Origin: a virus | Lineage: Duplodnaviria > Caudoviricetes | IMG/VR virus record: IMGVR_UViG_3300013006_001053 | Location: 1-60,404 of that record | Length of the DNA: 60,404 nt | Reading direction: 5' to 3' (one strand) | In this document: in pieces, positions 1-60,404 of the stretch | How positions within the stretch are numbered: the stretch's first letter is position 1 | Layout of the letters: each line of letters begins with the position of its first letter | Notes under the pieces: generated by a model | Databases searched by the model: none | What the model was told of the DNA's origin: nothing | Seen by the model: the letters and a program-made list of their open reading frames with translations, nothing else | Position numbers and translations under genes: made by a program

Positions 1-558
1 GTACTCTCTAAGCACCTTCTCTGCACCTCCTAGCACCCTCCATTCACTACCCTCTACGTCCAATGAAATAGCGGTAGGTGGCTTAATTCCATGATCATAT
101 ACACAAGAATCTATAGTAATTTGCCCATAGGTATCTCCTTCAAGATACAACTCTTTAAATCCATGTGCTGCTTCAATAACATCGTTAACCTCTGGGGGCC
201 ATTCATTATAATAAATTCTTGCAAGATCATTTATCTTATCAGAAGCAAACCCAGGAATACATACCATAGGAAGTTCTAGGTTGTTTGCAGTCCATGTTGC
301 AGGAAAGTGCGACCAAACTTTAGGATTTGGCTCAAACAACACCACCTCTGCTCCCCACATTTGACACAGCGCTGGAAACTCTCCTTCTTCAGCACCAACG
401 TAGTAAACAACATCTCCAGTACTAATGTTCTCAGACATATGCTTTAGTCTTGGTTTTTCCCAGCCATGTGGCTGATACCAGTCTGGTCTATCTGCACGGT
501 GCTTAGGCAAGATCATTTCAAACTCTCCGTTTAAAACTGCTTTAACCATTTCTGTCAT
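1..558 (-). CDS. FkbM-family SAM-dependent methyltransferase (runs off window edge)
   Basis: Not in the ORF track. Translated by hand: MTEMVKAV...VVYYVGAEEG...VVLFEPNP...ISLDVEGSEWRVLGGA, which are FkbM motifs. Its ATG overlaps the epimerase stop (ATGA). Confidence 0.85.
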   Translation of the reverse strand, partial: MTEMVKAVLNGEFEMILPKHRADRPDWYQPHGWEKPRLKHMSENISTGDVVYYVGAEEGEFPALCQMWGAEVVLFEPNPKVWSHFPATWTANNLELPMVCIPGFASDKINDLARIYYNEWPPEVNDVIEAAHGFKELYLEGDTYGQITIDSCVYDHGIKPPTAISLDVEGSEWRVLGGAEKVLREY

Positions 559-1439
559 TTTTTTAGCCATTCCATTAGTGATACCTTTGGTATCCATCCA
601 GTTAAATCTTTAAATTTTTGATTTGATGCAAGAGTTTCTTGAACCTCTCCAACTCTTGACGGGATAAACTTAATATCATTTGAAATCATATTAGCAATAT
701 CAATTATAGAGTAGTTACTTCCATACCCAATGTTATATACCTCACCAAAACCATGACTTGCTTCAGATGCAAGTATGTTTGCTTCTATAACATCATCTAT
801 GTGCGTAAAATCTCTACGCTGAGATCCATCACCAACTACTGTTAGTGGCTTTCCTTCGTGGCATTGTTTTAAAAATAGTCCTATTACTGGCGCATACTGA
901 CCTTTAAGTGGCTGCCTATCTCCATAAACATTAAAATATCTAAGGGATATAGTCTCAAGACCATAAAGATTATAGTAAACTCTTGCAAGGTTTTCACCAA
1001 AAACTTTGGCAGCAGAGTATGGGGTTAGTGGGTCAGATGGCTGTGTTTCTATGTTTGGAATTATTGCCTTCTTGCCATATGCAGAGGATGTACTAGAATA
1101 GATTAGCCTACTTATATTGTTGACCCTACAAAGTTCAAGAACATTGGCTGTTCCTACTGCGTTTGACTGAATAGATTTTTTAGGATTTAGTATTGCTGGT
1201 TGTATTCTTGCATCAGATGCGACATGAAATACGCAGTCAATATCTTTAAAAAGTGGGGCAATAAGATCATAATCACAAATATCATACTTATAGTTTTGTG
1301 CTTTACTGTTCCAGTAGAATTGCTCATGACATTCTGCAGACTCATCATCAATACAAACAACATCGTGACCAAGACTAATTAACTTATCAACAAGGTTTGA
1401 TCCAATAAAACCTGCTCCTCCAGTGACCAAGCAATTCAT
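555..1439 (-). CDS. NAD-dependent sugar epimerase/dehydratase (extended SDR)
   Basis: TGGAGFIG Rossmann motif, YxxxK (YSAAK), LRYFNVYG, RDFTHIDD. Start placed at the ATG overlapping the upstream stop. Confidence 0.95.
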   Translation of the reverse strand: MNCLVTGGAGFIGSNLVDKLISLGHDVVCIDDESAECHEQFYWNSKAQNYKYDICDYDLIAPLFKDIDCVFHVASDARIQPAILNPKKSIQSNAVGTANVLELCRVNNISRLIYSSTSSAYGKKAIIPNIETQPSDPLTPYSAAKVFGENLARVYYNLYGLETISLRYFNVYGDRQPLKGQYAPVIGLFLKQCHEGKPLTVVGDGSQRRDFTHIDDVIEANILASEASHGFGEVYNIGYGSNYSIIDIANMISNDIKFIPSRVGEVQETLASNQKFKDLTGWIPKVSLMEWLKK

Positions 1440-2389
1440 CCAATTCCCAATTCTTTCAAGATTGCAGTCCACCTATGGACATACGTGTGTTCTTTTTTTG
1501 TTCTTTCGTGCCCTGCAAATCTAATTAGTTCTCGTTCTTCATCATTCTCAAGATAATAATTAATCTTTTCTTCTAAATCTTTTAGATTACCATGCTCATA
1601 CAAAACAATCTCTTTATCTGTGAACAACTCCTCAAGGCCTTTAATGCGAGGGTAGATAGTGAAACCACCACGACCAGTACTTTCAAACATTCTATCACTT
1701 GTATAGTAAGGATAGTTGAAGCCAATATTAAGACTATCACCAATGGCTATCTTACTACGAGCATAAATCTTGTTTAGTGCATCCCCACGAATTGTACCTG
1801 TATCTCCATCTCCACCAACGTGAAGGAAGCGCTTGCCATATACTGATCTTAAGTGGTTTATTAATTGTGGGCGGTATGGGTATTCATGATGATACCCTTT
1901 ACTTCCAACAAAAATAACATCATAGTCAAAGGTATTGTCATAGGCTGGATGAACATAACATTCTTTGTCATATACCCCAGCAGGCAGGAAGTGTCCTTTT
2001 ACTTCTGTATTTTCGTTAAACCAATCAGTCATTAGCTTGTCTGTAGCAAAGAAGTGTCCTATGGTTTTATAAAATGGATCTTCTTCCAGATCTTTCTGAC
2101 GCTCAATTCCAAACCACAAATCAAGGTGATAGGTCATTGTTGGAATGTTTGCCTCTTTTAGTTTAACAAGAACATCTTCCATACCGATATTTCCTGGAGT
2201 ATTCCAGCCGTGTGTGTGAACCCAGATAAATAGATCGCTTTCTAAGGACTCTGCAAGGATATGTTGGCTTCTTGCCTCACGTTCTTGCATTTTAACGACG
2301 GTATGTCCAAGGGATTCCAGAGACTTTACGTGATGATTCTCACTACTATAGTCCACACCAAAGTTACCTAAGAAAACAATTTTAGCCAA
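1436..2389 (-). CDS. Glycosyltransferase (GT-B, CgeB/Glyco_trans_1_2-like)
   Basis: DVIFVGS, SDRMFESTGRG, INYYLENDEERELIRFAG, EHTYVHR. Confidence 0.85.
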   Translation of the reverse strand: MAKIVFLGNFGVDYSSENHHVKSLESLGHTVVKMQEREARSQHILAESLESDLFIWVHTHGWNTPGNIGMEDVLVKLKEANIPTMTYHLDLWFGIERQKDLEEDPFYKTIGHFFATDKLMTDWFNENTEVKGHFLPAGVYDKECYVHPAYDNTFDYDVIFVGSKGYHHEYPYRPQLINHLRSVYGKRFLHVGGDGDTGTIRGDALNKIYARSKIAIGDSLNIGFNYPYYTSDRMFESTGRGGFTIYPRIKGLEELFTDKEIVLYEHGNLKDLEEKINYYLENDEERELIRFAGHERTKKEHTYVHRWTAILKELGIG

Positions 2390-2440
2390 AATGCACCCCT
2401 TTTACAATAATTGTACCACAATCTATAGTATAATAATAGG

Positions 2441-3970
2441 ATGGCTGATACATATACCCCTAATTCTGGCATGAAGGCTGCTGCTAGACGAGCATTAAAA
2501 TGGAAAGAAGATGGCAAGGCAACTGGTGCTGGAACTCCTGTAGGTTGGGGAAGAGCAACAGATATCGTTAATGGATCTGCAATGTCACTTGATACAGTAA
2601 AGAGAATGTACTCATTTTTTTCACGACACGAAGTAGATAAAAAAGGTAAAGATTTTTACAATACATCTAATCCATCTAATGGTCGTATTATGTGGGATGC
2701 ATGGGGCGGAGATGCAGGTTTCTCATGGTCAAGAGCAATCGTAAATAGAATGAAAGAATCATCAGATATCTTTATGAATTTTGGTAATTTTGTTAATGGT
2801 GCAGAAATGCTCACAACAATTTTTACTGTAGAAAAAAATGAACATATGATTAAAGAGGGCGACTTCGTAATGGGCAAAACCTCTGAGGGTATTGTTCATG
2901 GCATAGTTGAACATATTATGACTGAAGGTGGAGTCTACGGAGTTCCTGGAACTGAGTATGCTATTCAATCTATGCCTCCAGAAAATCCAGCGATGGCTGT
3001 TAGGATTTACGAAGAAGAAGACGGTATGTGGGAACCAACAGCATATAGTATTGGTATGATGTATAAAGATGCTAAAATTGTTAATATAAATAATCACAGC
3101 ATGGAAGATGAAGAAGATTCGGATTCAGAAGACATGGCAATGGATGATGCACAAACAAGCAAGTCTTATTATTCAGAAAATGAAGAAGAAGACAAATGGG
3201 ACAATATACAAAAGGCATGTTGGGTTGGATATGAGCAACGAGGTATGAAGCCTGGAAGAAATGGTGGAATGGTTCCTAACTGTGTTCCATCTGGTAAATC
3301 AGATGATGTAGAAAAAGCAAAAGGTGTTTCTGTTGGTGATCATGTTACATTTGCAGTTCCAAAACCTCCAGATAAAACAGAATCTGCTCATGGCCTTGTA
3401 GAAAGAGTAGAACGCTCTGGCAAGGTAACACTTTCTGGAACAAACGAAACCGTAGAAGCATCTTCAGAAAATCCAGTTGCAGTGGTTAGAGTTTATGCAA
3501 CAAGCGAAAATGGGGAAAGAACACGAACTGATAGGCGTGTAGTAAAACCATTTAGCTCACTAAGAGTACTCTCTGAACCAATAGATAATGCAGAAAAATA
3601 TGATGATGGTTTAGATATTGAAAAGGTATCAGCATCTAGACTTAAAGAGTTGGCAGATGCATATAATAAAGGCAAAGAAGGCAATAAAAGAATTACCGTT
3701 GGAGCCTTAAGGCAAGTTTATAACCGAGGCATTGGTGCATACAGAACTAACCCATCGTCAGTTCGAGGAAGCGTTTCTAGTGCAGAGCAATGGGCTATGG
3801 GAAGAGTAAATGCTTTTATGGCTGGCCTTCGTGGAAGGTTTCCAAGAAAGCCTTTTGATTTAGATTTATTTCCAAAAGGTCATTCAAGATCAACTAAAAA
3901 ATTCTTATTTGAAGATTTTGCAAACAATGTAGAAGAACCAAAAAGAGTTATAAAACTTTTTAAAGATTAA
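2441..3970 (+). CDS. Multidomain phage protein, possibly head-associated
   Basis: Leaderless start after TATAAT. Modules: TVKRMYSFFSRH, two SH3/Tudor-like repeats (EGDFV/VGDHV), CWxGY...VPNCVP, VYNRGIGAY...QWAMGRVNAF. Lone plus-strand gene in a minus-strand block. Confidence 0.6.
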   Translation: MADTYTPNSGMKAAARRALKWKEDGKATGAGTPVGWGRATDIVNGSAMSLDTVKRMYSFFSRHEVDKKGKDFYNTSNPSNGRIMWDAWGGDAGFSWSRAIVNRMKESSDIFMNFGNFVNGAEMLTTIFTVEKNEHMIKEGDFVMGKTSEGIVHGIVEHIMTEGGVYGVPGTEYAIQSMPPENPAMAVRIYEEEDGMWEPTAYSIGMMYKDAKIVNINNHSMEDEEDSDSEDMAMDDAQTSKSYYSENEEEDKWDNIQKACWVGYEQRGMKPGRNGGMVPNCVPSGKSDDVEKAKGVSVGDHVTFAVPKPPDKTESAHGLVERVERSGKVTLSGTNETVEASSENPVAVVRVYATSENGERTRTDRRVVKPFSSLRVLSEPIDNAEKYDDGLDIEKVSASRLKELADAYNKGKEGNKRITVGALRQVYNRGIGAYRTNPSSVRGSVSSAEQWAMGRVNAFMAGLRGRFPRKPFDLDLFPKGHSRSTKKFLFEDFANNVEEPKRVIKLFKD

Positions 3971-3978
3971 ATATCAAG

Positions 3979-4051
3979 TACCCCTGGCAGGAATCGAACC
4001 TGCGACACATGGCTTAGAAGTCCATTGTTCTCTCCACTGAACTACAGAGGC
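3979..4051 (-). tRNA. tRNA-Arg(TCT)
   Basis: Cloverleaf GCCTCTG/CAGGGGT, anticodon loop CTTCTAA, T-loop GTTCGATTC. Confidence 0.93.
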
Positions 4052-4052
4052 G

Positions 4053-4126
4053 TACAGCAGGTAGGACTTGAACCGACGACGACCGAATTATGAGTTCGGG
4101 GCTTTAACCAACTAAGCTACTGCTGC
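4053..4126 (-). tRNA. tRNA with CAT anticodon (elongator Met or Ile2)
   Basis: GCAGCAG/CTGCTGT acceptor, CCGAA-CTCATAA-TTCGG arm, GTTCAAGTC. Lacks initiator features. One T-stem mismatch. Confidence 0.88.
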
Positions 4127-4386
4127 TTGGCTTTAGGTTTTGGATTACGTTCCTCAATCCTAACTATAATTTTATCAAGTGCTTCTATATATGTTAAGGC
4201 ATCATCTTTGGCCCACAGCAAATTCCCATCATCGTCAAACCCACTACCACGATATTCTAAATATGCTAATCGATGTTCTTTTATCATTGCAATGATTTGT
4301 TTACGCTCTGATGCAATAGATTTCGAGCATCCACTACAAGGGCATAGCCAGTCTCCACGAGCAGGTGTTTGGTTTGGATCAGCCAT
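4117..4386 (-). CDS. Hypothetical protein (CPCxxC)
   Basis: Likely start MADPNQ overlaps the upstream gene end. Stop codon lies inside the tRNA-CAT. Confidence 0.65.
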   Translation of the reverse strand: MADPNQTPARGDWLCPCSGCSKSIASERKQIIAMIKEHRLAYLEYRGSGFDDDGNLLWAKDDALTYIEALDKIIVRIEERNPKPKAKQQ

Positions 4387-4609
4387 TTGTATCGTCAAAC
4401 ACTTCGTTTTTGCCTTGAACAATAGAGCGACAGGCTTCAAATGCCTTACGGGTTCTACGACTCTTAACAAACCCCTTACGCTCCCATATCTGCTGGGTAA
4501 ATAGAATATCCTGATCCATCTGTTCACGAATTTCTTTAACAGTCATGATAATCATTTCCATTAGGTCTTTCTTTTTGTCTTCGTCTAGTTCTTCTATCCA
4601 ACTATTCAC
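4379..4609 (-). CDS. Hypothetical protein
   Basis: RBS AGGAG; overlaps neighbouring genes. Confidence 0.65.
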   Translation of the reverse strand: MNSWIEELDEDKKKDLMEMIIMTVKEIREQMDQDILFTQQIWERKGFVKSRRTRKAFEACRSIVQGKNEVFDDTNG

Positions 4610-4818
4610 TTTATTCTCCTTCTAATTAATCCCGCAATTACTTCCGCAAACTGTTGTGAGTTTAAAGACTCTAAGAATTCTCCAGGCAAGCTCATCTGAA
4701 TTCCAAGCATATCTAATTCTGAAATGATAAGAAACCTTTGGTTCTGCAAATAGAGTTCAGGCGTAAGTTCAATATTGTTTGTGCTTGCCCAAGTTTCAAA
4801 CTCTATCTCTTTACTCAT
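4606..4818 (-). CDS. Hypothetical protein
   Basis: Packed in operon; start MSKEIE. Confidence 0.6.
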   Translation of the reverse strand: MSKEIEFETWASTNNIELTPELYLQNQRFLIISELDMLGIQMSLPGEFLESLNSQQFAEVIAGLIRRRIK

Positions 4819-4913
4819 CTTCCCTTTCAAATTCTGCTAATGCGTTGTTATTACTAAAACAATTACGGCAATCACCGTTAGTTAATCTTGATCCACATAT
4901 ATCACAAAAATGA

Positions 4914-5126
4914 TTAGGACTCATCTTTTCTCCAGTGTATGAATGATTTAACATAGACTATTCCATACGCTACCGCTGCAAAAATAAATCCGTATTGCTT
5001 TGTTGTTAGGGCATAGATGATCCAAAGACATTCATTTACGCACAAGACAAGCCATCCCCAGATAGTCTTACGACCAACTAAAAATATTCCCGAAACGCCT
5101 ATAAAGGCTAATACCCACGACCACAT
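4914..5126 (-). CDS. Small PnuC-like membrane protein
   Basis: Three hydrophobic segments, GRKTIWGW...NECLWIIYAL pattern. Confidence 0.55.
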   Translation of the reverse strand: MWSWVLAFIGVSGIFLVGRKTIWGWLVLCVNECLWIIYALTTKQYGFIFAAVAYGIVYVKSFIHWRKDES

Positions 5127-5442
5127 ATTACTTTGAAGACTCTAGCGGCATTACCGTTTCGCAAGGGCATATAATTGATTCGGGTAACTCATGAACCTTA
5201 GTATTAATAATAATAGAGGTTTTGCAATCTGGACATTTATAAGTATTTTTCATATACTCAGTATATCAAACTTTGGGCTTAGGTGCAAGTGTGATATCAT
5301 TGAAGTATGTGTGATAAATGTAATTCTCCATTGATCCCGATAGTCTACGGTCAAGTCAACCCTATCGTTTTAGAGATGGCCAGATATGGTCGTGTTATTA
5401 TAGGTGATGATATATCTTTTGATAGACCGACATTTTATTGCG

Positions 5443-5643
5443 CTACTTGTACTGAAGCTTTTTAAAATAATTTAAAGATTGATTGGCCATATCATTGGCC
5501 TGCTCTTCCGTATGGCAATAGCCAAACCCCACAACCTTACTACCCTTTAAAAGCGTCCATTGCCAAGGAATCGGCGGGAGATAAAAAGCATCCTTTTTAA
5601 TAATACTAGGATCAAACTCTTCAATCTTTATCTGGAATGTCAT
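5443..5643 (-). CDS. Hypothetical protein
   Basis: ORF on the coding strand of the block. Confidence 0.5.
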   Translation of the reverse strand: MTFQIKIEEFDPSIIKKDAFYLPPIPWQWTLLKGSKVVGFGYCHTEEQANDMANQSLNYFKKLQYK

Positions 5644-5954
5644 GAACAGACCTATAGCCTTTACTAACTAAATACCGTGCAATTTCAAGGTTGGCTATAA
5701 AATACCCTGCCAACATACCCCATAGGAACTTAAGCATCTACTTTTTTATGGTCTTTCTTTATGTGGTTTGTTAAGGTTTCGTGGGCAAAGGGGGATCGAG
5801 ATTCAATCTCCTTCTTACAAATACTACATATAATTATTCTAGCCATGGCTACCCCTTACGTAATAAAAGCCATAATCCCAAAGACATACAGAATAGGCTA
5901 AACAGTGTAGAACTTAGTGTCATATATTAAGTATAGCAAAATTACTTTGATTTG

Positions 5955-6242
5955 TCAATCCCAGGCTTTTTCCATAACATCTGGATCATCAATATCTAAT
6001 CTATAAACAGTCCCCCACTTAAAATAAGGTTTATAAAACCAGTGTGACAAAAAAGCGTGGTATGTGTAGACAAACCCATGATCATCATGGTCATCATAAT
6101 GTAAAGCCTTGCCTAAATGATAATGAGCAGGAAGTTCACAAAGGTTTGCAAACCACCTCAGTAGTAGGTTCTTCGTCCTGTGTTCTTTGATAAACTTGTC
6201 CAGGTATCCATCGTAATCTTCCATTTTTGTATTGCCTTTCAT
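5955..6242 (-). CDS. Hypothetical protein
   Basis: ORF on the coding strand. Confidence 0.55.
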   Translation of the reverse strand: MKGNTKMEDYDGYLDKFIKEHRTKNLLLRWFANLCELPAHYHLGKALHYDDHDDHGFVYTYHAFLSHWFYKPYFKWGTVYRLDIDDPDVMEKAWD

Positions 6243-6482
6243 ACCCCAGTGATTTCCAGTCCATCTTCATGATCTTTGGCTCTTTAATTTTGGTCGACCT
6301 TATATGTCATTGCAATATAGCATACTATGTACCCTGCAAAAAATGCGGGAATAAGAAATAAAACATTAATCATTTTGTAACCCCCTTTATCATATAAGTA
6401 TAGCACTCTGTACAGTAAACGCCACTTCGTAATGCTTGGCTAGCATTGGTTCCATAACAATTAGCACAAGTAATTCCTGTCA

Positions 6483-6713
6483 TTAGTATCCTCCAGTACA
6501 TTCATTTCTACTATGATACAAACGTATCTTTGTCATTGTCTTTTTGTTCGGGGCATTTAAAGTTTCATCACAACATAAACAGTCAAACTCCCATTCTCCA
6601 CTAAAGAAGTCATACTTATAACCCTTAGCACTGGCATACTTCTTGGCTATAAAGGTTTGAAAAGGGTCGGGGATTTCAAGACTTCTTAGCATATGCACAC
6701 CATATCCTACCAT
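6483..6713 (-). CDS. Hypothetical Zn-finger-like protein
   Basis: CLCC...H...C pattern; start uncertain. Confidence 0.55.
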   Translation of the reverse strand: MVGYGVHMLRSLEIPDPFQTFIAKKYASAKGYKYDFFSGEWEFDCLCCDETLNAPNKKTMTKIRLYHSRNECTGGY

Positions 6714-6952
6714 CAGTCATGGTCTGATGAGTCTCCCAAAATAATGGATCTTTGTGATGCATCTCACATTTTGGACATTCGTTTGGTTTCATACTTTAAG
6801 TGTACCAAAGTTCGGCGAAAAGTGCAACTAAAAGTCGGCGCAAAATAGAGGTTTCTAAACCTTTCTAAGCCCGACACGGGCTATATTGGTGAGTAGTCCT
6901 AATATGCTACAGCACATATCACACGTTCCACAGGATCTGTTATTGGTCTGTG

Positions 6953-7144
6953 TTATTTGCATTTATTGCAGTACATAGGACTTCTTAGGTTATCCTGTGA
7001 TATCACGAATTTAATGGCACAGTGAGAACACTTTACTTCAGATAGAGAGTGCTCTTTTAAAACAACCTTATATCTGTCAGTGTAATAGAACATAGTTACA
7101 AACCATGTTACGGCACAAAAAAATACTATTAATCCTAGCGTCAT
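6953..7144 (-). CDS. Membrane-anchored Zn-ribbon protein
   Basis: N-terminal TM, CxxC...CxxC, RBS GAGGAG. Confidence 0.6.
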   Translation of the reverse strand: MTLGLIVFFCAVTWFVTMFYYTDRYKVVLKEHSLSEVKCSHCAIKFVISQDNLRSPMYCNKCK

Positions 7145-7312
7145 TTCTACTCCTCAAAACTTATTTGTGTTTCCCAAAAATCTCTATTTGGGTAAAGAAT
7201 AACTTCATCTACAACATGCTTACAGGCAGTACAAATTACCAAACCATCAAGGTCAACTTCATATGCGTGTCTGCAGTCCATCTATCCAGTATACCAAACC
7301 TTGGCGGGATAG

Positions 7313-7639
7313 TCAAGATAAGTAATCTATAGCCCTATTTAAAATAGAAACATCATCTTTTAATAATCCCAAGGCTACGTTGCAAGCATTGCATAGATAT
7401 CCTCTAAATTCCTTAGTTTTCCAGTCGTGATCTAAATAATATTTTTTATCTTTCTTTTGACATATTGGGCAAGCATGATCTTCTGGTATAAGATTAGTTT
7501 TTCTTAAATTATTTACAAGCCTGCTTTTGATTCCAGCACAGGGTTTGCAAATATCTTTATAGTGTACTTTTACTGGCGTAGTATGATTAATAACCATTTG
7601 AGACACATCTTTTTCATCAAAACATATTCTACATATCAT
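7313..7639 (-). CDS. Endonuclease VII-like HNH nuclease
   Basis: CPIC...LDHD...RGYLCNACNVALG...AIDYL; leaderless start. Confidence 0.85.
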   Translation of the reverse strand: MICRICFDEKDVSQMVINHTTPVKVHYKDICKPCAGIKSRLVNNLRKTNLIPEDHACPICQKKDKKYYLDHDWKTKEFRGYLCNACNVALGLLKDDVSILNRAIDYLS

Positions 7640-7983
7640 ATATCTATTATCTCAAATTTTGCGGGGGAAGTCAATAAAGGATCGTAATCCCTAGTATAAG
7701 ATATTAGCCCCTATGCCAGATATAGAAGGTTAGCGCAGCGACTAGGATATACGGGATAGCGCAGAAAACCAACATATCCACGGTTATTTATCCCCTGGAT
7801 TTTTACAGTTAGGACATTGGTTTGTAGGGTTTAAAACCCCATAGGATACTTCAAACATACCCCCACAGTTAAAGCATAGTACTTTTAGCATAGATCAATT
7901 GTATCAGAGTTATCCACAGAATGGTTTGATATTTCTGGTTTGATACCGTGGCAAAAATAGTTCTTTGATGCTCCAGATATGCA

Positions 7984-8217
7984 TTATGTAAAACCTCCTA
8001 CCCAGACTATATCCCATGAAGATGTATTATATAGTCCTGCATCTGCTGGAATGCTGTTTTCATTGTATAAACCAGCATCTACATAGGTAAATGACTCAGG
8101 AGGGGTTACATCATTGTAAGAGGTTACAATAGGTATATTTCTTTTTACTACTATTGTTTGGCTACCCATATAAACATCTAGGTTAATGGTATTTTGTTTG
8201 ACTACTAAGGTTAGCAC
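7984..8217 (-). CDS. Small virion-type protein
   Basis: C-terminal DAGLYNTSSWDIVWVGG resembles the end of 32557..33009. Confidence 0.6.
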   Translation of the reverse strand: MLTLVVKQNTINLDVYMGSQTIVVKRNIPIVTSYNDVTPPESFTYVDAGLYNENSIPADAGLYNTSSWDIVWVGGFT

Positions 8218-8570
8218 TATACTGCCCCAGTAATATCATCCGTTACTGTTATGCTGCCTGTTAGGATTGTATAAATAATATTTGGAGTAGGAGTTGTATC
8301 TGTGATCTGAACATCATACACATATTGTCCTGCAGATAGGGTTCTACCTACTGTAGAAGTGATTGTGCAAGCTACTGTTGCTGGCTCGTGTTTTACAGCC
8401 AATGCAGATACTTGAGTACCACCAGATCCTCTTTGATTGGCAAGTTTGAATGAAAAGGTTTCGTATCCAGAAATAAGAAAATCAGTTCCATCAGAGTTTT
8501 TTAGTTCAACATTAAATTGAAATGTATCACCCTTATAATAGTTAAAATCAAAAGTTTTTGGAAATGGCAT
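8217..8570 (-). CDS. BppU-N-like virion protein, paralog of 24237 and 29549
   Basis: YKGDTFQFNV...YVYDVQI...GSITV; leaderless after TGATATAAT. Confidence 0.65.
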   Translation of the reverse strand: MPFPKTFDFNYYKGDTFQFNVELKNSDGTDFLISGYETFSFKLANQRGSGGTQVSALAVKHEPATVACTITSTVGRTLSAGQYVYDVQITDTTPTPNIIYTILTGSITVTDDITGAV

Positions 8571-9506
8571 AAGTTGATTATATCATGGTTTAGAGTATTA
8601 AAGATATTTGAATTTAAATAGTTATCCACAGGAAAATACCTATAAATATCATAGTTATCCACAGGTTTATCCACAGGTAGATCTTACTGATATTTTTTAG
8701 ATTTTCTTTTAGTGGAGGAAAGTGGAGCAAAAGGGAGGATTGAGCATTTATACAAAAGGGTTCGTAATGTCTAACGGGCCAAACCTCCTACCACACAAAC
8801 CTTCATATGTCAAACCTTCATATCCCAATAGCGGATTATACCCCCAAACCTCCTATTTGTCAAACCTTTATAGCCTAAAAACCCTCTACAAAATGTAGCA
8901 AAATGTCCAATAAATCTAGGAAAAACCAGGAAAAAATATATAAAAGGTTTGATAATTTCTAGAAAACCAGGAAAAAAGGTTTGTCTATTTACTGTGTATT
9001 ATACTAGGGGATTTGGTACTCATTCGTAATCCCCCGCTAAATCCCGTGGGATCGTAATGTCTAATAAGCCTGTGACTCTGGCCTGGGGCGGGGGATCAAT
9101 TGATAAAATAAAGACCAAAACCTATAGAGGTAATAAGAACACCAAAGGATGAAGCTATAAAATAGAAAACCTTCATATCTGGTTTGATATCTTCATGAGG
9201 TTTGTTTGGTTTGTGATCATGATCATGCATAGAGGTACCATCGTTAACAAAACATGGTCCACCATACTTAGAAAAATGATTCCTGGTCATAATATTATTA
9301 TACACCTGGTTTGACAATTGATCCTAGATATGCTAGGTACGGGGAAAAGTTTTTGGAGGTTCGTAATGTTTTTTTAGGAAATGAGGTTTGGTAAGGTTTG
9401 TCCATCAATGGGGAAAAATTTAGCTCTATCGTAATCTATTTTTAGGGTTTTAAGGTTTGTCCCATATGTCCGATTTGTATAGATAATCCGGCCCGTAGGC
9501 CGCAGA

Positions 9507-9773
9507 TCACTCTGCGTTGCCTGATGCCGCAAGAACCTCATCAAGGTCTTCAAAACCTTCGTCTTCAAGGTTTAGAGAAGCCAAGAACAATTGCCAAGTC
9601 TCAGCAATATATTTTTCTCCGTCACCTGTTACGGCGCAGAGATGTTCTTTCTCTAAGTAAGCAAGTGGCAAACCTAAGTCATTGAATTCTATGAACTCAT
9701 TGAAACCTGGGTCTTCTCTATACTCGGAATAGAGTTGTCCTAAGATGTTACAGATATTAGAAAAGTCGGTCAC
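9507..9773 (-). CDS. Hypothetical acidic protein
   Basis: Coupled to upstream ORF. Confidence 0.65.
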   Translation of the reverse strand: MTDFSNICNILGQLYSEYREDPGFNEFIEFNDLGLPLAYLEKEHLCAVTGDGEKYIAETWQLFLASLNLEDEGFEDLDEVLAASGNAE

Positions 9774-9990
9774 TGTTATATTCTACTCTCTTTTGTTCAA
9801 CTATGTCAAGTTGGAATTGGGCAGACTCTAGAACTTCTAGACTCCTGCGAAAAATAAGATAAGGAAGGCTACGAGACATATACACTCCTACCTTCTCTAG
9901 GTCAAGATTAAAGTCTGATAAAAGTACGCCAATTTTCTCAGCAACCTTTTCCTCTTTAGTCTTAGTTACAGATTTACTGATACGATACAT
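9757..9990 (-). CDS. Hypothetical protein
   Basis: RBS GAGGAG, TGGTATAAT promoter. Confidence 0.7.
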   Translation of the reverse strand: MYRISKSVTKTKEEKVAEKIGVLLSDFNLDLEKVGVYMSRSLPYLIFRRSLEVLESAQFQLDIVEQKRVEYNSDRLF

Positions 9991-10085
9991 AGTACTCCTC
10001 TATATTCATTATACCAAAAAGAAGGGAAGGGGGCAAGCCCACCACAGCACTGCCCCCTCACCCTTAGACAGGGATGACCCTACCC

Positions 10086-10448
10086 CTAGTCTTGCTCAGC
10101 CAAAACCTTTGGAGCGTAGGCATTAATAAATGCATCAAATTCCACGGGCACATTATCAGTAACAGTCTTGTTAGTAAAATCGATTACCACTGTCTGTTCG
10201 CCAAGGTCATAGGACCCATTGCCACTGATAGCATATATGCCAAACCCGTGCTCATCTAGAATCTCGTGTTGGGTAAGATAACTAATCATCATACGGGTGC
10301 CATACGATGAGTCAAACCAGCGTGGCTTTGCGTGTTCCAAGGCCCTAGCAATGTTTCTTTCCCACTCTATTTGCCCCCAGTGGCTGTATAGGACTACACT
10401 AGGCCCGTCCTCTGAGTCTTTGAATACATAGTTAATTCTTGCTCCCAT
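10086..10448 (-). CDS. Hypothetical early protein (MGxR...LYSHW family)
   Basis: RBS AAGGAG; recurrent phage motif. Confidence 0.7.
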   Translation of the reverse strand: MGARINYVFKDSEDGPSVVLYSHWGQIEWERNIARALEHAKPRWFDSSYGTRMMISYLTQHEILDEHGFGIYAISGNGSYDLGEQTVVIDFTNKTVTDNVPVEFDAFINAYAPKVLAEQD

Positions 10449-10514
10449 TAGTTGTTCTCCTTTAGGTCATAGGTGTTTTCTTCAATTGTATCAAACAGCG
10501 AAGGCTGTGTCCAA

Positions 10515-10685
10515 TTACTCATCGCAGCCACAGCATTCAACACAGATCTGCTCATCGTCCTTGTAGCAGTTAGGACACATATACTCAGACATATTCATAT
10601 CAGGATCTAGGCACCATTCACATATGGCCAGTGATAGTTCGGCAAATGTGTAGTCGCTTAGATGTTTTTCTAATCTGTTAGTCAT
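10515..10685 (-). CDS. Cys-rich hypothetical protein
   Basis: Three CxxC motifs. Confidence 0.55.
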   Translation of the reverse strand: MTNRLEKHLSDYTFAELSLAICEWCLDPDMNMSEYMCPNCYKDDEQICVECCGCDE

Positions 10686-11052
10686 TATCTTCAACCACCT
10701 CATCAATGATGTGTCTGTCGATCATCCAGTCACGTATGTGTTCATACAGAGACTCTGGCCCGTACTCTAGGGTGAAGCCTTGCTTACCTGCATCTTTCCA
10801 GAACATCTCCCATACATCCTCTATGTCCTCTGTGACACAGTATTCTTCTTCTTGTCCCTCTTGAATGCTTGTATACAGGTCTCTAGCAACATCCCAAGCA
10901 TATACCCAAACCAAGGGCAGGCCAATAGGAAGTTTACTAATCTTCTCAATGATATCTTCAATCTCAGTATATACATCCTTCATCCGTGTATATTCTTTTT
11001 CAGGCATTAGTTCAACCTCTTTAATTGTCATTAAGATCTCCCTCAAAGTCAA
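10678..11052 (-). CDS. Hypothetical acidic protein
   Basis: Operon-packed ORF; start uncertain. Confidence 0.6.
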   Translation of the reverse strand: MTLREILMTIKEVELMPEKEYTRMKDVYTEIEDIIEKISKLPIGLPLVWVYAWDVARDLYTSIQEGQEEEYCVTEDIEDVWEMFWKDAGKQGFTLEYGPESLYEHIRDWMIDRHIIDEVVEDND

Positions 11053-11350
11053 TTACAACCTTAGATACTCGTCCGTCCTCATTGATTTGTACATACACAG
11101 GATAAACACCGTCTCCGTATCCCGTGGAAAAAGCAACAGCGCTAAACCCGCCAACCTCTCCATAGTTTGATTCTATGGTAGTTGCGCTAACGCCTTGATA
11201 AGAATAATCTCCTACTTTGCCTTCTAAGTTCCACTCCTCGCCCTCATTGGTTTTCCATTGGTCAAGATAGCAGGGGTCGCCTACCATTGCTTGTCCTGAG
11301 TCAACTCCGAAGTGTCCTGCTAAAACTAGGTCTGATAGTGTTGCTTGCAT
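11021..11350 (-). CDS. DUF4241-like protein
   Basis: GVDSGQAMVGDPCY and FSTGYGDGVYPV motifs. Confidence 0.7.
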   Translation of the reverse strand: MQATLSDLVLAGHFGVDSGQAMVGDPCYLDQWKTNEGEEWNLEGKVGDYSYQGVSATTIESNYGEVGGFSAVAFSTGYGDGVYPVYVQINEDGRVSKVVIDFEGDLNDN

Positions 11351-11722
11351 TTAGTTCTCCTCGCATTGGTGTTGGTGTTCTATATCAATTATCTCATCAC
11401 AGGTTTCACAAGTCAAGTCAGGTTCAGATACTAGGACCTGAACATCTACCCCTTCAGAAAAGGGGACCTCAGTAATAAAATAACCAATCCTATTAACAAA
11501 AGACCAGCCACTCCATATATAGGTCCCACCGTCGTCTCCGTCCCCATAGGTCCAGATATGTTTATCTGCGGCAGCCTTAACAAACTCATACTCTTTACCA
11601 TAGGTCTCAAACATATAGCCGTGCTCTCCGTCATTAAAAGAAGCACCCTTATCTATATGATTAGGGATAGGCTTATAGATAGTAGACCATACGTCAAAGT
11701 CTAGTTCAAGAAGGGTGCTCAT
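11351..11722 (-). CDS. Hypothetical protein
   Basis: FETYG...HIWT...VNRIGYFITE phage motif. Confidence 0.7.
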   Translation of the reverse strand: MSTLLELDFDVWSTIYKPIPNHIDKGASFNDGEHGYMFETYGKEYEFVKAAADKHIWTYGDGDDGGTYIWSGWSFVNRIGYFITEVPFSEGVDVQVLVSEPDLTCETCDEIIDIEHQHQCEEN

Positions 11723-11890
11723 AGTTCACCCTCAATATTCTTAGAGCCACAAGGCTCGCATTCGCCTTCTGTAACATTCTCCCACTCATCAGTCTCTACA
11801 TCCTCTAGAGTTCCGTCAGCATTGTAGATACCAAGTTTGTGGCCTGTCTCGGTATACCAGAATCGTTCTATCTGGCCACAGTCTAAACAC

Positions 11891-12139
11891 TTAGGCATTT
11901 TTTCTCCTATCTGAAATAGCGAATGCTAGTCGGTATGTTAGTCCGTAAACTTCTACTAGAGCGTCTAAGTATCCTAAGTGGTATCTATACTCAGGTAGGT
12001 CTTGAGTTTCTGATAAGTTAGTTAGTTCTGTTTCACATTCAAGCATTAGGTTTTTTAGTTCCCCGTGCATAATGTCTGTGCCCGATTCACCTAAGTCAAT
12101 CAGTTTTTGTAGTCTTGGTTCTAGGTCTGTGTTCATCAT
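11891..12139 (-). CDS. Hypothetical protein
   Basis: Directly downstream of a TGTCAG-N10-TATGAT promoter. Confidence 0.6.
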   Translation of the reverse strand: MMNTDLEPRLQKLIDLGESGTDIMHGELKNLMLECETELTNLSETQDLPEYRYHLGYLDALVEVYGLTYRLAFAISDRRKNA

Positions 12140-12318
12140 TGTTCTATCATACCTTCTGCCACTGACAACAGGTGCCTAGTGGCTTTGATCTGTCCCCTGA
12201 TATTATCAATATCTGAGAGGTCATACTCAGAGCCATTTCTGTATTCCTCATAGAATTTCTCATAGTCTTGGTTAAGACTAATTAAGTGTATTCTCATATA
12301 CTCTATCAATGTGTTCAT
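12136..12318 (-). CDS. Hypothetical protein
   Basis: Leaderless start after TATACT. Confidence 0.6.
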   Translation of the reverse strand: MNTLIEYMRIHLISLNQDYEKFYEEYRNGSEYDLSDIDNIRGQIKATRHLLSVAEGMIEQ

Positions 12319-12321
12319 ATA

Positions 12322-12534
12322 TTAAGTATAGGGGTTGCTGTTGATTTTAACAAGGTTTGGGGATGTGATATGAACCACTCCGTGGCCGTATTCAAGTTCT
12401 TGTTTATTTATTCTAATAATGGCTTGATGAAAGCAAGGACACCTAGGCTCATCTATACTGTCCAAGTAAGTAGTGATCTCTATTAAGGTATCACATTCGG
12501 TACAAAGAAAATCATACTTAGTCCACATTATCAA
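12322..12534 (-). CDS. Zn-ribbon hypothetical protein
   Basis: CTEC...CPC. Confidence 0.5.
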   Translation of the reverse strand: MIMWTKYDFLCTECDTLIEITTYLDSIDEPRCPCFHQAIIRINKQELEYGHGVVHITSPNLVKINSNPYT

Positions 12535-12842
12535 AGTACCCTTCTACTTGCAAACCTTGAAGTAACTCTTTTGCTCTCCAAGTATTGTTATATAGCCAAG
12601 GGTCGTCATTTGAATTTATCGTGGTAAGTACAGAATCCAACGCATAAACCATATCATCTACATCAGTGCTAATATAACCTAGCATTACTCACCCCAATAC
12701 TTTAAGATAGTATTCATAGTCATATGTAGATTACAATCGCAATCCCCACCATTCATATTTTCCATAAAATCAAAGTGTGAGAAATTATCCTCATAGATTT
12801 CCTCTACGAGTTCGTGTATTGTGTAAGGTTTGAATGTTGTAC

Positions 12843-13082
12843 TCATTTTGTGTGCCACTCACCTAGTTCAGGTAGGAATACATTTTCCTCTATATCCCAT
12901 TGGGCATCATCCCAACTAAGTTCATCAGTCATAATTTTACCGATTTCATCTATGAAGGTTTGCATAACGGCTTCTGCGTGGTGTGCATTCTTAGCCTTGA
13001 TATTTGTAATAGAAATAGCAAGGTCGCACGAATAGTAGTCTGCGTACATTTCAGGGTTTTCTATGTTTTCTGTTGTTGTCAT
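12843..13082 (-). CDS. Hypothetical acidic protein
   Basis: Leaderless ATG 6 nt after TATGAT. Confidence 0.6.
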   Translation of the reverse strand: MTTTENIENPEMYADYYSCDLAISITNIKAKNAHHAEAVMQTFIDEIGKIMTDELSWDDAQWDIEENVFLPELGEWHTK

Positions 13083-13096
13083 ATTACTATCATATC

Positions 13097-13504
13097 CTAT
13101 GCCACTGACATTTTGGACTGCCATAGGGAGCAGTTATCATCAAGGCGTGAGCCAAAAACACGGATGTAGTCTGCGATATCTGCTGTTTGATCTGTTAGAC
13201 ATTCTTTAACTGTGTCTACTGATATAAAGACTCTGCCATTCCATAGACCCATTTGGCCAATGTTTGTTGGTACTTCTAAGCATCCGTAAGTATCCTGCTC
13301 CCAGCCAACACCCTCTGTACAAACCAGGGCATACTTATTGTCGCCAAATACATTTTTTTCTTCAAGGGTAACGAATAGAAGATTATCTACTGTACATTCA
13401 CTAAAGTCACTACTATACTGTAGATTATAGATTCCATTAGCGATTACTGCTAACTTCTTGCCGTCAACGATTTGGCCTAAATAGCCCTTTGATCTTTCTC
13501 TCAC
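13097..13504 (-). CDS. Hypothetical protein
   Basis: GTG start after AAAGGA. Confidence 0.6.
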   Translation of the reverse strand: MRERSKGYLGQIVDGKKLAVIANGIYNLQYSSDFSECTVDNLLFVTLEEKNVFGDNKYALVCTEGVGWEQDTYGCLEVPTNIGQMGLWNGRVFISVDTVKECLTDQTADIADYIRVFGSRLDDNCSLWQSKMSVA

Positions 13505-13645
13505 TGGTGTATCCTTTGGTAGTAGGTATATATCAATTGTACCCGAACTGGGAAAAAATAGCAACTACCGTAATAAAGATTTGGGAAAAATCTCATACTT
13601 ACGTAATAAGGTTTGTAACAAAATGTGATAAAGCCGGGCCACTTG

Positions 13646-13719
13646 CGATTCCAACGGGACTTGAACCCGTAGCCTCTACCGTGACAGGGTAGCGATCTAA
13701 CCAATTGATCTATGGAATC
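13646..13719 (-). tRNA. tRNA-Asp(GTC)
   Basis: GATTCCA/TGGAATC acceptor, CTACC-CTGTCAC-GGTAG arm, GGTTCAAGTCC. Confidence 0.93.
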
Positions 13720-13722
13720 TTG

Positions 13723-13751
13723 CGAGCAGTTTTAAATCTTGCTCAGGATTT
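13723..13751 (-). ncRNA. Repeated pseudoknot element, copy 1
   Basis: AAAUC-CUGAGCAA-GAUUU-AAAAC-UGCUCG, immediately 5' of tRNA-Asp. Confidence 0.7.
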
Positions 13752-13757
13752 TTTTTG

Positions 13758-14780
13758 TTATGCTAGAGACATAACACCTTGTACAACTTTTAGCAGACGA
13801 TTTTTTTCTGCGTTGATAGCAGGGTCAAATCCGCTTGCACTTGCAAGGATAGATTCGTTAGAACCACCACGAGCAGAACGATACCAGTCAAGGCGCTCAG
13901 TTAGTGCATTGAAAGCACCCCACGCATTACCAGCAATCATTCCGTTATATTCGCCAGTGTAAATATCGTTAATCATATCTACCTTGTTTTCCCATTTCTT
14001 GCTTGAACCCTTAGCGTCTTTTTCTGGCTTAGGATAAGCAGCAAGAATGATTTTGTTAAAGTCAATGGCGCTAACTTCCTTTTCAATCATAGCCTTAGCC
14101 ATAACATCAAATTCGTCCATATAAGCATTAGCAAGACCTAAAGTCTCACGAGCAATTTGCACTTTACCATTAGCGGTTTGTGTGTGGCGAATCTTGAAAG
14201 ATTGCTTGATTCCCTTATTTTTCTTACGACCTACGCCACCAAGCGCAAGGTTAAGAGTGTTAGCGCACACAACACGAACGGGTGTTATGCTTGCTTGAAT
14301 AGCGATAGAACCATCGTGTGATGTGTTTATAAGCAAATAAGTCTTTACCTTATCACTTACACCGTTAGGGTCTAGGATTGTTTCACGCTCTAGTGCAAGC
14401 GCACCGAATACAACACGCCCACCCTTGATTGAACCAGCGGTTTCCCAACGACCCCCGCCGTCTAGGATATTATCACCAAATGAAAATAAATCTTCATTCT
14501 GCAATACGTGATAACGCTCACCAACTACGCCAAGAATATCTGTCTGGGTATTGTCGGTAGGATTTGTACGCAATACATATTGGTATGATTTGTCGCTTGT
14601 TAGGTGTGTAGGGGTTTCCAAATCCTCTAAGCGAACATTCCAGTTATCTAAACTAGCAAGAGATAGCATTTCTGCTGTTGTCTTTTCCTCGGTAAATACT
14701 GTTCCCAATCCGTGCCAAGCAGGTTCTCTGAATGACGCAAATGAGGTTTTGCCGTTTTGTGTTTCTAAATCGTGAGCCAC
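13758..14780 (-). CDS. DUF932/DUF945 (TIGR03299-like) phage/plasmid protein
   Basis: PAWHGLG, ETAGSIKGG, NTSHDGS, TPVRVVCANT, IRHT, AWGAFNALTE. Confidence 0.9.
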   Translation of the reverse strand: MAHDLETQNGKTSFASFREPAWHGLGTVFTEEKTTAEMLSLASLDNWNVRLEDLETPTHLTSDKSYQYVLRTNPTDNTQTDILGVVGERYHVLQNEDLFSFGDNILDGGGRWETAGSIKGGRVVFGALALERETILDPNGVSDKVKTYLLINTSHDGSIAIQASITPVRVVCANTLNLALGGVGRKKNKGIKQSFKIRHTQTANGKVQIARETLGLANAYMDEFDVMAKAMIEKEVSAIDFNKIILAAYPKPEKDAKGSSKKWENKVDMINDIYTGEYNGMIAGNAWGAFNALTERLDWYRSARGGSNESILASASGFDPAINAEKNRLLKVVQGVMSLA

Positions 14781-14943
14781 GATATTTTCCTTCTTTCTGT
14801 TGTTGATAATCTAATCATACACCACCCTACCGACATATGCAAATCAGGCTAGTTAGATATGGGGTAAATTGGACATTTCGTAAGCGTGTCGTAAATCATA
14901 GTGTGATCTTGGTCACGTCGGGCCGGGTTTGAAAATAAAAAAA

Positions 14944-14974
14944 TAAGCAGTTTAAATGGACGCTGCTCAGGTCC
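14944..14974 (-). ncRNA. Repeated pseudoknot element, copy 2
   Basis: GGAC-CUGAGCAGC-GUCC-AUUUAAAC-UGCUUA. Confidence 0.65.
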
Positions 14975-14990
14975 TATTAGTAGCCCCCTA

Positions 14991-15422
14991 CTAAATATCT
15001 ATTCTATCAATGCTTGATGATAGGTATCCAATATTATCTGAGTTATACTGGACGGCATCAAAATCAATATCGTTAATTGCATCCTGTGCATCCTCTTCAG
15101 TACGAGCATTAACTGTAATGGAATATGAAACTGCAACTTCAACTTCAAATTCTTTTGTTAATTCAAAGCCAACAATTTCTGCAATTGATTCTGCATCGCT
15201 TTCATCAATGGTGCCGTGCTCCAAGGCATCTAGGGTCCACTCTTGCATTGCTTCTGTAATTCTGTTACGGTCTGCAGAATCTAAATAGGAGCGCTGGGTT
15301 ATCTGTTGAACGTGCTGTTCAAGTTGAGCAATGCGCTCATCCTTGATTAAGATCTGAGACTCAAAAAATTCTTGCGATGTTACTGGTATTACTGTTGGAT
15401 ACGACGTTTTCATTTGGTCCAT
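14991..15422 (-). CDS. Hypothetical protein
   Basis: Coiled coil followed by a VNARTEEDA domain. Confidence 0.7.
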   Translation of the reverse strand: MDQMKTSYPTVIPVTSQEFFESQILIKDERIAQLEQHVQQITQRSYLDSADRNRITEAMQEWTLDALEHGTIDESDAESIAEIVGFELTKEFEVEVAVSYSITVNARTEEDAQDAINDIDFDAVQYNSDNIGYLSSSIDRIDI

Positions 15423-15427
15423 AGGGC

Positions 15428-15691
15428 TTATTCCATTTCTTTTTCTAGTTCATCGAATTCTTTGATTGTATCTACCATATCGTTCATCTGGCTTTCTGTT
15501 AAACAAACTGATGTAACTAATGTAGCAGTTAAGGCTGACAAACTTGCTGAGTATTTAAATAAGAATTGCATAAACTCATTGTCTGTCATTTCATTTCTTG
15601 CGTGGTATAAGTGCCCAGCCATATCCATAATTTCCTCATTGTGAACGGCTGACGCTGTTGCGTTTTGTATTCTTAGTGCTGTTGCTATCAT
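15428..15691 (-). CDS. Hypothetical protein
   Basis: Start MIATAL after AAGGAG and a promoter. Confidence 0.7.
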   Translation of the reverse strand: MIATALRIQNATASAVHNEEIMDMAGHLYHARNEMTDNEFMQFLFKYSASLSALTATLVTSVCLTESQMNDMVDTIKEFDELEKEME

Positions 15692-15900
15692 AGGGGTCTC
15701 CTTCTTTGTGGTGTAATATAAGTATATGTCCAAGGACTGACAAATGCAAGCGGGAATCATAAATGTCTTACATAATGGGATGTGATGTTGATCACTGCGG
15801 CCCGGCCTGCAAAAAATAAAAATGATTAGGAACGAGTTTTTATTGTGCACCTGTCAACTCTTTTCAGCAGCGGGATCCGCATCTGCCTAATCAAACTTAG

Positions 15901-15928
15901 TGAGCAGTTTAGCGACCTACTCAGGTCG
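15901..15928 (-). ncRNA. Repeated pseudoknot element, copy 3
   Basis: CGAC-CUGAGUAG-GUCG-CUAAAC-UGCUCA. Confidence 0.7.
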
Positions 15929-15976
15929 TTTGGGTTTAGGTGTCTAGACTTTGTGTGCTAACCCCCCAAACTTTAT

Positions 15977-16402
15977 TTATAGATAACGAGCAACCGCATT
16001 GTATGTGGAAGTATTTACAACTTCCTCATCTGTCATTTTGAGAATACGAATTGCGTTAGCAATTTCCTCTTTCTGACTACGATATTCGTGTGTGTGTAGT
16101 ACCTCAAACTCACGCTCAGGCTCTGATGGCATATCTTTTTCATTGGCTACAACAATATCATAGTCAATGTTTAGTGTGTTATTGTATGAGCGATATGATG
16201 TGCGGAAGTTAGTTGCTTTCTTGATGTTCTCAATAGCAAACGCCTGTATTTGCTTGCGCCATACTTCTCTAGCCTTTTCATACTTTGCTTCGTTGGCTTC
16301 TTGTGAAGTCCAATCAAGTTCTAGTTTAGCGAGTGCGCCTTCTAGTGCTTTGATTACTTTTGGTGTTGCGATTTTTACGCTAATTGCTTTTCCTCTTGAC
16401 AT
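15977..16402 (-). CDS. Hypothetical protein
   Basis: RBS AAAGGA; own promoter. Confidence 0.75.
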   Translation of the reverse strand: MSRGKAISVKIATPKVIKALEGALAKLELDWTSQEANEAKYEKAREVWRKQIQAFAIENIKKATNFRTSYRSYNNTLNIDYDIVVANEKDMPSEPEREFEVLHTHEYRSQKEEIANAIRILKMTDEEVVNTSTYNAVARYL

Positions 16403-16461
16403 AGTTTTCCTTTTCTTTGGTGGGTGTATTTATAGTATAGCGGAGGGGTCTGACATTGTGG

Positions 16462-16489
16462 TGAGCAGTTTAGTATCTTGCTCAGGATA
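16462..16489 (-). ncRNA. Repeated pseudoknot element, copy 4
   Basis: UAUC-CUGAGCAA-GAUA-CUAAAC-UGCUCA. Confidence 0.7.
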
Positions 16490-16502
16490 TTTACTTAGGC
16501 TA

Positions 16503-16664
16503 TTATGCCTTCCAAGTAGTCCAGCGTGTTGCACCTGCAACATCTAACTTAACACGAACTGTGCCGTTAGCGTTTGGCTTGATTTCTGTAATTGTGCCAG
16601 TTACCTTTGACTTCTGTGAAGTGTAAGTGTCGCCGACCTTGTATAGTGCTTGTGCTACTGTCAT
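16503..16664 (-). CDS. Small SH3-like beta protein
   Basis: MTVAQALYKVGDTYTSQKSKVTGTI...; RBS AAAGGA. Confidence 0.7.
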   Translation of the reverse strand: MTVAQALYKVGDTYTSQKSKVTGTITEIKPNANGTVRVKLDVAGATRWTTWKA

Positions 16665-16757
16665 TTTGTTTCCTTTTCTGTTGTTGGTTATATTTCTAGT
16701 ATATCCGAAAAATCTCAGAAATACAAATCTATTGGGAAATAATCTCATATTTTGAGA

Positions 16758-16928
16758 TTACTTAGAGGTCTTTACCATAGCGAAGCGGTGTGCGCCGTTT
16801 GCCAAGCGTAATGAAACTCTAGTTAGTTTAGCATTTATAGGGCTGAAGTCTGTAATGCGACCTGTAACTCCTGTTTTGCTTGTTGTGAATAAATCACCGA
16901 TTTGGTAAGTGTATCCGCCTAGGGTCAT
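16758..16928 (-). CDS. Small SH3-like beta protein, paralog of 16503
   Basis: Translated by hand: MTLGGYTYQIGDLFTTSKTGVTGRI...; own promoter and RBS. Confidence 0.7.
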   Translation of the reverse strand: MTLGGYTYQIGDLFTTSKTGVTGRITDFSPINAKLTRVSLRLANGAHRFAMVKTSK

Positions 16929-17143
16929 TGGTTTTCCTTTCGTTTTGGTGTATATAACAATTCTAGCAAAAAAATATCACAAATACAACTTTTGGTGAGG
17001 TTCTGGGGTGTGTCCTTAATCACATCTTAAATGCGTGTCGTAACTTGACAAACCAACTTTTTTGCGCCGGGCTTCCTTGATCACTGATATATAAAAAGAA
17101 TCAGTAACCAAAGAAGGACCCACCCCCACGTGTTCATTAAATA

Positions 17144-17866
17144 TTATTTCTTAGTTGCAGAAAATACAATATCTGCTTTTGAATATACGCATAGCGAGCA
17201 AGATACACAAGCGGACCCATTGCTTGAAATTAATGGAATGGCCTTAAGGTTTTCAGGGCACTTAGCACCTGGTTTTGAAGTTAACGCTTTCATATCTGCT
17301 TGACCAATAGCAAAATTCTTCGCAAGGTATGCAAGGCGAATTCCGTGATCAGTCTTTAGTTCAATACCAATAGACTTATTCTCACTATCAGTTGAATAGT
17401 ATAAGGATAGATTAGGAATATCTTTTAAAATTAGCGCTGCAGACTTAACTCGTGTGTATACCCAAAATTGAATATCAGGATGAGTATCAATTATATCTTT
17501 CCACGCATATGCATAAACATCGTTAAAAAAATCTCCGTCCCAGTGTATACGAAATAACCTAGGAGCGTTTTTCTTATTGCATTCTGCCTTGAATTCTACT
17601 ATCATTTGATCAAGAAGATCTTTCATCGTATTAGAATCAGCGTCTTTCAATAGGTCCCAATTGTGTAGGAGGCTAGCCTTTACGGAAGGGAATACCTTTT
17701 CTAACTTGCCAGCATAGCAGATACGTTCGCACACGCTAGTAGCACTAGGGCAAGAATAAGACTTGCCAGCAGGTAGGCCGAAAGTATTCGCAATCGTGGG
17801 GGTTTTCCCATTGGGTGATACCGCATTAGCAACCTTTCTATCTTTAGAACGTTTTAATTGGGTCAT
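17144..17866 (-). CDS. GP88-family protein (radical-SAM-like Cys motif)
   Basis: FGLPAG..SCPSATSVCERICYA, FRIHWDGDF, FWVYTR, C-terminal CP...CxxCxxC. Confidence 0.8.
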   Translation of the reverse strand: MTQLKRSKDRKVANAVSPNGKTPTIANTFGLPAGKSYSCPSATSVCERICYAGKLEKVFPSVKASLLHNWDLLKDADSNTMKDLLDQMIVEFKAECNKKNAPRLFRIHWDGDFFNDVYAYAWKDIIDTHPDIQFWVYTRVKSAALILKDIPNLSLYYSTDSENKSIGIELKTDHGIRLAYLAKNFAIGQADMKALTSKPGAKCPENLKAIPLISSNGSACVSCSLCVYSKADIVFSATKK

Positions 17867-17870
17867 AGAA

Positions 17871-18023
17871 TTACTCGCTCTCTTTCTTTAATTCTAGCAT
17901 TAGGGACTGACATTTCTTGCCTTTGCGAGAATAAACTTTTTTAGAAGGCACGGCTGAAGCAGCATTACTGCGGCGTAATTCCATAAGCCTGCGTAATTCC
18001 TCGGGACCCTTTGGCGTGTTCAT
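17871..18023 (-). CDS. Small basic protein (ELRRSNAA...KKVYSRK)
   Basis: Leaderless after TTGACA...TAGAAT; translated by hand. Confidence 0.55.
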   Translation of the reverse strand: MNTPKGPEELRRLMELRRSNAASAVPSKKVYSRKGKKCQSLMLELKKESE

Positions 18024-18201
18024 AAATCAATTCTAGCATTATCAGACTAAAAATGTCAAATCATAAAGCTGTGACCAATCTCACACGGCCCGGCCTTTCA
18101 ATAGTAATTAGATTTGCACTCAGAGCAAACAAAATTAAGTTTGCAATAGCAACCAATAGATACAGGTTCAGGATTTTCATAGTAGTCATCATATGAATCC
18201 A

Positions 18202-18429
18202 TTATAGATCACCCATTTCTGCGTCAGCCATACGAGTTTCCATATGGTGTGAAACTAAATCAAAAGTTGAATAAGACGGATACATAGCAGCCTCTAACTC
18301 ACAAGACCAACATAGATCAAAAACATTTAATTCTGTTTCATCACGGCAAACATTACAGTTGCCATAGTTTTCAACTGGTGAAGTTGTAGCATATAGTTCA
18401 TCATAGAACTCATCATTTTCATATCGCAT
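18202..18429 (-). CDS. Hypothetical Zn-finger protein
   Basis: CxxC..CxxC; RBS GAAAGG. Confidence 0.6.
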   Translation of the reverse strand: MRYENDEFYDELYATTSPVENYGNCNVCRDETELNVFDLCWSCELEAAMYPSYSTFDLVSHHMETRMADAEMGDL

Positions 18430-18549
18430 TTGGCACGACCTTTCGTTTAGATTATTCTAATCCTAGCAGACTGAACTGACAAATACAAGTTCTGGGGGAT
18501 TTAAACACGGTACGTAACTGTGATCTCTGCCACAGGCGGCCCGGCCCCG

Positions 18550-18789
18550 CTATTGCTCGTCTATAAAGACGTAGAGTTTAAACATATCCTCAAAGGTGCA
18601 AGCAGTTTCATATGTTTCACCAAAATCATTACGGTGTGTAACTATATAGTTATCACCTGTTGCATCATCTACAACGGACAACACTTCAACAATGTCATCA
18701 TCAACATTAATTAAATCGCCAACCATAAGTTGAGCGGGAGTTAATAAGTCAGCGTATACAAATTTCATAGTCTCCATTGTAGCAGTCAT
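18550..18789 (-). CDS. Hypothetical protein
   Basis: RBS GGAGG. Confidence 0.65.
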   Translation of the reverse strand: MTATMETMKFVYADLLTPAQLMVGDLINVDDDIVEVLSVVDDATGDNYIVTHRNDFGETYETACTFEDMFKLYVFIDEQ

Positions 18790-18913
18790 TTTACTTCCTC
18801 CACTATTACATCGTCATAGCCCATCTCTATCATCTCTTGCGCCCAATATTCTGCATCTCGTCTAGTAAGGTAGTTAGAATTTAATTCGCTTCCGCCAACC
18901 CATAGGGAGTACA

Positions 18914-19198
18914 TTAGTCCTCCCAATCAGGTAGCCAGAATGATAAGTGGTGTTGGTCTACGATAGCCCTTGCAGGTGCTTGCGTTGAGCCACGATATAA
19001 AATCTGAAAGTCTCCAACCATAGGCATATCAATCATTCGATCATAGTCCTCATCATAGTATGCATCTATTGCCTCTATGCAAGGTTGCACCATCTCTGCG
19101 GGTACTGGAGGATAGTGATTACCTTTAAGGTGATAAAGTAATTGTGTTTCTAAGTCTAGTACTGAGTCTGTTAGTCCTATTGCTGTTACTGATCCCAT
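18914..19198 (-). CDS. Hypothetical protein
   Basis: HLxGNHYPPVP motif. Confidence 0.65.
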   Translation of the reverse strand: MGSVTAIGLTDSVLDLETQLLYHLKGNHYPPVPAEMVQPCIEAIDAYYDEDYDRMIDMPMVGDFQILYRGSTQAPARAIVDQHHLSFWLPDWED

Positions 19199-19330
19199 AT
19201 TACTTATAGTCCCAATCTGCGATTACTCCGTCAATGGCATCTGCCATATCTGCTTCAAATAATTCTAACTCATCTGCTGTTAGTTTGCTCATAACTGTTT
19301 CGATCTTTTCGATAAACTCTGCACTATACA

Positions 19331-19540
19331 TTACTTAACCGTTACCTCTCCGTTGCGATAAAATGTCTTAGTGTACATCTTACCTGTTGGGTCTGACAAG
19401 TTATAGGTTGCGTATTCTTTAGCATCACCAAAGTCCACACACTTAGTCCAAGCATCTACCGCTTCCATTAAGTCTGCGGTACGCATAGTAAAATAAAGCA
19501 CTCCGTCATATGAGGCAGTTAGTGAGTAGTTATATTCCAT
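19331..19540 (-). CDS. Hypothetical protein
   Basis: RBS and promoter upstream. Confidence 0.65.
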   Translation of the reverse strand: MEYNYSLTASYDGVLYFTMRTADLMEAVDAWTKCVDFGDAKEYATYNLSDPTGKMYTKTFYRNGEVTVK

Positions 19541-19794
19541 TAGTTTCCTTCTTTCTTTACAATAATAGTAGCAGAGAGGGCTGACAAGGCTTCTGCCTTG
19601 CTTGCTTCACGTTGGGCCTTGACGTGAGCCTTAAATTCATCTAGGTTCATAGACTTCCTTCTTTCTTGAGTTGATATAAATATCCTATCATCTATTACCG
19701 ACAAATACTAATCCATAAGGGGGTTCAGGGGTGTGTTTATAATCACACGTAAAGGGTTGTGGATAAACTGTGGACGACACGCCGGGCCAAACTT

Positions 19795-19822
19795 TGAGCA
19801 GTTTTTATTCTTGCTCAGGAAT
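19795..19822 (-). ncRNA. Repeated pseudoknot element, copy 5
   Basis: AUUC-CUGAGCAA-GAAU-AAAAAC-UGCUCA. Confidence 0.7.
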
Positions 19823-19829
19823 TATTTAT

Positions 19830-20012
19830 TTAGTAAACGCTTATGTTGCAGGCTTCAAAAAATTTATCTGCTTTGAAATTTTTATTATCCTCTGCAAACA
19901 TTGCAGCAAAGTCATCAACAAGATCGTGATAAGTAAACTCATCACCGATCAAATCTTTATAAGATGAAAGAATATCTGAAACAGCAACATAGTCTTTTCT
20001 GCTCATCGGCAT
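19830..20012 (-). CDS. Hypothetical protein (MSRKDY...DNxxFxxxKF family)
   Basis: Recurrent phage early-protein pattern. Confidence 0.7.
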   Translation of the reverse strand: MPMSRKDYVAVSDILSSYKDLIGDEFTYHDLVDDFAAMFAEDNKNFKADKFFEACNISVY

Positions 20013-20218
20013 TAGTCTGCCACCTTAAGAATTGCATAAGTGCCGTTTTCGTTAATTTCATCAAGCACTGGCTGAATTTTTGGTGCTAGTAATTCTTTTA
20101 GCATTGACTCTAGCATTTCAATTTGCATTTCTTTTTCTAGTGATAGCAAGCGAATTCCTACTGGGTGAGTTTCATCAACCTCAGTTACGAATTTCAAGTT
20201 GTGTACGATTTTTACCAT
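20012..20218 (-). CDS. Hypothetical protein
   Basis: RBS AAGGAG. Confidence 0.65.
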   Translation of the reverse strand: MVKIVHNLKFVTEVDETHPVGIRLLSLEKEMQIEMLESMLKELLAPKIQPVLDEINENGTYAILKVAD

Positions 20219-20538
20219 TTATTTATTCTCCTTCAGGTGTTGTGAATAGTTTAACGCAGGCGCATTGTACAAGTTTAATTGTATCGCCTTCCACCGACAA
20301 AGTGGCAAGGGTATTGCATTCATCGCATAGAGTTACATATTGCAATTCATCAAATAGGTTTCCCATTAGTTTTGACCTTTCTCAAATAGTTCTTTGCATT
20401 TATTAGGGTTTTCCCAATATGGCTCGCCTTCGTGGTATAGTGCAGGGGCTAAGACTACCTGACCGCAAGGACAAGTATTCATCATACCAAGCGGATAGTG
20501 GTTAGCCTTAGCGAAAGTTGTCCAGTTGCTTGCCATTA

Positions 20539-20763
20539 TTACTCACCAACCTTAACCGCAATAGTTGCATAGAAATCAGGCTGATATAGATTACCTTTTA
20601 TGTATTGTGGGCGCACCTTGATAGTGTAAGCCTCAAAGTTTTCACCATACCAAATTGCTGGGCGTGGTTCTGCCCATACAATAGTACCCTCAATATTGCG
20701 AGAGTTTGAGCGATAGTGTTTTCCGTCAAGTAGATCAACGATAGAGTATTTTTTAGTTGCCAT
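20539..20763 (-). CDS. Hypothetical protein
   Basis: Start MATKK after AAGGAAG and a promoter. Confidence 0.65.
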   Translation of the reverse strand: MATKKYSIVDLLDGKHYRSNSRNIEGTIVWAEPRPAIWYGENFEAYTIKVRPQYIKGNLYQPDFYATIAVKVGE

Positions 20764-20822
20764 TATTAGCACTTCCTTTTCTTTATATTACTATTCTAGC
20801 AGGGGGGTCTGACATTTAGGGG

Positions 20823-20875
20823 CATTTATTTGCTAGGCTCACTGTGATACTGGTCACATTTATTTGCTAGGCTCA
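20823..20875. repeat. 19-bp direct repeat flanking a perfect Crp box
   Basis: CATTTATTTGCTAGGCTCA at 20823 and 20857. Confidence 0.85.
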
Positions 20876-21106
20876 TTGCCTTATCTGTCCTTATTTAATT
20901 GTTATAGTATCAATACTAGCAGACATAAGCCAGAAATGCAAGTCGACACGCCGTAAACGGGGAGTGAATTAGATCACACGTAAGTTATCCACAGCCTGTG
21001 GAAAACGGGCCGGGCTTCATTCCTTCCCGAATAAATAAAAGGAATAAAATAAAAGACCAATGCAAAAAAAGAATGCAGCGTTGCCGCTAATAAAAAAGTT
21101 ACTCAT

Positions 21107-21298
21107 TTATTCTCCTCTGCTTTCTTTATCTGCTTCCCAATCAGATAGCCATACACGATAAGCAATTGGGTCGCAATTAAAAAGAATTTCGGAGGCGGTG
21201 AAAGTTAAATAGCCAATTTTTACATCGGGATAACATTCATCAAGCATTTGATCAAACTCTTCTTTTATTTCTAAATCTTTTTCAAATTGTGTTTTCAA
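21107..21298 (-). CDS. Hypothetical protein
   Basis: LDECYP..IG...DPIAYR phage motif. Confidence 0.65.
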   Translation of the reverse strand: MKTQFEKDLEIKEEFDQMLDECYPDVKIGYLTFTASEILFNCDPIAYRVWLSDWEADKESRGE

Positions 21299-21467
21299 TT
21301 ATTTTTCTCCAATTCTAAATCACTTTTAAACATTGCAAGAATTCTTTCTCTTTCAGTATCCGCAAGGCTTGCCCATAGGTAACCTGCTAGATAGTGAACG
21401 CCAGTATCTTTATCGTTTCCACGAATTTTATTTAGTACGGCTAAAACTTCTTTTGTTTCAATATTCA

Positions 21468-21644
21468 TTATTTAACTCCTTTGATATGTCCTGAGATACC
21501 GAGAGCGTCGCAAGACACTTGCAAGGTAATTGCTTTGGGTAGCGCATTAGGTAGCGCCTTGATATAGTTATCAGCAAGAGAAGCGGTAGCAAATTCCACA
21601 CGCTTAGTGTTACCATTAAATGAAGTCAATTTTACTTGTACCAT
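21468..21644 (-). CDS. Small protein, paralog of 22288..22461
   Basis: MVQVKLTSFNGNTK...VSCDALGISGHIKG. Confidence 0.65.
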   Translation of the reverse strand: MVQVKLTSFNGNTKRVEFATASLADNYIKALPNALPKAITLQVSCDALGISGHIKGVK

Positions 21645-22113
21645 TATTACTTACCTACCTTTTCTGCATAGATAGCATTAGGCGCACAATATAAGGCGCA
21701 TTGGCAATTAGTTAAGCCATTACGATTATTTAGCATTAGATGACGATTATATTGCTGAATATAACCGAGGTTATGAGTTAGTATGTTAGTCATTATTTTG
21801 ACCCTTTCTAGTTTAAGGTATTTCCTTAACTTTCTTTATATGACAAGTATAGCAGGGGGGTCTGACAAATGGACTTGGACATTAAAGGGCAATTCGGACA
21901 TATGGGATATGTGATAAGGCTCACATTTCATAAGATCACCCTGTGTATAACTTAACCTCACCCTGTGGATAACTTTTTTAGGCCGGGCTGTGTGATGTAA
22001 CTCACAAAAATAAATTACGACACGCCCGAGAAAAGGGGTCAAAATGTCAGTGGTAGGTGCTAGAATACTATGTATAGAAGGTTAAAGTATAACCAAAAGA
22101 AAGGTGGTCTAAA

Positions 22114-22287
22114 ATGACTACACTAAATAAAACACAATACCTACTAACTTGGGTTGGTACTAATATGGGTTGGACAGGTACTATCCAAGCCCTTTGCGAA
22201 AGCGAGACTAAGGCTTGGGATTACCTAAGCCAAAAGGTCTTAGAAGGTTGGGTAGTGTTAGAAACTACCCTAGAGGAGGTTAAATAA
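22114..22287 (+). CDS. Hypothetical protein
   Basis: RBS GAAAGGTGG; first gene after the plus-strand TGTCAG promoter. Confidence 0.65.
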   Translation: MTTLNKTQYLLTWVGTNMGWTGTIQALCESETKAWDYLSQKVLEGWVVLETTLEEVK

Positions 22288-22461
22288 ATGAAAGTTACAT
22301 TAACATCTATGCAAGGTAACACTCGCAACATAGAACTTATGTCTAAGCAAGAGGTTTTAGATTTTATTGATTTATTTAAATTAACATTACACGCTAATCA
22401 GAGAGTTAAGGTAACTTGCGATCTGCTAGGCATTGACGGTTATTTGCAAGGTGTCTCCTAG
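22288..22461 (+). CDS. Small protein, paralog of 21468..21644
   Basis: MKVTLTSMQGNTR...VTCDLLGIDGYLQG; RBS GGAGG. Confidence 0.65.
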   Translation: MKVTLTSMQGNTRNIELMSKQEVLDFIDLFKLTLHANQRVKVTCDLLGIDGYLQGVS

Positions 22462-22584
22462 AAATAGGAGCACCCGCATACGTGCGCTGTATTAATTTGC
22501 TATTTTATTTATTTATATGTGTATCGTACATCTCAAACATTTTGTCAGGAAGTTATAATATTGATAGTGTGCTACAATTAGTAT

Positions 22585-23028
22585 ATGAAAAATGAAATTT
22601 GGAAACCAGTAACACAAATTAAAAAGAAAAATCAGATTCTTAATTTTGAAGGGTATGAAGTATCAAACCTTGGTAGGGTAAGAACCTATAAACAAAAGTA
22701 TGGCAAAGTATCTAAATCTGCCACGCACTCTGGTTTGAATAGACCATTAAGATCAACTCCTATTTTTATAACAGGTCGTCCTGATATCCGAGGGTATATG
22801 CAATTATGCTTATCTGACACAAATAAGAAACGTCATAACATAAGAATACACGTAGTCGTAATACAAACTTTTCTGGGTTTTCCAGAAGAAGGTTTGATAG
22901 TTTGTCATTTCAATGATATTAAGACGGATAACCGTCTAGAGAATTTAAGGTATGGAACACATAAAGAAAACAGTCAAGACGCTGTAAGAAACAATACTGG
23001 TGTTGGAAAACCGAAACCTAAAATTTAA
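22585..23028 (+). CDS. NUMOD4/HNH homing endonuclease
   Basis: EIWKPV..YEVSNLGRVR and HFNDIKTDNRLENLRYGTHKEN. Confidence 0.9.
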   Translation: MKNEIWKPVTQIKKKNQILNFEGYEVSNLGRVRTYKQKYGKVSKSATHSGLNRPLRSTPIFITGRPDIRGYMQLCLSDTNKKRHNIRIHVVVIQTFLGFPEEGLIVCHFNDIKTDNRLENLRYGTHKENSQDAVRNNTGVGKPKPKI

Positions 23029-23075
23029 AATTTTTCAGATTTTCCAGGGGATAGGAATAAGGTATAATAATACCT

Positions 23076-23240
23076 ATGGGAATACTAGATAACTTAGATA
23101 ATGCTTGGGATAATAACCTATCGTTTGAAAGCTCAAACCACAAACCAGAATATCCAAACCTGGCTGTAAAAATATTTTCAGATATTTGTTGCAATGGTTG
23201 TGCTTGCCAAACCTCAGATGCTCACAAACCAGAAAACTAA
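23076..23240 (+). CDS. Small hypothetical protein
   Basis: Leaderless after GGTATAAT; CCxxCxC. Confidence 0.5.
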   Translation: MGILDNLDNAWDNNLSFESSNHKPEYPNLAVKIFSDICCNGCACQTSDAHKPEN

Positions 23241-23311
23241 GGTTTTATATTTATAACGGTTTGTTATAGTTAAAAATTCGAGGGGATATAAACATCTCCT
23301 GGCTAAACAAA

Positions 23312-23518
23312 TCACCATTTCCCAATAGGACAACGAGCATCTAATAGATCAGTCTTTAACTTCATAAAGCAATTACACTTCTTACATCTGGCACCATTCT
23401 TTTTAAAGAATTCGCAATTGGTGCATATAGCCATACGCTGATCTATAACTTCTTTGCTGGCTCTAGGAGTAGCAGGTTTGAGCCAATCTCCAATAGTAAC
23501 ATCTTCCATACAAACCAT
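23312..23518 (-). CDS. Cys-rich protein (DUF6171-like)
   Basis: RxAICxxC...CKKCNCFM...CPIGKW. Confidence 0.65.
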   Translation of the reverse strand: MVCMEDVTIGDWLKPATPRASKEVIDQRMAICTNCEFFKKNGARCKKCNCFMKLKTDLLDARCPIGKW

Positions 23519-23675
23519 TATAGCCTATATTGGGGATAGGATCCATTGTTAGACACTATTGGGAGTATGTCCCATATGTTGTCTATTGGAGGTTTGTATA
23601 CCCTCTATTTTCGGCTTTGTTGTATCCCGCCGAAATTTAAAACTTTATCTTAAATAATGATATAATTATGTTCTT

Positions 23676-23942
23676 ATGACAATACAAGACTGGGCTTCGT
23701 TAGTAGTAGCAATTCTTACAATTGTATCAACAATCGCTTTTGGAATTAAATGGCTTGTAAAGCATTATCTCGTCGAACTTAAACCTAATTCTGGATCATC
23801 CATGAAGGACCAAATTTCAAGGCTAGAAAGCGCTTTAGATGAACAAAGAATAGATTCGGTTAATTCTAGAAATCGCCAAGAGAAAAAACTTGATGAGATG
23901 TATAAAATTTTAATTGAGCATATTGAAAAAGTAAGTAAGTAA
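23676..23942 (+). CDS. Single-TM coiled-coil protein (holin-like)
   Basis: N-terminal TM, then ELKPNSGSSMKD typical of actinophage membrane proteins. Confidence 0.6.
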   Translation: MTIQDWASLVVAILTIVSTIAFGIKWLVKHYLVELKPNSGSSMKDQISRLESALDEQRIDSVNSRNRQEKKLDEMYKILIEHIEKVSK

Positions 23943-24236
23943 TATTTACTATATATAAACTATCTTTAAAAAACTTATTTACAGTATATTCTTTTCTTTA
24001 TATATTTAGTATACACTATCAATACCCTGGACTATTAGGATAAAACGGACATAAGGTATATAACCATTTATAACTCTTTTATAACGATTTAAACTATATA
24101 ACTATTTGTTATAAACTTCTTATATACCTGGTTTTAATTAAATAATAAGATATAATCTTGATGCTAGCACCCAGGTTGCTACCCCCACCCCACTGCGCTT
24201 GGGTGTCTAGCCTTATTTTATGGTATAATCAATGAT

Positions 24237-24653
24237 ATGTGCTCACCTACCATAGAACGATTCGGGGCTACCCCAGCAAATATACAATGGACCGTTGTTC
24301 GTGGAGACTATGCCTCATTTACAGTTTCATTTCTTGAAAATAACGAAGTTACAGAATTTGATACCGTTGGATGGGCTTTTGCCGCAACAGCCTATGATCC
24401 TACTACAGACGTTTTAGATGAGTTAGATGTTGAAGTTAATGGTTCGGTTATTACTGTCAGCGCCCCTGCCTCAGTTACTGAAAATTGGGGAACTAAATAT
24501 AAATCTGTAGTTGCAGAATTATCTTTTGACCTTCAAGCCGTAGTTCCAGATGGAACATCAACAATTACCTGGACCCCAGTAATTGGAACAATATGTGTTC
24601 TTGGAGATGTTTCTCCATCAACCACAAGAAACACTTTGGGTGGAGTATCTTAA
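24237..24653 (+). CDS. BppU-N-like virion protein
   Basis: VVRGDYASFTV; paralog of 8217 and 29549. Confidence 0.6.
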   Translation: MCSPTIERFGATPANIQWTVVRGDYASFTVSFLENNEVTEFDTVGWAFAATAYDPTTDVLDELDVEVNGSVITVSAPASVTENWGTKYKSVVAELSFDLQAVVPDGTSTITWTPVIGTICVLGDVSPSTTRNTLGGVS

Positions 24654-24741
24654 ATGATAATTAAAATTAAAGATGCTAATGTAAAATTGCCACCAATCAT
24701 AAAGGTAAATGGTACTGTTTTTAAAGTAAAGAAATAGTAAA

Positions 24742-25485
24742 ATGGCTATATCTAAAAATATGGATGCTCCAAAAGCAAGATATGCCGAAGCAATAAAATC
24801 AACCAAGGTTGAAGAATCTAATAATACTGAATACATTGCCGTTCCAGGAATTCAAGGAGAACGAGGAGATACTGGTCCAGCGGGACCGCAAGGCCCAGAA
24901 GGTCCAAGGGGTGAAAGAGGTATTCCAGGCAAAGATGGCAAGGATGGTCCACAGGGTCCTCAAGGCCCTAAAGGAGATCCTGGCAGGGGCGGGGGAGAAG
25001 GGTATGAGAGTCCTTCAGGTCAATACCCAGGTTGGGCATATTATGAAAATAAAAATAAAAAAACATTATTTTTAGGACCTGATAGAGGAGATGATGGCTG
25101 GGTAAATATTTTGATGGAAGATGATGAAACTAATAATATTTTAAAGTTTCTTCCAGAAGGCTCAGTATCACTCTGGAATTCATATACTCAAAGAATTAAT
25201 TTTAAGCAATTAAAGGTTGGGGCTAGGGTAGATATTAGATATGATATTGCTTTGACTACCGACACAAATAGCACAGAAGCCTGGATCAGAACTTATATTC
25301 CAAAAGTTGAATCTCCAACTGGATACATCGGAATGCTTAAATATAAATACCCTTATGAAATGTCAGTTAACCAAACCTTATATGTTGACTTATCAAAGAT
25401 CAAATCTGAAGGCGGGATGATTCAAGCCAGGGCAGATAATGAAAGTACAATCATGCTAAAGGGTATGTACATATCAGTTTCTTAG
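24742..25485 (+). CDS. Collagen-like (Gly-X-Y) protein
   Basis: About 16 consecutive GXY triplets plus a C-terminal beta domain. Confidence 0.85.
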
Positions 25486-25499
25486 TGGTATAATAAATT

Positions 25500-26141
25500 A
25501 TGAATAATTTTTTAGGTGGAAAAAGGTCAATAATACCTTCAGGATATTACGGAGATTCTGCAACAAACATTGTTGTTATAAAAGATTTCATTAACCAAGA
25601 AGACCTTATAAATATTCAAGATTTTTGCTCAACATTAACTAGTTTTAAAAATATACCAAATGATAATTGGGATAACCGTGTATGCGATAACTCAATTTTA
25701 AGGCAAGTGTCACCAAAAATAAATGAAATATTAAAAAAATATCAAAGTAATCATAAAAAAATAATTGAAGATTTTTTTAGTGTTCAGTTAAGAGACAATG
25801 TTCCAAGCGTTGTTATTTGGAGAGAGGGAGATGGACAAACACCTCACGCTGATAAAGAGCAAATAGATGGAAGCCCTAACCCATATCCAGAAAATGACAT
25901 TGCCTCTTTATTTTATTTAAATGATGATTACGAAGGTGGAGAAATTTACTTTCCAATGCAAAATTTACAAATAAAGCCATCTGCAGGATCAGCCGTATTT
26001 TTCCCAGGAGATAGATTTTATCAACATGGAGTTACTACCGTTAAAACTGGAAAACGTTTTACTTGTCCAGCATTTTGGAATGTAGTAGTTAACCATAAAG
26101 AAAATCAAAACAACAATACAATAAACAAAGGAGATAAATAA
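25500..26141 (+). CDS. 2OG-Fe(II) oxygenase (prolyl 4-hydroxylase-like)
   Basis: HAD...YLNDDYEGGE...HGV...R. Confidence 0.9.
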   Translation: MNNFLGGKRSIIPSGYYGDSATNIVVIKDFINQEDLINIQDFCSTLTSFKNIPNDNWDNRVCDNSILRQVSPKINEILKKYQSNHKKIIEDFFSVQLRDNVPSVVIWREGDGQTPHADKEQIDGSPNPYPENDIASLFYLNDDYEGGEIYFPMQNLQIKPSAGSAVFFPGDRFYQHGVTTVKTGKRFTCPAFWNVVVNHKENQNNNTINKGDK

Positions 26142-26806
26142 TGAGTACTAACAACGTTACAGTTGAAAATCCAGCAATGGCGATATATGTATATAAAAAC
26201 ACATTACATAAGGGTCTAAATCTTGTTGAAAGATTAGAAAAAACTATTGAAGAAAATAGTGATGGTTGGTTTAGGTGGTCTGAAGCTCAAGTTGGCGACT
26301 ATCAAACAATGAAGCATTATAGGGACTGTGTTGATTTTAAAGTAAGTAAGCAAAATTTTTTGCATAATGAAAAAGCAAACGCTTCAGATTTAAAAAATAT
26401 TTATAATGATATAGACGAAAGACTTCAGGCGTGTTTGCAACACTATTGCTCATTATATAATCTTACAATGGAATATCAAGAGGCTGTAAACTTTGTTAGA
26501 TATGGACAAGATCAACACTTTGCAGTTCATTCTGATCATGGCTTTAGCTATGTATGTACTGTTTCTTCTGTAATGTATTTAAATGATAACTATGAGGGTG
26601 GCGGACTATACTTCCCTTATCTTGACTATACATATCAGCCAGAAGAAGGAGACATTGTTTTATTTCCGTCCAACTTCTTATATTCTCACGCAGCTCTTCC
26701 AGTAGTATCAGGAACAAAATATGCTGCAGTTACCATGTTTGACTACAATGATCGTGTTCATGGTGCAAATTCTCCACTAAGACCCTCAAAAAATAACGGC
26801 ATGTAA
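26141..26806 (+). CDS. 2OG-Fe(II) oxygenase (prolyl 4-hydroxylase-like)
   Basis: HSD...YLNDNYEGG...HAALPVVSGTKY. Confidence 0.9.
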   Translation: MSTNNVTVENPAMAIYVYKNTLHKGLNLVERLEKTIEENSDGWFRWSEAQVGDYQTMKHYRDCVDFKVSKQNFLHNEKANASDLKNIYNDIDERLQACLQHYCSLYNLTMEYQEAVNFVRYGQDQHFAVHSDHGFSYVCTVSSVMYLNDNYEGGGLYFPYLDYTYQPEEGDIVLFPSNFLYSHAALPVVSGTKYAAVTMFDYNDRVHGANSPLRPSKNNGM

Positions 26807-27525
26807 TGTACAACATTGAAGCATATGAAATAGGTTTAGGAATGGGTGCAAACCTATCTCAGTTGCCAATGAAGAGAGACTGGATGGATAAAACATTTGA
26901 TGGGCATGCGTATAGATGTTTTCCTCTATCTTTAGCTAATCAAATAGGGTGGGGATTTTCTTTTCCAGAAGATATAACCGTAATTTGGGACGGAAATGAT
27001 TCAGAGCAAGGTGGACATATTGATATTATAACTGGAAAAAAATATGTTAATGCTTCAAGAGGAACAGCAACTTTGATCTTTAATATAAATTGGTTTTTTA
27101 AAACAGACCAGGATGTTAGTTTGCTATTCTATGGTCCACCAAACTTAGTTATTGATGGTGCTACCCCTTTAACGAATATTATAAGTACAAGTTTTTGGGA
27201 TAGTCCAATCCCAGTATCTTGGAAAATTACAAAGCCAAATGTTCCGATAACGTTTAAGGCAAATGAGCCAGTGATAGCAGTAATGCCACTATCTCTTGGA
27301 AAGTTAAATGAATCTATCATAACATTAAATGATAGCCCATATGAAGTAAACTCGTATCACAAAAGATTGACAGACTATGGAAATGTTATTTTAGAAAACA
27401 ATAAGATACCTAAGTGGTCTGATTTTTATAGAAGTGCTACAGATGAGCATGGTAATAAAATTGGTGAACACGAAGTTAAAAAAATTAAACTTCATACAGA
27501 AGATAAAAGGAGTAAAAGTGCTTAA
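26806..27525 (+). CDS. DUF6065-like protein
   Basis: RDWMD..HAYRCFPLSLANQIGW, GPPN, WKIT. Confidence 0.7.
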   Translation: MYNIEAYEIGLGMGANLSQLPMKRDWMDKTFDGHAYRCFPLSLANQIGWGFSFPEDITVIWDGNDSEQGGHIDIITGKKYVNASRGTATLIFNINWFFKTDQDVSLLFYGPPNLVIDGATPLTNIISTSFWDSPIPVSWKITKPNVPITFKANEPVIAVMPLSLGKLNESIITLNDSPYEVNSYHKRLTDYGNVILENNKIPKWSDFYRSATDEHGNKIGEHEVKKIKLHTEDKRSKSA

Positions 27526-28039
27526 GAATGGCATAGAGTTTTATTATGAAGTTTTAGACAACCCAGAACTTCTAATAGAAGAAATAAATAAATATGAGTG
27601 GTCCAAGCCAAGTGGAGTTAATATAGAAGATAGGTCTAATTCTGTTATATATTTTAACGACAAAAATAAACATGAAAAAATTTTTAACATTGTAAAAGTT
27701 GGGATAGATAAATTTTTAGGGCAATATAGAGATATTTATTATTTACCAGAATTAACATATTTTACAATAGAGGCATTAAAGTATGAACCTAATGAAAAAT
27801 ATGTTATGCACTATGATGACGGATCTAAGCATGTATCAAATAGAGTGACAAGTTGTGTCATATACTTAAACGATAATTATGAAGGTGGAGAAATAGAGTT
27901 TGTTAATTTTGGAATTAAAGAAAAGCCAGTAAAAAATTCTATGGTCTTGTTTCCTTCTAATTATCCATATGCACACGTAGCACACAGCGTTATCTCTGGA
28001 ACTAGATATGCTATTAATTTATTCATGGAGTATAAGTAA
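27518..28039 (+). CDS. 2OG-Fe(II) oxygenase
   Basis: HYD...YLNDNYEGGE...HVAH..GTRY; GTG start after AAGGAG. Confidence 0.88.
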   Translation: MLKNGIEFYYEVLDNPELLIEEINKYEWSKPSGVNIEDRSNSVIYFNDKNKHEKIFNIVKVGIDKFLGQYRDIYYLPELTYFTIEALKYEPNEKYVMHYDDGSKHVSNRVTSCVIYLNDNYEGGEIEFVNFGIKEKPVKNSMVLFPSNYPYAHVAHSVISGTRYAINLFMEYK

Positions 28040-28203
28040 TGGAAATTATAGAAGATATTGCTAAGATTATGCAATCAAAAGGCTATTGCGAAAAATCTTC
28101 ATATCAGTGGCTATGTTATGTTTTATCATCTATGGTAGACCCATCAAACTTTGATAAAGCAAAAGAAATAGCAGAAGGGCAAGAGCCACACGTGGCACAA
28201 TAA
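28039..28203 (+). CDS. Small hypothetical protein
   Basis: Fills the gap; TAATG coupling. Confidence 0.55.
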   Translation: MEIIEDIAKIMQSKGYCEKSSYQWLCYVLSSMVDPSNFDKAKEIAEGQEPHVAQ

Positions 28204-28206
28204 AAA

Positions 28207-28821
28207 ATGGAGAATAATATGAAAAAAGTTGGATCATCAAAAAACATAGTAATAAAAGAAGATTTTATTTCTCAAGACAAACTTGATTTTATCATGTCAT
28301 CAATTGATGAAACAGTTTCTTGGGGTTCAAACTCAATGGCTGGAATACCAGATAAGGTTACTAACAAGCTTTATCAAGAAAAACCAGAAGTTCACAAAAT
28401 CTTAAAAGAAGCAATAGATCAGGTACAAAAAGAGATAGAGTACCATTTTGGAAGACCTCTTGAAACAAATTCTGCAGGCATCCGTAGATGGGATACTGGA
28501 GAGTTTCAGCCACTACATGCTGATGGAGAAGATACAGAAGGACACCCAAACGAAGCATTTATAGTTGATTATGGTGCTGTCATTTATTTAAATGATGACT
28601 ATGAGGGTGGAGAAATTTACTTTCCAGACCACGGTATAGAACTTAAACCAAAAGCAGGAACGCTTGTATTTTTTCCTTCCAGCACAATGTATATTCATGG
28701 AGTAAAAGAAATTACAAAAGGTTCAAGATATACGACTCCATCATTTTGGATACCTACCAAATATAAAATATTTAGACAGCATGTTATAGAGTCAATACAA
28801 AAAAATACCCCTACTTATTAA
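28207..28821 (+). CDS. 2OG-Fe(II) oxygenase
   Basis: HAD...YLNDDYEGGE...HGV...RY. Confidence 0.9.
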   Translation: MENNMKKVGSSKNIVIKEDFISQDKLDFIMSSIDETVSWGSNSMAGIPDKVTNKLYQEKPEVHKILKEAIDQVQKEIEYHFGRPLETNSAGIRRWDTGEFQPLHADGEDTEGHPNEAFIVDYGAVIYLNDDYEGGEIYFPDHGIELKPKAGTLVFFPSSTMYIHGVKEITKGSRYTTPSFWIPTKYKIFRQHVIESIQKNTPTY

Positions 28822-28832
28822 AGTAAGGGTAT
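28804..28832. terminator. Probable bidirectional terminator
   Basis: AATACCC..TACTT/AAGTA.GGGTATT hairpin between convergent genes. Confidence 0.55.
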
Positions 28833-28842
28833 TCTCTTGTTA

Positions 28843-29415
28843 TTAATTATATTGGCTAGGGAACTTCTTTAGCCATCTTTGATATTGGACAGGCTTAGCG
28901 TGTTTCCAAGACTTCCAATTTGTCCCACCTTCAGTCATATGAAATGCAATTTGTGCATTTTTTACGGGACTAAACAATTCAGCATTAGTATCTAGATCAA
29001 ATTTTTCTCTACGATCTGGTCCTAGATCCCCGATCATATTTATTTGGAATACCCCGTAAGAACTGTCACCAGTCTCAGCATTTCCATTAAAAGCAAAAGG
29101 TCGTCCGTTTGATTCTGCCTTGGCAACAGCCCAAGCAGTTTTTAGACCTTTTCCTGTAAAACCTACAGCCTTTAACATTTTAACTAAATCGTAATCACTC
29201 AAGCTGGCAGCATTTTCATACTTTGCCAAGATTGCCTTTTTAGTTGGCTTAGAAACCAAAAAAGCCGACTTGGGGTCGGCAGGGGCAGTCAGAGTTTTAT
29301 TAATCAACAAGTTATTGTCAGTTGTAGTTGTTAGCGCATTAGCAGAATTACTTACGGGTGCAAGTACTCCCACCAAAGATAGGATTCCAATCCAAGCCAT
29401 CTTGTCTCTTCTCAT
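28843..29415 (-). CDS. Secreted lysozyme-like / lytic transglycosylase
   Basis: Signal peptide; AVAKAESNG (catalytic Glu), GDSSYGVFQIN, NAQIA, W-x-x-W. Confidence 0.85.
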   Translation of the reverse strand: MRRDKMAWIGILSLVGVLAPVSNSANALTTTTDNNLLINKTLTAPADPKSAFLVSKPTKKAILAKYENAASLSDYDLVKMLKAVGFTGKGLKTAWAVAKAESNGRPFAFNGNAETGDSSYGVFQINMIGDLGPDRREKFDLDTNAELFSPVKNAQIAFHMTEGGTNWKSWKHAKPVQYQRWLKKFPSQYN

Positions 29416-29560
29416 AATATAAACCTCCTAGAAACAAAAGCACCAGTTGTCTGGTGTTACTACCAAGTATAACATGTTTTTGCCTTAAAGGTCAAGCTTT
29501 TGATATTTTTATTAAATTGTTATAAAACTGTAAGCATCAAGTGGTATAATGGTAAATACT

Positions 29561-29974
29561 ATGGCAACTTACAGAGGACAGGGCGCATCTACCTATGACA
29601 TTGGTGAAAAACCACCATTTGTTAATTGGACAATCGTAAAAGGCGATACAGCATCATTTAAGGTTTATTTAACAGATGATGCAAAAGAGCCTCTAACCAT
29701 TGATGACTGGGATGTTGAGGTAGAATTTAAAAGACCTACCACTCCTGTTGAACCTCAGATAATTACAGATGTTGCAACCTTGCTTTTTACTATTACCCCA
29801 GAGCAAGATTTAGAAGATCTAGATGGTGAGTTTAAGGTTAATTTAACTGCCACCCAAACCGCACTACTAAGAACAAATGATATTTTTGATATTGAAATTC
29901 GTCTTCCACAGAATACTCTGGTTTGGACAGTTGCTCAAGGGAAGATTACCCTCCTTGAGGATGTTACAAACTAA
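29561..29974 (+). CDS. BppU-N-like virion protein
   Basis: IVKGDTASFKV; paralog of 24237. Confidence 0.65.
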   Translation: MATYRGQGASTYDIGEKPPFVNWTIVKGDTASFKVYLTDDAKEPLTIDDWDVEVEFKRPTTPVEPQIITDVATLLFTITPEQDLEDLDGEFKVNLTATQTALLRTNDIFDIEIRLPQNTLVWTVAQGKITLLEDVTN

Positions 29975-30195
29975 TGGCTTCAGTTGTTATAAAAAGTAAT
30001 ACCCCAGTTTTTACAACAGACATTCAAAGAGTTTCCTTTCCAAGTGTAGAGATTACTCAGCAAAATCGAGGGGTAAACATAAACTCAGTACTACCATTTA
30101 GAATAAGACTTACAGCCATACAGATACCAACGTCTATTGGCAATGTACCAGCGATTCCTTTGCAGATTATTGGCTTCTCTAACTATATACTTTAA
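29974..30195 (+). CDS. Small virion-associated protein
   Basis: Coupled to upstream gene. Confidence 0.6.
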   Translation: MASVVIKSNTPVFTTDIQRVSFPSVEITQQNRGVNINSVLPFRIRLTAIQIPTSIGNVPAIPLQIIGFSNYIL

Positions 30196-30216
30196 AATCT
30201 ATGATATAATTCACAT

Positions 30217-30663
30217 ATGGCTAAATTATCAATCGCAAGCATCAAATCTCTGTTTCAAACTGGAGATCGTCCAAGTCAAACAAACTATGAAGATTTGATT
30301 GACAGCACATCAGCAAGATCAACAGACCTTGGTTCAGATGGGAACAATGAAGTTACAATTAACGGCATTGAAAACTCAACAATTTTTGATAATTTTTTGA
30401 CAACAGAATGGAGATCAGTGAAATACTTGATCTCAATTAAAAAGACTTCTGGTGGTGCAAACAAGTATTGGGCCACAGAATTAACCATAGTCCCTGATAA
30501 CACAGATGTGAGTGTCAGTGAATATGGAACAGTAGACAATGATGGGAATATTGGCACCATCTCCGTGTCTAGAGCAGGAAATACAGTTTCTTTAACTGTA
30601 GTTCCAGTGGGTGGGCAAACACCAATAACCCTACGCTATTTGCGTATTGGGTTAAAGGCCTAA
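30217..30663 (+). CDS. Virion structural protein
   Basis: FQTGDRPSQTNYEDLIDS N-terminus; C-domain similar to the end of 30678. Confidence 0.7.
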   Translation: MAKLSIASIKSLFQTGDRPSQTNYEDLIDSTSARSTDLGSDGNNEVTINGIENSTIFDNFLTTEWRSVKYLISIKKTSGGANKYWATELTIVPDNTDVSVSEYGTVDNDGNIGTISVSRAGNTVSLTVVPVGGQTPITLRYLRIGLKA

Positions 30664-30677
30664 CTAAGGAGATATAA

Positions 30678-32537
30678 ATGGCAACAGTAACAAAAGATTT
30701 TAGAGTAAAAGCGGGACTGGTAGTTGAGGGATCAACTGCGACCGTTAATGGAAAGAATATTATCACAGCAGGTGTTGTTGACGCTAAAGGTGATTTGATT
30801 GTTGGTAGTGCAGACGATGCAGTTGCTCGTTTAGGCATTGGTACAAACGGTCAAGTACTTACAGCAAACTCAGGTGCAACATACGGCGTTCAGTGGTCAG
30901 ACCCAGCAGCAGTTGGCGTGTTTGGTTCAAGCATTGAATTTGAAGGTGCTACAGCAAATAACTTTGAAACAACTCTTGCAGTAACAGACCCAACTGCAGA
31001 CCGCACAATCACACTTCCAGATGCAACTGGTACAGTAGCACTTACTTCAGACATTACAGTTAGTGCATCTTCAACAAATACATTTTCAAACAAGTCAATT
31101 TCGCTAGCAACAAACACAGTAACTGGAACCACTGCAGAATTTAATGCTGCACTCACAGACTCTAACTTTGTAACCACTGGAGATACTGGAACTGTTACAA
31201 GCACAATGATTGCAGACGGAACTATTGTTGACGGCGATGTTAGTGCATCAGCAGCAATTGCTCAGTCTAAGATTTCAGGTCTTACTACTGATCTTGGAAA
31301 CAAGGCTTCAGCATCAGATCTTACAAATCACACAGGTGCAACAGAGGCACACGGTGCAACAGGTGCGGTAGTTGGAACAACTAACACACAGACCCTTACA
31401 AATAAGACACTTACAAGCCCAGTAGTTTCAGGACTTGCACTTTCAGATTCAAGCGTTGTATTTGAAGGTTCATCAGCAGATAATAACGAGACAACTCTTA
31501 CAGTAACCAACCCTACAGCAGATCGCACTATTACTTTGCCAGACGCTACAGGTACTGTTGCTCTTACAAATAATAAGTTGGATGCTTTTGCAGCAACATC
31601 TTCAGCAGAACTTATTTCAGTTATCTCAGATGAGACTGGTACTGGAGCACTTGTTTTTGCTAATACCCCAACACTTGTAACACCAAACATTGGTGCTGCA
31701 ACTGGTACATCTTTGGTTCTTTCAGGGGACCTAACAGTTAATGGTACAACAACTACAATTAACTCAACAGAAATCACAGTTGATGACAAGAACCTTACAC
31801 TTGGTTCAGTAGCAACACCAACAGATGCAGGCGCTGATGGTGGTGGTCTTACACTTAAGGGTACTACAGACAAGACTTTCTCATGGATCGATGCAACTGA
31901 TGCATGGACCTCATCTGAGCATATCAACCTTGCTTCTGGTAAGGCGTTCTACCTAAACGGTACACTAGAAACAGCAGCAGCACAGACTCTTACAAACAAG
32001 ACAATCGATGGCGCATCAAACACACTTACAGTACGAATTGCAAATGATGTTTCTGGTCTTGGAACTGGCGTAGCCACATTCCTTGCAACACCATCTTCTG
32101 CAAACCTTGCAGCAGCACTTACTGATGAAGCAGGATCTGGAACAGTAGCATTTACTACTAGCCCAACCTTTGTTACACCAACACTTGGCGTAGCAACTGC
32201 AACATCAGTTGGATTTGCTGATACTCTTACAGGTTCTGCAACAGCAGTTGCTGGAACTTCAGCAACAACAATTGACACATTCCCAGTAGCAACATATTCT
32301 GCTGCTAAGTATGTAGTTCAAATGAAGAATGCTGGTGGAGATATTGAAGTAATTGAAGTTCTTGTAGCCGTAGATGGCGGAAACAATGTTTACCTAACAG
32401 AATACGCTGATGTACAAAGCAATGGTGAACTAGGAACAACAAACGCTGTACTTTCAGGTACAGATGTTCTTCTACAGGTTACTGCAGCAGCAGCAAACAC
32501 TGCCGTTAAGGTAAGCAAGACCTACATCAAAGCATAA
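30678..32537 (+). CDS. Fibre-like structural protein
   Basis: Thr/Ala-rich; repeats FEG..[19 protein letters not shown] and TLTNKT. Confidence 0.8.
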   Translation: MATVTKDFRVKAGLVVEGSTATVNGKNIITAGVVDAKGDLIVGSADDAVARLGIGTNGQVLTANSGATYGVQWSDPAAVGVFGSSIEFEGATANNFETTLAVTDPTADRTITLPDATGTVALTSDITVSASSTNTFSNKSISLATNTVTGTTAEFNAALTDSNFVTTGDTGTVTSTMIADGTIVDGDVSASAAIAQSKISGLTTDLGNKASASDLTNHTGATEAHGATGAVVGTTNTQTLTNKTLTSPVVSGLALSDSSVVFEGSSADNNETTLTVTNPTADRTITLPDATGTVALTNNKLDAFAATSSAELISVISDETGTGALVFANTPTLVTPNIGAATGTSLVLSGDLTVNGTTTTINSTEITVDDKNLTLGSVATPTDAGADGGGLTLKGTTDKTFSWIDATDAWTSSEHINLASGKAFYLNGTLETAAAQTLTNKTIDGASNTLTVRIANDVSGLGTGVATFLATPSSANLAAALTDEAGSGTVAFTTSPTFVTPTLGVATATSVGFADTLTGSATAVAGTSATTIDTFPVATYSAAKYVVQMKNAGGDIEVIEVLVAVDGGNNVYLTEYADVQSNGELGTTNAVLSGTDVLLQVTAAAANTAVKVSKTYIKA

Positions 32538-32556
32538 TTAAGAAAAGAGGCTAGAA

Positions 32557-33009
32557 GTGGCAACTGTAAATAAAGATTTTAAGGTAAAGCATGGTTTAGA
32601 TGTAAACCAAGGCGGTACTTTTGGAGGAACTGTTACAGTTGCTACTCCTACTCAAAACACACACGCAGCGACAAAACTTTACGTAGATAGCAAAGGAGCG
32701 GTTGCTGCACCAGCAGCATCTGCCCCAGCAGGTCCAGTAAATGGACAATTGTGGCTTGATACATTAACAGAACGAGTTCACGTTTATTACGGATCTCAAT
32801 GGCTTGCTATTGCAAACCTTGAAGATGCAGAAACACTTCAAGATCACATTCACGATACATCTATTGACGGCAATGGTTTAATCGTAAGTACTTTTGTTAG
32901 TGGTGGGGCATACAATGAACCAGGATATCTTGTCAGTGCTGGATTATATAATACAGCATCTTGGGAAGAAACTTGGGTAGGCGGAGAGGCAATCGATAAT
33001 TTTAACTAA
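32557..33009 (+). CDS. Fibre-associated structural protein
   Basis: MATVNKDFKVK N-terminus shared with 30678; HAATKLYVD; GQLWLD. Confidence 0.7.
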   Translation: MATVNKDFKVKHGLDVNQGGTFGGTVTVATPTQNTHAATKLYVDSKGAVAAPAASAPAGPVNGQLWLDTLTERVHVYYGSQWLAIANLEDAETLQDHIHDTSIDGNGLIVSTFVSGGAYNEPGYLVSAGLYNTASWEETWVGGEAIDNFN

Positions 33010-33050
33010 TTATCTGATATAATATGAACATACCACTAAGGGAGTTATAA

Positions 33051-35273
33051 ATGGCAACAAGAATGCAACAGCGCAGAGGTACCGCTGCTCAGTGGACCGC
33101 TGCAGATCCAGTTTTAAATGCTGGCGAAATTGGGTTTGAAAGCGATACAGGCAAGTTTAAGATCGGTGATGGCACAAACCATTGGGACGACCTTAACTAC
33201 TTCTTAGATTCAGTTGACCAAGGTGGAAGCATTACCGACTATGTTCCATTAACACAAAAGGATGCTGCTAGTGGCGTTGCATCCCTTGATTCAAATAAGA
33301 ACGTCTATGTTCCTGGATCATCTATTATTATTGAAGGTTCAACAGATAACACAAATGAAACAACACTAACTGTTACAAATCCAACAGCAGACCGTACAAT
33401 TACTTTTCCAGACGCAACTGGAACAGTGGTCTTAGCCGACGGTAGCGGAAATGTTACAGTCTCAGGAGACTTAACTGTAAGTGGTACAACTACTACTATT
33501 AATAGCACAACGATCAATGCTACAACAGGAATTGTTTTTGAAGGTGCTACAGCAGATGCCCATGAAACCACTTTAACAATTACAGATCCAACAGCAGATA
33601 GAACTGTAACATTTCAAGATGCAACAGGAACAGTAGTTCTTAGAGATTCAACAGATACTCTAACAAACAAGTCAATTTCACTTGGTTCAAACACAGTTAC
33701 ATCAACTCTTGCTCAGTTAAATACAGCAATTAGCGATGCAGATGTAGCCACAATTGCTGGAACAGAAACACTTACAAACAAAACACTTACAAGTCCAGTA
33801 GTTTCAGGTCTTACAATTTCAGATGCTTCAATAGTAATTGAAGGCGCAACTGCAAATGAATTTGAAACAACAATTACTTTTACAGACCCAACGGCTGATA
33901 GAACAATTACATTTCCAGATTCTACAGGTACAGTAGCATTAACAACTGACATAACTGCTTCAAACATTGCAAATGATTCAATAACAGCAGTAAAACTTGC
34001 AGGAGATTCAGTTACAACTTCAAAAATTCAAAATTTAGCAGTTGAAACAGGAAAGATTAATGATCTTGCAGTCACTACAGGAAAAATTGCAGAGGGTGCA
34101 GTAACATCAGCCAAGATTGCAAATGATACAATTGTAGATGCAGACATTAACGCTTCAGCAGCAATTGCATTGTCTAAGTTAGCAACAGATCCACTTGCTC
34201 GTGCAAACCACACAGGCTCACAAACAGCCTCAACGATTTCAGATTTTAATGAAGCAGCACAAGATGCAGTAGGAGGAATTCTAGGTTCTGGTCTTACATA
34301 TACAGATGCTTCAAATACAATTACTGTAGATTCCACAGTTGTCCAATTAAGAGTTACAAACGTAACTGACACAGAAATTGGATACCTTGATGGAGTTACA
34401 TCAGCAGTTCAAACTCAAATGGATGCTAAGGCTCCACTTGCCTCACCAACATTTACTGGTACAGTATCTGCAGCAGCACTTACTCTTTCTGGAGATTTAA
34501 CCGTAAACGGAACAACTACAACAATTAATTCAACTACTCTTTCAGTAGATGATAAAAATGTTGTTCTTGGTGATGTTGCTACGCCTTCCGATGCAACAGC
34601 AGATGGTGGCGGTATAACACTAAAGGGCGCAACAGATAAAACCTTTAACTGGGTAGACGCTACAGATGCCTGGACTTCATCAGAGCACCTAAATCTCGCT
34701 TCAGGAAAGTCTCTATATTTAAACGGTACTCTATTAAAAGATGCTACAGAAACTTTAACTAATAAGACTTTAACTAGCCCAACACTCACAACCCCTGCTC
34801 TTGGAACCCCAGCATCGGGTGTGCTTACCAATACAACGGGTTTGCCTATCTCAACAGGCGTTTCAGGTTTAGGAACTGGTATTGCTACATTCCTGGCTAC
34901 TCCATCATCTGCTAATTTTACAGCAGCAATTACAGATGAAATTGGTACTGGTAACGTCATTCTTTCAGACTTGGCTACAAGTGCTCAAAATGCTTCTTAT
35001 ACATTAGTGTTAGCAGATAAAGGCAAGTTAGTAGAAATGTCCAACGCTTCTGCTAACAACCTTACAGTTCCTCTTAATTCATCAGTAGCCTACCCAGTTG
35101 GTTCACAGATCAATATTCTTCAAACTGGTGCTGGTCAAACAACCGTAGTTGCTACTGGTGGCGTGACCATCAACGCCACTCCTGGCTTAAAGTTACGAAC
35201 ACAATGGTCATCTGCAACGTTGATCAAACGTGCAACAGATACTTGGGTTTTGCTTGGTGACTTGGTAGCATAA
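33051..35273 (+). CDS. Tail fibre with Mtd-N/hyaluronidase-type N-terminal domain
   Basis: [11 protein letters not shown]...[17 protein letters not shown]; same repeats as 30678; W-VLLGDL end. Confidence 0.8.
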
Positions 35274-36082
35274 TGCCAATTATTCCAGGAACCTCTGCTT
35301 CTACAACTAAAACGGTACCCTTAAGTCCAACTTCACCCGTTGCAACAAATCAGGGTTCAGCCAGATCATTTAATAATGGTCAAGTATCAGTTGCATTTAC
35401 TATACCAACATATAATGGCAAACTTCCAATTACTGAATATACAGTTACATCTAGTCCTGGTGGATTTACTGGCACAGGTGCCTCATCTCCAATATCAGTA
35501 ACTGGTTTACAATCAAACACATCATATACATATACTGTAACAGCAACTAATGCTATTGGTTCATCATCAGCATCTGCTGCTTCAGCAGGTGTTACGGCAA
35601 CAACTATACCTCAAGCACCAACTATTGGCTCTGCAACAGCGGGTAATGCAACTGCATCTGTTCCATTTACCGCAAATGCTACTGGTGGTTCTGCCGTAAC
35701 AGTGTTCACGGCAACATCATCCCCTGGATCAATAACTGGAACAAATACCGTAAGCCCAATTTCAGTTTCTGGTCTTTCAAATGGAACTGGTTATACTTTT
35801 ACAGTTACAGCAACTAATGCTAATGGAACATCAACGGCTTCTGCGGCTTCTAACTCTGTTACCCCAGTAGCACCTACAACAGCACCACCACCACCGTTCC
35901 CACCACCGTTCCCACCACCGTTCCCACCACCGTTCGCACCACCACCACCGTTCCCACCAGCATTTTCTTGTAACTGGTCTTTAGTTTCAAATACTTGTAG
36001 TGGTGGAAATAGAACTATAGTTTACTACAATCCTTGTTATGGCTACGATACTGTATACATCCCTAATGATGAAGGATGCTAA
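35273..36082 (+). CDS. Fibronectin type III virion protein with polyproline linker
   Basis: Two Fn3 domains (YTVTSSPG, GLxNxTxYTxTVTATNAxG), (PPPF)n, short Cys-rich tip. Confidence 0.85.
   Translation: MPIIPGTSASTTKTVPLSPTSPVATNQGSARSFNNGQVSVAFTIPTYNGKLPITEYTVTSSPGGFTGTGASSPISVTGLQSNTSYTYTVTATNAIGSSSASAASAGVTATTIPQAPTIGSATAGNATASVPFTANATGGSAVTVFTATSSPGSITGTNTVSPISVSGLSNGTGYTFTVTATNANGTSTASAASNSVTPVAPTTAPPPPFPPPFPPPFPPPFAPPPPFPPAFSCNWSLVSNTCSGGNRTIVYYNPCYGYDTVYIPNDEGC
35884..35959 (+). repeat. 12-bp tandem repeat (CCACCACCGTTC)n encoding PPPF
   Basis: Visible directly in the sequence. Confidence 0.9.
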
Positions 36083-36109
36083 TGAGAAAATTTACTAAAG
36101 GAGAAAAAA

Positions 36110-36436
36110 ATGTATAAAGATTTTTACGCAACAGTTGGTGATGATAAAGTTCGTTTCTTTTCTACAGAAGTTGTAGATGAAAATACAAGCATTAACGAAC
36201 ATACACAAGCAATTTTAAGCGCTTTATCTTCTAATCCTTCTTTTGTTTTGTTAGCATCTATTTCTGATAAACAGGGCTATGAAGAATCTAGTAACGATGA
36301 AAATTTAAAGTATTTCAAGATAATGCTAAATGAAGAATTTGCAACGTATTTTTCTGTGTCTATAAAAACAGAAGAAGGCGAAAAAATTGCAGCAATACTA
36401 TCTAGTAATCCAGTAATTACTTCAGAATTAAGATAG
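36110..36436 (+). CDS. Hypothetical protein with internal duplication
   Basis: Two AxLSSNP repeats; RBS AAGGAG. Confidence 0.65.
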   Translation: MYKDFYATVGDDKVRFFSTEVVDENTSINEHTQAILSALSSNPSFVLLASISDKQGYEESSNDENLKYFKIMLNEEFATYFSVSIKTEEGEKIAAILSSNPVITSELR

Positions 36437-36543
36437 AAAATGCTAAAACATAAGCTATCGTTAAATTAATTAAAAAAATAAATCAAGAAGTATTCTTAAG
36501 AGAACTTTAAACAACTAAAAGCACTAACTCTAAACTAAAGATT

Positions 36544-36570
36544 TACACGTTCTTATTGAGCGTGTTTTTC
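36544..36570 (+). terminator. Intrinsic terminator
   Basis: ACACGTTC..GAGCGTGT stem plus T-tract. Confidence 0.6.
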
Positions 36571-36649
36571 TTTTTAAACTTATGCTATACTTAAGACTAC
36601 TTCGTAAATTAAGAAGTACTCGTCTAATTTTACTTTGAAAGGTATATAA

Positions 36650-38683
36650 ATGTCAGAAAGCGTATTCTCTTTTCGTCTATCAGAAGAATTTGTAAATAAA
36701 TATCAAAACATTCCAGCACCATTTGGATTCTCAGATGCAGGATCTAACTCGTTGGGAGAGGTAACATTTATTCGTACATATTCTCGTGTCAAAGAAGACG
36801 GGACAAAGGAACGCTGGCACGAAGTATGTCGTCGTGTAATCGAGGGTATGTATTCAGTACAAAAAAATCATGCTAAAGATAATCGCCTACCGTGGAATGA
36901 TAATAAGGCACAGAAGTCTGCTCAAGAAGCCTTTCAAAGAATGTTTGAATTAAAGTGGACTCCACCAGGTCGTGGTCTCTGGGCATTTGGAACTCCTATG
37001 ACTATGGAGAAGCGTAACTCAGCATCCCTTCAAAATTGTGCAATGGTCTCTACTCGTGATATTGATCGTAATGATCCAGGTGCACTTTTTGCTTGGGTAA
37101 TGGATGCATTAATGTTAGGTATTGGTGTAGGGTTTGATACCCTTGGACAAGACAAGCAAATGTCTATTTATGCTCCAACAGAGCCAGCATCTATTTATGA
37201 AATCCCAGATACTCGTGAAGGATGGGTTGAGTCTGTTAGATTACTCATTAACTCATTCCTTCGTGCAAACCAGTCTATCCAAGAGTTTACCTATGACCTT
37301 ATCCGTCCTCTAGGTGCCCCCATTAAGGGCTTTGGCGGGGTAGCAAGCGGTCCAGCACCACTTATTGATCTCCATACACGTATTCGTAATGTAATCGGTT
37401 CTAGAGCAGGAGAAGCCTTTGATAGCCGTGCTATTGTGGATATTGTTAATCTTATTGGTACCTGTGTTGTTTCTGGAAATGTTCGTCGTTCTGCTACCCT
37501 TGCACTTGGCACACCAGAAGATGATGGTTTTATTAATCTTAAGAATCCAGAAGTATTTCCAGAAAGAAATTCATACGATCCAGAAAAACCAGGTTGGGCA
37601 TGGATGAGCAACAACTCTATCTCAGCAACAGTTGGAACCAAGTATGAAGATTATGTAGATTTAATTGCAGACAACGGAGAGCCAGGCTTTATCTGGCTAG
37701 ATGTTGCTCGTAATTATGGCCGCCTTGCCGATGCACCTGATTATAAAGATGCTCGCATTATGGGCTTCAATCCTTGTGCGGAGCAGCCATTAGAATCATA
37801 CGAACTTTGTACACTTGTAGAAGTGCACTTAAATCGTCATGAATCTAAGGAGGACTTCCTCAAGACATTGAAGTTTGCTTATCTTTATGGAAAGACTGTT
37901 ACCCTTATGCCTACACATTGGCAGATAACAAACGGTATCATGCAAAGAAACCGTCGTATTGGTACATCACTTACAGGTATTGCTTCATTTGCAGATACTT
38001 ATGGTTTACCAACAACTCGTGAGTGGATGGATGAAGGATATAATACAATTCGTAAATACGATCATTCATATTCAGAATGGCTTTGTGTTCGTGAATCAGT
38101 TCGTGTAACAACAGTGAAACCATCAGGATCTGTATCACTTCTTTCTGGCGCTACTCCTGGAGTTCACTGGGGTCCTGGTGGAGAGTTCTATCTTCGTGCT
38201 ATTCGTTTTGGAAATACTGATCCAATGCTTCATTTGTTTAAAGCAGCGGGGTATAAAATTGAAGCAGATCTAGTATCAGCAAACACATCCGTAGTATATT
38301 TCCCAGTAGCATCTGGACACAAACGTTCAGAAAAGCAGGTTAGTGTATTTGAAAAAATTGGTTTGGCAGCAACTGCTCAGAAGTATTGGTCAGATAATGG
38401 TGTTTCTGTAACCCTATCTTTTGACAAAGAGAATGAGAAGAAGTTTGTTGCCCCAGCCCTAAATATGTACGAGGGTCAGCTAAAGGCAGTTTCCTTCCTT
38501 CCAATGGGAGATAAGGTTTATCCTCAGCAGCCATATTCAGAAATTACACGAGAAGAATACAACTCATACGTAGGAAAGATTGGCAAGATTGACTGGTCTG
38601 CTATTTATGATGGAGTAGAAAACCTTGAGGCAGCAGGCGAGGCATATTGCAGCACAGATGCTTGTGAGATTAAGTTTTACTAA
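36650..38683 (+). CDS. nrdJ: Class II (AdoCbl-dependent, monomeric RTPR-type) ribonucleotide reductase
   Basis: PPGRGLW, NC, GNVRRSA, GFNPCAEQ (radical Cys), TTVKPSGS, C-terminal CxxxxC. Confidence 0.95.
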   Translation: MSESVFSFRLSEEFVNKYQNIPAPFGFSDAGSNSLGEVTFIRTYSRVKEDGTKERWHEVCRRVIEGMYSVQKNHAKDNRLPWNDNKAQKSAQEAFQRMFELKWTPPGRGLWAFGTPMTMEKRNSASLQNCAMVSTRDIDRNDPGALFAWVMDALMLGIGVGFDTLGQDKQMSIYAPTEPASIYEIPDTREGWVESVRLLINSFLRANQSIQEFTYDLIRPLGAPIKGFGGVASGPAPLIDLHTRIRNVIGSRAGEAFDSRAIVDIVNLIGTCVVSGNVRRSATLALGTPEDDGFINLKNPEVFPERNSYDPEKPGWAWMSNNSISATVGTKYEDYVDLIADNGEPGFIWLDVARNYGRLADAPDYKDARIMGFNPCAEQPLESYELCTLVEVHLNRHESKEDFLKTLKFAYLYGKTVTLMPTHWQITNGIMQRNRRIGTSLTGIASFADTYGLPTTREWMDEGYNTIRKYDHSYSEWLCVRESVRVTTVKPSGSVSLLSGATPGVHWGPGGEFYLRAIRFGNTDPMLHLFKAAGYKIEADLVSANTSVVYFPVASGHKRSEKQVSVFEKIGLAATAQKYWSDNGVSVTLSFDKENEKKFVAPALNMYEGQLKAVSFLPMGDKVYPQQPYSEITREEYNSYVGKIGKIDWSAIYDGVENLEAAGEAYCSTDACEIKFY

Positions 38684-38729
38684 AATATTGGCTATTTAAC
38701 TTCTCACTTAACAGGAATATGGTATACTG

Positions 38730-39131
38730 ATGGTTATGGATTCTTTAATCAACCCCGAAACTGGCGAACCAATTGTCAAAAATGTACGTAGACAGGTTAT
38801 AGAAAAAAAGTATAACTGGGGTCTATATGTATATAAAAAAGCAACTGGAAAATGGTTTACTGACGGAGAAGGCAATGTACTCAATATTGAGGCAATGCGT
38901 AACGACGTAGCCAAAATTGCAGAACTTAAAGCAGCAGCAAAGCATTATGGAGATGAAGGCGATGGAGAAGCAGTATTTGTTCCTGGCCTTACTCGCATTT
39001 CAGATGAAGAGCACTCGGAACAAATGGATCGCATGAAGTCTGGTTTGATTCCATCTATGAACGATTTAGGTGCATGGCATGCAGCCCAGCAAACTCTTAA
39101 TAAAGCAGGAAAGGGTGCATTTGATGAGTAA
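38730..39131 (+). CDS. Hypothetical protein upstream of portal
   Basis: Coupled to portal; TGGTATACT promoter. Confidence 0.7.
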   Translation: MVMDSLINPETGEPIVKNVRRQVIEKKYNWGLYVYKKATGKWFTDGEGNVLNIEAMRNDVAKIAELKAAAKHYGDEGDGEAVFVPGLTRISDEEHSEQMDRMKSGLIPSMNDLGAWHAAQQTLNKAGKGAFDE

Positions 39132-40758
39132 CAGCGATTACCTAGAAGCAAGACTTGGAACAACAGATAAACCTGAAAGCCAATTTAAAAACAGCGATCC
39201 ATTTAATAAATCTTGGGATGAATTAAAAAATCTTGGGGGACTTGAAGATAACTTTAAACGTCGTATTACAAGACAAGTAAATAAAGCAATAACACAAGAA
39301 GGCTATCTTGCCACCAATGGTAATATTGATCTACTTAGTGATTCATATTTAAGTTCAGCAAATGCAGATCCAAAGGGAAAAGAAGACTCGGGTTCAAAGG
39401 CAATTAATCCTGGTTTGGTTTATCGCAATGGTTATGGTTTGTTCGATGTAATTACTCCACCTTATAACATGTATGAACTTGCTAATTTTTATGATACTTC
39501 TTTTGCTAACCACGCTGCTATTGATGCAAAGGTAGAAAATGTTGTGGGTCTTGGTTACCGTTTTGATGTAACAGATCGAACAATGATGAGCCTTGAGAAT
39601 AATGCAGATAAAGGTGCAACACTTCGTGCTAGAAATAGAATTGAAAGAGCAAAGTTAGAACTTCGTGATTGGCTGGAATCATTAAATGATGATGATAGTT
39701 TTACACGCACAATGGAAAAGATATACACAGATCTTCAGGCAACTGGAAATGGGTATATGGAAGTTGGTAGAACCGTAAGTGGAGAAATTGGATATGTTGG
39801 ACATATTCCTTCTACCACAATGCGTGTCCGCAGAATTCGTGATGGCTATGTTCAAATTATTGGACCAAAGGTTGTTTACTTCCGTAATTTTAGTGCTACA
39901 AATAGAAACCCTCTAACTGCAGATAATCGTCCAAATGAAATTATTCACTTTAAAGATTATTCACCTTTAAATACATACTATGGTGTTCCAGATATTATTG
40001 CAGCCCTTCCTTCACTTATTGGTGATCAACTTGCCTCTCAGTACAACATTGACTATTTTGAAAATAAAGCGGTACCAAGATACGTAATTACTCTCAAGGG
40101 CGCAAAGCTATCTGCAGATGCCGAAGATAAAATGTTCCGATTCCTACAAACAGGTTTGAAGTCACAGTCTCACAGAACTCTCTATATTCCACTTCCTGGA
40201 GATACTGATAATTCTAAGGTTGAGTTTGAAATGAAACCAATTGAAAATGGCATTCAGGATGGATCGTTTAAAGAATACCGCAAGCAAAATCGTGATGATA
40301 TTTTAATTGCTCATCAAGTTCCAATTTCTAAACTTGGTGGCTCAGACTCTAGTGCTATTGCAGCAGCCCTTGCTCAAGATCGCACATTTAAAGAACAGGT
40401 TTCACGTCCAGAACAGCAGCATCTTGAAAAAGTAATCAGCAAACTTATCAAAGAAAGAACAGACATTCTTCAGTTTAAGTTTAATGAACTTACTCTTACA
40501 GATGAAATTGCACAGTCTCAAATTCTTGAGCGCTATGTCAAAAACCAGATCATGCTACCTAACGAAGCCCGTGAGATCCTTGATCTTCCACAGGCAGACC
40601 ATGGAGATGAGCCACTTGAACTTAGCCCAAGGCAGGCAGCAGATTCAAGAGCAAATGGTAATCGCTCTAGAGATGCAGAAAGAACAAACAACCAGTCTGA
40701 CGGATCTGCAACAGTTGCTGGTCGAAATCCAAAGGGTGAAGGTAGAGCATCTCAATAA
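39124..40758 (+). CDS. Portal protein (HK97/PBSX-like)
   Basis: TGNGYMEV, NEIIHFK..YYGVPDI, YFENKAVP, NEARE..LP; position in head module. Confidence 0.92.
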   Translation: MSNSDYLEARLGTTDKPESQFKNSDPFNKSWDELKNLGGLEDNFKRRITRQVNKAITQEGYLATNGNIDLLSDSYLSSANADPKGKEDSGSKAINPGLVYRNGYGLFDVITPPYNMYELANFYDTSFANHAAIDAKVENVVGLGYRFDVTDRTMMSLENNADKGATLRARNRIERAKLELRDWLESLNDDDSFTRTMEKIYTDLQATGNGYMEVGRTVSGEIGYVGHIPSTTMRVRRIRDGYVQIIGPKVVYFRNFSATNRNPLTADNRPNEIIHFKDYSPLNTYYGVPDIIAALPSLIGDQLASQYNIDYFENKAVPRYVITLKGAKLSADAEDKMFRFLQTGLKSQSHRTLYIPLPGDTDNSKVEFEMKPIENGIQDGSFKEYRKQNRDDILIAHQVPISKLGGSDSSAIAAALAQDRTFKEQVSRPEQQHLEKVISKLIKERTDILQFKFNELTLTDEIAQSQILERYVKNQIMLPNEAREILDLPQADHGDEPLELSPRQAADSRANGNRSRDAERTNNQSDGSATVAGRNPKGEGRASQ

Positions 40759-40787
40759 TTGAGAAATCTACAAAAACATTTGGTATA

Positions 40788-42113
40788 ATGGAATACACTA
40801 TGAACACAAATAAAGCTTTTTGGACCACTGACGGTGACAATGTTCGCCTATCAATGCCTTTTGGTAAAGTCGACATTGAGAAGAGAATTGTTTCTGGTTT
40901 TGCATCTTTGGATAATGTTGATAAGCAATTTGATATTGTTACAACTGAAGCATCTATGAGTGCTTTTGCAAAATTCCGTGGCAACATTCGTGAGATGCAC
41001 CAACCATCAGCAGTTGGTAAAATGATTTCATTTAAAGAAGAAAAATATTTTGATCCAGAATCAAAGAAGTTTTATAAGGGCATTTATGTTTCTACATACA
41101 TCTCTAAGGGCGCAAACGATGCTTGGGAAAAAGTTCTAGATGGAACCTACACTGGTTTTTCTATCGGGGGACGAATGAACAAGTGGGATGATGCATACAA
41201 TGAAGAACTTGATAAATCAATTAGAATTATTAAAGACTACGACCTAATTGAGTTAAGTCTTGTAGATTCACCAGCGAATCAGTTTGCAAGTATTATGTCA
41301 GTTGAAAAAGTTGACGGGGTAAATATAATTAAAGGCGAAATAGCAAATACCGTTGTAGAGAATGTATTCTACGATGAAGAAACAGGAATTGTACTTACAT
41401 CTGATGAAGAAACATATCTCAGTCCAGTAAGTGGTAACGAAATGAAAAACATTGGTTTTGTAGAAAAAAATGACTCAGATAAAGCAGATATGATAAAGTT
41501 CTTAGTTGATAGTGCTAAAGGCATTAATACTTCTAAGATTAACAAGGAGGTAAGCCCTATGTCAGAAGATACAGCAGTTCTCGATGCTCCAGTAGTGGAA
41601 GAGACACAAGAAGTATCAGTAGCGATCACTCCAGAGGCACAACCAACAGAAACAGTAGAAGCAGTTCTAGAAGCAGAGGCACCAGTTGCTGAAGCAGAAA
41701 AGTCTGATTCAATTGTAGAAGATAGTGCTACATCTTCAGTAGAAGATGCAATTCAGAATCCAGAAGCACCAGCAGCAGAAGATGCTGCAAAGGCTGATGA
41801 AGTAATCGCAAATGCAATTACTGAAATTAAGGATTCTGTTACTAATGCCTTTGGCGATCTAACAGCAACACTTAAGTCACTTAGTGATGAAGTTGCTAAT
41901 ATAAAGAAGTCTCTTGATGCCACAACAACTGATGTGAATCAGATCAAGGGTACTTTTAATGAAATTGGAAAGAGAGTTGATTCCGTAGAAAAGGACACCG
42001 CTTTCCGCAAGTCTGGCGATCTAGGCGAGATCGTGCAGGAATTGGATTCAACTCCAGTTCAAAAATCCCTATGGGGCGGACGTTTCCTCAAATTCTCCGA
42101 CCTATACAACTAA
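40788..42113 (+). CDS. Prohead protease with C-terminal scaffold
   Basis: VSGFAS, REMH, GFSIGG, ELSLVDSPAN; acidic/coiled-coil tail. Confidence 0.9.
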   Translation: MEYTMNTNKAFWTTDGDNVRLSMPFGKVDIEKRIVSGFASLDNVDKQFDIVTTEASMSAFAKFRGNIREMHQPSAVGKMISFKEEKYFDPESKKFYKGIYVSTYISKGANDAWEKVLDGTYTGFSIGGRMNKWDDAYNEELDKSIRIIKDYDLIELSLVDSPANQFASIMSVEKVDGVNIIKGEIANTVVENVFYDEETGIVLTSDEETYLSPVSGNEMKNIGFVEKNDSDKADMIKFLVDSAKGINTSKINKEVSPMSEDTAVLDAPVVEETQEVSVAITPEAQPTETVEAVLEAEAPVAEAEKSDSIVEDSATSSVEDAIQNPEAPAAEDAAKADEVIANAITEIKDSVTNAFGDLTATLKSLSDEVANIKKSLDATTTDVNQIKGTFNEIGKRVDSVEKDTAFRKSGDLGEIVQELDSTPVQKSLWGGRFLKFSDLYN

Positions 42114-42140
42114 CATAAAAATCACTAGGAGGTGAACAAT

Positions 42141-43259
42141 ATGTCAGAAGATATCGTAAAAAACTATCCAGGAACTACCCTTGGCCACGGCCATGACGGA
42201 ACAGGTGCAGTAGCATCTGGTTCTACAGGAGCCGCAGCAACCATCGTAAGTGGTCGTGACGGCGTTCTAGGTAACATTACTGGAGCAAATTACGGAACAT
42301 CAGGTGCCAACGCGGTTAGCCCGTCTGGTACTGCAGGTGGTATCCTATTGCCTGAACAAGCACGTCGCTTCATTGATTATGTGTGGGATGCTACAGTTCT
42401 CGCTAAAGATGGACGTAGAGTTACAATGCGAGCAAATACAATGGAACTTGAAAAAGTCAACGTTGGTGAGCGTGTAATTCGTGCAGCAGCACAAGCAGAC
42501 CCTACATTTACAAATGCAGGCGCTACTTTCTCAAAGGTTGAATTGACTACAAAGAAGATTCGTCTGGACTGGGAAGTATCAACAGAAGCACTAGAAGATA
42601 ACGTAGAAGGCGGCGCTCTTGAAGACCACCTAGTACGTTTGATGACAAGCGCTTTTGCTAACGACATTGAAGATCTTGCAATTAATGGTCTAGGTTCAGG
42701 CAACAATGCTTTCCTTAACATTATGGAAGGTTTTGTTAACAGAGCACAAACAGACGGCAGCGCACACGAGTCATTCGTAACTGTTGCTGACAATGCATGG
42801 ACAACAGAAGTAATGCAAAACATTATTCTCGCAATGCCACGCAAGTACCGTGCAATCAAGAACAACCTTAAGTTCTATGCAGGCACAGACGCATTCCAGG
42901 GTATCATTAAGAACAATGGTACATTGGCTGATGCAATCGCAGAAGCATTTGCTGGCAAGCCAGCAGGTACACCTGCAAATCGTCAAGCATACCTTGATGG
43001 CGGAGCGCAGACATTTGGTGGAGCACGTACAACTCGTGTTCTCGGTGTTGAAGTTCAGGAAGTTCCTTACTACCCTGCAGGCTATGTCGACTTGACATTC
43101 CCACAGAACCGTGTATGGGGATTCCAACGTGATATCACTGTAAACCGTTTCTACCAGCCAAAGAAGGACACAATTGAGTACACAGTATTCGTCCGCTTCG
43201 GTATTCAATGGGAAGAACTTGACGCAGTTGCATACGCAACAGCAGCAAACAACTCATAA
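42141..43259 (+). CDS. Major capsid protein (HK97 fold)
   Basis: GGILLPEQARRFID, EALEDNVEG, EDLAING; RBS GGAGGTG; follows protease. Confidence 0.92.
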   Translation: MSEDIVKNYPGTTLGHGHDGTGAVASGSTGAAATIVSGRDGVLGNITGANYGTSGANAVSPSGTAGGILLPEQARRFIDYVWDATVLAKDGRRVTMRANTMELEKVNVGERVIRAAAQADPTFTNAGATFSKVELTTKKIRLDWEVSTEALEDNVEGGALEDHLVRLMTSAFANDIEDLAINGLGSGNNAFLNIMEGFVNRAQTDGSAHESFVTVADNAWTTEVMQNIILAMPRKYRAIKNNLKFYAGTDAFQGIIKNNGTLADAIAEAFAGKPAGTPANRQAYLDGGAQTFGGARTTRVLGVEVQEVPYYPAGYVDLTFPQNRVWGFQRDITVNRFYQPKKDTIEYTVFVRFGIQWEELDAVAYATAANNS

Positions 43260-43271
43260 TCGCTAAAACGA

Positions 43272-43311
43272 TTGACTTGGGGAACGGTGTAAAAGCCGTT
43301 CCCTTCAGTCA
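43272..43311 (+). terminator. Stem-loop after capsid gene
   Basis: TGAC..GGGAACGG/CCGTTCCC..GTCA. Confidence 0.65.
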
Positions 43312-43328
43312 TTTATAGGGAGAATAAA

Positions 43329-43565
43329 ATGTCTTATCCAGGTGAACCAATAGACCATAGCCATAATGGTGAGGGAGCAATTGTTACATTAGGAAACCCA
43401 GGTGTTATTATTATGGGATCTAGCGGTCTACAAGTTAATACCATGGGAACTTCAGGAGCAACTCTTGGAGAAACTTCTGGACCAAATGCTGTAAATCCAT
43501 CAGGAACACCAAACGGAATTCGTTTACCAATGCAAAATAATTTTGGCAGAGGAAGACGACGCTAA
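43329..43565 (+). CDS. Stand-alone paralog of the capsid N-terminal arm
   Basis: YPG...HxHxGxGA and TSGxNAVxPSGTxxGIxLPxQ shared with the MCP. Confidence 0.75.
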   Translation: MSYPGEPIDHSHNGEGAIVTLGNPGVIIMGSSGLQVNTMGTSGATLGETSGPNAVNPSGTPNGIRLPMQNNFGRGRRR

Positions 43566-43593
43566 TTCTGGTATAATGACATAGGAGGAACTA

Positions 43594-43941
43594 ATGTCTA
43601 TTATTGAAGATTTGTCTAAAAAGACTGTTATGGAAATAAAGTCTTATGCAAAAAATAACAAGATTGACCTTCTTGGCGCAACAACAAAGCTGCATATGCT
43701 TGAGATAATTGCTAGTTGGACCCCAAGAGAAGATACAATAGAGTCTAAAAAGGTTGAAAAAAAAGCAGAAGAAAAGGTAGCACTATTTTCTGAAAGAAAC
43801 ATATACTGGAATGAAGTCGGAGAAGTTGTAAGAGGATATAATATTGTAACCAAGGAGGTTTCTGAAAAATGGCTTACTCACGAGAAGGTTCGTATAGCGA
43901 CACCTCAAGAAGTAGCAAGGCACTACGGTAAACAAATATGA
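43594..43941 (+). CDS. Hypothetical protein (HeH/Rho-N-like N-terminus)
   Basis: LSKKTVMEIKSYAKNNKIDL..TK; RBS GGAGG. Confidence 0.65.
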   Translation: MSIIEDLSKKTVMEIKSYAKNNKIDLLGATTKLHMLEIIASWTPREDTIESKKVEKKAEEKVALFSERNIYWNEVGEVVRGYNIVTKEVSEKWLTHEKVRIATPQEVARHYGKQI

Positions 43942-44930
43942 TAGTTCTCAGACTGCCTCCATATCCAATTAATATCACATACGATGTTCCTTTGGCAAGT
44001 ACCAATTATTTAGTTACTATTGAAAACTCTACAAGAACAGTAAGAACGTCTCAGGTAATTACGTCTAGCGCAGGCAAAAAGGTCACTCTTTCCCTTGCTG
44101 GTGATTTGATCAAATATGACCATGATTACTCTGTTCAAATTTATAAAATTAATAACAATGCAGATTCAGAACAAAATATTGTTGTTCAAGATATGCTTAC
44201 TATTATACGACCATACGTCAATCCAAATACGCTAGGAGTAACTGCAACAGAGATTGCAGAAGCAACACGTAACGAAAGTATTGCCAGAGCAATAGTAGAC
44301 TCATTAACCACTCGTGGGTTTACGTTTGAAAGAAAGATTCTTGAGGTTGTTGGTCAGGGAACAGACTATATTCCTGTCTGGGGAACAATCTATAAAATTA
44401 ATCAAGTATTTGAAAATGGCAAAATTGTATATGACATTAACAATACAACAACTGGTCCTGCTCTAGATGGATTTCACTATGAGGTTACAAAAGACAGAAC
44501 TGCTATTGTAAAGGTTCCTACAGATTCATCTTATTATGATTCAAAGGATCGCTCAGAAAGAAAACCTCTTAAGTACAGAGATGCAGGCTCAGACTCATTT
44601 TATACCTATGCTCCATATGAAAATTATGACAACATGTGGAGTAATACAAAAAATACAGCAGTTGCATTTCCTGAAGGGTTTGATTATATAATTGACTATG
44701 ACTCTGGATATAAAGTTATTCCAAATGATATACAAGATGCTATGACAATGATAATTGATGATCTTAAATGCGGAAGAATGGATCACTACAAGTCCTACGT
44801 TAGCGAATACGAAACAGATCAGTTTAAAATAAAATATGATTCATCTAAATTTGCTGGCACTGGTAATATCATGGTTGACATTATTCTTGACAAGTACACA
44901 ACAAACTTTCGTACTCCAGGGATGCTGTGA
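43938..44930 (+). CDS. Head-tail adaptor/neck protein
   Basis: Position; GYKVIPNDIQDA motif. Confidence 0.65.
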   Translation: MIVLRLPPYPINITYDVPLASTNYLVTIENSTRTVRTSQVITSSAGKKVTLSLAGDLIKYDHDYSVQIYKINNNADSEQNIVVQDMLTIIRPYVNPNTLGVTATEIAEATRNESIARAIVDSLTTRGFTFERKILEVVGQGTDYIPVWGTIYKINQVFENGKIVYDINNTTTGPALDGFHYEVTKDRTAIVKVPTDSSYYDSKDRSERKPLKYRDAGSDSFYTYAPYENYDNMWSNTKNTAVAFPEGFDYIIDYDSGYKVIPNDIQDAMTMIIDDLKCGRMDHYKSYVSEYETDQFKIKYDSSKFAGTGNIMVDIILDKYTTNFRTPGML

Positions 44931-45376
44931 TGAATTGTGATACAACAGACTTTATGTACCCCATGCTTGCCGATGTTTATTATCCAATAATTACACAAAG
45001 CGAATATGGCAAAGCCATTAAAGAATGGATCTTTGATAGAACAATTACATGCAATGCACAATCTGTAAATCAAAAAGCAAATGAAGACACTTCTCCAGCA
45101 GTGTTTTTAGTTTCTGAAGGCAAACTTATTGCAAGATCAAAATCAGACATAAGAACATCTTCAAAAAATGAAAATAACAACATTACTAATATTCTTATAA
45201 CAAATATTAGGCTTCCAGGAGATAACCTAGTTTATAGAGAAACAGCAGGGCCAAGAAGCGGAAGAGGCACAATATTTGAAATTGCAACTGTTGAGCCTTT
45301 TGTTGGAGGGCTTCAGAGCATTGAATACTACCACATGGTATTGCGTAGATCTGAAAATCAGACAGTGGGCGAATAA
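44927..45376 (+). CDS. Putative head-closure protein
   Basis: Position and size. Confidence 0.55.
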   Translation: MMNCDTTDFMYPMLADVYYPIITQSEYGKAIKEWIFDRTITCNAQSVNQKANEDTSPAVFLVSEGKLIARSKSDIRTSSKNENNNITNILITNIRLPGDNLVYRETAGPRSGRGTIFEIATVEPFVGGLQSIEYYHMVLRRSENQTVGE

Positions 45377-46053
45377 TGAATATTGTTATGAATACTAAAC
45401 ACCTTGAAAAAATTATAGGCAATGCTATTGACTATTCTTTTGGATTTTTAGACGGGGCACAAAAGGGCAAAAATATATTTTTAAAAAACCTTGGAAACAG
45501 TGTTATTGGAATACTAAAAGACTATATAGATGTTGAGGCAAGGTCTAATCCTAAAGCACTTCATCACATATATGAATGGTATCAAGTCGGTAGTCCTAAA
45601 GCAAGGCTGTATGATTTTACATATACCGTTAGCAATGTTGGTCTTTCTTTTAAGTCAAGTTTTAAGCAATCAAAAAGTTTACCATCAGGTTCATCGGTAC
45701 CCTTTGAAAATAAAGCAAAGATTATGGAGAATGGAACTCCAGTAACGATATCTCCAGTAAGATCAGAGGTACTTGTTTTTGAAGCAAATGGGCAGACAGT
45801 CTTTACAAAAAAAGATATAGATATTCAAAATCCTGGAGGAACAGAGGTTCAGGGTTCATTTGAAAAAGTAGCAGACGAATTTTTTAGAGTATATTTTAAG
45901 CAATCATTTTTAAAATCTTCTGGACTATATTCTTACATAAAGAAACCAGTTATATACAAAACTAACTTTAAAACTGGTACGAGGGTAGGAAGATCTTCTG
46001 GAATTGAAACGGGATTTAAATGGATTGCAAACGCACATATTGGGGTAGAATAA
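45376..46053 (+). CDS. Putative neck/tail-completion protein
   Basis: Position; MENGT...NPGG motif. Confidence 0.55.
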   Translation: MNIVMNTKHLEKIIGNAIDYSFGFLDGAQKGKNIFLKNLGNSVIGILKDYIDVEARSNPKALHHIYEWYQVGSPKARLYDFTYTVSNVGLSFKSSFKQSKSLPSGSSVPFENKAKIMENGTPVTISPVRSEVLVFEANGQTVFTKKDIDIQNPGGTEVQGSFEKVADEFFRVYFKQSFLKSSGLYSYIKKPVIYKTNFKTGTRVGRSSGIETGFKWIANAHIGVE

Positions 46054-46057
46054 GACT

Positions 46058-46597
46058 ATGGCAACAGTAGCGGCAGAGACAGGCTTTCCACCCACCTTTA
46101 TTAATAAATATATTATTGCTCAGTTAAAGGAGTTCGGTATAGTAACTGGCATTGAGGGTATAGATCCAATCGTTCCAGTCCAGTCTACTAACCTAGACGA
46201 CCTATTTGGAGAAATTACAGTAACTGGAGATGCATTTTTAATAGCATATGACAGACTAGCAAGATACAGACCAAACTCAATGTACAGACATAAGAGAGAA
46301 CAACTAGTTTATACGATCCACTCGTCTAGCGATGCCCAAGGGTTTGATATAGCCAGGATTATTACGGCTGCCCTAGATAGGGAAGACTCAGCAGCACAAG
46401 ATGTGAATGATTGGCTTATTAGTAATCCGAGCCAAGTCCCAACATTAAATGTATTTTTTCATCGTTTTAAGGTTTTTCAAATTGACGAAACCAGAGATCT
46501 GGTTGAACTAGGATCTATCAAGTTCAACTTTAGAGGCAAACTAATAATAGAGTACGACTACCACACTAAAGACTCAGCAACCCCCAAATACACTTAA
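46058..46597 (+). CDS. Putative tail terminator
   Basis: Directly before major tail gene. Confidence 0.55.
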   Translation: MATVAAETGFPPTFINKYIIAQLKEFGIVTGIEGIDPIVPVQSTNLDDLFGEITVTGDAFLIAYDRLARYRPNSMYRHKREQLVYTIHSSSDAQGFDIARIITAALDREDSAAQDVNDWLISNPSQVPTLNVFFHRFKVFQIDETRDLVELGSIKFNFRGKLIIEYDYHTKDSATPKYT

Positions 46598-46673
46598 AAA
46601 CACTGTTATAATTAATACGAGGAAACAACGCCAAACAACTTAATAACCCTATTTAGGAGAAAGAGGTAAATAA

Positions 46674-47309
46674 ATGCCATTTACTCGTGGTACATCGACC
46701 AACATAATCGTTGGTGCAGCAGCACTATTCGTTTGTGATACAACTTTGTCTCCATCAACATTAACTAGTCCAGAGGCTGGAAAGCCCTTTACAGACACAA
46801 TTACTGCTGATGTAGATTACACAAACGTTGGTTATACAATGAACGGACTTGAACTACAGTTTCAACCTGACTTCGGCGAAGTTACAGTTGACCAGATTCT
46901 TGACGTTGCAAAGCTTTACAAGCAAGGCATGCAGGTTAATCTTGCAACAGCATTTGCTGAAGCAACACTAGAAAATCTTCTACTTGCTTTGGCTTACGGC
47001 GATTCTAAGTTAACAGGATCAAAGTCATCTTCATCAGGACGTGCACTTAACCTTTCTGCAGGAGAACTTGGCGAATGCCCAGTTGAGCGTGGTATCGTTG
47101 CAGTAGGCCCAGGAACTGGCGATTGCGTCAATTCTGCTTACGTAGAGCGTGTCTACACAGCATACCGTGCACTTTCAATTGAGAATGTTACAGTATCTGC
47201 AAAGCGTGACGAGGCCTCAATGTTTGAAGTTTCATTCCGTCTACTTCCAGAGGATGTTTCTGGTTCATATGGTAAGATCGTAGATCGTACCTGGACACCA
47301 GCATCATAA
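46674..47309 (+). CDS. Major tail protein
   Basis: NIIVGAAALF, VGYTMNGLE, VDQ, AEATLENL; terminator follows. Confidence 0.85.
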   Translation: MPFTRGTSTNIIVGAAALFVCDTTLSPSTLTSPEAGKPFTDTITADVDYTNVGYTMNGLELQFQPDFGEVTVDQILDVAKLYKQGMQVNLATAFAEATLENLLLALAYGDSKLTGSKSSSSGRALNLSAGELGECPVERGIVAVGPGTGDCVNSAYVERVYTAYRALSIENVTVSAKRDEASMFEVSFRLLPEDVSGSYGKIVDRTWTPAS

Positions 47310-47329
47310 TTTAATACAAAAAACGACTT

Positions 47330-47358
47330 AGCCCATCTCTTCGGAGGTGGGTTTTGTT
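47330..47358 (+). terminator. Intrinsic terminator
   Basis: AGCCCATCTC-TTCG-GAGGTGGGTT plus T-tract. Confidence 0.8.
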
Positions 47359-47394
47359 GTTTAATAAGACGCTTTGTGGTAGAATAGAATTAAT

Positions 47395-48105
47395 ATGGCT
47401 ACAACAATATATAAAAGTGCTATTATTCATTTGTTTGATGGCACAGAGTTAGAGATTATTCCATTAAAGATTAAGTATCTTCGTGAGTTTATGGATGCAT
47501 TTGAGCATGTCAAAAACACAAAAGGCGATGATGAGGCAATAGAAAAACTTGTAGAGTGTGTAAGAATTTGCATGAAACAATACTATCCAAGAATATCTAG
47601 ATCCATCGAAGACATAGAAGACAGTGTTGACATGAGGACTATATATACTATTTTAGATATTGCTGCAGGAATAAAAATCAATAAGCAATCCGAGGAACCT
47701 GTTAAAGATCAAGTAGAACGCAATGGGGACACATGGGCAACCCTTGATTTAGCAAAACTAGAATCCGAGGTTTTTTTGCTGGGGATTTGGAAAGACTATC
47801 AAGAATTAGAAAAATCTTTATCAATGGCAGAGTTAATGGCAACGCTACAGAGTAGCAGAGAACTAGACTATAATGAAAAAAAGTTTTTGGCTGCTATTCA
47901 GGGAGTTGACTTAGACAAAGAATCTGGTAGCGAGAAAGGCCAGAAAGAATGGGAAGATATGAAAGCCAGAGTATTTAGTGGTGGAGCAACTTCTGATTCA
48001 AATGATGTTCTTTCCTTGCAAGGAGCAAATGCTCAAAAAGCAGGGTTTGGAATTGGGATGGGTCTTGATTATGAAGACGGGCGAGACCCCTCTCTTATGC
48101 TATAA
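47395..48105 (+). CDS. Tail assembly chaperone, long (GT-like) form
   Basis: Between MTP and TMP; N-domain paralogous to 48133. Confidence 0.7.
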   Translation: MATTIYKSAIIHLFDGTELEIIPLKIKYLREFMDAFEHVKNTKGDDEAIEKLVECVRICMKQYYPRISRSIEDIEDSVDMRTIYTILDIAAGIKINKQSEEPVKDQVERNGDTWATLDLAKLESEVFLLGIWKDYQELEKSLSMAELMATLQSSRELDYNEKKFLAAIQGVDLDKESGSEKGQKEWEDMKARVFSGGATSDSNDVLSLQGANAQKAGFGIGMGLDYEDGRDPSLML

Positions 48106-48132
48106 TTAACATAGCCTAAATAGGAGGAAAAA

Positions 48133-48465
48133 ATGGCAACAACAGTACACGAGGGTGAAGAACTTACTCTAATGGATGGCTCAAAGATCAAGGTTCGTCC
48201 CTTGAAAATCTCTTTGCTTCGTCCATTTATGAAGAAATTCGAACAGGTAGCGGCAGTAGCAGAAGATAACGAGAAGTCAATGACTCTTCTTATTGAATGC
48301 GTACAAATTGCTATGGAACAATATGAGCCAAATCTTGCAAAAGATTTAAAGGCTCTAGAAGATATCTTAGATCTACCAACAGTTTACAAGGTAATTGAGG
48401 CCGCTTCAGGTGTCAAACTTACTGATGCAAACTCTTTGCTGAACACAGTTCTTGCAAACAATTAA
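48133..48465 (+). CDS. Tail assembly chaperone, short (G-like) form
   Basis: DGxxxxxxPLKIxxLRxFM...LxECVxIxMxQY shared with 47395. Confidence 0.7.
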   Translation: MATTVHEGEELTLMDGSKIKVRPLKISLLRPFMKKFEQVAAVAEDNEKSMTLLIECVQIAMEQYEPNLAKDLKALEDILDLPTVYKVIEAASGVKLTDANSLLNTVLANN

Positions 48466-48482
48466 ATAAAGAGGTGACATAG

Positions 48483-51400
48483 ATGAGTGATGTTAATGCC
48501 AATATTGGCGTACAAATTGATACGTCGTCCGCATTAACAGAACTTAAAAATCTACAGCGTCAACTTGCAAATTTTCATGCATCAATAGCAAAAACTAGCG
48601 CTGCAGCGACGGCAGCACAAAAGGGATTACAAACTAATCTCTTAAACTCTATCAATGCTACAGGGCAGTTTACTGCCACGATGGGCAATGTTAGATCATC
48701 TACGGAGTCGTTCACTCACGCATTAGAGTCTAATAAACTTTCGATGCGTGAGTACTTCCGTTATGCTGGCGGGGCATCAAAAACCTTTGGAAGATTATTT
48801 AGACAAGAGTTTGACACAATTGGCAAGGTAGCAGAAGATCGTGTCAAGAAGATGCAAACCCAGTATATTAAGATGGGTCGTGATGCTAACGGTGCTATAA
48901 AGGCAATGGCTATTACGCCACAAACCTTGAACATGAACGACTATGCTACCAAGACAGCAATGGCAGCGCAAAAGCAAGCGTTGTTTAATCAGGTAGTTAA
49001 ACAAGGATCAACAAGTCTTTTAAACTTTGGTAAGAACACTCAGTGGGCAGGCCGCCAACTTATGGTTGGTTTTACTATTCCACTTGCGTACTTTGGCACA
49101 ACTGCTTCTAAGGTCTTTATGGATCTTGAAGCGCAGGCTATTAGGTTTAAGCGTGTTTATGGAGATATGTTTACAACTGCTGATGAAACAAATAAGGCTC
49201 TAGCAGATGTTCAGGCATTAGCAGAAGGCTTTACTAAATATGGGGTTGCAGTAAGTAAGACCATGGAAATGGCAGCATCCGCTGCCGCAATGGGTAAAAC
49301 AGGCGCAGACCTCACAGCACAGGTATCCGAAGCAACTAGACTTGCAGTACTTGGTGGAGTAGAACAAGAACAAGCACTAGAAACAACTATATCTCTTACA
49401 AATGCATTTGGCATTGCAGCAGAAGACCTTGCAGCAAAAATTAACTTTCTTAACTCTGTAGAAAACCAAACAGTTGTATCAATTGAAGATTTGACTATTG
49501 CAATTCCAAAGGCTGGACCAGTTGTTCAACAACTTGGCGGTAACGTAGAAGATTTAGCATTCTTCCTTACAGCAATGAAGGAAGGTGGTATTAATGCTTC
49601 AGAAGGAGCCAACGCACTTAAGTCTGGCCTTGCATCATTAATTAACCCAAGCAAGAAAGCAAGTGAAATGCTTGCAGGTCTTGGAGTAAATATCAAGGGT
49701 ATTGTTGAAGCAAACAAAGGCGATATCAAAGCAACAGTAATAGGATTTGCACAAGCGTTAGATACACTTGCACCATTAGACAGATCAAGAGCAATTGAAC
49801 AACTTTTTGGAAAGTTCCAGTTTGCTCGTCTATCAACATTATTTCAGAACGTAACTAAAGAAGGAACACAGGCAAGCAAGGTTTTAAAGATGGCTGGCGC
49901 TTCAGTAGAAGAACTTGCAATCTTATCTGAACGAGAATTAAAAACAGTAGAAAATGCTGTAGGCGTACAATTTAAATCAGCGGTAGAAGAACTTAAACTA
50001 GCAATTGCCCCAATAGGAAAAACATTTTTACAGGCCGTAACACCAGTAGTAAAGGTTGTTGGAGATCTTCTTGATAAGTTTAATAACCTAGGAGATGGCA
50101 CAAAGAAGTTTATAGTAATTGCATCTACCCTTGTTGGTATTATTGGACCAACGCTTTTGATGACATTTGGTCTTGTTGCTAATGGAGCAGCAAATATTAT
50201 TAAACTATTCCTGGCTCTGCGTGGAGGTTTCTTAAAGGTAGGTGGAAATACTAAGATTCTTGCAGAACAAACTAACTATCTCAATGCAGAACAGTTAGAA
50301 TCTGCAACTGTAGCCACATCCCTTAATCAGGCACACACAAGACTTACTCAATCATTTACAGCAGAGTCCTCAGCGGTAAGAGCACTAAGAGCAGCATACG
50401 TTGAAGCCACCGTAGCAGCAGTAAACTTTGCCAGGGCAAATCCAGGAATGATGATGCCAGGAAGAGTTGGCAAAGGACCAAAGAAGTTCTCAACAGGAAC
50501 AACTGGACTACCAGGACCAAAGGGTGCAGGAGATATTATTCCTATTCTTGGTGCCCCTGGGGAAGCAATTATTCCAGCAGGTGTTGCACAAGATGATAGA
50601 TTTAAACCAATTATTGATGCAATGGTTAATGGCAACCTACAGGGTTATGAAGAAGGAACAGTAAAGTTAGGTTCAAAATCTTTTAGAACAAAGAGTCAGC
50701 AAACTGCAAGAGATCTTCAGAATACAATTTCTCAACTTATGTCTGAAGGAATGTCAGAAGAAAAAATTGTTAAGGCGCTAGAAAAAAATATTGAACGCGG
50801 CCGACCAATGAATGCTTCGCAACTTAAGAGAAGGCTTTCTATTGGTAGAGGTTCCTCATCTGGAACATCTGCTCCTTCATCAATTAGAAATCTTGCAAAG
50901 CAATCACAACCTGGCTTCGTTCAAGAAACAGAAGCAGTTAAAAAAGCATTAAAAGAACAGGGAGTATCCCTAACTCCAGCACAAGAAAAGAATTTGTTTA
51001 ATGTTCAAGCATCTCACATTGAAGAAGCCCGAAATGGTGGAGTAAAAGAGTGGAAGGCCAATAACTTAGTTGCTGACCTAGGATACGTTAATAATTATAT
51101 AAACACTGTAAAGGGTAAACTTGGAACAGACTTGCTCAAAATGTCTGATGCAAGATTGCAAGAACTTGGTATTGATAGAAAAGAACTTCAAAAACTTCAA
51201 GGCGGAACACACCCAACTACAGCCGATGCAGCAAAAACATTAAGGGCTGTTGCTCAATATGACTCAATTCGTAATCCAGGATCCTATCAAGCAAAAGCAG
51301 TAGTTGCTGGATTAGAACATAGATCTAAGGCTGGTTTCTATGCACAGCCATTAAAGACCTTGGCAGAAACCCAACCAATTTCAAGCAGAGTAGAAAAAGC

Positions 51401-54400
51401 AATAAAGTCTAGAGCAGACCTACTAGTACAAGAACAAAATGCAAAAGCAGGCAATGACTCTCAGCAATTAATGAAGCAGATAGATAAAGAAATAAGAACA
51501 ACTGCTTTAGGAAAACAAGCACCAACAAATTTTGGAACACAGATTTCTCCAACAACTGGTCACAGTTTTCCAGTTAAAGGTTTGGGTGGTATTTATCAAA
51601 AGCCAGATGGCACTAGGGTATTTGTTAAACCAGTCATGGATGCAAAAGCAGCATTGGCAGAACAAAGAGCAACAACAATTGCAAGAGATGTTCATGGTCT
51701 GGATTCGCCTAAGCAAGAGATCAGAACCATGGTTGACCCAACAGACCCAACTGGTAAAAGAAAACTTATTGTTTTAGAATCTGCTTTTAATCCTAAGTTT
51801 GACCCAAACCAAATGACTAACAAGTTTACAAAGGATGAATACTTTAAACAACTTGTAGCCGCAAACCTTCGTGGAGATAAAGATCTAGCAAGAGGAAACC
51901 TTTCAGGAAATGTCCTTGCAGATGTTGGAACAGCAGGGGTTTTTGAGAAGGCTTCTGGCAAAAGGGATTTTGCTAAAACTATGCCTTCTATGGCAGAACA
52001 GGCAAAGATTAATCTGCTTGGCGTAAAGGGTGGAGCAAAAAGATTCTTTGCAGAATCAACACTTGGTATTCCTCAAGGTATGACTGCAGACCAATATCAT
52101 AATAATATGATAAAAGAAATTGACAGAGTTCTTCCAAAACTTAAATCAACAATATCTAGTTTTGACCTTAACCCTGCAGAAAAAGAAGCCTACTCTGGAA
52201 TGATCGCAAGACTTGAAGAGGGCAAGAAGGTTAACTGGAGAGAATATCACAAGATGCACTCTTCTGTTCTTGCAACTAAAAAAGAAGCACTGCAAGATAA
52301 TAAAACGGGAGAGATAACATCAATCAAGGGTAAAGCAAAGCCTAACAATGTTGTATCAAGTACTGGTAAATCAGCAGATAGAGTAATGACTCAAGTTCCT
52401 GCAGGAAAAAGAATTGTTCAGAAGCCAAGAGGATTTGTGAGTTCTCGCTTTAGTACTAGGACTATGCTTCCAGGTTACGCAGATGCTCCTTCTGCAACTG
52501 GCGTAAGCGTTGGAAATATTTCTCAATCACAAAGATTATCAAGAGCACAACTGCTTGCTGCTACAGAAAGAATAAGTTTAAAGCAAGCCAAGAAAAAAAT
52601 TGCAGCAGAATCAAAACTAATTACTTCTATGGAAGAAAACACCGAATCACAAAGAACAGCAAAAGAAAAACTAACAAACTTTAGCAATAAAGCAGGACTT
52701 GGTATTGGAGCAATGAGTGGTTTAACAATTGCTGCATCTTTTGCTGGTGGAAGCATTGGAGAAATTGCTCAAAAGATTATGCCATTTGTATTTGGTATTC
52801 AAGGTATCACAATGTTGCTACCACTTCTTGCTAATCCTTGGATTGCTGCTATCGCTGCAATTGCTGTTGTAGGCGGAGTGATGTTAAAACTGGCCAAAGA
52901 TGTTGAAAATGCTAGAAAAGAAGGCGTAAATCTTGCTAAGGCAATGAGCATGACTTCTGAAAAACTACAAAGTCTTTCAAAAATAACTGGAACAGTTAGC
53001 GCCACAGAAGAAGCAGATAGAAGACGACAAAACACACTAACTGGTGAAAGTGCAGTTCAAAGAAAATTTGGTGAAAATATTCTTGGTAGCGAATTTGGTA
53101 AAGGTCTTTTGGCTGATATTGAAAAGCAAGCACAATCTGGACAAGGTATGCAGGAAATTGGTAGAAACATATCTAACAGTCTTGCCTATGCAGTTGTTCA
53201 GGGAATAGTAACAACGGATCAAGCAAAAAGCATTTCTTCTGCACTTGGAGAACAGTTAAAGAGTTATGAGATACCAGCAATTATTAGCGGTAGATTAACC
53301 ACTTTGCTTGGACTTAATGGCGAAAACCTAGCAACAGATCCACTACAGGTAACTCTTGCAATTCAAGAAGACTCAATGACTAGACAAGCAGATTTCTTTA
53401 AAACTGCTTTAGAAAACATAAAGCCAGTATTTGGATTTGGCACTAAAACAAACATACTTGGAATGACAGCAGCAGGAGCCGCAGCAGGTGGTGCAATCGG
53501 TGCAACTGGTCTAGGTGTTGGTGCAATTCCTGGAGCAATTGTTGGAGGCGCAGTAGGTCTTGTTGGTGGAATAGGTAGTGAACTTAGTCAGAAGGGTGCA
53601 AGAGAAAGTAATGCAAACCTTGGAGCAGCAGCCTTACAACTTGGTTTAGAACAAGTGACTATGAACAATGGTCTTGTTGATTCGCTAAATAAGCAATATG
53701 ATATTAAAGTCAAGATGGCTAAAACAGATGCCGAAATTAAAAAGATTGAAGATCAGCGAGCAGCAGCCATAGAAACCATTAACGCCAAAAATACCGAAGC
53801 ACTAAATATTCTTATTGCACAAAAAGATGCTTTTGGTCCAGGGCTATTTACCAAGGGTATTAATGCAGCAATAGATACACTTTATAAAGATGGACCAATG
53901 AAGGTTTTTGCTGATGAAGCAAAGAAAGAATTAGAAGGTATTGGAAATGCAGACTTTAAGGCAATGTTGCAAGTTCAGTTTGCAAGTGGAGCACTTGATC
54001 CAGTAACTGTAATGAAACTTGCAAACAATGAAAGTCTTGAAAGTACGTTTACAGTTCTTGTTGAATCACAAGGTAGTGAAAATGCTAACGTAATCCTACA
54101 ACTACTCATGAAGGCTGGAACAAATGACACCAACCTTCCAATCTTTATGGATATATTAAATAAAGATCCAAAGAATTTTGATAAAAATATGAAGGCTATT
54201 GCAGTTCTTGCAAATATGCAACAAAAATATGGAATTACTATTGATGTTAATGATGATGGAGCAAAACAAATAGCAGAAGTTGCTGCAATTACTGAAAGAT
54301 TAAAAGGAATAAAAAATGAAGAACTTTCTAAAGAAGCATTTTTTGCTCTTGGCATAACTGGAGATCTTTCTAAAGAAGAGCAGGATGCACTATTTACCGT

Positions 54401-55730
54401 ACTTGTTGGAACATCAAAAACAATAAATCAAAAAGTTATAGTTGATTTTGTTGCTGCGGGAGATGTTAATGTTGTTGACGCTTATATGGCTGAAAATAAT
54501 ATAACAATACCTAGTTATTTTAGTCCAGAAGTTATAGAAGGTCTTAAAGAAAACTTAAAAACTAAAGCAGCGGCAGACCGTGTTGGAAGACAGGGTAAGG
54601 TTGATGGTAATGGTAAAGTCATTCCAGGTGGCGGTGGAGGTGCAGGTGGAGGAAAAGATAGAGACACAACATTTGACGATCTTCTCAACACACTAAAGAG
54701 AACAAGAGATGCAACAATTAATGCAGCAGGTGGTGCAAAAGAACTCCTTCGCATTCTTAGCGGTAAAAAAGATATCACAATATTTAATGGTATTGACCAA
54801 CAATTATCTGACCTTAAGGCCAATGGTGATTTCATTGATTGGGTTGGCGGTATTGATAATGCAATTAGAAACAAACTTATTACAGTAACAAAACAAGGTG
54901 TAGTGGCTTTAACAGAACTAGGAAATGCTGCAAAGAAAGCATTTGATGAAAAACAATTGGGACTTTTTAGCGCTGCAGCAAAAGATCAGGTTGAAGTTGC
55001 AAAAGCACAAAGAAGCGCTTTTGTTAAATTAGCCAATGCTGGACTAGCAACATCAGATGCTTTAAAAATAATTGAAGATGGTAATCTTGCAAATGCTATA
55101 GCAAATGCTAAAAATTCAGATGAAATTAAAAAGGTAGTAGAGGGAGAAAAGCAAAGAAAGAAGCAGATGGAATTAACATCTGCTATGACAGATCCAAAAA
55201 CCTTCTTAAGTGAAATTAATAACGAGTTAGATAGACAGTACGATTATCAGATGAAACTTATGGGACTTGAAAAGAGTAAGACCCAGGCAAAGATCTCTGG
55301 AGATTACATTGGCGCTTCTATCCTTGGTCAAGAGCAAGCCAAGGAAGCGTCGTCTTTTGATAGAAATTCAATAGACCTAACTGGCAAAATGACAACCATT
55401 AAAGATGCCATGAGTCTTATTGGTGGAATTAAAGATAAAGCACAAAGAGCACAACTTCAGTCTACATTAGGACAAGGAATGTTAGGACTTCAACAACTTG
55501 GCTCATCTAGCCCAACATTTGGAGCCGCTTCACAGTTTGCAGGTATTAATCCAGGAAATTCATTTGGCAATAAACCATCAAGTACAACAGGAACCTTCAG
55601 TTCAGTGTATAATATTCAGATGACTGTAAATGGAAGCAATGCAACAGCAGATGATATTGCTAATCAAGTAATAAAGAAAATTAATCTAGTTGCACAAAAA
55701 AATAATAAAACTAATGCGGTAGGTAAATAA
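48483..55730 (+). CDS. Tape measure protein with inserted cargo domains
   Basis: 2415 aa, Ala-rich helical, TP901-type core (GINASEGANALKS), TM segments; follows chaperones. Confidence 0.92.
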   Translation: MSDVNANIGVQIDTSSALTELKNLQRQLANFHASIAKTSAAATAAQKGLQTNLLNSINATGQFTATMGNVRSSTESFTHALESNKLSMREYFRYAGGASKTFGRLFRQEFDTIGKVAEDRVKKMQTQYIKMGRDANGAIKAMAITPQTLNMNDYATKTAMAAQKQALFNQVVKQGSTSLLNFGKNTQWAGRQLMVGFTIPLAYFGTTASKVFMDLEAQAIRFKRVYGDMFTTADETNKALADVQALAEGFTKYGVAVSKTMEMAASAAAMGKTGADLTAQVSEATRLAVLGGVEQEQALETTISLTNAFGIAAEDLAAKINFLNSVENQTVVSIEDLTIAIPKAGPVVQQLGGNVEDLAFFLTAMKEGGINASEGANALKSGLASLINPSKKASEMLAGLGVNIKGIVEANKGDIKATVIGFAQALDTLAPLDRSRAIEQLFGKFQFARLSTLFQNVTKEGTQASKVLKMAGASVEELAILSERELKTVENAVGVQFKSAVEELKLAIAPIGKTFLQAVTPVVKVVGDLLDKFNNLGDGTKKFIVIASTLVGIIGPTLLMTFGLVANGAANIIKLFLALRGGFLKVGGNTKILAEQTNYLNAEQLESATVATSLNQAHTRLTQSFTAESSAVRALRAAYVEATVAAVNFARANPGMMMPGRVGKGPKKFSTGTTGLPGPKGAGDIIPILGAPGEAIIPAGVAQDDRFKPIIDAMVNGNLQGYEEGTVKLGSKSFRTKSQQTARDLQNTISQLMSEGMSEEKIVKALEKNIERGRPMNASQLKRRLSIGRGSSSGTSAPSSIRNLAKQSQPGFVQETEAVKKALKEQGVSLTPAQEKNLFNVQASHIEEARNGGVKEWKANNLVADLGYVNNYINTVKGKLGTDLLKMSDARLQELGIDRKELQKLQGGTHPTTADAAKTLRAVAQYDSIRNPGSYQAKAVVAGLEHRSKAGFYAQPLKTLAETQPISSRVEKAIKSRADLLVQEQNAKAGNDSQQLMKQIDKEIRTTALGKQAPTNFGTQISPTTGHSFPVKGLGGIYQKPDGTRVFVKPVMDAKAALAEQRATTIARDVHGLDSPKQEIRTMVDPTDPTGKRKLIVLESAFNPKFDPNQMTNKFTKDEYFKQLVAANLRGDKDLARGNLSGNVLADVGTAGVFEKASGKRDFAKTMPSMAEQAKINLLGVKGGAKRFFAESTLGIPQGMTADQYHNNMIKEIDRVLPKLKSTISSFDLNPAEKEAYSGMIARLEEGKKVNWREYHKMHSSVLATKKEALQDNKTGEITSIKGKAKPNNVVSSTGKSADRVMTQVPAGKRIVQKPRGFVSSRFSTRTMLPGYADAPSATGVSVGNISQSQRLSRAQLLAATERISLKQAKKKIAAESKLITSMEENTESQRTAKEKLTNFSNKAGLGIGAMSGLTIAASFAGGSIGEIAQKIMPFVFGIQGITMLLPLLANPWIAAIAAIAVVGGVMLKLAKDVENARKEGVNLAKAMSMTSEKLQSLSKITGTVSATEEADRRRQNTLTGESAVQRKFGENILGSEFGKGLLADIEKQAQSGQGMQEIGRNISNSLAYAVVQGIVTTDQAKSISSALGEQLKSYEIPAIISGRLTTLLGLNGENLATDPLQVTLAIQEDSMTRQADFFKTALENIKPVFGFGTKTNILGMTAAGAAAGGAIGATGLGVGAIPGAIVGGAVGLVGGIGSELSQKGARESNANLGAAALQLGLEQVTMNNGLVDSLNKQYDIKVKMAKTDAEIKKIEDQRAAAIETINAKNTEALNILIAQKDAFGPGLFTKGINAAIDTLYKDGPMKVFADEAKKELEGIGNADFKAMLQVQFASGALDPVTVMKLANNESLESTFTVLVESQGSENANVILQLLMKAGTNDTNLPIFMDILNKDPKNFDKNMKAIAVLANMQQKYGITIDVNDDGAKQIAEVAAITERLKGIKNEELSKEAFFALGITGDLSKEEQDALFTVLVGTSKTINQKVIVDFVAAGDVNVVDAYMAENNITIPSYFSPEVIEGLKENLKTKAAADRVGRQGKVDGNGKVIPGGGGGAGGGKDRDTTFDDLLNTLKRTRDATINAAGGAKELLRILSGKKDITIFNGIDQQLSDLKANGDFIDWVGGIDNAIRNKLITVTKQGVVALTELGNAAKKAFDEKQLGLFSAAAKDQVEVAKAQRSAFVKLANAGLATSDALKIIEDGNLANAIANAKNSDEIKKVVEGEKQRKKQMELTSAMTDPKTFLSEINNELDRQYDYQMKLMGLEKSKTQAKISGDYIGASILGQEQAKEASSFDRNSIDLTGKMTTIKDAMSLIGGIKDKAQRAQLQSTLGQGMLGLQQLGSSSPTFGAASQFAGINPGNSFGNKPSSTTGTFSSVYNIQMTVNGSNATADDIANQVIKKINLVAQKNNKTNAVGK

Positions 55731-56236
55731 TGGCATATAAAATTCAAGCGGGTATACAGGTATCCCTCAACGGATCAACCTGGTACAAACTAACAGACCA
55801 CAATAGAGAGCCTATTCAAATAGATGTAGAGATAATTGAGTCATCCTCACGTATGGCTAATGGCGCTATGAGAAAATACGTGGTTGCTAAAAAACATAAG
55901 GTTTCAACCTCTTGGGCATTCTTGCCAACAAAAACAGCAGAGACAGCAGATGGAAACTTTGGTGCAGCATGGATGGAATCATTTTATAATGCTAATGCTG
56001 GAATTCCAATTTACGTTAAGGTTATTGAGTCTAAACTCAATGCAGACCCTGCTGTAGGTGCAATTCCAGATGAATCAGGAAATAATTTTAAAACGGCACA
56101 AACAGAACTATCTACAATAAATGCAACGGGGTCTAGAACATATAGTGTTTTTATAACTTCATTCTCAAAGACTCTTTCAAAGAGAACCCCAGTAGCAGAC
56201 TACGTAGATGTAAGTATTGAATTTACGGAGATATAA
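55730..56236 (+). CDS. Putative distal tail protein
   Basis: Directly after TMP; RMANGAMR motif. Confidence 0.65.
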   Translation: MAYKIQAGIQVSLNGSTWYKLTDHNREPIQIDVEIIESSSRMANGAMRKYVVAKKHKVSTSWAFLPTKTAETADGNFGAAWMESFYNANAGIPIYVKVIESKLNADPAVGAIPDESGNNFKTAQTELSTINATGSRTYSVFITSFSKTLSKRTPVADYVDVSIEFTEI

Positions 56237-59200
56237 TGCTAGACACCGTTGATTCTGGAATCTTTACTAATTCTGATTCGGTTGGTTTGGTACCAACTGT
56301 TTCTGCTGAGTGGAATCATAACTTATTTAATCCGCCATATGTGACTATTGCAGGCGACATTACAGCAATGACATTATCATCTCCATCTTCTACTGGTACC
56401 CTTGCGTCTGCAACTACAGGTGAATCAAAACCTAACTTTACAACTAAAAAGTTTACCATGGCAAGTGGTCAAGGCTTTCTGCAGTACTCTGTAACTGCTG
56501 ATGGTGGAGATGCTTATAAAATAATTACTTATGTAAAAACAAATAACTCTATGCCAATTATGGCTAATGCTTTTGCCGAAGGAACAAAGACTCAATTTGG
56601 ATCAAGTCAAGAAGAAGTTAGTTCTCTTGGTTGGACCAAGATCACCACATACATTGGAACATCCCAGTCAGCATCAGACACCATATCTTCATTTGTTTAT
56701 AGAATTAATTTTAATGTTTTAAGTGGTATAACCGACAATCCAACAGTATATTTTACAGTTCCAGAGGTATATAAAACATCTTACGAAGATTATAAGTATG
56801 GATCATTTTGGCCAACCGATAGTGTCTTTACATATTTTAGACCAGGGGAATCTTACGTTTCATCTGGCAATACAAACTGCTCATTTCCTAGTAATTATAG
56901 AAAGATTACTTCTCCCACAATAACTGGCTATACGGCTGCTACGTATTCTCCTATGAGTTCTATTACACAAATGCCTTCATTTTTTTTAGCATCCCCACCA
57001 GTTCCAGCGCTAAAAAGTTCTTTGCCTACAGATATTTCTCCCTACAAATATTTTGTTTCAGATGGTACAAGCAATGTAATAACAGCCAAATATGAAAAGG
57101 GTATTCTGACCAATAAGATCATTGTTAAGTTTAATACACTAGTGACAATACCCTCTATAAAAATAAAAGTAAACAACTCTTTTATTACTGTTGACGGTAG
57201 CGAAACCATATCAATGCCTACCAACGCAGATGGCTTTACAGTAGGCCTACTAGCCCTATACTGGACTGGTACGGCCTGGACAAAGACAAAGTGGACAACT
57301 ATGCCTACCTTTACAAATTCGGGGTCTATAAGCCAAACAATGTCCTTAACATCTATATCCGTGTCACAAGTATCAAAAACAATTAGATCCCAATTTTCTT
57401 CTTATACCAATACTACTTTCACTAATGATTTAGTCAAGATGCAACTTATTGAGGTTTCTCCAAGGCTTGAGGTAGATCTATCAAGTTTTGTTCAAAATAT
57501 CACAATAGATAAATCTTTAGATGGACAAGATAGCGTATTGCCTATTGCCTCAATAAATGCAAATAGTTGTAACATAGACCTATCTGCAATACCTCTTTTA
57601 AACAATAACGAGATTGTTAATATTTTTTCTAGCCAAAGTGATAGCGCATCTACAGTGCTTTCAAGCATACTAAGGAAAAACATTAAGTTCTATGTTAACT
57701 TCAATCTTTTTCAGCACTCTGACTTATCGGCAAGTACCGTAACATCTGCCAACAACTATATTCCAGGAGGAGTGTTTTATTCAGACTCTTGGGATGAGTC
57801 AGACATAGAGACAGTCTCTATTCAGTGTTTTGATATTTCAAGGTACTTGCAATATACACCAGCACCAGACTACGTGGTTAACCTAAAAAGCATATTTGAG
57901 ATAATTACCAACATTCTTGATCTTGCGGGATTTACAGATTATGACTATGATTCTCTTTACAATATATGTAATAACAAAGCAAACCCAATGGATATATCAT
58001 ATTTTTATTGTAACTCAAAAGACTCGACAATCGTAGATACACTTAACAAAATCTTTGTTGCTTATCAAATTGGTGCATATATTGATGAGTACGGAATCAT
58101 GAAGTTTTTAAGTTTACACAATATTTTATCTTCTAACGCTTCTACCCTGTCTTTGTCTGACTTTAACATTAAGCAGGGTGGCTTCTCTATTTCTAATAAG
58201 GCAAAGCCCGGAAAAATTTCTTTACGATATCAAATTCCTAAAGTTAAGCAGTCTCCTTCCCTTCAGAATGTTACAGACCCAATGATTAAGAACTCTCCGT
58301 CTTTTCTATATGCAACATCTAACGACGTTGTGTGGCAGCAACAGAGTATAGACTCAGTTGGCTTTAATTATATTAATGCTGACATGGAAAAAAATTCAAA
58401 CAAGTTTAACATAAATGTTAATGATCTTCAGAACATTTTTCATACCTTTAATCGTGATGCAAGTGGTTATGCTTTTATTGAAAATGAGATTGTTTCATTT
58501 CTTTATAAAGAATATGAAATTAGTAAATCTGGAGGAACTCCAATTAAGGTTTCAATCAAAAATGATATGGAATTACAATCAGAAATAAATAATTTTATTA
58601 AACAGAATAATGTTGGGCTAAAAACTTCTTATGCAACCATTACAAATGTTGCTAGAAGCGGTAGCGCAGTAGTTTATACAGCAGCCAATACTTTTAAAGT
58701 AGGACAAAAAGTAAGCATTACTGGGGTTAATCCTAAAACTTACAACATAAACGGAACTATTTCTGCTAGAACAAGCACTTCCTTTTCAATTGTTGATGCT
58801 GCTGCAGGAACCTATGTTTCTGGTGGAGAGGCAACAGTTCCTTTTGACTACGAGGTTTTGGTAACCCCTACTGGAAACATCACTAATGTCCAGCGTGGAT
58901 TATATGGAACAGTGCCAGCAGCACATGCAAGAATTACCACCTTAGCCAGCAAAGCACTTTCTGAAAAAAAGTTTAATGACTCAACCCTTGCATTAACCGC
59001 ATCATCAGGCTACACATCAGTAATAGATGATAATGCTGGAGAAACCTCTTTGCCAAGTATTAAAAAAATAAAAGTTAGCGAAACTTTATATGGCGGTATA
59101 GAAAGACTTCTTATATATCCAACAACTGAAACAAACATAGGGTATAACACATACTCTGTAAAATTTGATATGCCAGATCAGTCCGTTGCTTCTGCTGGTT

Positions 59201-60404
59201 TATTTTTTAATATGGCAAGTACAACATCTTCTGCAGGGGCTTACTTTGTTGAACTTGTAAGGTACAACCCAGAAGATCCAAGGACACCAGGAACAGTTTA
59301 CAGTCCTCCACAATATAAATATTTATTGCTAGCAAGAGACATATCAAATGACACAATGTTTTGGTCAGAAGTTACTGGGGAATGTATAAGCATTGTAAAT
59401 AATTTTTCAAAAATAATTAAAAAAACTTCAGTCGGCAAAGAATATCAATACTCCTATGTAACAGATAACCCCTTTAACCTTAAAGTAGTAACAACTATTT
59501 CAGATGGTTCAGATGGAGAAAAGGGTACCGTAGCAGATAACAAGGTGATATTGTCAATATTTTTAAACAACGTGGAGATAGTTGGATGGCAAGAATTTAA
59601 AACAGACGATTACAATGAGACTACAAATCCTGGAGGTTCTGGTTGGAAATCAACTGAAGTTAATAATTTAACAGGCATGAGACAAAAGCCATACTTTGAT
59701 ACTAGTATTCAAGTAGGCTCTAAGTTTGGATTTCATGCATCAATGTCTCCCGTAATGCCTCCAAACCTACACTCAGAACCTGAATATTTTGATCAAGGAA
59801 CAAGAGTTTCTCCTGCAGCACTTAGAGAAATTCATGCAACAGAAAAAGCATTAACAGAAAGAAGTGTTAGTTATTTTTATCAAGATAGAGAATTTTTAAA
59901 TGGACTAATTCAAGACCAGCCACTATATTCAAATTCAATTACTTATCTAATGCAATCAACGCCTGAAGTAGCAGGTATTAATTATTATGATGTTCAGTAT
60001 ACAACTCCTGCAGCAGTATCGGTTGATGTTTTACCAGTTGAATATATGTGGTATTATTTTCCAGGAACTGATCAAGATGATCAAAAAAATTATCAAAAAA
60101 AGTTAATTGACGAATATTCCCTTTCTTATTCAACACCCATCAATACAGGCTTTAGAGCAAAGATGGCAATTGCAAATAACTCTTCCAATATGGTATTTTT
60201 ACGTAAAGACGCAGACTCCCTTGACCAGTTTACAATCAACCTTAACCTATGGACACACGAAATCGTAGCCCCCTCAGATCCTGAAATTTTGGAGGTATTG
60301 ATTGATCAATCTAATGGTTCAGAGGTAGCACAGTTAGACTCAGAATGGATTCAGTCAAAACAGGCAGCACAAAGAATGCTCAAGACCGTACAAATGGGTA
60401 TTGA
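56236..60404 (+). CDS. Large tail-tip/baseplate hub protein (runs off window edge, >1380 aa)
   Basis: Not in the ORF track. ATG at 56236 overlaps the upstream TAA, and the frame appears open to the end. Ser/Thr-rich beta content. Confidence 0.8.
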   Translation, partial: MLDTVDSGIFTNSDSVGLVPTVSAEWNHNLFNPPYVTIAGDITAMTLSSPSSTGTLASATTGESKPNFTTKKFTMASGQGFLQYSVTADGGDAYKIITYVKTNNSMPIMANAFAEGTKTQFGSSQEEVSSLGWTKITTYIGTSQSASDTISSFVYRINFNVLSGITDNPTVYFTVPEVYKTSYEDYKYGSFWPTDSVFTYFRPGESYVSSGNTNCSFPSNYRKITSPTITGYTAATYSPMSSITQMPSFFLASPPVPALKSSLPTDISPYKYFVSDGTSNVITAKYEKGILTNKIIVKFNTLVTIPSIKIKVNNSFITVDGSETISMPTNADGFTVGLLALYWTGTAWTKTKWTTMPTFTNSGSISQTMSLTSISVSQVSKTIRSQFSSYTNTTFTNDLVKMQLIEVSPRLEVDLSSFVQNITIDKSLDGQDSVLPIASINANSCNIDLSAIPLLNNNEIVNIFSSQSDSASTVLSSILRKNIKFYVNFNLFQHSDLSASTVTSANNYIPGGVFYSDSWDESDIETVSIQCFDISRYLQYTPAPDYVVNLKSIFEIITNILDLAGFTDYDYDSLYNICNNKANPMDISYFYCNSKDSTIVDTLNKIFVAYQIGAYIDEYGIMKFLSLHNILSSNASTLSLSDFNIKQGGFSISNKAKPGKISLRYQIPKVKQSPSLQNVTDPMIKNSPSFLYATSNDVVWQQQSIDSVGFNYINADMEKNSNKFNINVNDLQNIFHTFNRDASGYAFIENEIVSFLYKEYEISKSGGTPIKVSIKNDMELQSEINNFIKQNNVGLKTSYATITNVARSGSAVVYTAANTFKVGQKVSITGVNPKTYNINGTISARTSTSFSIVDAAAGTYVSGGEATVPFDYEVLVTPTGNITNVQRGLYGTVPAAHARITTLASKALSEKKFNDSTLALTASSGYTSVIDDNAGETSLPSIKKIKVSETLYGGIERLLIYPTTETNIGYNTYSVKFDMPDQSVASAGLFFNMASTTSSAGAYFVELVRYNPEDPRTPGTVYSPPQYKYLLLARDISNDTMFWSEVTGECISIVNNFSKIIKKTSVGKEYQYSYVTDNPFNLKVVTTISDGSDGEKGTVADNKVILSIFLNNVEIVGWQEFKTDDYNETTNPGGSGWKSTEVNNLTGMRQKPYFDTSIQVGSKFGFHASMSPVMPPNLHSEPEYFDQGTRVSPAALREIHATEKALTERSVSYFYQDREFLNGLIQDQPLYSNSITYLMQSTPEVAGINYYDVQYTTPAAVSVDVLPVEYMWYYFPGTDQDDQKNYQKKLIDEYSLSYSTPINTGFRAKMAIANNSSNMVFLRKDADSLDQFTINLNLWTHEIVAPSDPEILEVLIDQSNGSEVAQLDSEWIQSKQAAQRMLKTVQMGI

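Follow-up and report, generated by a model that had tools for sequence, protein, structure and literature searches.

Among described systems, the host promoters activated by PafBC (RecA-NDp or P1) come closest to the phage promoters reported here, sharing a core of TGTC(A/G)G, 10 nt to TANNNT, with the element at -28 to -23; in both, GTC is the least variable part, and a -35 hexamer appears not to be obligatory. A passage of PMC8635444 gives the published consensus as tGTCgg(N10)tA(N3)T, the 5' part of which spans -23 to -28, describes GTC as strictly conserved and gg as weak, places the contact of PafB with DNA at this -26 element, and itself likens PafBC to AsiA/MotA. The preliminary description of this DNA had named TGTCGG-N10-TANNNT as the PafBC promoter, and the consensus in that passage agrees, sharing core, spacing and position with the phage motif. 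In the literature, PafBC and other WYL regulators appear as host ssDNA sensors that control repair and, in other bacteria, anti-phage defence. RecA-NDp occurs in Streptomyces. Unlike host PafBC promoters, the phage sites form arrays of 7-15 per genome and stand before orphan rather than repair genes.

The middle promoters of phage T4, with their MotA box at -30, likewise keep the -10 and have an activator word, at a constant short distance, where the -35 would be; unlike in T4, the phage proteins scanned included no MotA-/AsiA-like or other activator, and the word matches the site of a host activator. Control through LexA and the SOS box also ties phage genes to a host DNA-damage signal, by de-repression and in temperate phages, whereas the phage here is apparently lytic and its genes would be activated, by an ssDNA sensor of the WYL family. 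Streptomyces phages of the BE cluster (Tribute, MN369743.1) carry arrays of early promoters in the terminal repeat, with a syntenic module in which numerous small genes, a GP88 homologue among them, run in one direction and have one promoter each. TGTC stands at -28 to -25 in 5 of 15 Tribute array promoters, only one of which meets TGTCRG; they differ by a cTTGnnn -35 and TAGACT, and the genome-wide motif count shows no excess (22 against 20 in the control). The literature searched held no description of a phage regulon of the PafBC kind, in line with what had been stated beforehand.

Predicted promoter array in the phage window

The window, the whole 60404-base stretch of IMGVR_UViG_3300013006_001053, contains 17 exact matches to TGTCRG-N10-TANNNT, against a mean of 0.96 (sd 1.09, largest 5) in 100 dinucleotide-preserving shuffles, none of which reached 17; the motif read backwards gave no match across the window. 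The earlier estimate of a chance rate well below one copy per 10 kb is borne out. Fifteen matches, where at least 15 had been claimed, lie inside 12146-22066, 14 on the - strand and one on the + strand (22045), at which transcription diverges. The two outside are at 32931(+) and 33930(-), the latter antisense within a gene; one stray match in the window is chance level.

All 15 cluster sites are co-oriented with the genes, as first described, and the start codon of an ORF of at least 30 aa follows 6-96 nt downstream of the -10 hexamer. The earlier remark that most sites lie just before a ribosome-binding site or a leaderless ATG also holds: the ATG is exactly 6 nt past the hexamer at 2 of the 15 (12146 and 13089), and most of the others have an AAGGA-type Shine-Dalgarno sequence. 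So does the constant spacer length, since a spacer of 10 yields 2 matches on the + strand and 15 on the - strand of the window, and any other spacer from 6 to 15 yields 0-2. On the - strand of 12000-22100 all 14 TGTCRG hexamers are part of a complete motif, and the word at -26 is TGTCAG or TGTCGG in all 15 sites.

The first of the leftward (- strand) set of predicted class I promoters, at 21846..21867, precedes ORF 21647-21793 and those following it. Beyond it lie promoters before a 77-aa ORF (20793..20814; ORF 20539-20772), a 68-aa ORF (20278..20299; ORF 20012-20218) and a 36-aa ORF (19682..19703; ORF 19540-19650), the last two with the TGTCGG variant. The sites at 19565..19586, 19377..19398 and 18460..18481 precede, respectively, a 69-aa ORF (19331-19540), the small ORFs 19200-19331 and 18914-19198, and a 75-aa ORF (18202-18429). 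At 17891..17912 the promoter precedes the GP88-family gene (17144-17866); an alignment of 66 distinct GP88-upstream sequences from relatives keeps this motif between variable flanks, and its CGTCAG and AGTCAG variants retain GTC. Further leftward, 16434..16455 precedes a 141-aa ORF (15977-16402) and 15721..15742 an 87-aa ORF (15428-15691), and a 143-aa ORF (14991-15422) begins 96 nt on from 15519..15540. The promoter at 14814..14835 precedes the DUF932 gene (13758-14780), a tRNA-Asp (13645-13719) and a 155-aa ORF. Both leaderless sites follow, 13089..13110 with its ATG at 13082 (79-aa ORF 12843-13082) and 12146..12167 (TGTCAGTGGCAGAAGGTATGAT) with its ATG at 12139 (82-aa ORF 11891-12139). The rightward class I promoter (22045..22066, +) precedes ORFs 22114-22287 and 22288-22461 and an HNH gene (22585-23028). 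The extra copy at 32931..32952 (+), which may or may not be functional, lies near the 3' end of ORF 32557-33009, 98 nt before a 740-aa gene at 33051.

Conservation and fine structure in related phages

In 80 related IMG/VR loci we counted 634 co-oriented copies of the motif, 57 opposite ones and 7 of the reversed control, with at least four co-oriented copies in 79 of the 80; the scan against controls that the preliminary description had proposed therefore gives an excess in the relatives as well as in the window. Copies cluster in one stretch of ~5-10 kb in the four complete relatives. A distant lineage (G409), whose shared proteins are mostly 23-58% identical and whose protease is ~47-50% identical, lacks GP88 and has 13 co-oriented copies. 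GP88 relatives are encoded by at least 595 IMG/VR stretches, which makes for a large family. As judged from these genomes, the bearers of the motif are a large group of uncultured actinobacterial phages with a block of small genes.

That the phages of this family are actinophages is read from their genes: WhiB, the relatives of GP88 and of the protease, Streptomyces-phage-like structural genes and the leaderless starts all point to an actinobacterial host. WhiB scored above the cut-off in 4/4 complete relatives and not in the window itself. GP88 homologues in 393 phage records belong mainly to phages of Mycobacterium (283) and Streptomyces (101); homologues of GP88 and the protease are known in Mycobacterium, Streptomyces and Rhodococcus phages, and the nearest relatives of the protease are from Streptomyces phages. 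Searches for a host through WhiB and the epimerase returned only contigs of phage-like character that had been binned with MAGs from unrelated taxa.

The fine structure of the promoters was derived from 517 unique motif sites of the relatives. The claim that the spacer sequence varies freely did not survive: T-S-S is favoured at positions 7-9 and TG at positions 14-15 (T 68%, G 74%), giving an extended -10 (TGn) in ~70% of the sites. The -10 hexamer is TAnRMT, and 7 nt past it stands a conserved A (77%), which in 29/517 sites is the A of a leaderless ATG; taking this A as +1 puts TGTCAG at -28 to -23 and the hexamer at -12 to -7. Position 5 of the element is A in 94% of sites. A -35-like TTG is present at -36/-35 in 198/517 sites (38%) and missing from 319 (62%), and some of the sites that bear it have a full TTGACA hexamer with an 18-nt spacer.

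As an unbiased anchor, 1522 co-oriented TGnTAnRMT sites in the 80 loci were taken and the hexamer in the -26 place was tallied. TGTCAG was found 376 times and the next commonest hexamer 27 times; TGTC was near-invariant, single-mismatch variants of TGTCAG numbering 0-15. Substitutions were tolerated at positions 5 and 6 (G, 15; T, 7; C, 12; T, 5), which parallels the strict GTC and weak gg described for PafBC promoters in the passage of PMC8635444. Spacing was also constrained: no other spacer length from 6 to 15 gave more than 76 copies, whereas a spacer of 10 gave the 634.

Candidate readers of the -26 element

Our leading reading, a tentative one, takes the 15 sites as genuine promoters of hybrid build, with host PafBC the most likely reader of the -26 element. 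Each would join a canonical sigma-A -10, mostly extended, to a 6-bp TGTCAG that would replace the -35 hexamer or, in the TTG-bearing sites, sit just behind one. Each would start a short transcription unit of small genes, most of them orphans, and together these units would form a module that resembles a host-takeover set and includes the DUF932 and GP88 genes. PafBC, constantly present in the cell and activated by single-stranded DNA, would insert itself, by sigma adaptation, between the DNA and region 4 of sigma-A; the ssDNA might come from phage DNA that is entering, resected or replicating, or from host DNA cut by phage nucleases, so that the module would come on without any phage regulator. 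PafBC as reader, ssDNA as trigger and the timing are what we infer here; the PafBC-type build of the promoters suggests that the phage borrows the host sensor. With slightly less assurance still, we propose that lytic actinophages of an abundant and widespread group, without a regulator of their own for the 5-10 kb module, use PafBC, the master regulator of the host's DNA-damage response, in this manner, the alarm of damage or foreign DNA raised by infection transcribing 7-15 operons by sigma adaptation.

The matching geometry, the conservation in two divergent lineages, the actinobacterial affiliation, the boxes upstream of host recA and the lack of a detectable phage PafBC homologue argue for PafBC. 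WYL-domain matches were found in 257/301 sampled Actinomycetota genomes (11 of them unpublished), mostly two per genome, and the HTH_PafC+WYL+WCX architecture was confirmed in one such pair. Upstream of recA, NGTCNN-N10-TANNNT occurs in 19/37 sampled actinobacterial genomes (reversed control 0/37), TGTCAG proper in 3 of the 37. The two commonest phage spacer starts, TGGC and ACCC, open the spacer in 7/16 host recA boxes. Six-frame searches of five records (the window and the four complete relatives) gave 0/5 for WYL, HTH_PafC and Sigma70_r2, and 0/5 when the PafB and PafC proteins of one genome (G005) were the queries; the check for a WYL gene of the phage's own, suggested at the outset, thus came out negative in all five.

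Counted against PafBC are several observations. The box was found at only 1/7 recA loci with GC <=0.50. None of the 16 host recA boxes has the extended -10 TGn of ~70% of phage sites, the A that 94% of phage sites have at position 5 is a further difference from host boxes, and a whole-spacer PWM comparison of phage and host boxes was not significant (Fisher p = 0.075). Since the extended -10 and the -35-like TTG set the phage promoters apart from host boxes, these promoters may fire without PafBC. In one relative (L022) a canonical TTGACA-17-TATTAT promoter stands in for the motif before GP88, so that gene can do without control of the PafBC type. Four cultured actinophages showed no motif excess (Faust, 2 matches; Tribute, D29 and KingCyrus at control level), even though their hosts have PafBC (Mycobacterium smegmatis and Streptomyces). 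Nor was the motif enriched in five small Actinomycetota genomes of low GC content (38-40%) that were selected as potential hosts (13 v 12, 8 v 17, 18 v 10, 11 v 11 and 8 v 25 against the reversed control). Seventeen matches in them were chosen by eye for a good -10, and just one looked promoter-like: it precedes an AddB/AdnA-like gene of G028 by 12 nt, whereas the G367 orthologue of that gene carries TGTTAT at the corresponding position. The first suggestion, that the phage genes are wired to PafBC, is accordingly upheld in its geometry, in the actinophage affiliation and in the lack of a phage WYL gene, and weakened by the differences from recA boxes and by the canonical replacement in L022.

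If true, a WYL-family sensor would for the first time be seen to run a phage regulon, mirroring WYL-controlled anti-phage defence with the traffic reversed, the invader exploiting the host alarm. The system would test whether infection itself activates PafBC. Its hundreds of natural -26/-10 hybrid variants could define what sigma adaptation requires, and might furnish strong, compact, perhaps damage-inducible promoters for Actinobacteria.

A serious rival, though a less probable one, is that TGTCAG is read by an adaptor of the phage's own, much as MotA/AsiA act in T4: TTGACA-type promoters would supply an early protein that contacts both sigma-A region 4 and the -26 element, making the motif module a second temporal class. 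Such a two-class programme is made plausible by canonical co-oriented promoters beside the motif cluster in the window and throughout the non-structural half of the relative G001. Those in the window include a TTGACA-18-TAGAAT promoter with TG at 18030..18059 (-), before a leaderless ATG at 18023 (50-aa ORF), and five TTGAC[AT]-N16-18-TANNNT promoters within 5930..10315 (-), starting at 10315, 9809, 8863, 7316 and 5958. The specificity of the motif to this phage group, given the cultured phages and low-GC genomes without excess, and the tighter conservation of all six TGTCAG positions than in host boxes also speak for an adaptor. The sole recognisable candidate is the WhiB-like protein, present in all complete relatives and in G409, which has a second WhiB-like ORF within its motif cluster; an unrecognised small protein is no less likely. 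Binding to sigma-A region 4 is a property of Wbl proteins, but none is known that recognises a particular 6-bp word. Transcription-factor domains were not found in 40 window and 40 G001 proteins (Pfam) or in 20 window ORFs (PHROGs; 17 of the 20 also Pfam-scanned), and no MotA/AsiA-like domain was seen in these 80 proteins and 20 ORFs, although small proteins can escape profiles; no HTH, WYL, PafC-HTH or sigma domain emerged from these scans or the six-frame searches. Moreover, the agreement with PafBC boxes extends over core, spacing and the two most frequent spacer starts, an agreement that an unrelated factor would have to reach by chance, and the motif is retained across phages as far apart in protein identity as G409. 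A phage reader would be a new MotA/AsiA-analogous sigma-adaptor in a Gram-positive phylum, and either outcome, host PafBC or phage adaptor, is informative.

It is improbable that sigma-A RNA polymerase alone suffices and that TGTCAG is an operator or another protein's site, at which a phage or host repressor would shut the module off. Mycobacterial extended -10 promoters do function without a -35, and TGn, common in the phage sites and absent from host recA boxes, the TTG in a third of sites (at times a full TTGACA) and the interchange of canonical and motif promoters before GP88 would all fit. Against this, an asymmetric 6-bp word kept at a single distance from the -10 is what one expects of an element coupled to RNA polymerase and not of a free-standing operator, most sites lack TTG, no repressor candidate appeared among the proteins scanned, and the element lies exactly at the PafB-DNA contact given in the passage of PMC8635444. 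Least probable is another host factor such as ClgR, for which a passage of PMC5656591 cites Wang et al. 2011 on recognition of the RecA-independent promoter motif and considers how far the targets of ClgR and PafBC overlap, since the cryo-EM structure and in vitro transcription give the -26 element to the PafB HTH.

A fixed-spacing motif in the window and its relatives

The window record (IMG/VR, 60404 bases, linear, ~56% complete and ~38% G+C) contains 17 copies of TGTCRG-N10-TANNNT, compared with 0.96 ± 1.09 (maximum 5) in 100 dinucleotide shuffles of the window, and a control pattern read backwards gave no match. The excess over chance asserted in the preliminary description is therefore confirmed. 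The stretch 12146-22066 holds 15 of the 17 copies, 14 of them on the minus strand, with a plus-strand copy (22045) at the point of divergence of two gene sets. An ORF starts 6-96 nt past the hexamer at all 15 sites, and at two of these a leaderless ATG lies exactly 6 nt past it. Moreover, every minus-strand TGTCRG word in this stretch (14/14) forms part of a full motif and no spacer length other than 10 is used, so that both the invariant spacer and the placement before gene starts that had been claimed hold up. Two copies lie outside the array, one at 32931 (plus strand) preceding a 740-aa gene at 33051, the other at 33930 (minus strand), antisense within a gene; chance predicts one match of this kind.

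Relatives were collected through the GP88-family gene (17144-17866, assigned by Pfam family PF17338), whose protein as query retrieved 595 or more related IMG/VR stretches. The best 80 of these loci (1,327,971 bases) carry 634 motif copies co-oriented with the GP88 gene and 57 opposite, with 7 copies of the reversed control, and 79 of the 80 have at least four co-oriented copies. In four complete relatives (112-115 kb) the copies are grouped in a single stretch of ~5-10 kb, which in one of them, G001, occupies 73.1-78.5 kb and adjoins the junction with the structural genes. The logo of 517 unique sites reads A-W-W-TGTCAG-T-S-S...TG-n-TAnRMT-T, with A at 77% 7 nt past the hexamer. When sites were anchored on the extended -10 alone, making no demand on the upstream word, TGTCAG was found upstream in 376 of 1522 co-oriented sites (runner-up hexamer, 27), TGTC being near-invariant with slight variation at positions 5 and 6.

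Alignment of the region upstream of GP88 (66 distinct sequences) showed a conserved promoter within diverging flanks, and the variants CGTCAG and AGTCAG preserve GTC. In the relative L022 a canonical leaderless TTGACA-17-TATTAT promoter occupies the position at which nearly all the other aligned sequences carry the TGTCAG promoter. Furthermore, a distant relative lineage, G409 (96.7-kb contig; protease 47-50% and WhiB 43% identical), in which GP88 is absent, has 13 co-oriented copies at one contig end. A second WhiB-like ORF of 68 aa (G409 93712-93918, plus strand) lies within that cluster.

The 15 sites are very probably promoters, as judged from their excess, orientation, pre-start position, fixed spacing, extended -10 and conserved +1 A, and from conservation of the motif despite changing flanks and even changing gene content. 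We call the module putatively early from gene size and layout only.

Likeness to PafBC promoters

In excerpts of PMC8635444 the PafBC motif found in vivo reads tGTCgg(N10)tA(N3)T; its 3' part corresponds to the SigA -10, and its 5' part, at -23 to -28, is termed the '-26 element'. The excerpts describe no -35 consensus, two PafB HTH arginines that read GTC, and PafBC sandwiched between the DNA and domain 4 of SigA. According to excerpts of PMC11804915, ssDNA, even in short pieces, activates PafBC. If the conserved A, also the first base of the leaderless ATG, is taken as +1, the phage word falls at -28 to -23 and the hexamer at -12 to -7, and the phage sites share the geometry of PafBC promoters.

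As a control, a sample of Actinomycetota genomes was surveyed for host boxes ahead of recA (38 loci, of which one lacked an anchor, leaving 37 scored). NGTCNN-N10-TANNNT occurs within 420 nt of recA in 19/37 and its reverse in 0/37; the box hexamers include TGTCAC (6), TGTCGG (4), TGTCAG (3) and TGTCGC (2). The box was present in only 1/7 recA loci with GC ≤0.50. In three large high-GC genomes the box begins TGTCAGTGGCAGG, the first 11-12 bases of which match window sites 12146 and 13089. In 7/16 distinct host boxes the spacer starts with TGGC or ACCC, the pair that most often heads phage spacers, but orthologous recA boxes are not independent of each other. Compared by PWM over the whole spacer, phage and host boxes gave no significant result (p = 0.075). 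WYL-domain genes are present in 257/301 sampled Actinomycetota genomes, usually two each; domain composition confirmed one such pair as PafB/PafC-like (WYL+WCX; HTH_PafC+WYL+WCX), and the MAG that encodes it has TGTCAC-N10-TACGGT ahead of recA.

Several observations speak against simple PafBC dependence: an extended -10 (TGn) in ~70% of phage sites versus 0/16 host recA boxes; TTG at -36/-35 in 198/517 phage sites, some with a full TTGACA; the low share (1/7) of low-GC recA loci with a box; and the canonical promoters, cultured actinophages and low-GC genomes described below. By sequence, the phage sites constitute a hybrid class of their own: they agree with PafBC promoters in upstream word, spacing and position, and as promoters they look 'better' than host PafBC boxes.

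Six canonical TTGAC[AT]-N16-18-TANNNT promoters (5930-10315 and 18030-18059, minus strand) are co-oriented with genes, and those at 18059, 9809, 7316 and 5958 have an ATG or GTG exactly 6 nt past the hexamer and are leaderless. Hence the phage would use two promoter classes side by side; canonical promoters also occur throughout the non-structural half of G001, and the 11 in the window overall do not exceed the number in shuffles (7.0 ± 2.2). The motif is not in excess in four cultured actinophages. Streptomyces phage Tribute, whose terminal module is syntenic with that of the window, does have TGTC at -28 to -25 in 5/15 promoters of this module.

Candidate readers of the upstream word

Our tentative preference is that host PafBC reads the upstream word, in keeping with the shared geometry and the preserved GTC and against the -10 and -35 features. 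A phage-encoded adaptor is a somewhat less likely but serious rival; whiB is the only transcription-related gene common to both lineages. A WYL gene of the phage's own, a check proposed at the outset, was sought in the window and four complete relatives by six-frame family searches, in which WYL, HTH_PafC and Sigma70_r2 each gave 0/5, as did the PafB and PafC proteins of genome G005 used as queries. No transcription-factor domain was found by Pfam in 40 window and 40 G001 proteins, nor by PHROGs in 20 window ORFs, 17 of which belong to the Pfam-scanned 40. Small conserved proteins common to G001 and G409, inspected by eye, do not look like DNA binders and resemble membrane, holin-like, DUF3310-like or acidic proteins. 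That unaided sigma-A reads the promoters, TGTCAG serving another protein, is improbable: the extended -10 and TTG elements favour it, whereas the fixed distance of the upstream word from the hexamer speaks against it. Another host factor, such as ClgR, is a very improbable reader.

Among the papers listed, literature searches judged by title and abstract found no description of phage promoters of this type; the supplementary PafBC regulon lists of Muller 2018 and PMC8682763 and the host predictions in PMC6802176 may be relevant to novelty and host. A 2025 ACS Infect Dis paper, as cited in the excerpted PMC12848934, deals with pafBC and mycobacteriophage resistance.

Host affiliation and other genes

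WhiB (PF02467) scored over cut-off in 4/4 complete relatives, and in a control set of 14 genomes Corynebacterium was the sole match. Of 393 phage records with a GP88 homologue, 283 are of Mycobacterium phages and 101 of Streptomyces phages, the maturation protease is closest (~41-42%) to Streptomyces BE-cluster phages, and leaderless starts fit Actinobacteria. A megablast search of cultured phages with the early region as query gave no match.

Searches of genomes with the phage WhiB and epimerase gave no precise host. WhiB matched seven loci, every one of them phage-like and low in GC (0.31-0.42), in MAGs that bear the labels Saccharibacteria, Acidimicrobiaceae, Polynucleobacter, Bifidobacterium, Arenimonas and Chitinophaga. 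In 401 Actinomycetota genomes the epimerase gave a single strong match, which lies on a 3.7-kb contig of that Acidimicrobiaceae-labelled MAG. Pieces of this phage group (L093-L099 and L112; GC 0.31-0.42) are thus binned into MAGs of six taxa that are not related to each other, and the Acidimicrobiaceae-labelled MAG, at 69% GC, holds three separate ones. Mis-binning or co-abundance may account for this.

Five small low-GC genomes, chosen on the assumption of a low-GC host, showed no motif excess, and their recA promoters are of LexA type, G028 excepted. The Tribute region has a GC of 0.56, and Streptomyces hosts lie far above these related phages in GC; the assumption is therefore unsafe and the null result in these five genomes weak. 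An AddB/AdnA-like gene in G028 carries the box and seemed a good lead, since mycobacterial adnA depends on PafBC (excerpts of PMC8682763). The lead was rejected: the sole sampled orthologue lacks the C of GTC, and the query matched only 2/401 genomes.

Tribute 1-10492 holds a terminal-repeat module syntenic with that of the window, in whose intergenic regions a terminator hairpin precedes a TGTCGGGCCCGGACA-type near-palindrome, ~60-70 nt ahead of each TAGACT -10. In the window, genes for an FkbM-type methyltransferase, an NAD-dependent epimerase/dehydratase and a glycosyltransferase (1-3970; sugar-modifying) adjoin tRNA-Arg(TCT) and tRNA-Met (3978-4126), and a third tRNA, tRNA-Asp (13645-13719), lies within the promoter array. 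A row encoding a collagen-repeat protein, three paralogous 2OG-Fe(II) oxygenases and DUF6065 (24742-28821) separates the early module from the structural genes; G001 adds three or more 2OG-Fe(II) oxygenase genes that pass the Pfam cut-off, along with one weaker match. Auxiliary genes of G001 (L140, L141), from the part missing in the window, encode a PstS-like phosphate-binding protein, AhpC/TSA peroxiredoxin, CMD-family protein, carbamoyltransferase, Hsp20, a staphylococcal-nuclease homologue, an APS-kinase-like protein and a Cas4-like PD-(D/E)XK nuclease, and a 172-aa G001 protein is a borderline proteasome-subunit match (22.5 bits, cut-off 22.4). The tail module contains a single 2415-aa ORF (48483-55730), presumably the tape measure and unusually long for a genome of ~110 kb.

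Follow-up and report, generated by a model that had tools for sequence, protein, structure and literature searches.

A predicted H-type pseudoknot RNA outside the catalogued families recurs after stop codons in many unrelated phages

Several small structured RNAs are comparable to an element that occurs five times on the minus strand of the phage DNA analysed here (the window, 60,404 nt). Bacterial mRNA stabilisers (REP sequences in malE-malF, hairpins of the puf operon, terminator hairpins) share its sense-strand position after stop codons or between cistrons and its proposed job, acting as stops to 3'->5' exonucleases that prolong the life of the upstream segment. They are plain hairpins, either free in sequence (terminators) or near-identical within a genome (REP), whereas the phage element is a predicted pseudoknot with an invariant core across unrelated phages and fully variable stems. 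The exoribonuclease-resistant RNAs (xrRNAs) of flaviviruses and plant viruses are likewise small, protein-independent folded RNAs containing a pseudoknot between a hairpin loop and a 3' tail; they too directly follow a stop codon and are presumed to act as mechanical stops to an exonuclease. They stop 5'->3' enzymes by means of a ring that encloses their own 5' end and belong to eukaryotic RNA viruses, whereas for the phage knot the direction of any block is undetermined and no Rfam xrRNA family matches. Luteovirus-type -1 frameshift knots (BWYV, PEMV-1, ScYLV) are also compact and H-type, with a C in the short loop 1, a single extruded junction base, an A-rich loop 3 along a stem 1 of ~5 bp, and a start ~5-8 nt past the codon held in the ribosome. 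The phage knot differs in following a stop codon instead of a slippery heptamer, without an overlapping reading frame and at a long-tailed distance (beyond 40 nt for 106 of 496 copies), in having a stem 2 of 5 bp instead of 3, and in belonging to DNA phages.

The preQ1-I riboswitch (RF00522) is likewise an H-type RNA of ~34 nt, whose hairpin loop pairs with the tail past an A-rich stretch, but the phage knot has one variable junction base in place of a loop of 4-6 nt with the ligand-pairing C, is not upstream of queuosine genes, and leaves the ribosome-binding site outside the knot. The pistol ribozyme (RF02679; PMC4604425) is likewise associated with phages and has a short P1 hairpin and a loop pseudoknot downstream of an A-rich linker. 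It also needs helices P2 and P3 and a cleavage junction past the pseudoknot strand, whereas in the phage knot this strand directly follows AAAC, with nothing conserved beyond, and there is no match in Rfam. The gene 32 leader pseudoknot of T4-type phages, also an H-type knot with a minimal loop 1 in untranslated phage mRNA (mentioned in PMC10690425), occupies one site upstream of an ssb-type gene and nucleates binding of that gene's own protein. In contrast, the present element follows many unrelated genes, and the SSB gene of phage Amigo is upstream of its knot.

The pattern CTGAGYAN{3,14}AACTGCTY matched the window five times (13724-13746, 14945-14970, 15902-15924, 16463-16485 and 19796-19818; Table 1) and never matched 100 dinucleotide-preserving shuffles of it; the backwards control also gave 0 matches. 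Two covariance models (R1 and R2) searched over the window with filters off found no sixth copy, the next best scores being 13.1 and 12.1 bits.

Table 1. Pseudoknot copies and the adjoining tRNA gene in the window
Feature	Position	Strand	Basis	R1 (bits)	R2 (bits)	Other score (bits)
Pseudoknot copy 1	19795..19822	-	sequence, pattern match	45.3	38.2	
Pseudoknot copy 2	16462..16489	-	sequence, pattern match	46.9	37.8	
Pseudoknot copy 3	15901..15928	-	sequence, pattern match	44.7	39.8	
Pseudoknot copy 4, variant	14944..14974	-	sequence, pattern match	19.4	15.9	
Pseudoknot copy 5	13723..13751	-	sequence, pattern match	46.0	38.1	
tRNA-Asp (GTC)	13645..13719	-	ARAGORN			70.2

Copy 1 has the stem 1 AUUC/GAAU (19822-19819 with 19810-19807), the loop C at 19818, UGAGCA at 19817-19812, a junction A, the loop AAAAAC and the tail UGCUCA at 19800-19795. 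The loop CUAAAC is found in copy 2 (stem 1 UAUC/GAUA; UGAGCA/UGCUCA) and copy 3 (CGAC/GUCG; UGAGUA/UGCUCA with a U.G wobble). The variant copy 4 (GGAC/GUCC; UGAGCA/UGCUUA with a G.U wobble) has a junction of 2 nt (GC), a longer loop, AUUUAAAC, and a U-run, UUUUUUUAUUUU, downstream, and copy 5 (AAAUC/GAUUU; UGAGCA/UGCUCG) has its U.G wobble in the outermost position and the loop AAAAC. The upstream stop codons end at 19830 (TAA, copy 1), 16503 (TAA, copy 2, which is preceded by several stop codons and followed by a gene start at 16402), 15977 (copy 3) and 14991 (TAG, copy 4); the gene upstream of copy 5 encodes a DUF932-like protein of 340 aa, a label based on a relative's protein. Measured to the final base of the stem-1 5' strand, the upstream stop codons of copies 1 to 5 are 10, 16, 51, 19 and 10 nt away, and copy 5, ending at 13723, stands 3 nt before the tRNA-Asp gene found by ARAGORN. 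A preliminary description of this DNA had given the five minus-strand positions, the five stem-1 pairings, loop-tail changes that tolerate G-U pairs (borne out in copies 3, 4 and 5), a distance of about 5-50 nt past stop codons and one copy abutting the 5' end of tRNA-Asp, and all of these hold. On the knot strand of the window, sigma-70-like promoters were noted downstream of knots, and no canonical terminator was found.

The fold was examined in homologs from IMG/VR. Stem 1 (3-5 bp, with an almost invariant closing C-G pair) had a covariation score of 0.339 over 150 sequences, as against 0.124 for shuffles, none of 500 reaching 0.339, and only 0.041-0.105 for slid-partner controls; its pairs 6-19 and 7-18 were each paired in 146 of the 150 sequences, with 4 and 5 pair types. 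For stem 2, IMG/VR was scanned with the partner base unconstrained. Loci without G at position 11 (n=116) had A-U (87), C-G (6), U-A (4) or no pair (19); those without A at position 12 (n=106) had G-C (99) or G.U (7); those without G at position 13 (n=96) had A-U (81), U-A (7), C-G (6) or A.C (2); and those without G at position 28 (n=102) had U-A (70), C.A (26) or other combinations (6). Just 13 loci across IMG/VR, a chance-level number, lacked A at position 15. The outermost pair U10-R32 is not supported: loci without U at position 10 (n=97) mostly have C there, and position 32 stays A (C.A 56, C.C 15, C.U 11, C-G 6). Thus stem 2 has 5 bp, of which the junction-side A-U pair is almost invariant, and loop 1 is the dinucleotide C-Y; of the loop-tail pairing proposed earlier, the covarying complementarity of UGAG(C/U)A to UGCU(C/U)(A/G) stands, but with five covarying pairs and not six. 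A single variable base joins the helices (U 455, A 285, C 92, G 24; n=856), and the second loop is N(N)AAAC with an invariant terminal AAAC; about ten positions are near-invariant while the stems covary, and no conserved sequence was found 3' of the pseudoknot strand. Covariation in homologs was a check named in the preliminary description, and it supports the selected compact H-type pseudoknot RNA inferred there, of ~28-33 nt and with both stems under selection; this inference stood up wherever it was tested.

A structure descriptor run over the collected DNA gave 856 distinct copies; an earlier, stricter one had given 608 matches versus 2 on reversed sequence. Carriers include cultured phages of Roseobacter, Arthrobacter, Mycobacterium, Lactobacillus, Staphylococcus, Streptococcus and Synechococcus, the thermophilic phage D6E, a crAss-like phage and some contigs labelled Methanobrevibacter, and are unrelated and small (e.g. 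SIO1, 39.9 kb). The pseudoknot is common to many unrelated phages, and the phenomenon is far larger than the window. Rfam 15 gave no match at E<=10 in the window region or at E<=5 in 12 named-phage loci with the motif, and judged by this comparison the pseudoknot belongs to no catalogued RNA family, in keeping with the first reading, which could assign it to none. That it is a very small self-cleaving ribozyme, cutting polycistronic phage RNA at or beside itself, is very unlikely. An intergenic sense-strand spread over unrelated phages resembles that reported for pistol RNAs near phage genes (PMC4604425), the invariant core with covarying stems would suit a ribozyme, and independence from host factors would explain the breadth of hosts; but no natural self-cleaving class is known to be as small as two short helices in ~28-33 nt, there is no room for the pistol helices P2 and P3, no ribozyme family of Rfam 15 matches, and no evidence bears on cleavage.

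The placement of the copies is closely tied to genes. Only 6 of 135 lie inside a same-strand ORF, and all 12 named-phage copies lie between same-strand genes. An upstream ORF ends no more than 150 nt away from 496 copies; measured as above, to the final base of the stem-1 5' strand, the gap after its stop codon is 8 nt in 84, 9 nt in 66 and 0-6 nt in just 15, with the tail beyond 40 nt mentioned above; stem 1 begins at least ~5 nt past the stop, with a sharp pile-up at that minimum. The modal gaps of 8-9 nt put the start of stem 1 ~5-6 nt after the stop codon, at the mRNA entry site of the ribosome. Of 183 copies in spacers of 120 nt or longer, 69 lie close to the stop codon and 15 close to the next start. 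The upstream genes are diverse (165 ORFs in 103 clusters, with no Pfam family matching more than one cluster), and the genes neighbouring the knots are unrelated to one another. The placement shows an RNA-level element linked to the upstream gene. It is interpreted as a cis-acting RNA of the sense strand, 3' untranslated or intercistronic, that is transcribed within phage mRNAs.

Action at the DNA level or in recoding is highly improbable. The element could be a hairpin site in single-stranded DNA (a promoter, a nick site or a boundary at which gene cassettes recombine), and RNA-library contigs of relatives that join at knots (13712 to 19795) suggest that module boundaries coincide with it; alternatively, it could stimulate stop-codon readthrough or frameshifting, the modal spacer of 5-6 nt between stop and stem 1 being that of recoding knots as the rule is generally given. 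However, recognition of double-stranded DNA cannot account for two interleaved covarying helices, and the orientation tied to the coding strand and stop codon speaks against this reading. It is further disfavoured by the several stop codons before window copy 2, by the 106 copies more than 40 nt away, and by the gaps of 8 and 9 nt, which are both common, so that there is no fixed frame.

The placement statistics favour a role at the 3' end of the upstream cistron, and an exonuclease block fits them best, although the choice among the four functions listed in the preliminary description (exonuclease block, processing signal, protein-binding site, ligand sensor) is not decided by these data. We tentatively propose, as a possibility that falls short of being probable, that the knot, as a folded barrier, defines or protects the 3' end of the mRNA from the upstream cistron; this function is inferred, without direct data. 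A ribosome halted at the upstream stop codon would reach with its leading edge at most to the start of stem 1, and upstream translation therefore need not unfold the knot. The loop C-Y is predicted to span the deep groove of stem 2, and the loop ending in AAAC to run along stem 1. The mRNA may be ended downstream by RNase P at an adjoining tRNA, by an endonuclease in the spacer or by termination at a U-run, after which 3'->5' exonucleases would trim back and stall at the knot (the stalling itself is inferred). With the knot directly adjoining the ORF that ribosomes cover, little single-stranded RNA would be left for endonucleases or exonuclease loading. The conserved loop and junction bases may serve the tertiary fold (base triples) and not a partner, in which case one core could work in phages of very different hosts. 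The exonuclease block alone does not explain so strongly conserved a core, since a plain hairpin would also block exonucleases.

Other observations count against a barrier at the upstream 3' end. In phages of Firmicutes and in D6E, the knot immediately precedes the scaffold and major capsid genes (Staphylococcus StB12, Lactobacillus phig1e, Streptococcus Javan271, D6E and two Lactobacillaceae genomes), which need higher expression than the upstream portal gene, and 14 prophage-like copies have what looks like an intrinsic terminator between the upstream stop and the knot; both arrangements would be better explained by a role for the downstream RNA. The next start codon is 15-39 nt downstream in 155 of 412 copies, and convergent gene ends are not over-represented, flanking strands being symmetric (402 same and 72 opposite downstream, 401 and 71 upstream). 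The next start lies within 39 nt of 56 of the 164 knots with a U-run, as against 179 of the other 460; knots with U-runs are no further from the next start, so the U-runs are not clear terminator marks. The single copy in each of four cultured phages looks like a site-specific role and not general punctuation. The same capsid-gene, terminator and start-codon placements support the alternative that the knot is a barrier to 5'->3' machines, chiefly the exonuclease RNase J, and that once the RNA before it has decayed or been cleaved, the knot stays at the 5' end of the downstream RNA and stabilises downstream cistrons, as does its resemblance to luteovirus frameshift knots, which are known to resist unwinding from the 5' side. 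If this were true, the knot would be a prokaryotic counterpart of viral exoribonuclease-resistant RNAs. It is unlikely, however: long-spacer knots hug the upstream stop and not the downstream start (69 versus 15 of 183), an H-type knot forms no ring about its own 5' end, unlike the known resistant RNAs, and promoter-like sites in the window lie between knots and the next genes, whose primary transcripts would therefore be without the knot. Nor does it give a reason for the tight spacing of 2-12 nt between knots and tRNAs.

A tRNA 5' end lies 2-30 nt downstream of the knot in 38 of the 856 copies (2-12 nt in 36 of them), with ten tRNA identities, whereas a tRNA just upstream was found for only 7 copies, and the baseline is 78 tRNAs after 12,700 long open frames. 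The order gene-pseudoknot-tRNA seen at tRNA-Asp recurs in related and unrelated contigs, and in Amigo a tRNA-Gly begins 2 nt past the knot end. This link to tRNA 5' ends counts in favour of the barrier at the upstream 3' end. As the 38 copies adjoin an RNase P cleavage site, they also support the doubtful proposal that some conserved protein or cellular machine recognises the knot. It could be RNase P or another endonuclease (the knot then being a processing signal), an RNA-binding regulator, or the terminating ribosome, the knot perhaps insulating neighbouring cistrons or blocking post-termination scanning. The ~10 near-invariant positions amid covarying stems form a pattern typical of specific interfaces. 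Given the sharp onset after the stop, the knot would be at the mRNA entrance when a ribosome terminates, and a host spread that includes Methanobrevibacter-labelled contigs would call for a partner present in all hosts, such as the ribosome or RNase P. But contact with a terminating ribosome is not required, given the 106 of 496 copies more than 40 nt from a stop; the knot is without the T-loop/D-loop elbow by which RNase P is generally held to recognise substrates; the upstream genes are diverse; and a shared phage-encoded protein seems unlikely, because the carriers are unrelated and small.

A ligand sensor is counted against, since the single junction base varies and the knot contains neither an expression platform nor a ribosome-binding site. 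Although preQ1-I shares the H-type topology, the A-rich loop on the 3' side and the conservation of junction bases, and a U-run after 24% of the copies (206 of 844) could be a terminator read-out, a small-ligand aptamer of this pseudoknot riboswitch type is scarcely credible: placement tracks the upstream stop and not a regulated downstream gene, the neighbouring genes are mutually unrelated, five window copies lie within 6 kb, and no preQ1 or other riboswitch model matched at E<=10. The RNA-library runs provided only assembled contigs of relatives, which cannot show RNA ends. Some of these contigs join across gene blocks at knots, the junction of 13712 to 19795 being present in one contig at a depth of 2.3.

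The window carries five units of a compact H-type RNA pseudoknot (hereafter the knot, about 28-33 nt long), all on the minus strand of 13600-20000 and all of the form stem - C - UGAG(C/U)A - N - stem' - (N)AAAC - UGCU(C/U)(A/G). The pattern CTGAGYAN{3,14}AACTGCTY matches the window exactly five times, on the minus strand in every case, and has no match in 100 dinucleotide-preserving shuffles or in the backwards control. A sixth copy was not found with two covariance models of the knot (R1 and R2), run unfiltered: nothing besides the five scored above 13.1 bits. The preliminary description, which had reported these five units with their changing first stems, their location shortly after stop codons and the adjacency of one of them to a tRNA-Asp gene, was borne out on each of these points (see table).

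Location of knot copies and other features in the window
Feature	Strand	Position (nt)	Stem 1 (5'/3' strand)	Stop codon to last base of stem-1 5' strand (nt)	Remark
Knot copy 1	minus	19795-19822	AUUC/GAAU	10	
Knot copy 2	minus	16462-16489	UAUC/GAUA	16	
Knot copy 3	minus	15901-15928	CGAC/GUCG	51	
Knot copy 4	minus	14944-14974	GGAC/GUCC	19	
Knot copy 5	minus	13723-13751	AAAUC/GAUUU	10	ends 3 nt 5' of tRNA-Asp
tRNA-Arg (TCT) and tRNA-Met (CAT)	minus	3978-4126			abutting; outside knot region
Second repeated intergenic element	minus	13640, 15807, 17072, 18095, 18546, 19788, 21015, 21988			
ORF of 740 aa	plus	33051-35270			N-terminus matches Mtd_N domain (E 4.4e-14)
Joins in RNA-library contigs of relatives		13712-19795, 16491-15974, 16929-16462			across gene blocks, at knot edges
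Ends of RNA-library contigs		near 16503 and 16724			

Positions are numbered so that stem 1 comprises 4-8 with 17-21, loop 1 9-10, stem 2 11-15 with 27-31, and the junction 16. Stem 1 was evaluated in 150 pattern-selected sequences among the matches listed. Pair 8-17 is C-G in 146 of these; pair 7-18 is U-A in 74, A-U in 57, C-G in 12 and otherwise in 7; pair 6-19 is G-C in 76, A-U in 33, C-G in 21, U-A in 16 and unpaired in 4; and pairs 5-20 and 4-21 are formed in 109 and 51, respectively. The stem-1 covariation score was 0.339, versus 0.124 for shuffles (0 of 500 reached the observed value) and 0.041-0.105 for slid partners.

Because the first pattern fixed the letters of stem 2, this helix was examined by scans in which one side had to carry a non-consensus base while its partner could be any base. 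Among the matches listed, position 11 other than G (n=116) gave A-U 87, C-G 6, U-A 4 and 19 unpaired; position 12 other than A (pair 12-30, n=106) gave G-C 99 and G.U 7; position 13 other than G (n=96) gave A-U 81, U-A 7, C-G 6 and A.C 2; and position 28 other than G (n=102) gave U-A 70, C.A 26, U.U 5 and U.C 1. Stem 1 is kept in 115/116, 104/106, 93/96 and 100/102 of these copies, respectively. Across the entire collection, position 15 departs from A at no more than 13 loci, close to what chance would give, and five of these keep stem 1 (G-C 3, C-G 1, G.U 1). Secondary copies at the examined loci include multiply compensated versions of stem 2 (UGGACA/UGUCCA, UAGGUA/UGCCUA). Thus, the selected RNA fold that had been inferred is backed by covariation in both helices, in stem 1 by the alignment and in stem 2 by the partner-free scans. 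The loop-tail pairing proposed with it stands for stem 2 only: where position 10 is not U it is mostly C while position 32 is still A, so the outermost U10-R32 pair is unsupported. With two helices, a hairpin loop that pairs with 3' sequence, and compensatory change in each helix, the knot meets the definition of an H-type pseudoknot. Wobble cells of both kinds were encountered (G.U 7 and A.C 6 in one tabulation, C.A 26 in another), and wobble strand asymmetry was abandoned as a case for RNA over single-stranded DNA, as it gives no clear argument.

The consensus may be written N2-3-S-W-C / C-Y / R-R-N-Y-A / N / G-W-S-N2-3 / (N)AAAC / U-R-N-Y-Y / A, with a distance of 5 nt from G17 to AAAC that is fixed in most copies and with no conservation past position 32. 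The junction base is variable (U 455, A 285, C 92 and G 24 of 856 copies listed). Since two alignments (A1 and A3) and the descriptor counts derive from pattern-selected DNA, base frequencies at positions 10, 14, 16 and 32 are not population estimates. A minor class of seven cases has AAAAG-GCUC in place of AAACU-GCUC (loci L018, L057 with two copies, L087, L100, L117 and L209); in it CU at positions 26 and 27 becomes AG in a joint change, with A retained at position 15, a hint of a tertiary contact where the helices meet.

The knot is not confined to the window. Over IMG/VR, the window pattern found at least 118 loci; among 152 pattern matches listed (including the five of the window), 107 have at least four contiguous stem-1 pairs, 28 have three and 17 have fewer. 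A stricter pattern, applied to one genome per prokaryotic species, also found at least 118 loci, with at least three stem-1 pairs in 99 of the 122 matches listed, under record titles of Saccharibacteria, Bacteroidota, Bacillota, Actinomycetes, Alphaproteobacteria, Cyanobacteria and two Methanobrevibacter bins. As many of these records are metagenome bins, their host labels can be trusted no further than the binning itself. A structure-only descriptor (C8, C9, G17, AAAC, six stem-2 pairs and two further stem-1 pairs) had 608 matches in 10.35 Mb, versus 2 in the same sequences reversed. A refined descriptor, with a 5-bp stem 2 and Y at position 10, yielded at least 856 distinct copies, counted only among the matches listed, so that the true number is larger.

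Named phages with the knot were identified by BLAST with two 34-nt copies, which returned 50 and 38 records. The carriers are Roseobacter phage SIO1, Lentibacter phages, Arthrobacter phages of the Amigo group, Mycobacterium phage Labelle, Paracoccus phage ParMal1, Lactobacillus phages phig1e, phiAQ113 and Lj965, Staphylococcus phage StB12, Streptococcus Javan phages, Clostridium phage phiCT19406B, thermophilic phage D6E, Synechococcus phages S-H35 and S-RIM4, and the crAss-like phage cr7_1. A survey of host classes with R2 matched 1 of 151 genomes in the class of a Pseudomonas genome and 3 of 151 in that of a Ligilactobacillus genome, the centre genome itself included. This survey, with only 46 candidates scored per genome, is too sparse to establish absence from any host group. 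A proposed association of the knot with hosts that have RNase J was dropped.

Relative to genes, the knot is tied to the end of the reading frame upstream. A same-strand ORF of at least 50 aa contains it in only 6 of 135 copies, and in the named phages it lies between annotated genes of its own strand at 12 of 12 loci. An upstream open frame ends within 150 nt in 496 of 567 distinct copies listed; from the stop codon to C8 the gap in these 496 is 0-6 nt in 15, 7 nt in 9, 8 nt in 84 and 9 nt in 66, followed by a declining tail (more than 40 nt in 106). Stem 1 thus most commonly starts 5-6 nt past the stop codon, roughly the point at which mRNA enters a ribosome with the stop codon in its A site. 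This pile-up at a hard lower limit argues that the knot must avoid the reach of the terminating ribosome and tends to lie as close as is allowed. In long spacers (at least 120 nt in total, n=183), the knot hugs the stop, within 12 nt, in 69, lies within 39 nt of the next start in 15 and is near neither in 99; as the stop window is about 5 nt wide versus about 25 nt for the start window, the pull is toward the upstream gene. The knot is a selected fold, at the RNA level, that is linked to the upstream frame and stands clear of the terminating ribosome.

The knot frequently lies between cistrons and frequently abuts a tRNA. A start codon with a Shine-Dalgarno-like motif lies 15-39 nt downstream in 155 of 412 copies, which places many knots inside operons; the strands of the flanking genes are symmetric. 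The 5' end of a tRNA follows within 2-30 nt in 38 of 856 copies listed (2-12 nt in 36; ten tRNA identities) and a tRNA lies just upstream in 7 of the 856, against a baseline of 78 tRNAs following 12,700 long open frames. Neither covariance model found a knot before the abutting tRNA-Arg and tRNA-Met genes of the window.

The neighbouring genes are varied. In Amigo, the SSB gene is followed by the knot and, after 2 nt, by tRNA-Gly. In SIO1 and Lentibacter phage ICBM2, the knot follows the ribonucleotide reductase gene and precedes PhoH, and in StB12, phig1e, Javan271 and D6E it lies after the portal/minor-head block, before the scaffold and major capsid genes, a layout also present in two Lactobacillaceae genomes. 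In Labelle it follows a hypothetical gene, with tRNA-Gln further on, and in ParMal1, S-H35, cr7_1 and phiCT19406B it lies between small or replication genes. What is annotated downstream of the knot in named phages is PhoH, scaffold, primase, an ATPase or a tRNA. Upstream, 165 ORFs fall into 103 clusters, and a link to a gene family was rejected, as 21 Pfam families (including DUF932, ArdA, DUF3768, SSB, Hsp20 and capsid proteins) had one cluster representative each.

The preliminary description could not assign the knot to any known family, and a search of Rfam 15 agrees. The window gave only 3 tRNAs at gathering scores; 13500-20000 gave 6 matches at E<=10, none at a knot; and 12 named-phage knot loci (44,333 bases) gave only 3 tRNAs at E<=5. 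No description of the motif was found in the literature by its letters or by topic. The parts available of catalogue and genome-model papers (2026 preprints, a 2023 catalogue) do not mention it, although their supplementary tables may list it, and the accessible portion of the Patience phage paper holds no transcript data.

Several known RNAs were compared with the knot, which lacks the features tested for preQ1-I riboswitches, the pistol ribozyme, ToxI-like RNAs and recoding pseudoknots. PreQ1-I riboswitches have a P2-P1 loop with a conserved ligand-pairing C, where the knot has one variable junction base; they occupy the 5' leader of queuosine-related genes, with a tail that reaches the ribosome-binding site or an anti-terminator, whereas the knot follows the upstream stop in long spacers, behind unrelated upstream clusters and before varied downstream genes. 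That the knot is a ligand-binding RNA at all is barely plausible. The pistol ribozyme has P1, P2 and P3, and its P1 loop forms a pseudoknot with the P2/P3 junction; the pseudoknot strand of the knot comes directly after AAAC, leaving no P2 strand. ToxI-like type III toxin-antitoxin RNAs are tandem, near-identical repeats of about 36 nt beside a toxin gene, unlike the window copies, which are 561-3333 nt apart and differ in their stems, and unlike the single copies in four phages (SIO1, StB12, phig1e and Amigo). In architecture, luteovirus frameshift knots come closest. Recoding pseudoknots, however, lie at a short, constant distance from a slippery site or leaky stop and have an open extension frame. 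The knot departs from this scheme in that 8- and 9-nt gaps are both common, 106 of 496 exceed 40 nt and several stop codons precede window copy 2; action in recoding, or at the level of DNA, is very unlikely. For the job proposed below, the nearest counterparts are 3' stabilisers of the REP and terminator types and viral exoribonuclease-resistant RNAs, which stop a processive exonuclease unaided by protein. The knot is filed as a cis-acting structured mRNA element, with a fair chance of being a new functional class.

We tentatively read the knot as a barrier by which the 3' end of the upstream cistron is set and shielded, a reading that is possible rather than probable and is inferred in the absence of RNA-end or enzyme data. 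RNase P, an endonuclease or termination would end the RNA downstream of the knot, which would then guard the 3' end of the upstream cistron; cleavage by RNase P at an adjoining tRNA would leave a tail of 2-12 nt after the knot, and a tail of this length is too short for a 3' exonuclease to load. The reading rests on the stop-hugging in long spacers, on the shortness of this tail, and on the sigma-70-like promoter sites downstream of the window knots together with the lack of canonical terminators on the knot strand of the window. Against a 3' barrier stand the U-runs: at least five U occur within the next 8 nt in 206 of 844 copies (in an earlier set in 42 of 220, versus 4 and 8 at control offsets), yet knots with a U-run are no further from the next start than other knots. 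An intrinsic terminator consists of a stable hairpin with a U-run directly behind it; although enriched over the control offsets, the U-runs here are no clear terminator mark, and 155 of 412 copies sit within operons, 15-39 nt ahead of a start codon.

Instead, the knot might serve the downstream RNA, as a barrier to 5'->3' decay or as a 5' stabiliser. This is unlikely overall, although the scaffold/capsid context fits it and so counts against a 3' barrier, as does a class of 14 prophage-like copies in which a terminator-like hairpin with UUUAUUUUG lies directly 5' of the knot and a scaffold-type gene follows; no other observation hints as strongly that the knot can act for the downstream message as well. 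Its layout is fixed: terminator-like hairpin, UUUAUUUUG, knot, further hairpin, scaffold-type gene (loci L487, L496, L497, L516, L517, L523, L524, L533, L540, L556, L566, L578, L579 and L600).

A plain hairpin would suffice as a barrier, so the invariant core may mean a partner, catalysis or a ligand. Binding of a partner, be it the ribosome, RNase P or another protein, is again an unlikely explanation, and a catalytic RNA is more improbable still. A broader reading, in which the knot is a new class of autonomous nuclease-blocking RNA, the prokaryotic-virus counterpart of xrRNA and a universal, partner-free mRNA punctuation in bacterial and perhaps archaeal phages, is possible but not probable; an even bolder version would make it the smallest natural self-cleaving ribozyme.

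An RNA of about 30 nt with two covarying helices and an invariant core thus appears to have escaped the RNA family catalogue despite at least 856 distinct copies, some in long-known cultured phages (SIO1, phig1e and the Amigo cluster). If the knot is a mechanical exonuclease barrier, it would show how phages give parts of a single transcript unequal lifetimes, would explain how mRNAs that end at a tRNA are protected, and would offer a compact, host-independent insulator or stabiliser for synthetic operons; if instead it cleaves itself or is bound by a universal partner, it would be a new functional RNA class. The abrupt lower bound on the stop-to-knot distance offers a natural gauge of the reach of the terminating ribosome along mRNA.

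The window is estimated to be 56% complete, has about 38% G+C, and encodes a class II ribonucleotide reductase as well as a portal and a prohead protease. A search of phage records turned up none that is near-identical. Its closest relatives with a name, at about 52% protein identity, belong to the NootNoot group of Streptomyces phages, and the first 20 kb of NootNoot contained no copy of the knot (best score 6.3 bits). Two RNA-library runs contained just 5% of the sampled words and yielded assembled contigs that come from relatives and are 85-99% identical; such contigs cannot show RNA ends or strand, and no conclusion on transcription or ends is drawn. The contig ends in the table probably reflect strain-variable junctions. 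Some contigs join across gene blocks at knot edges, so that cassettes between knots seem to be gained and lost among relatives, albeit with weak support from single low-depth contigs placed at 85% likeness.

A second repeated intergenic element has a G+C-rich core (GCCCGGC / GGCCGGGCC) that is set in this genome of 38% G+C. Often an inverted repeat of the GTGA...TCAC type comes next and, after it, a sigma-70-like promoter (TTGTATTTG ... TGCTAGAAT); the element may serve the early region as an operator or terminator module. The Mtd_N domain matched by the 740-aa ORF is the N-terminal domain of the major tropism determinant, and such proteins are usual targets of diversity-generating retroelements.
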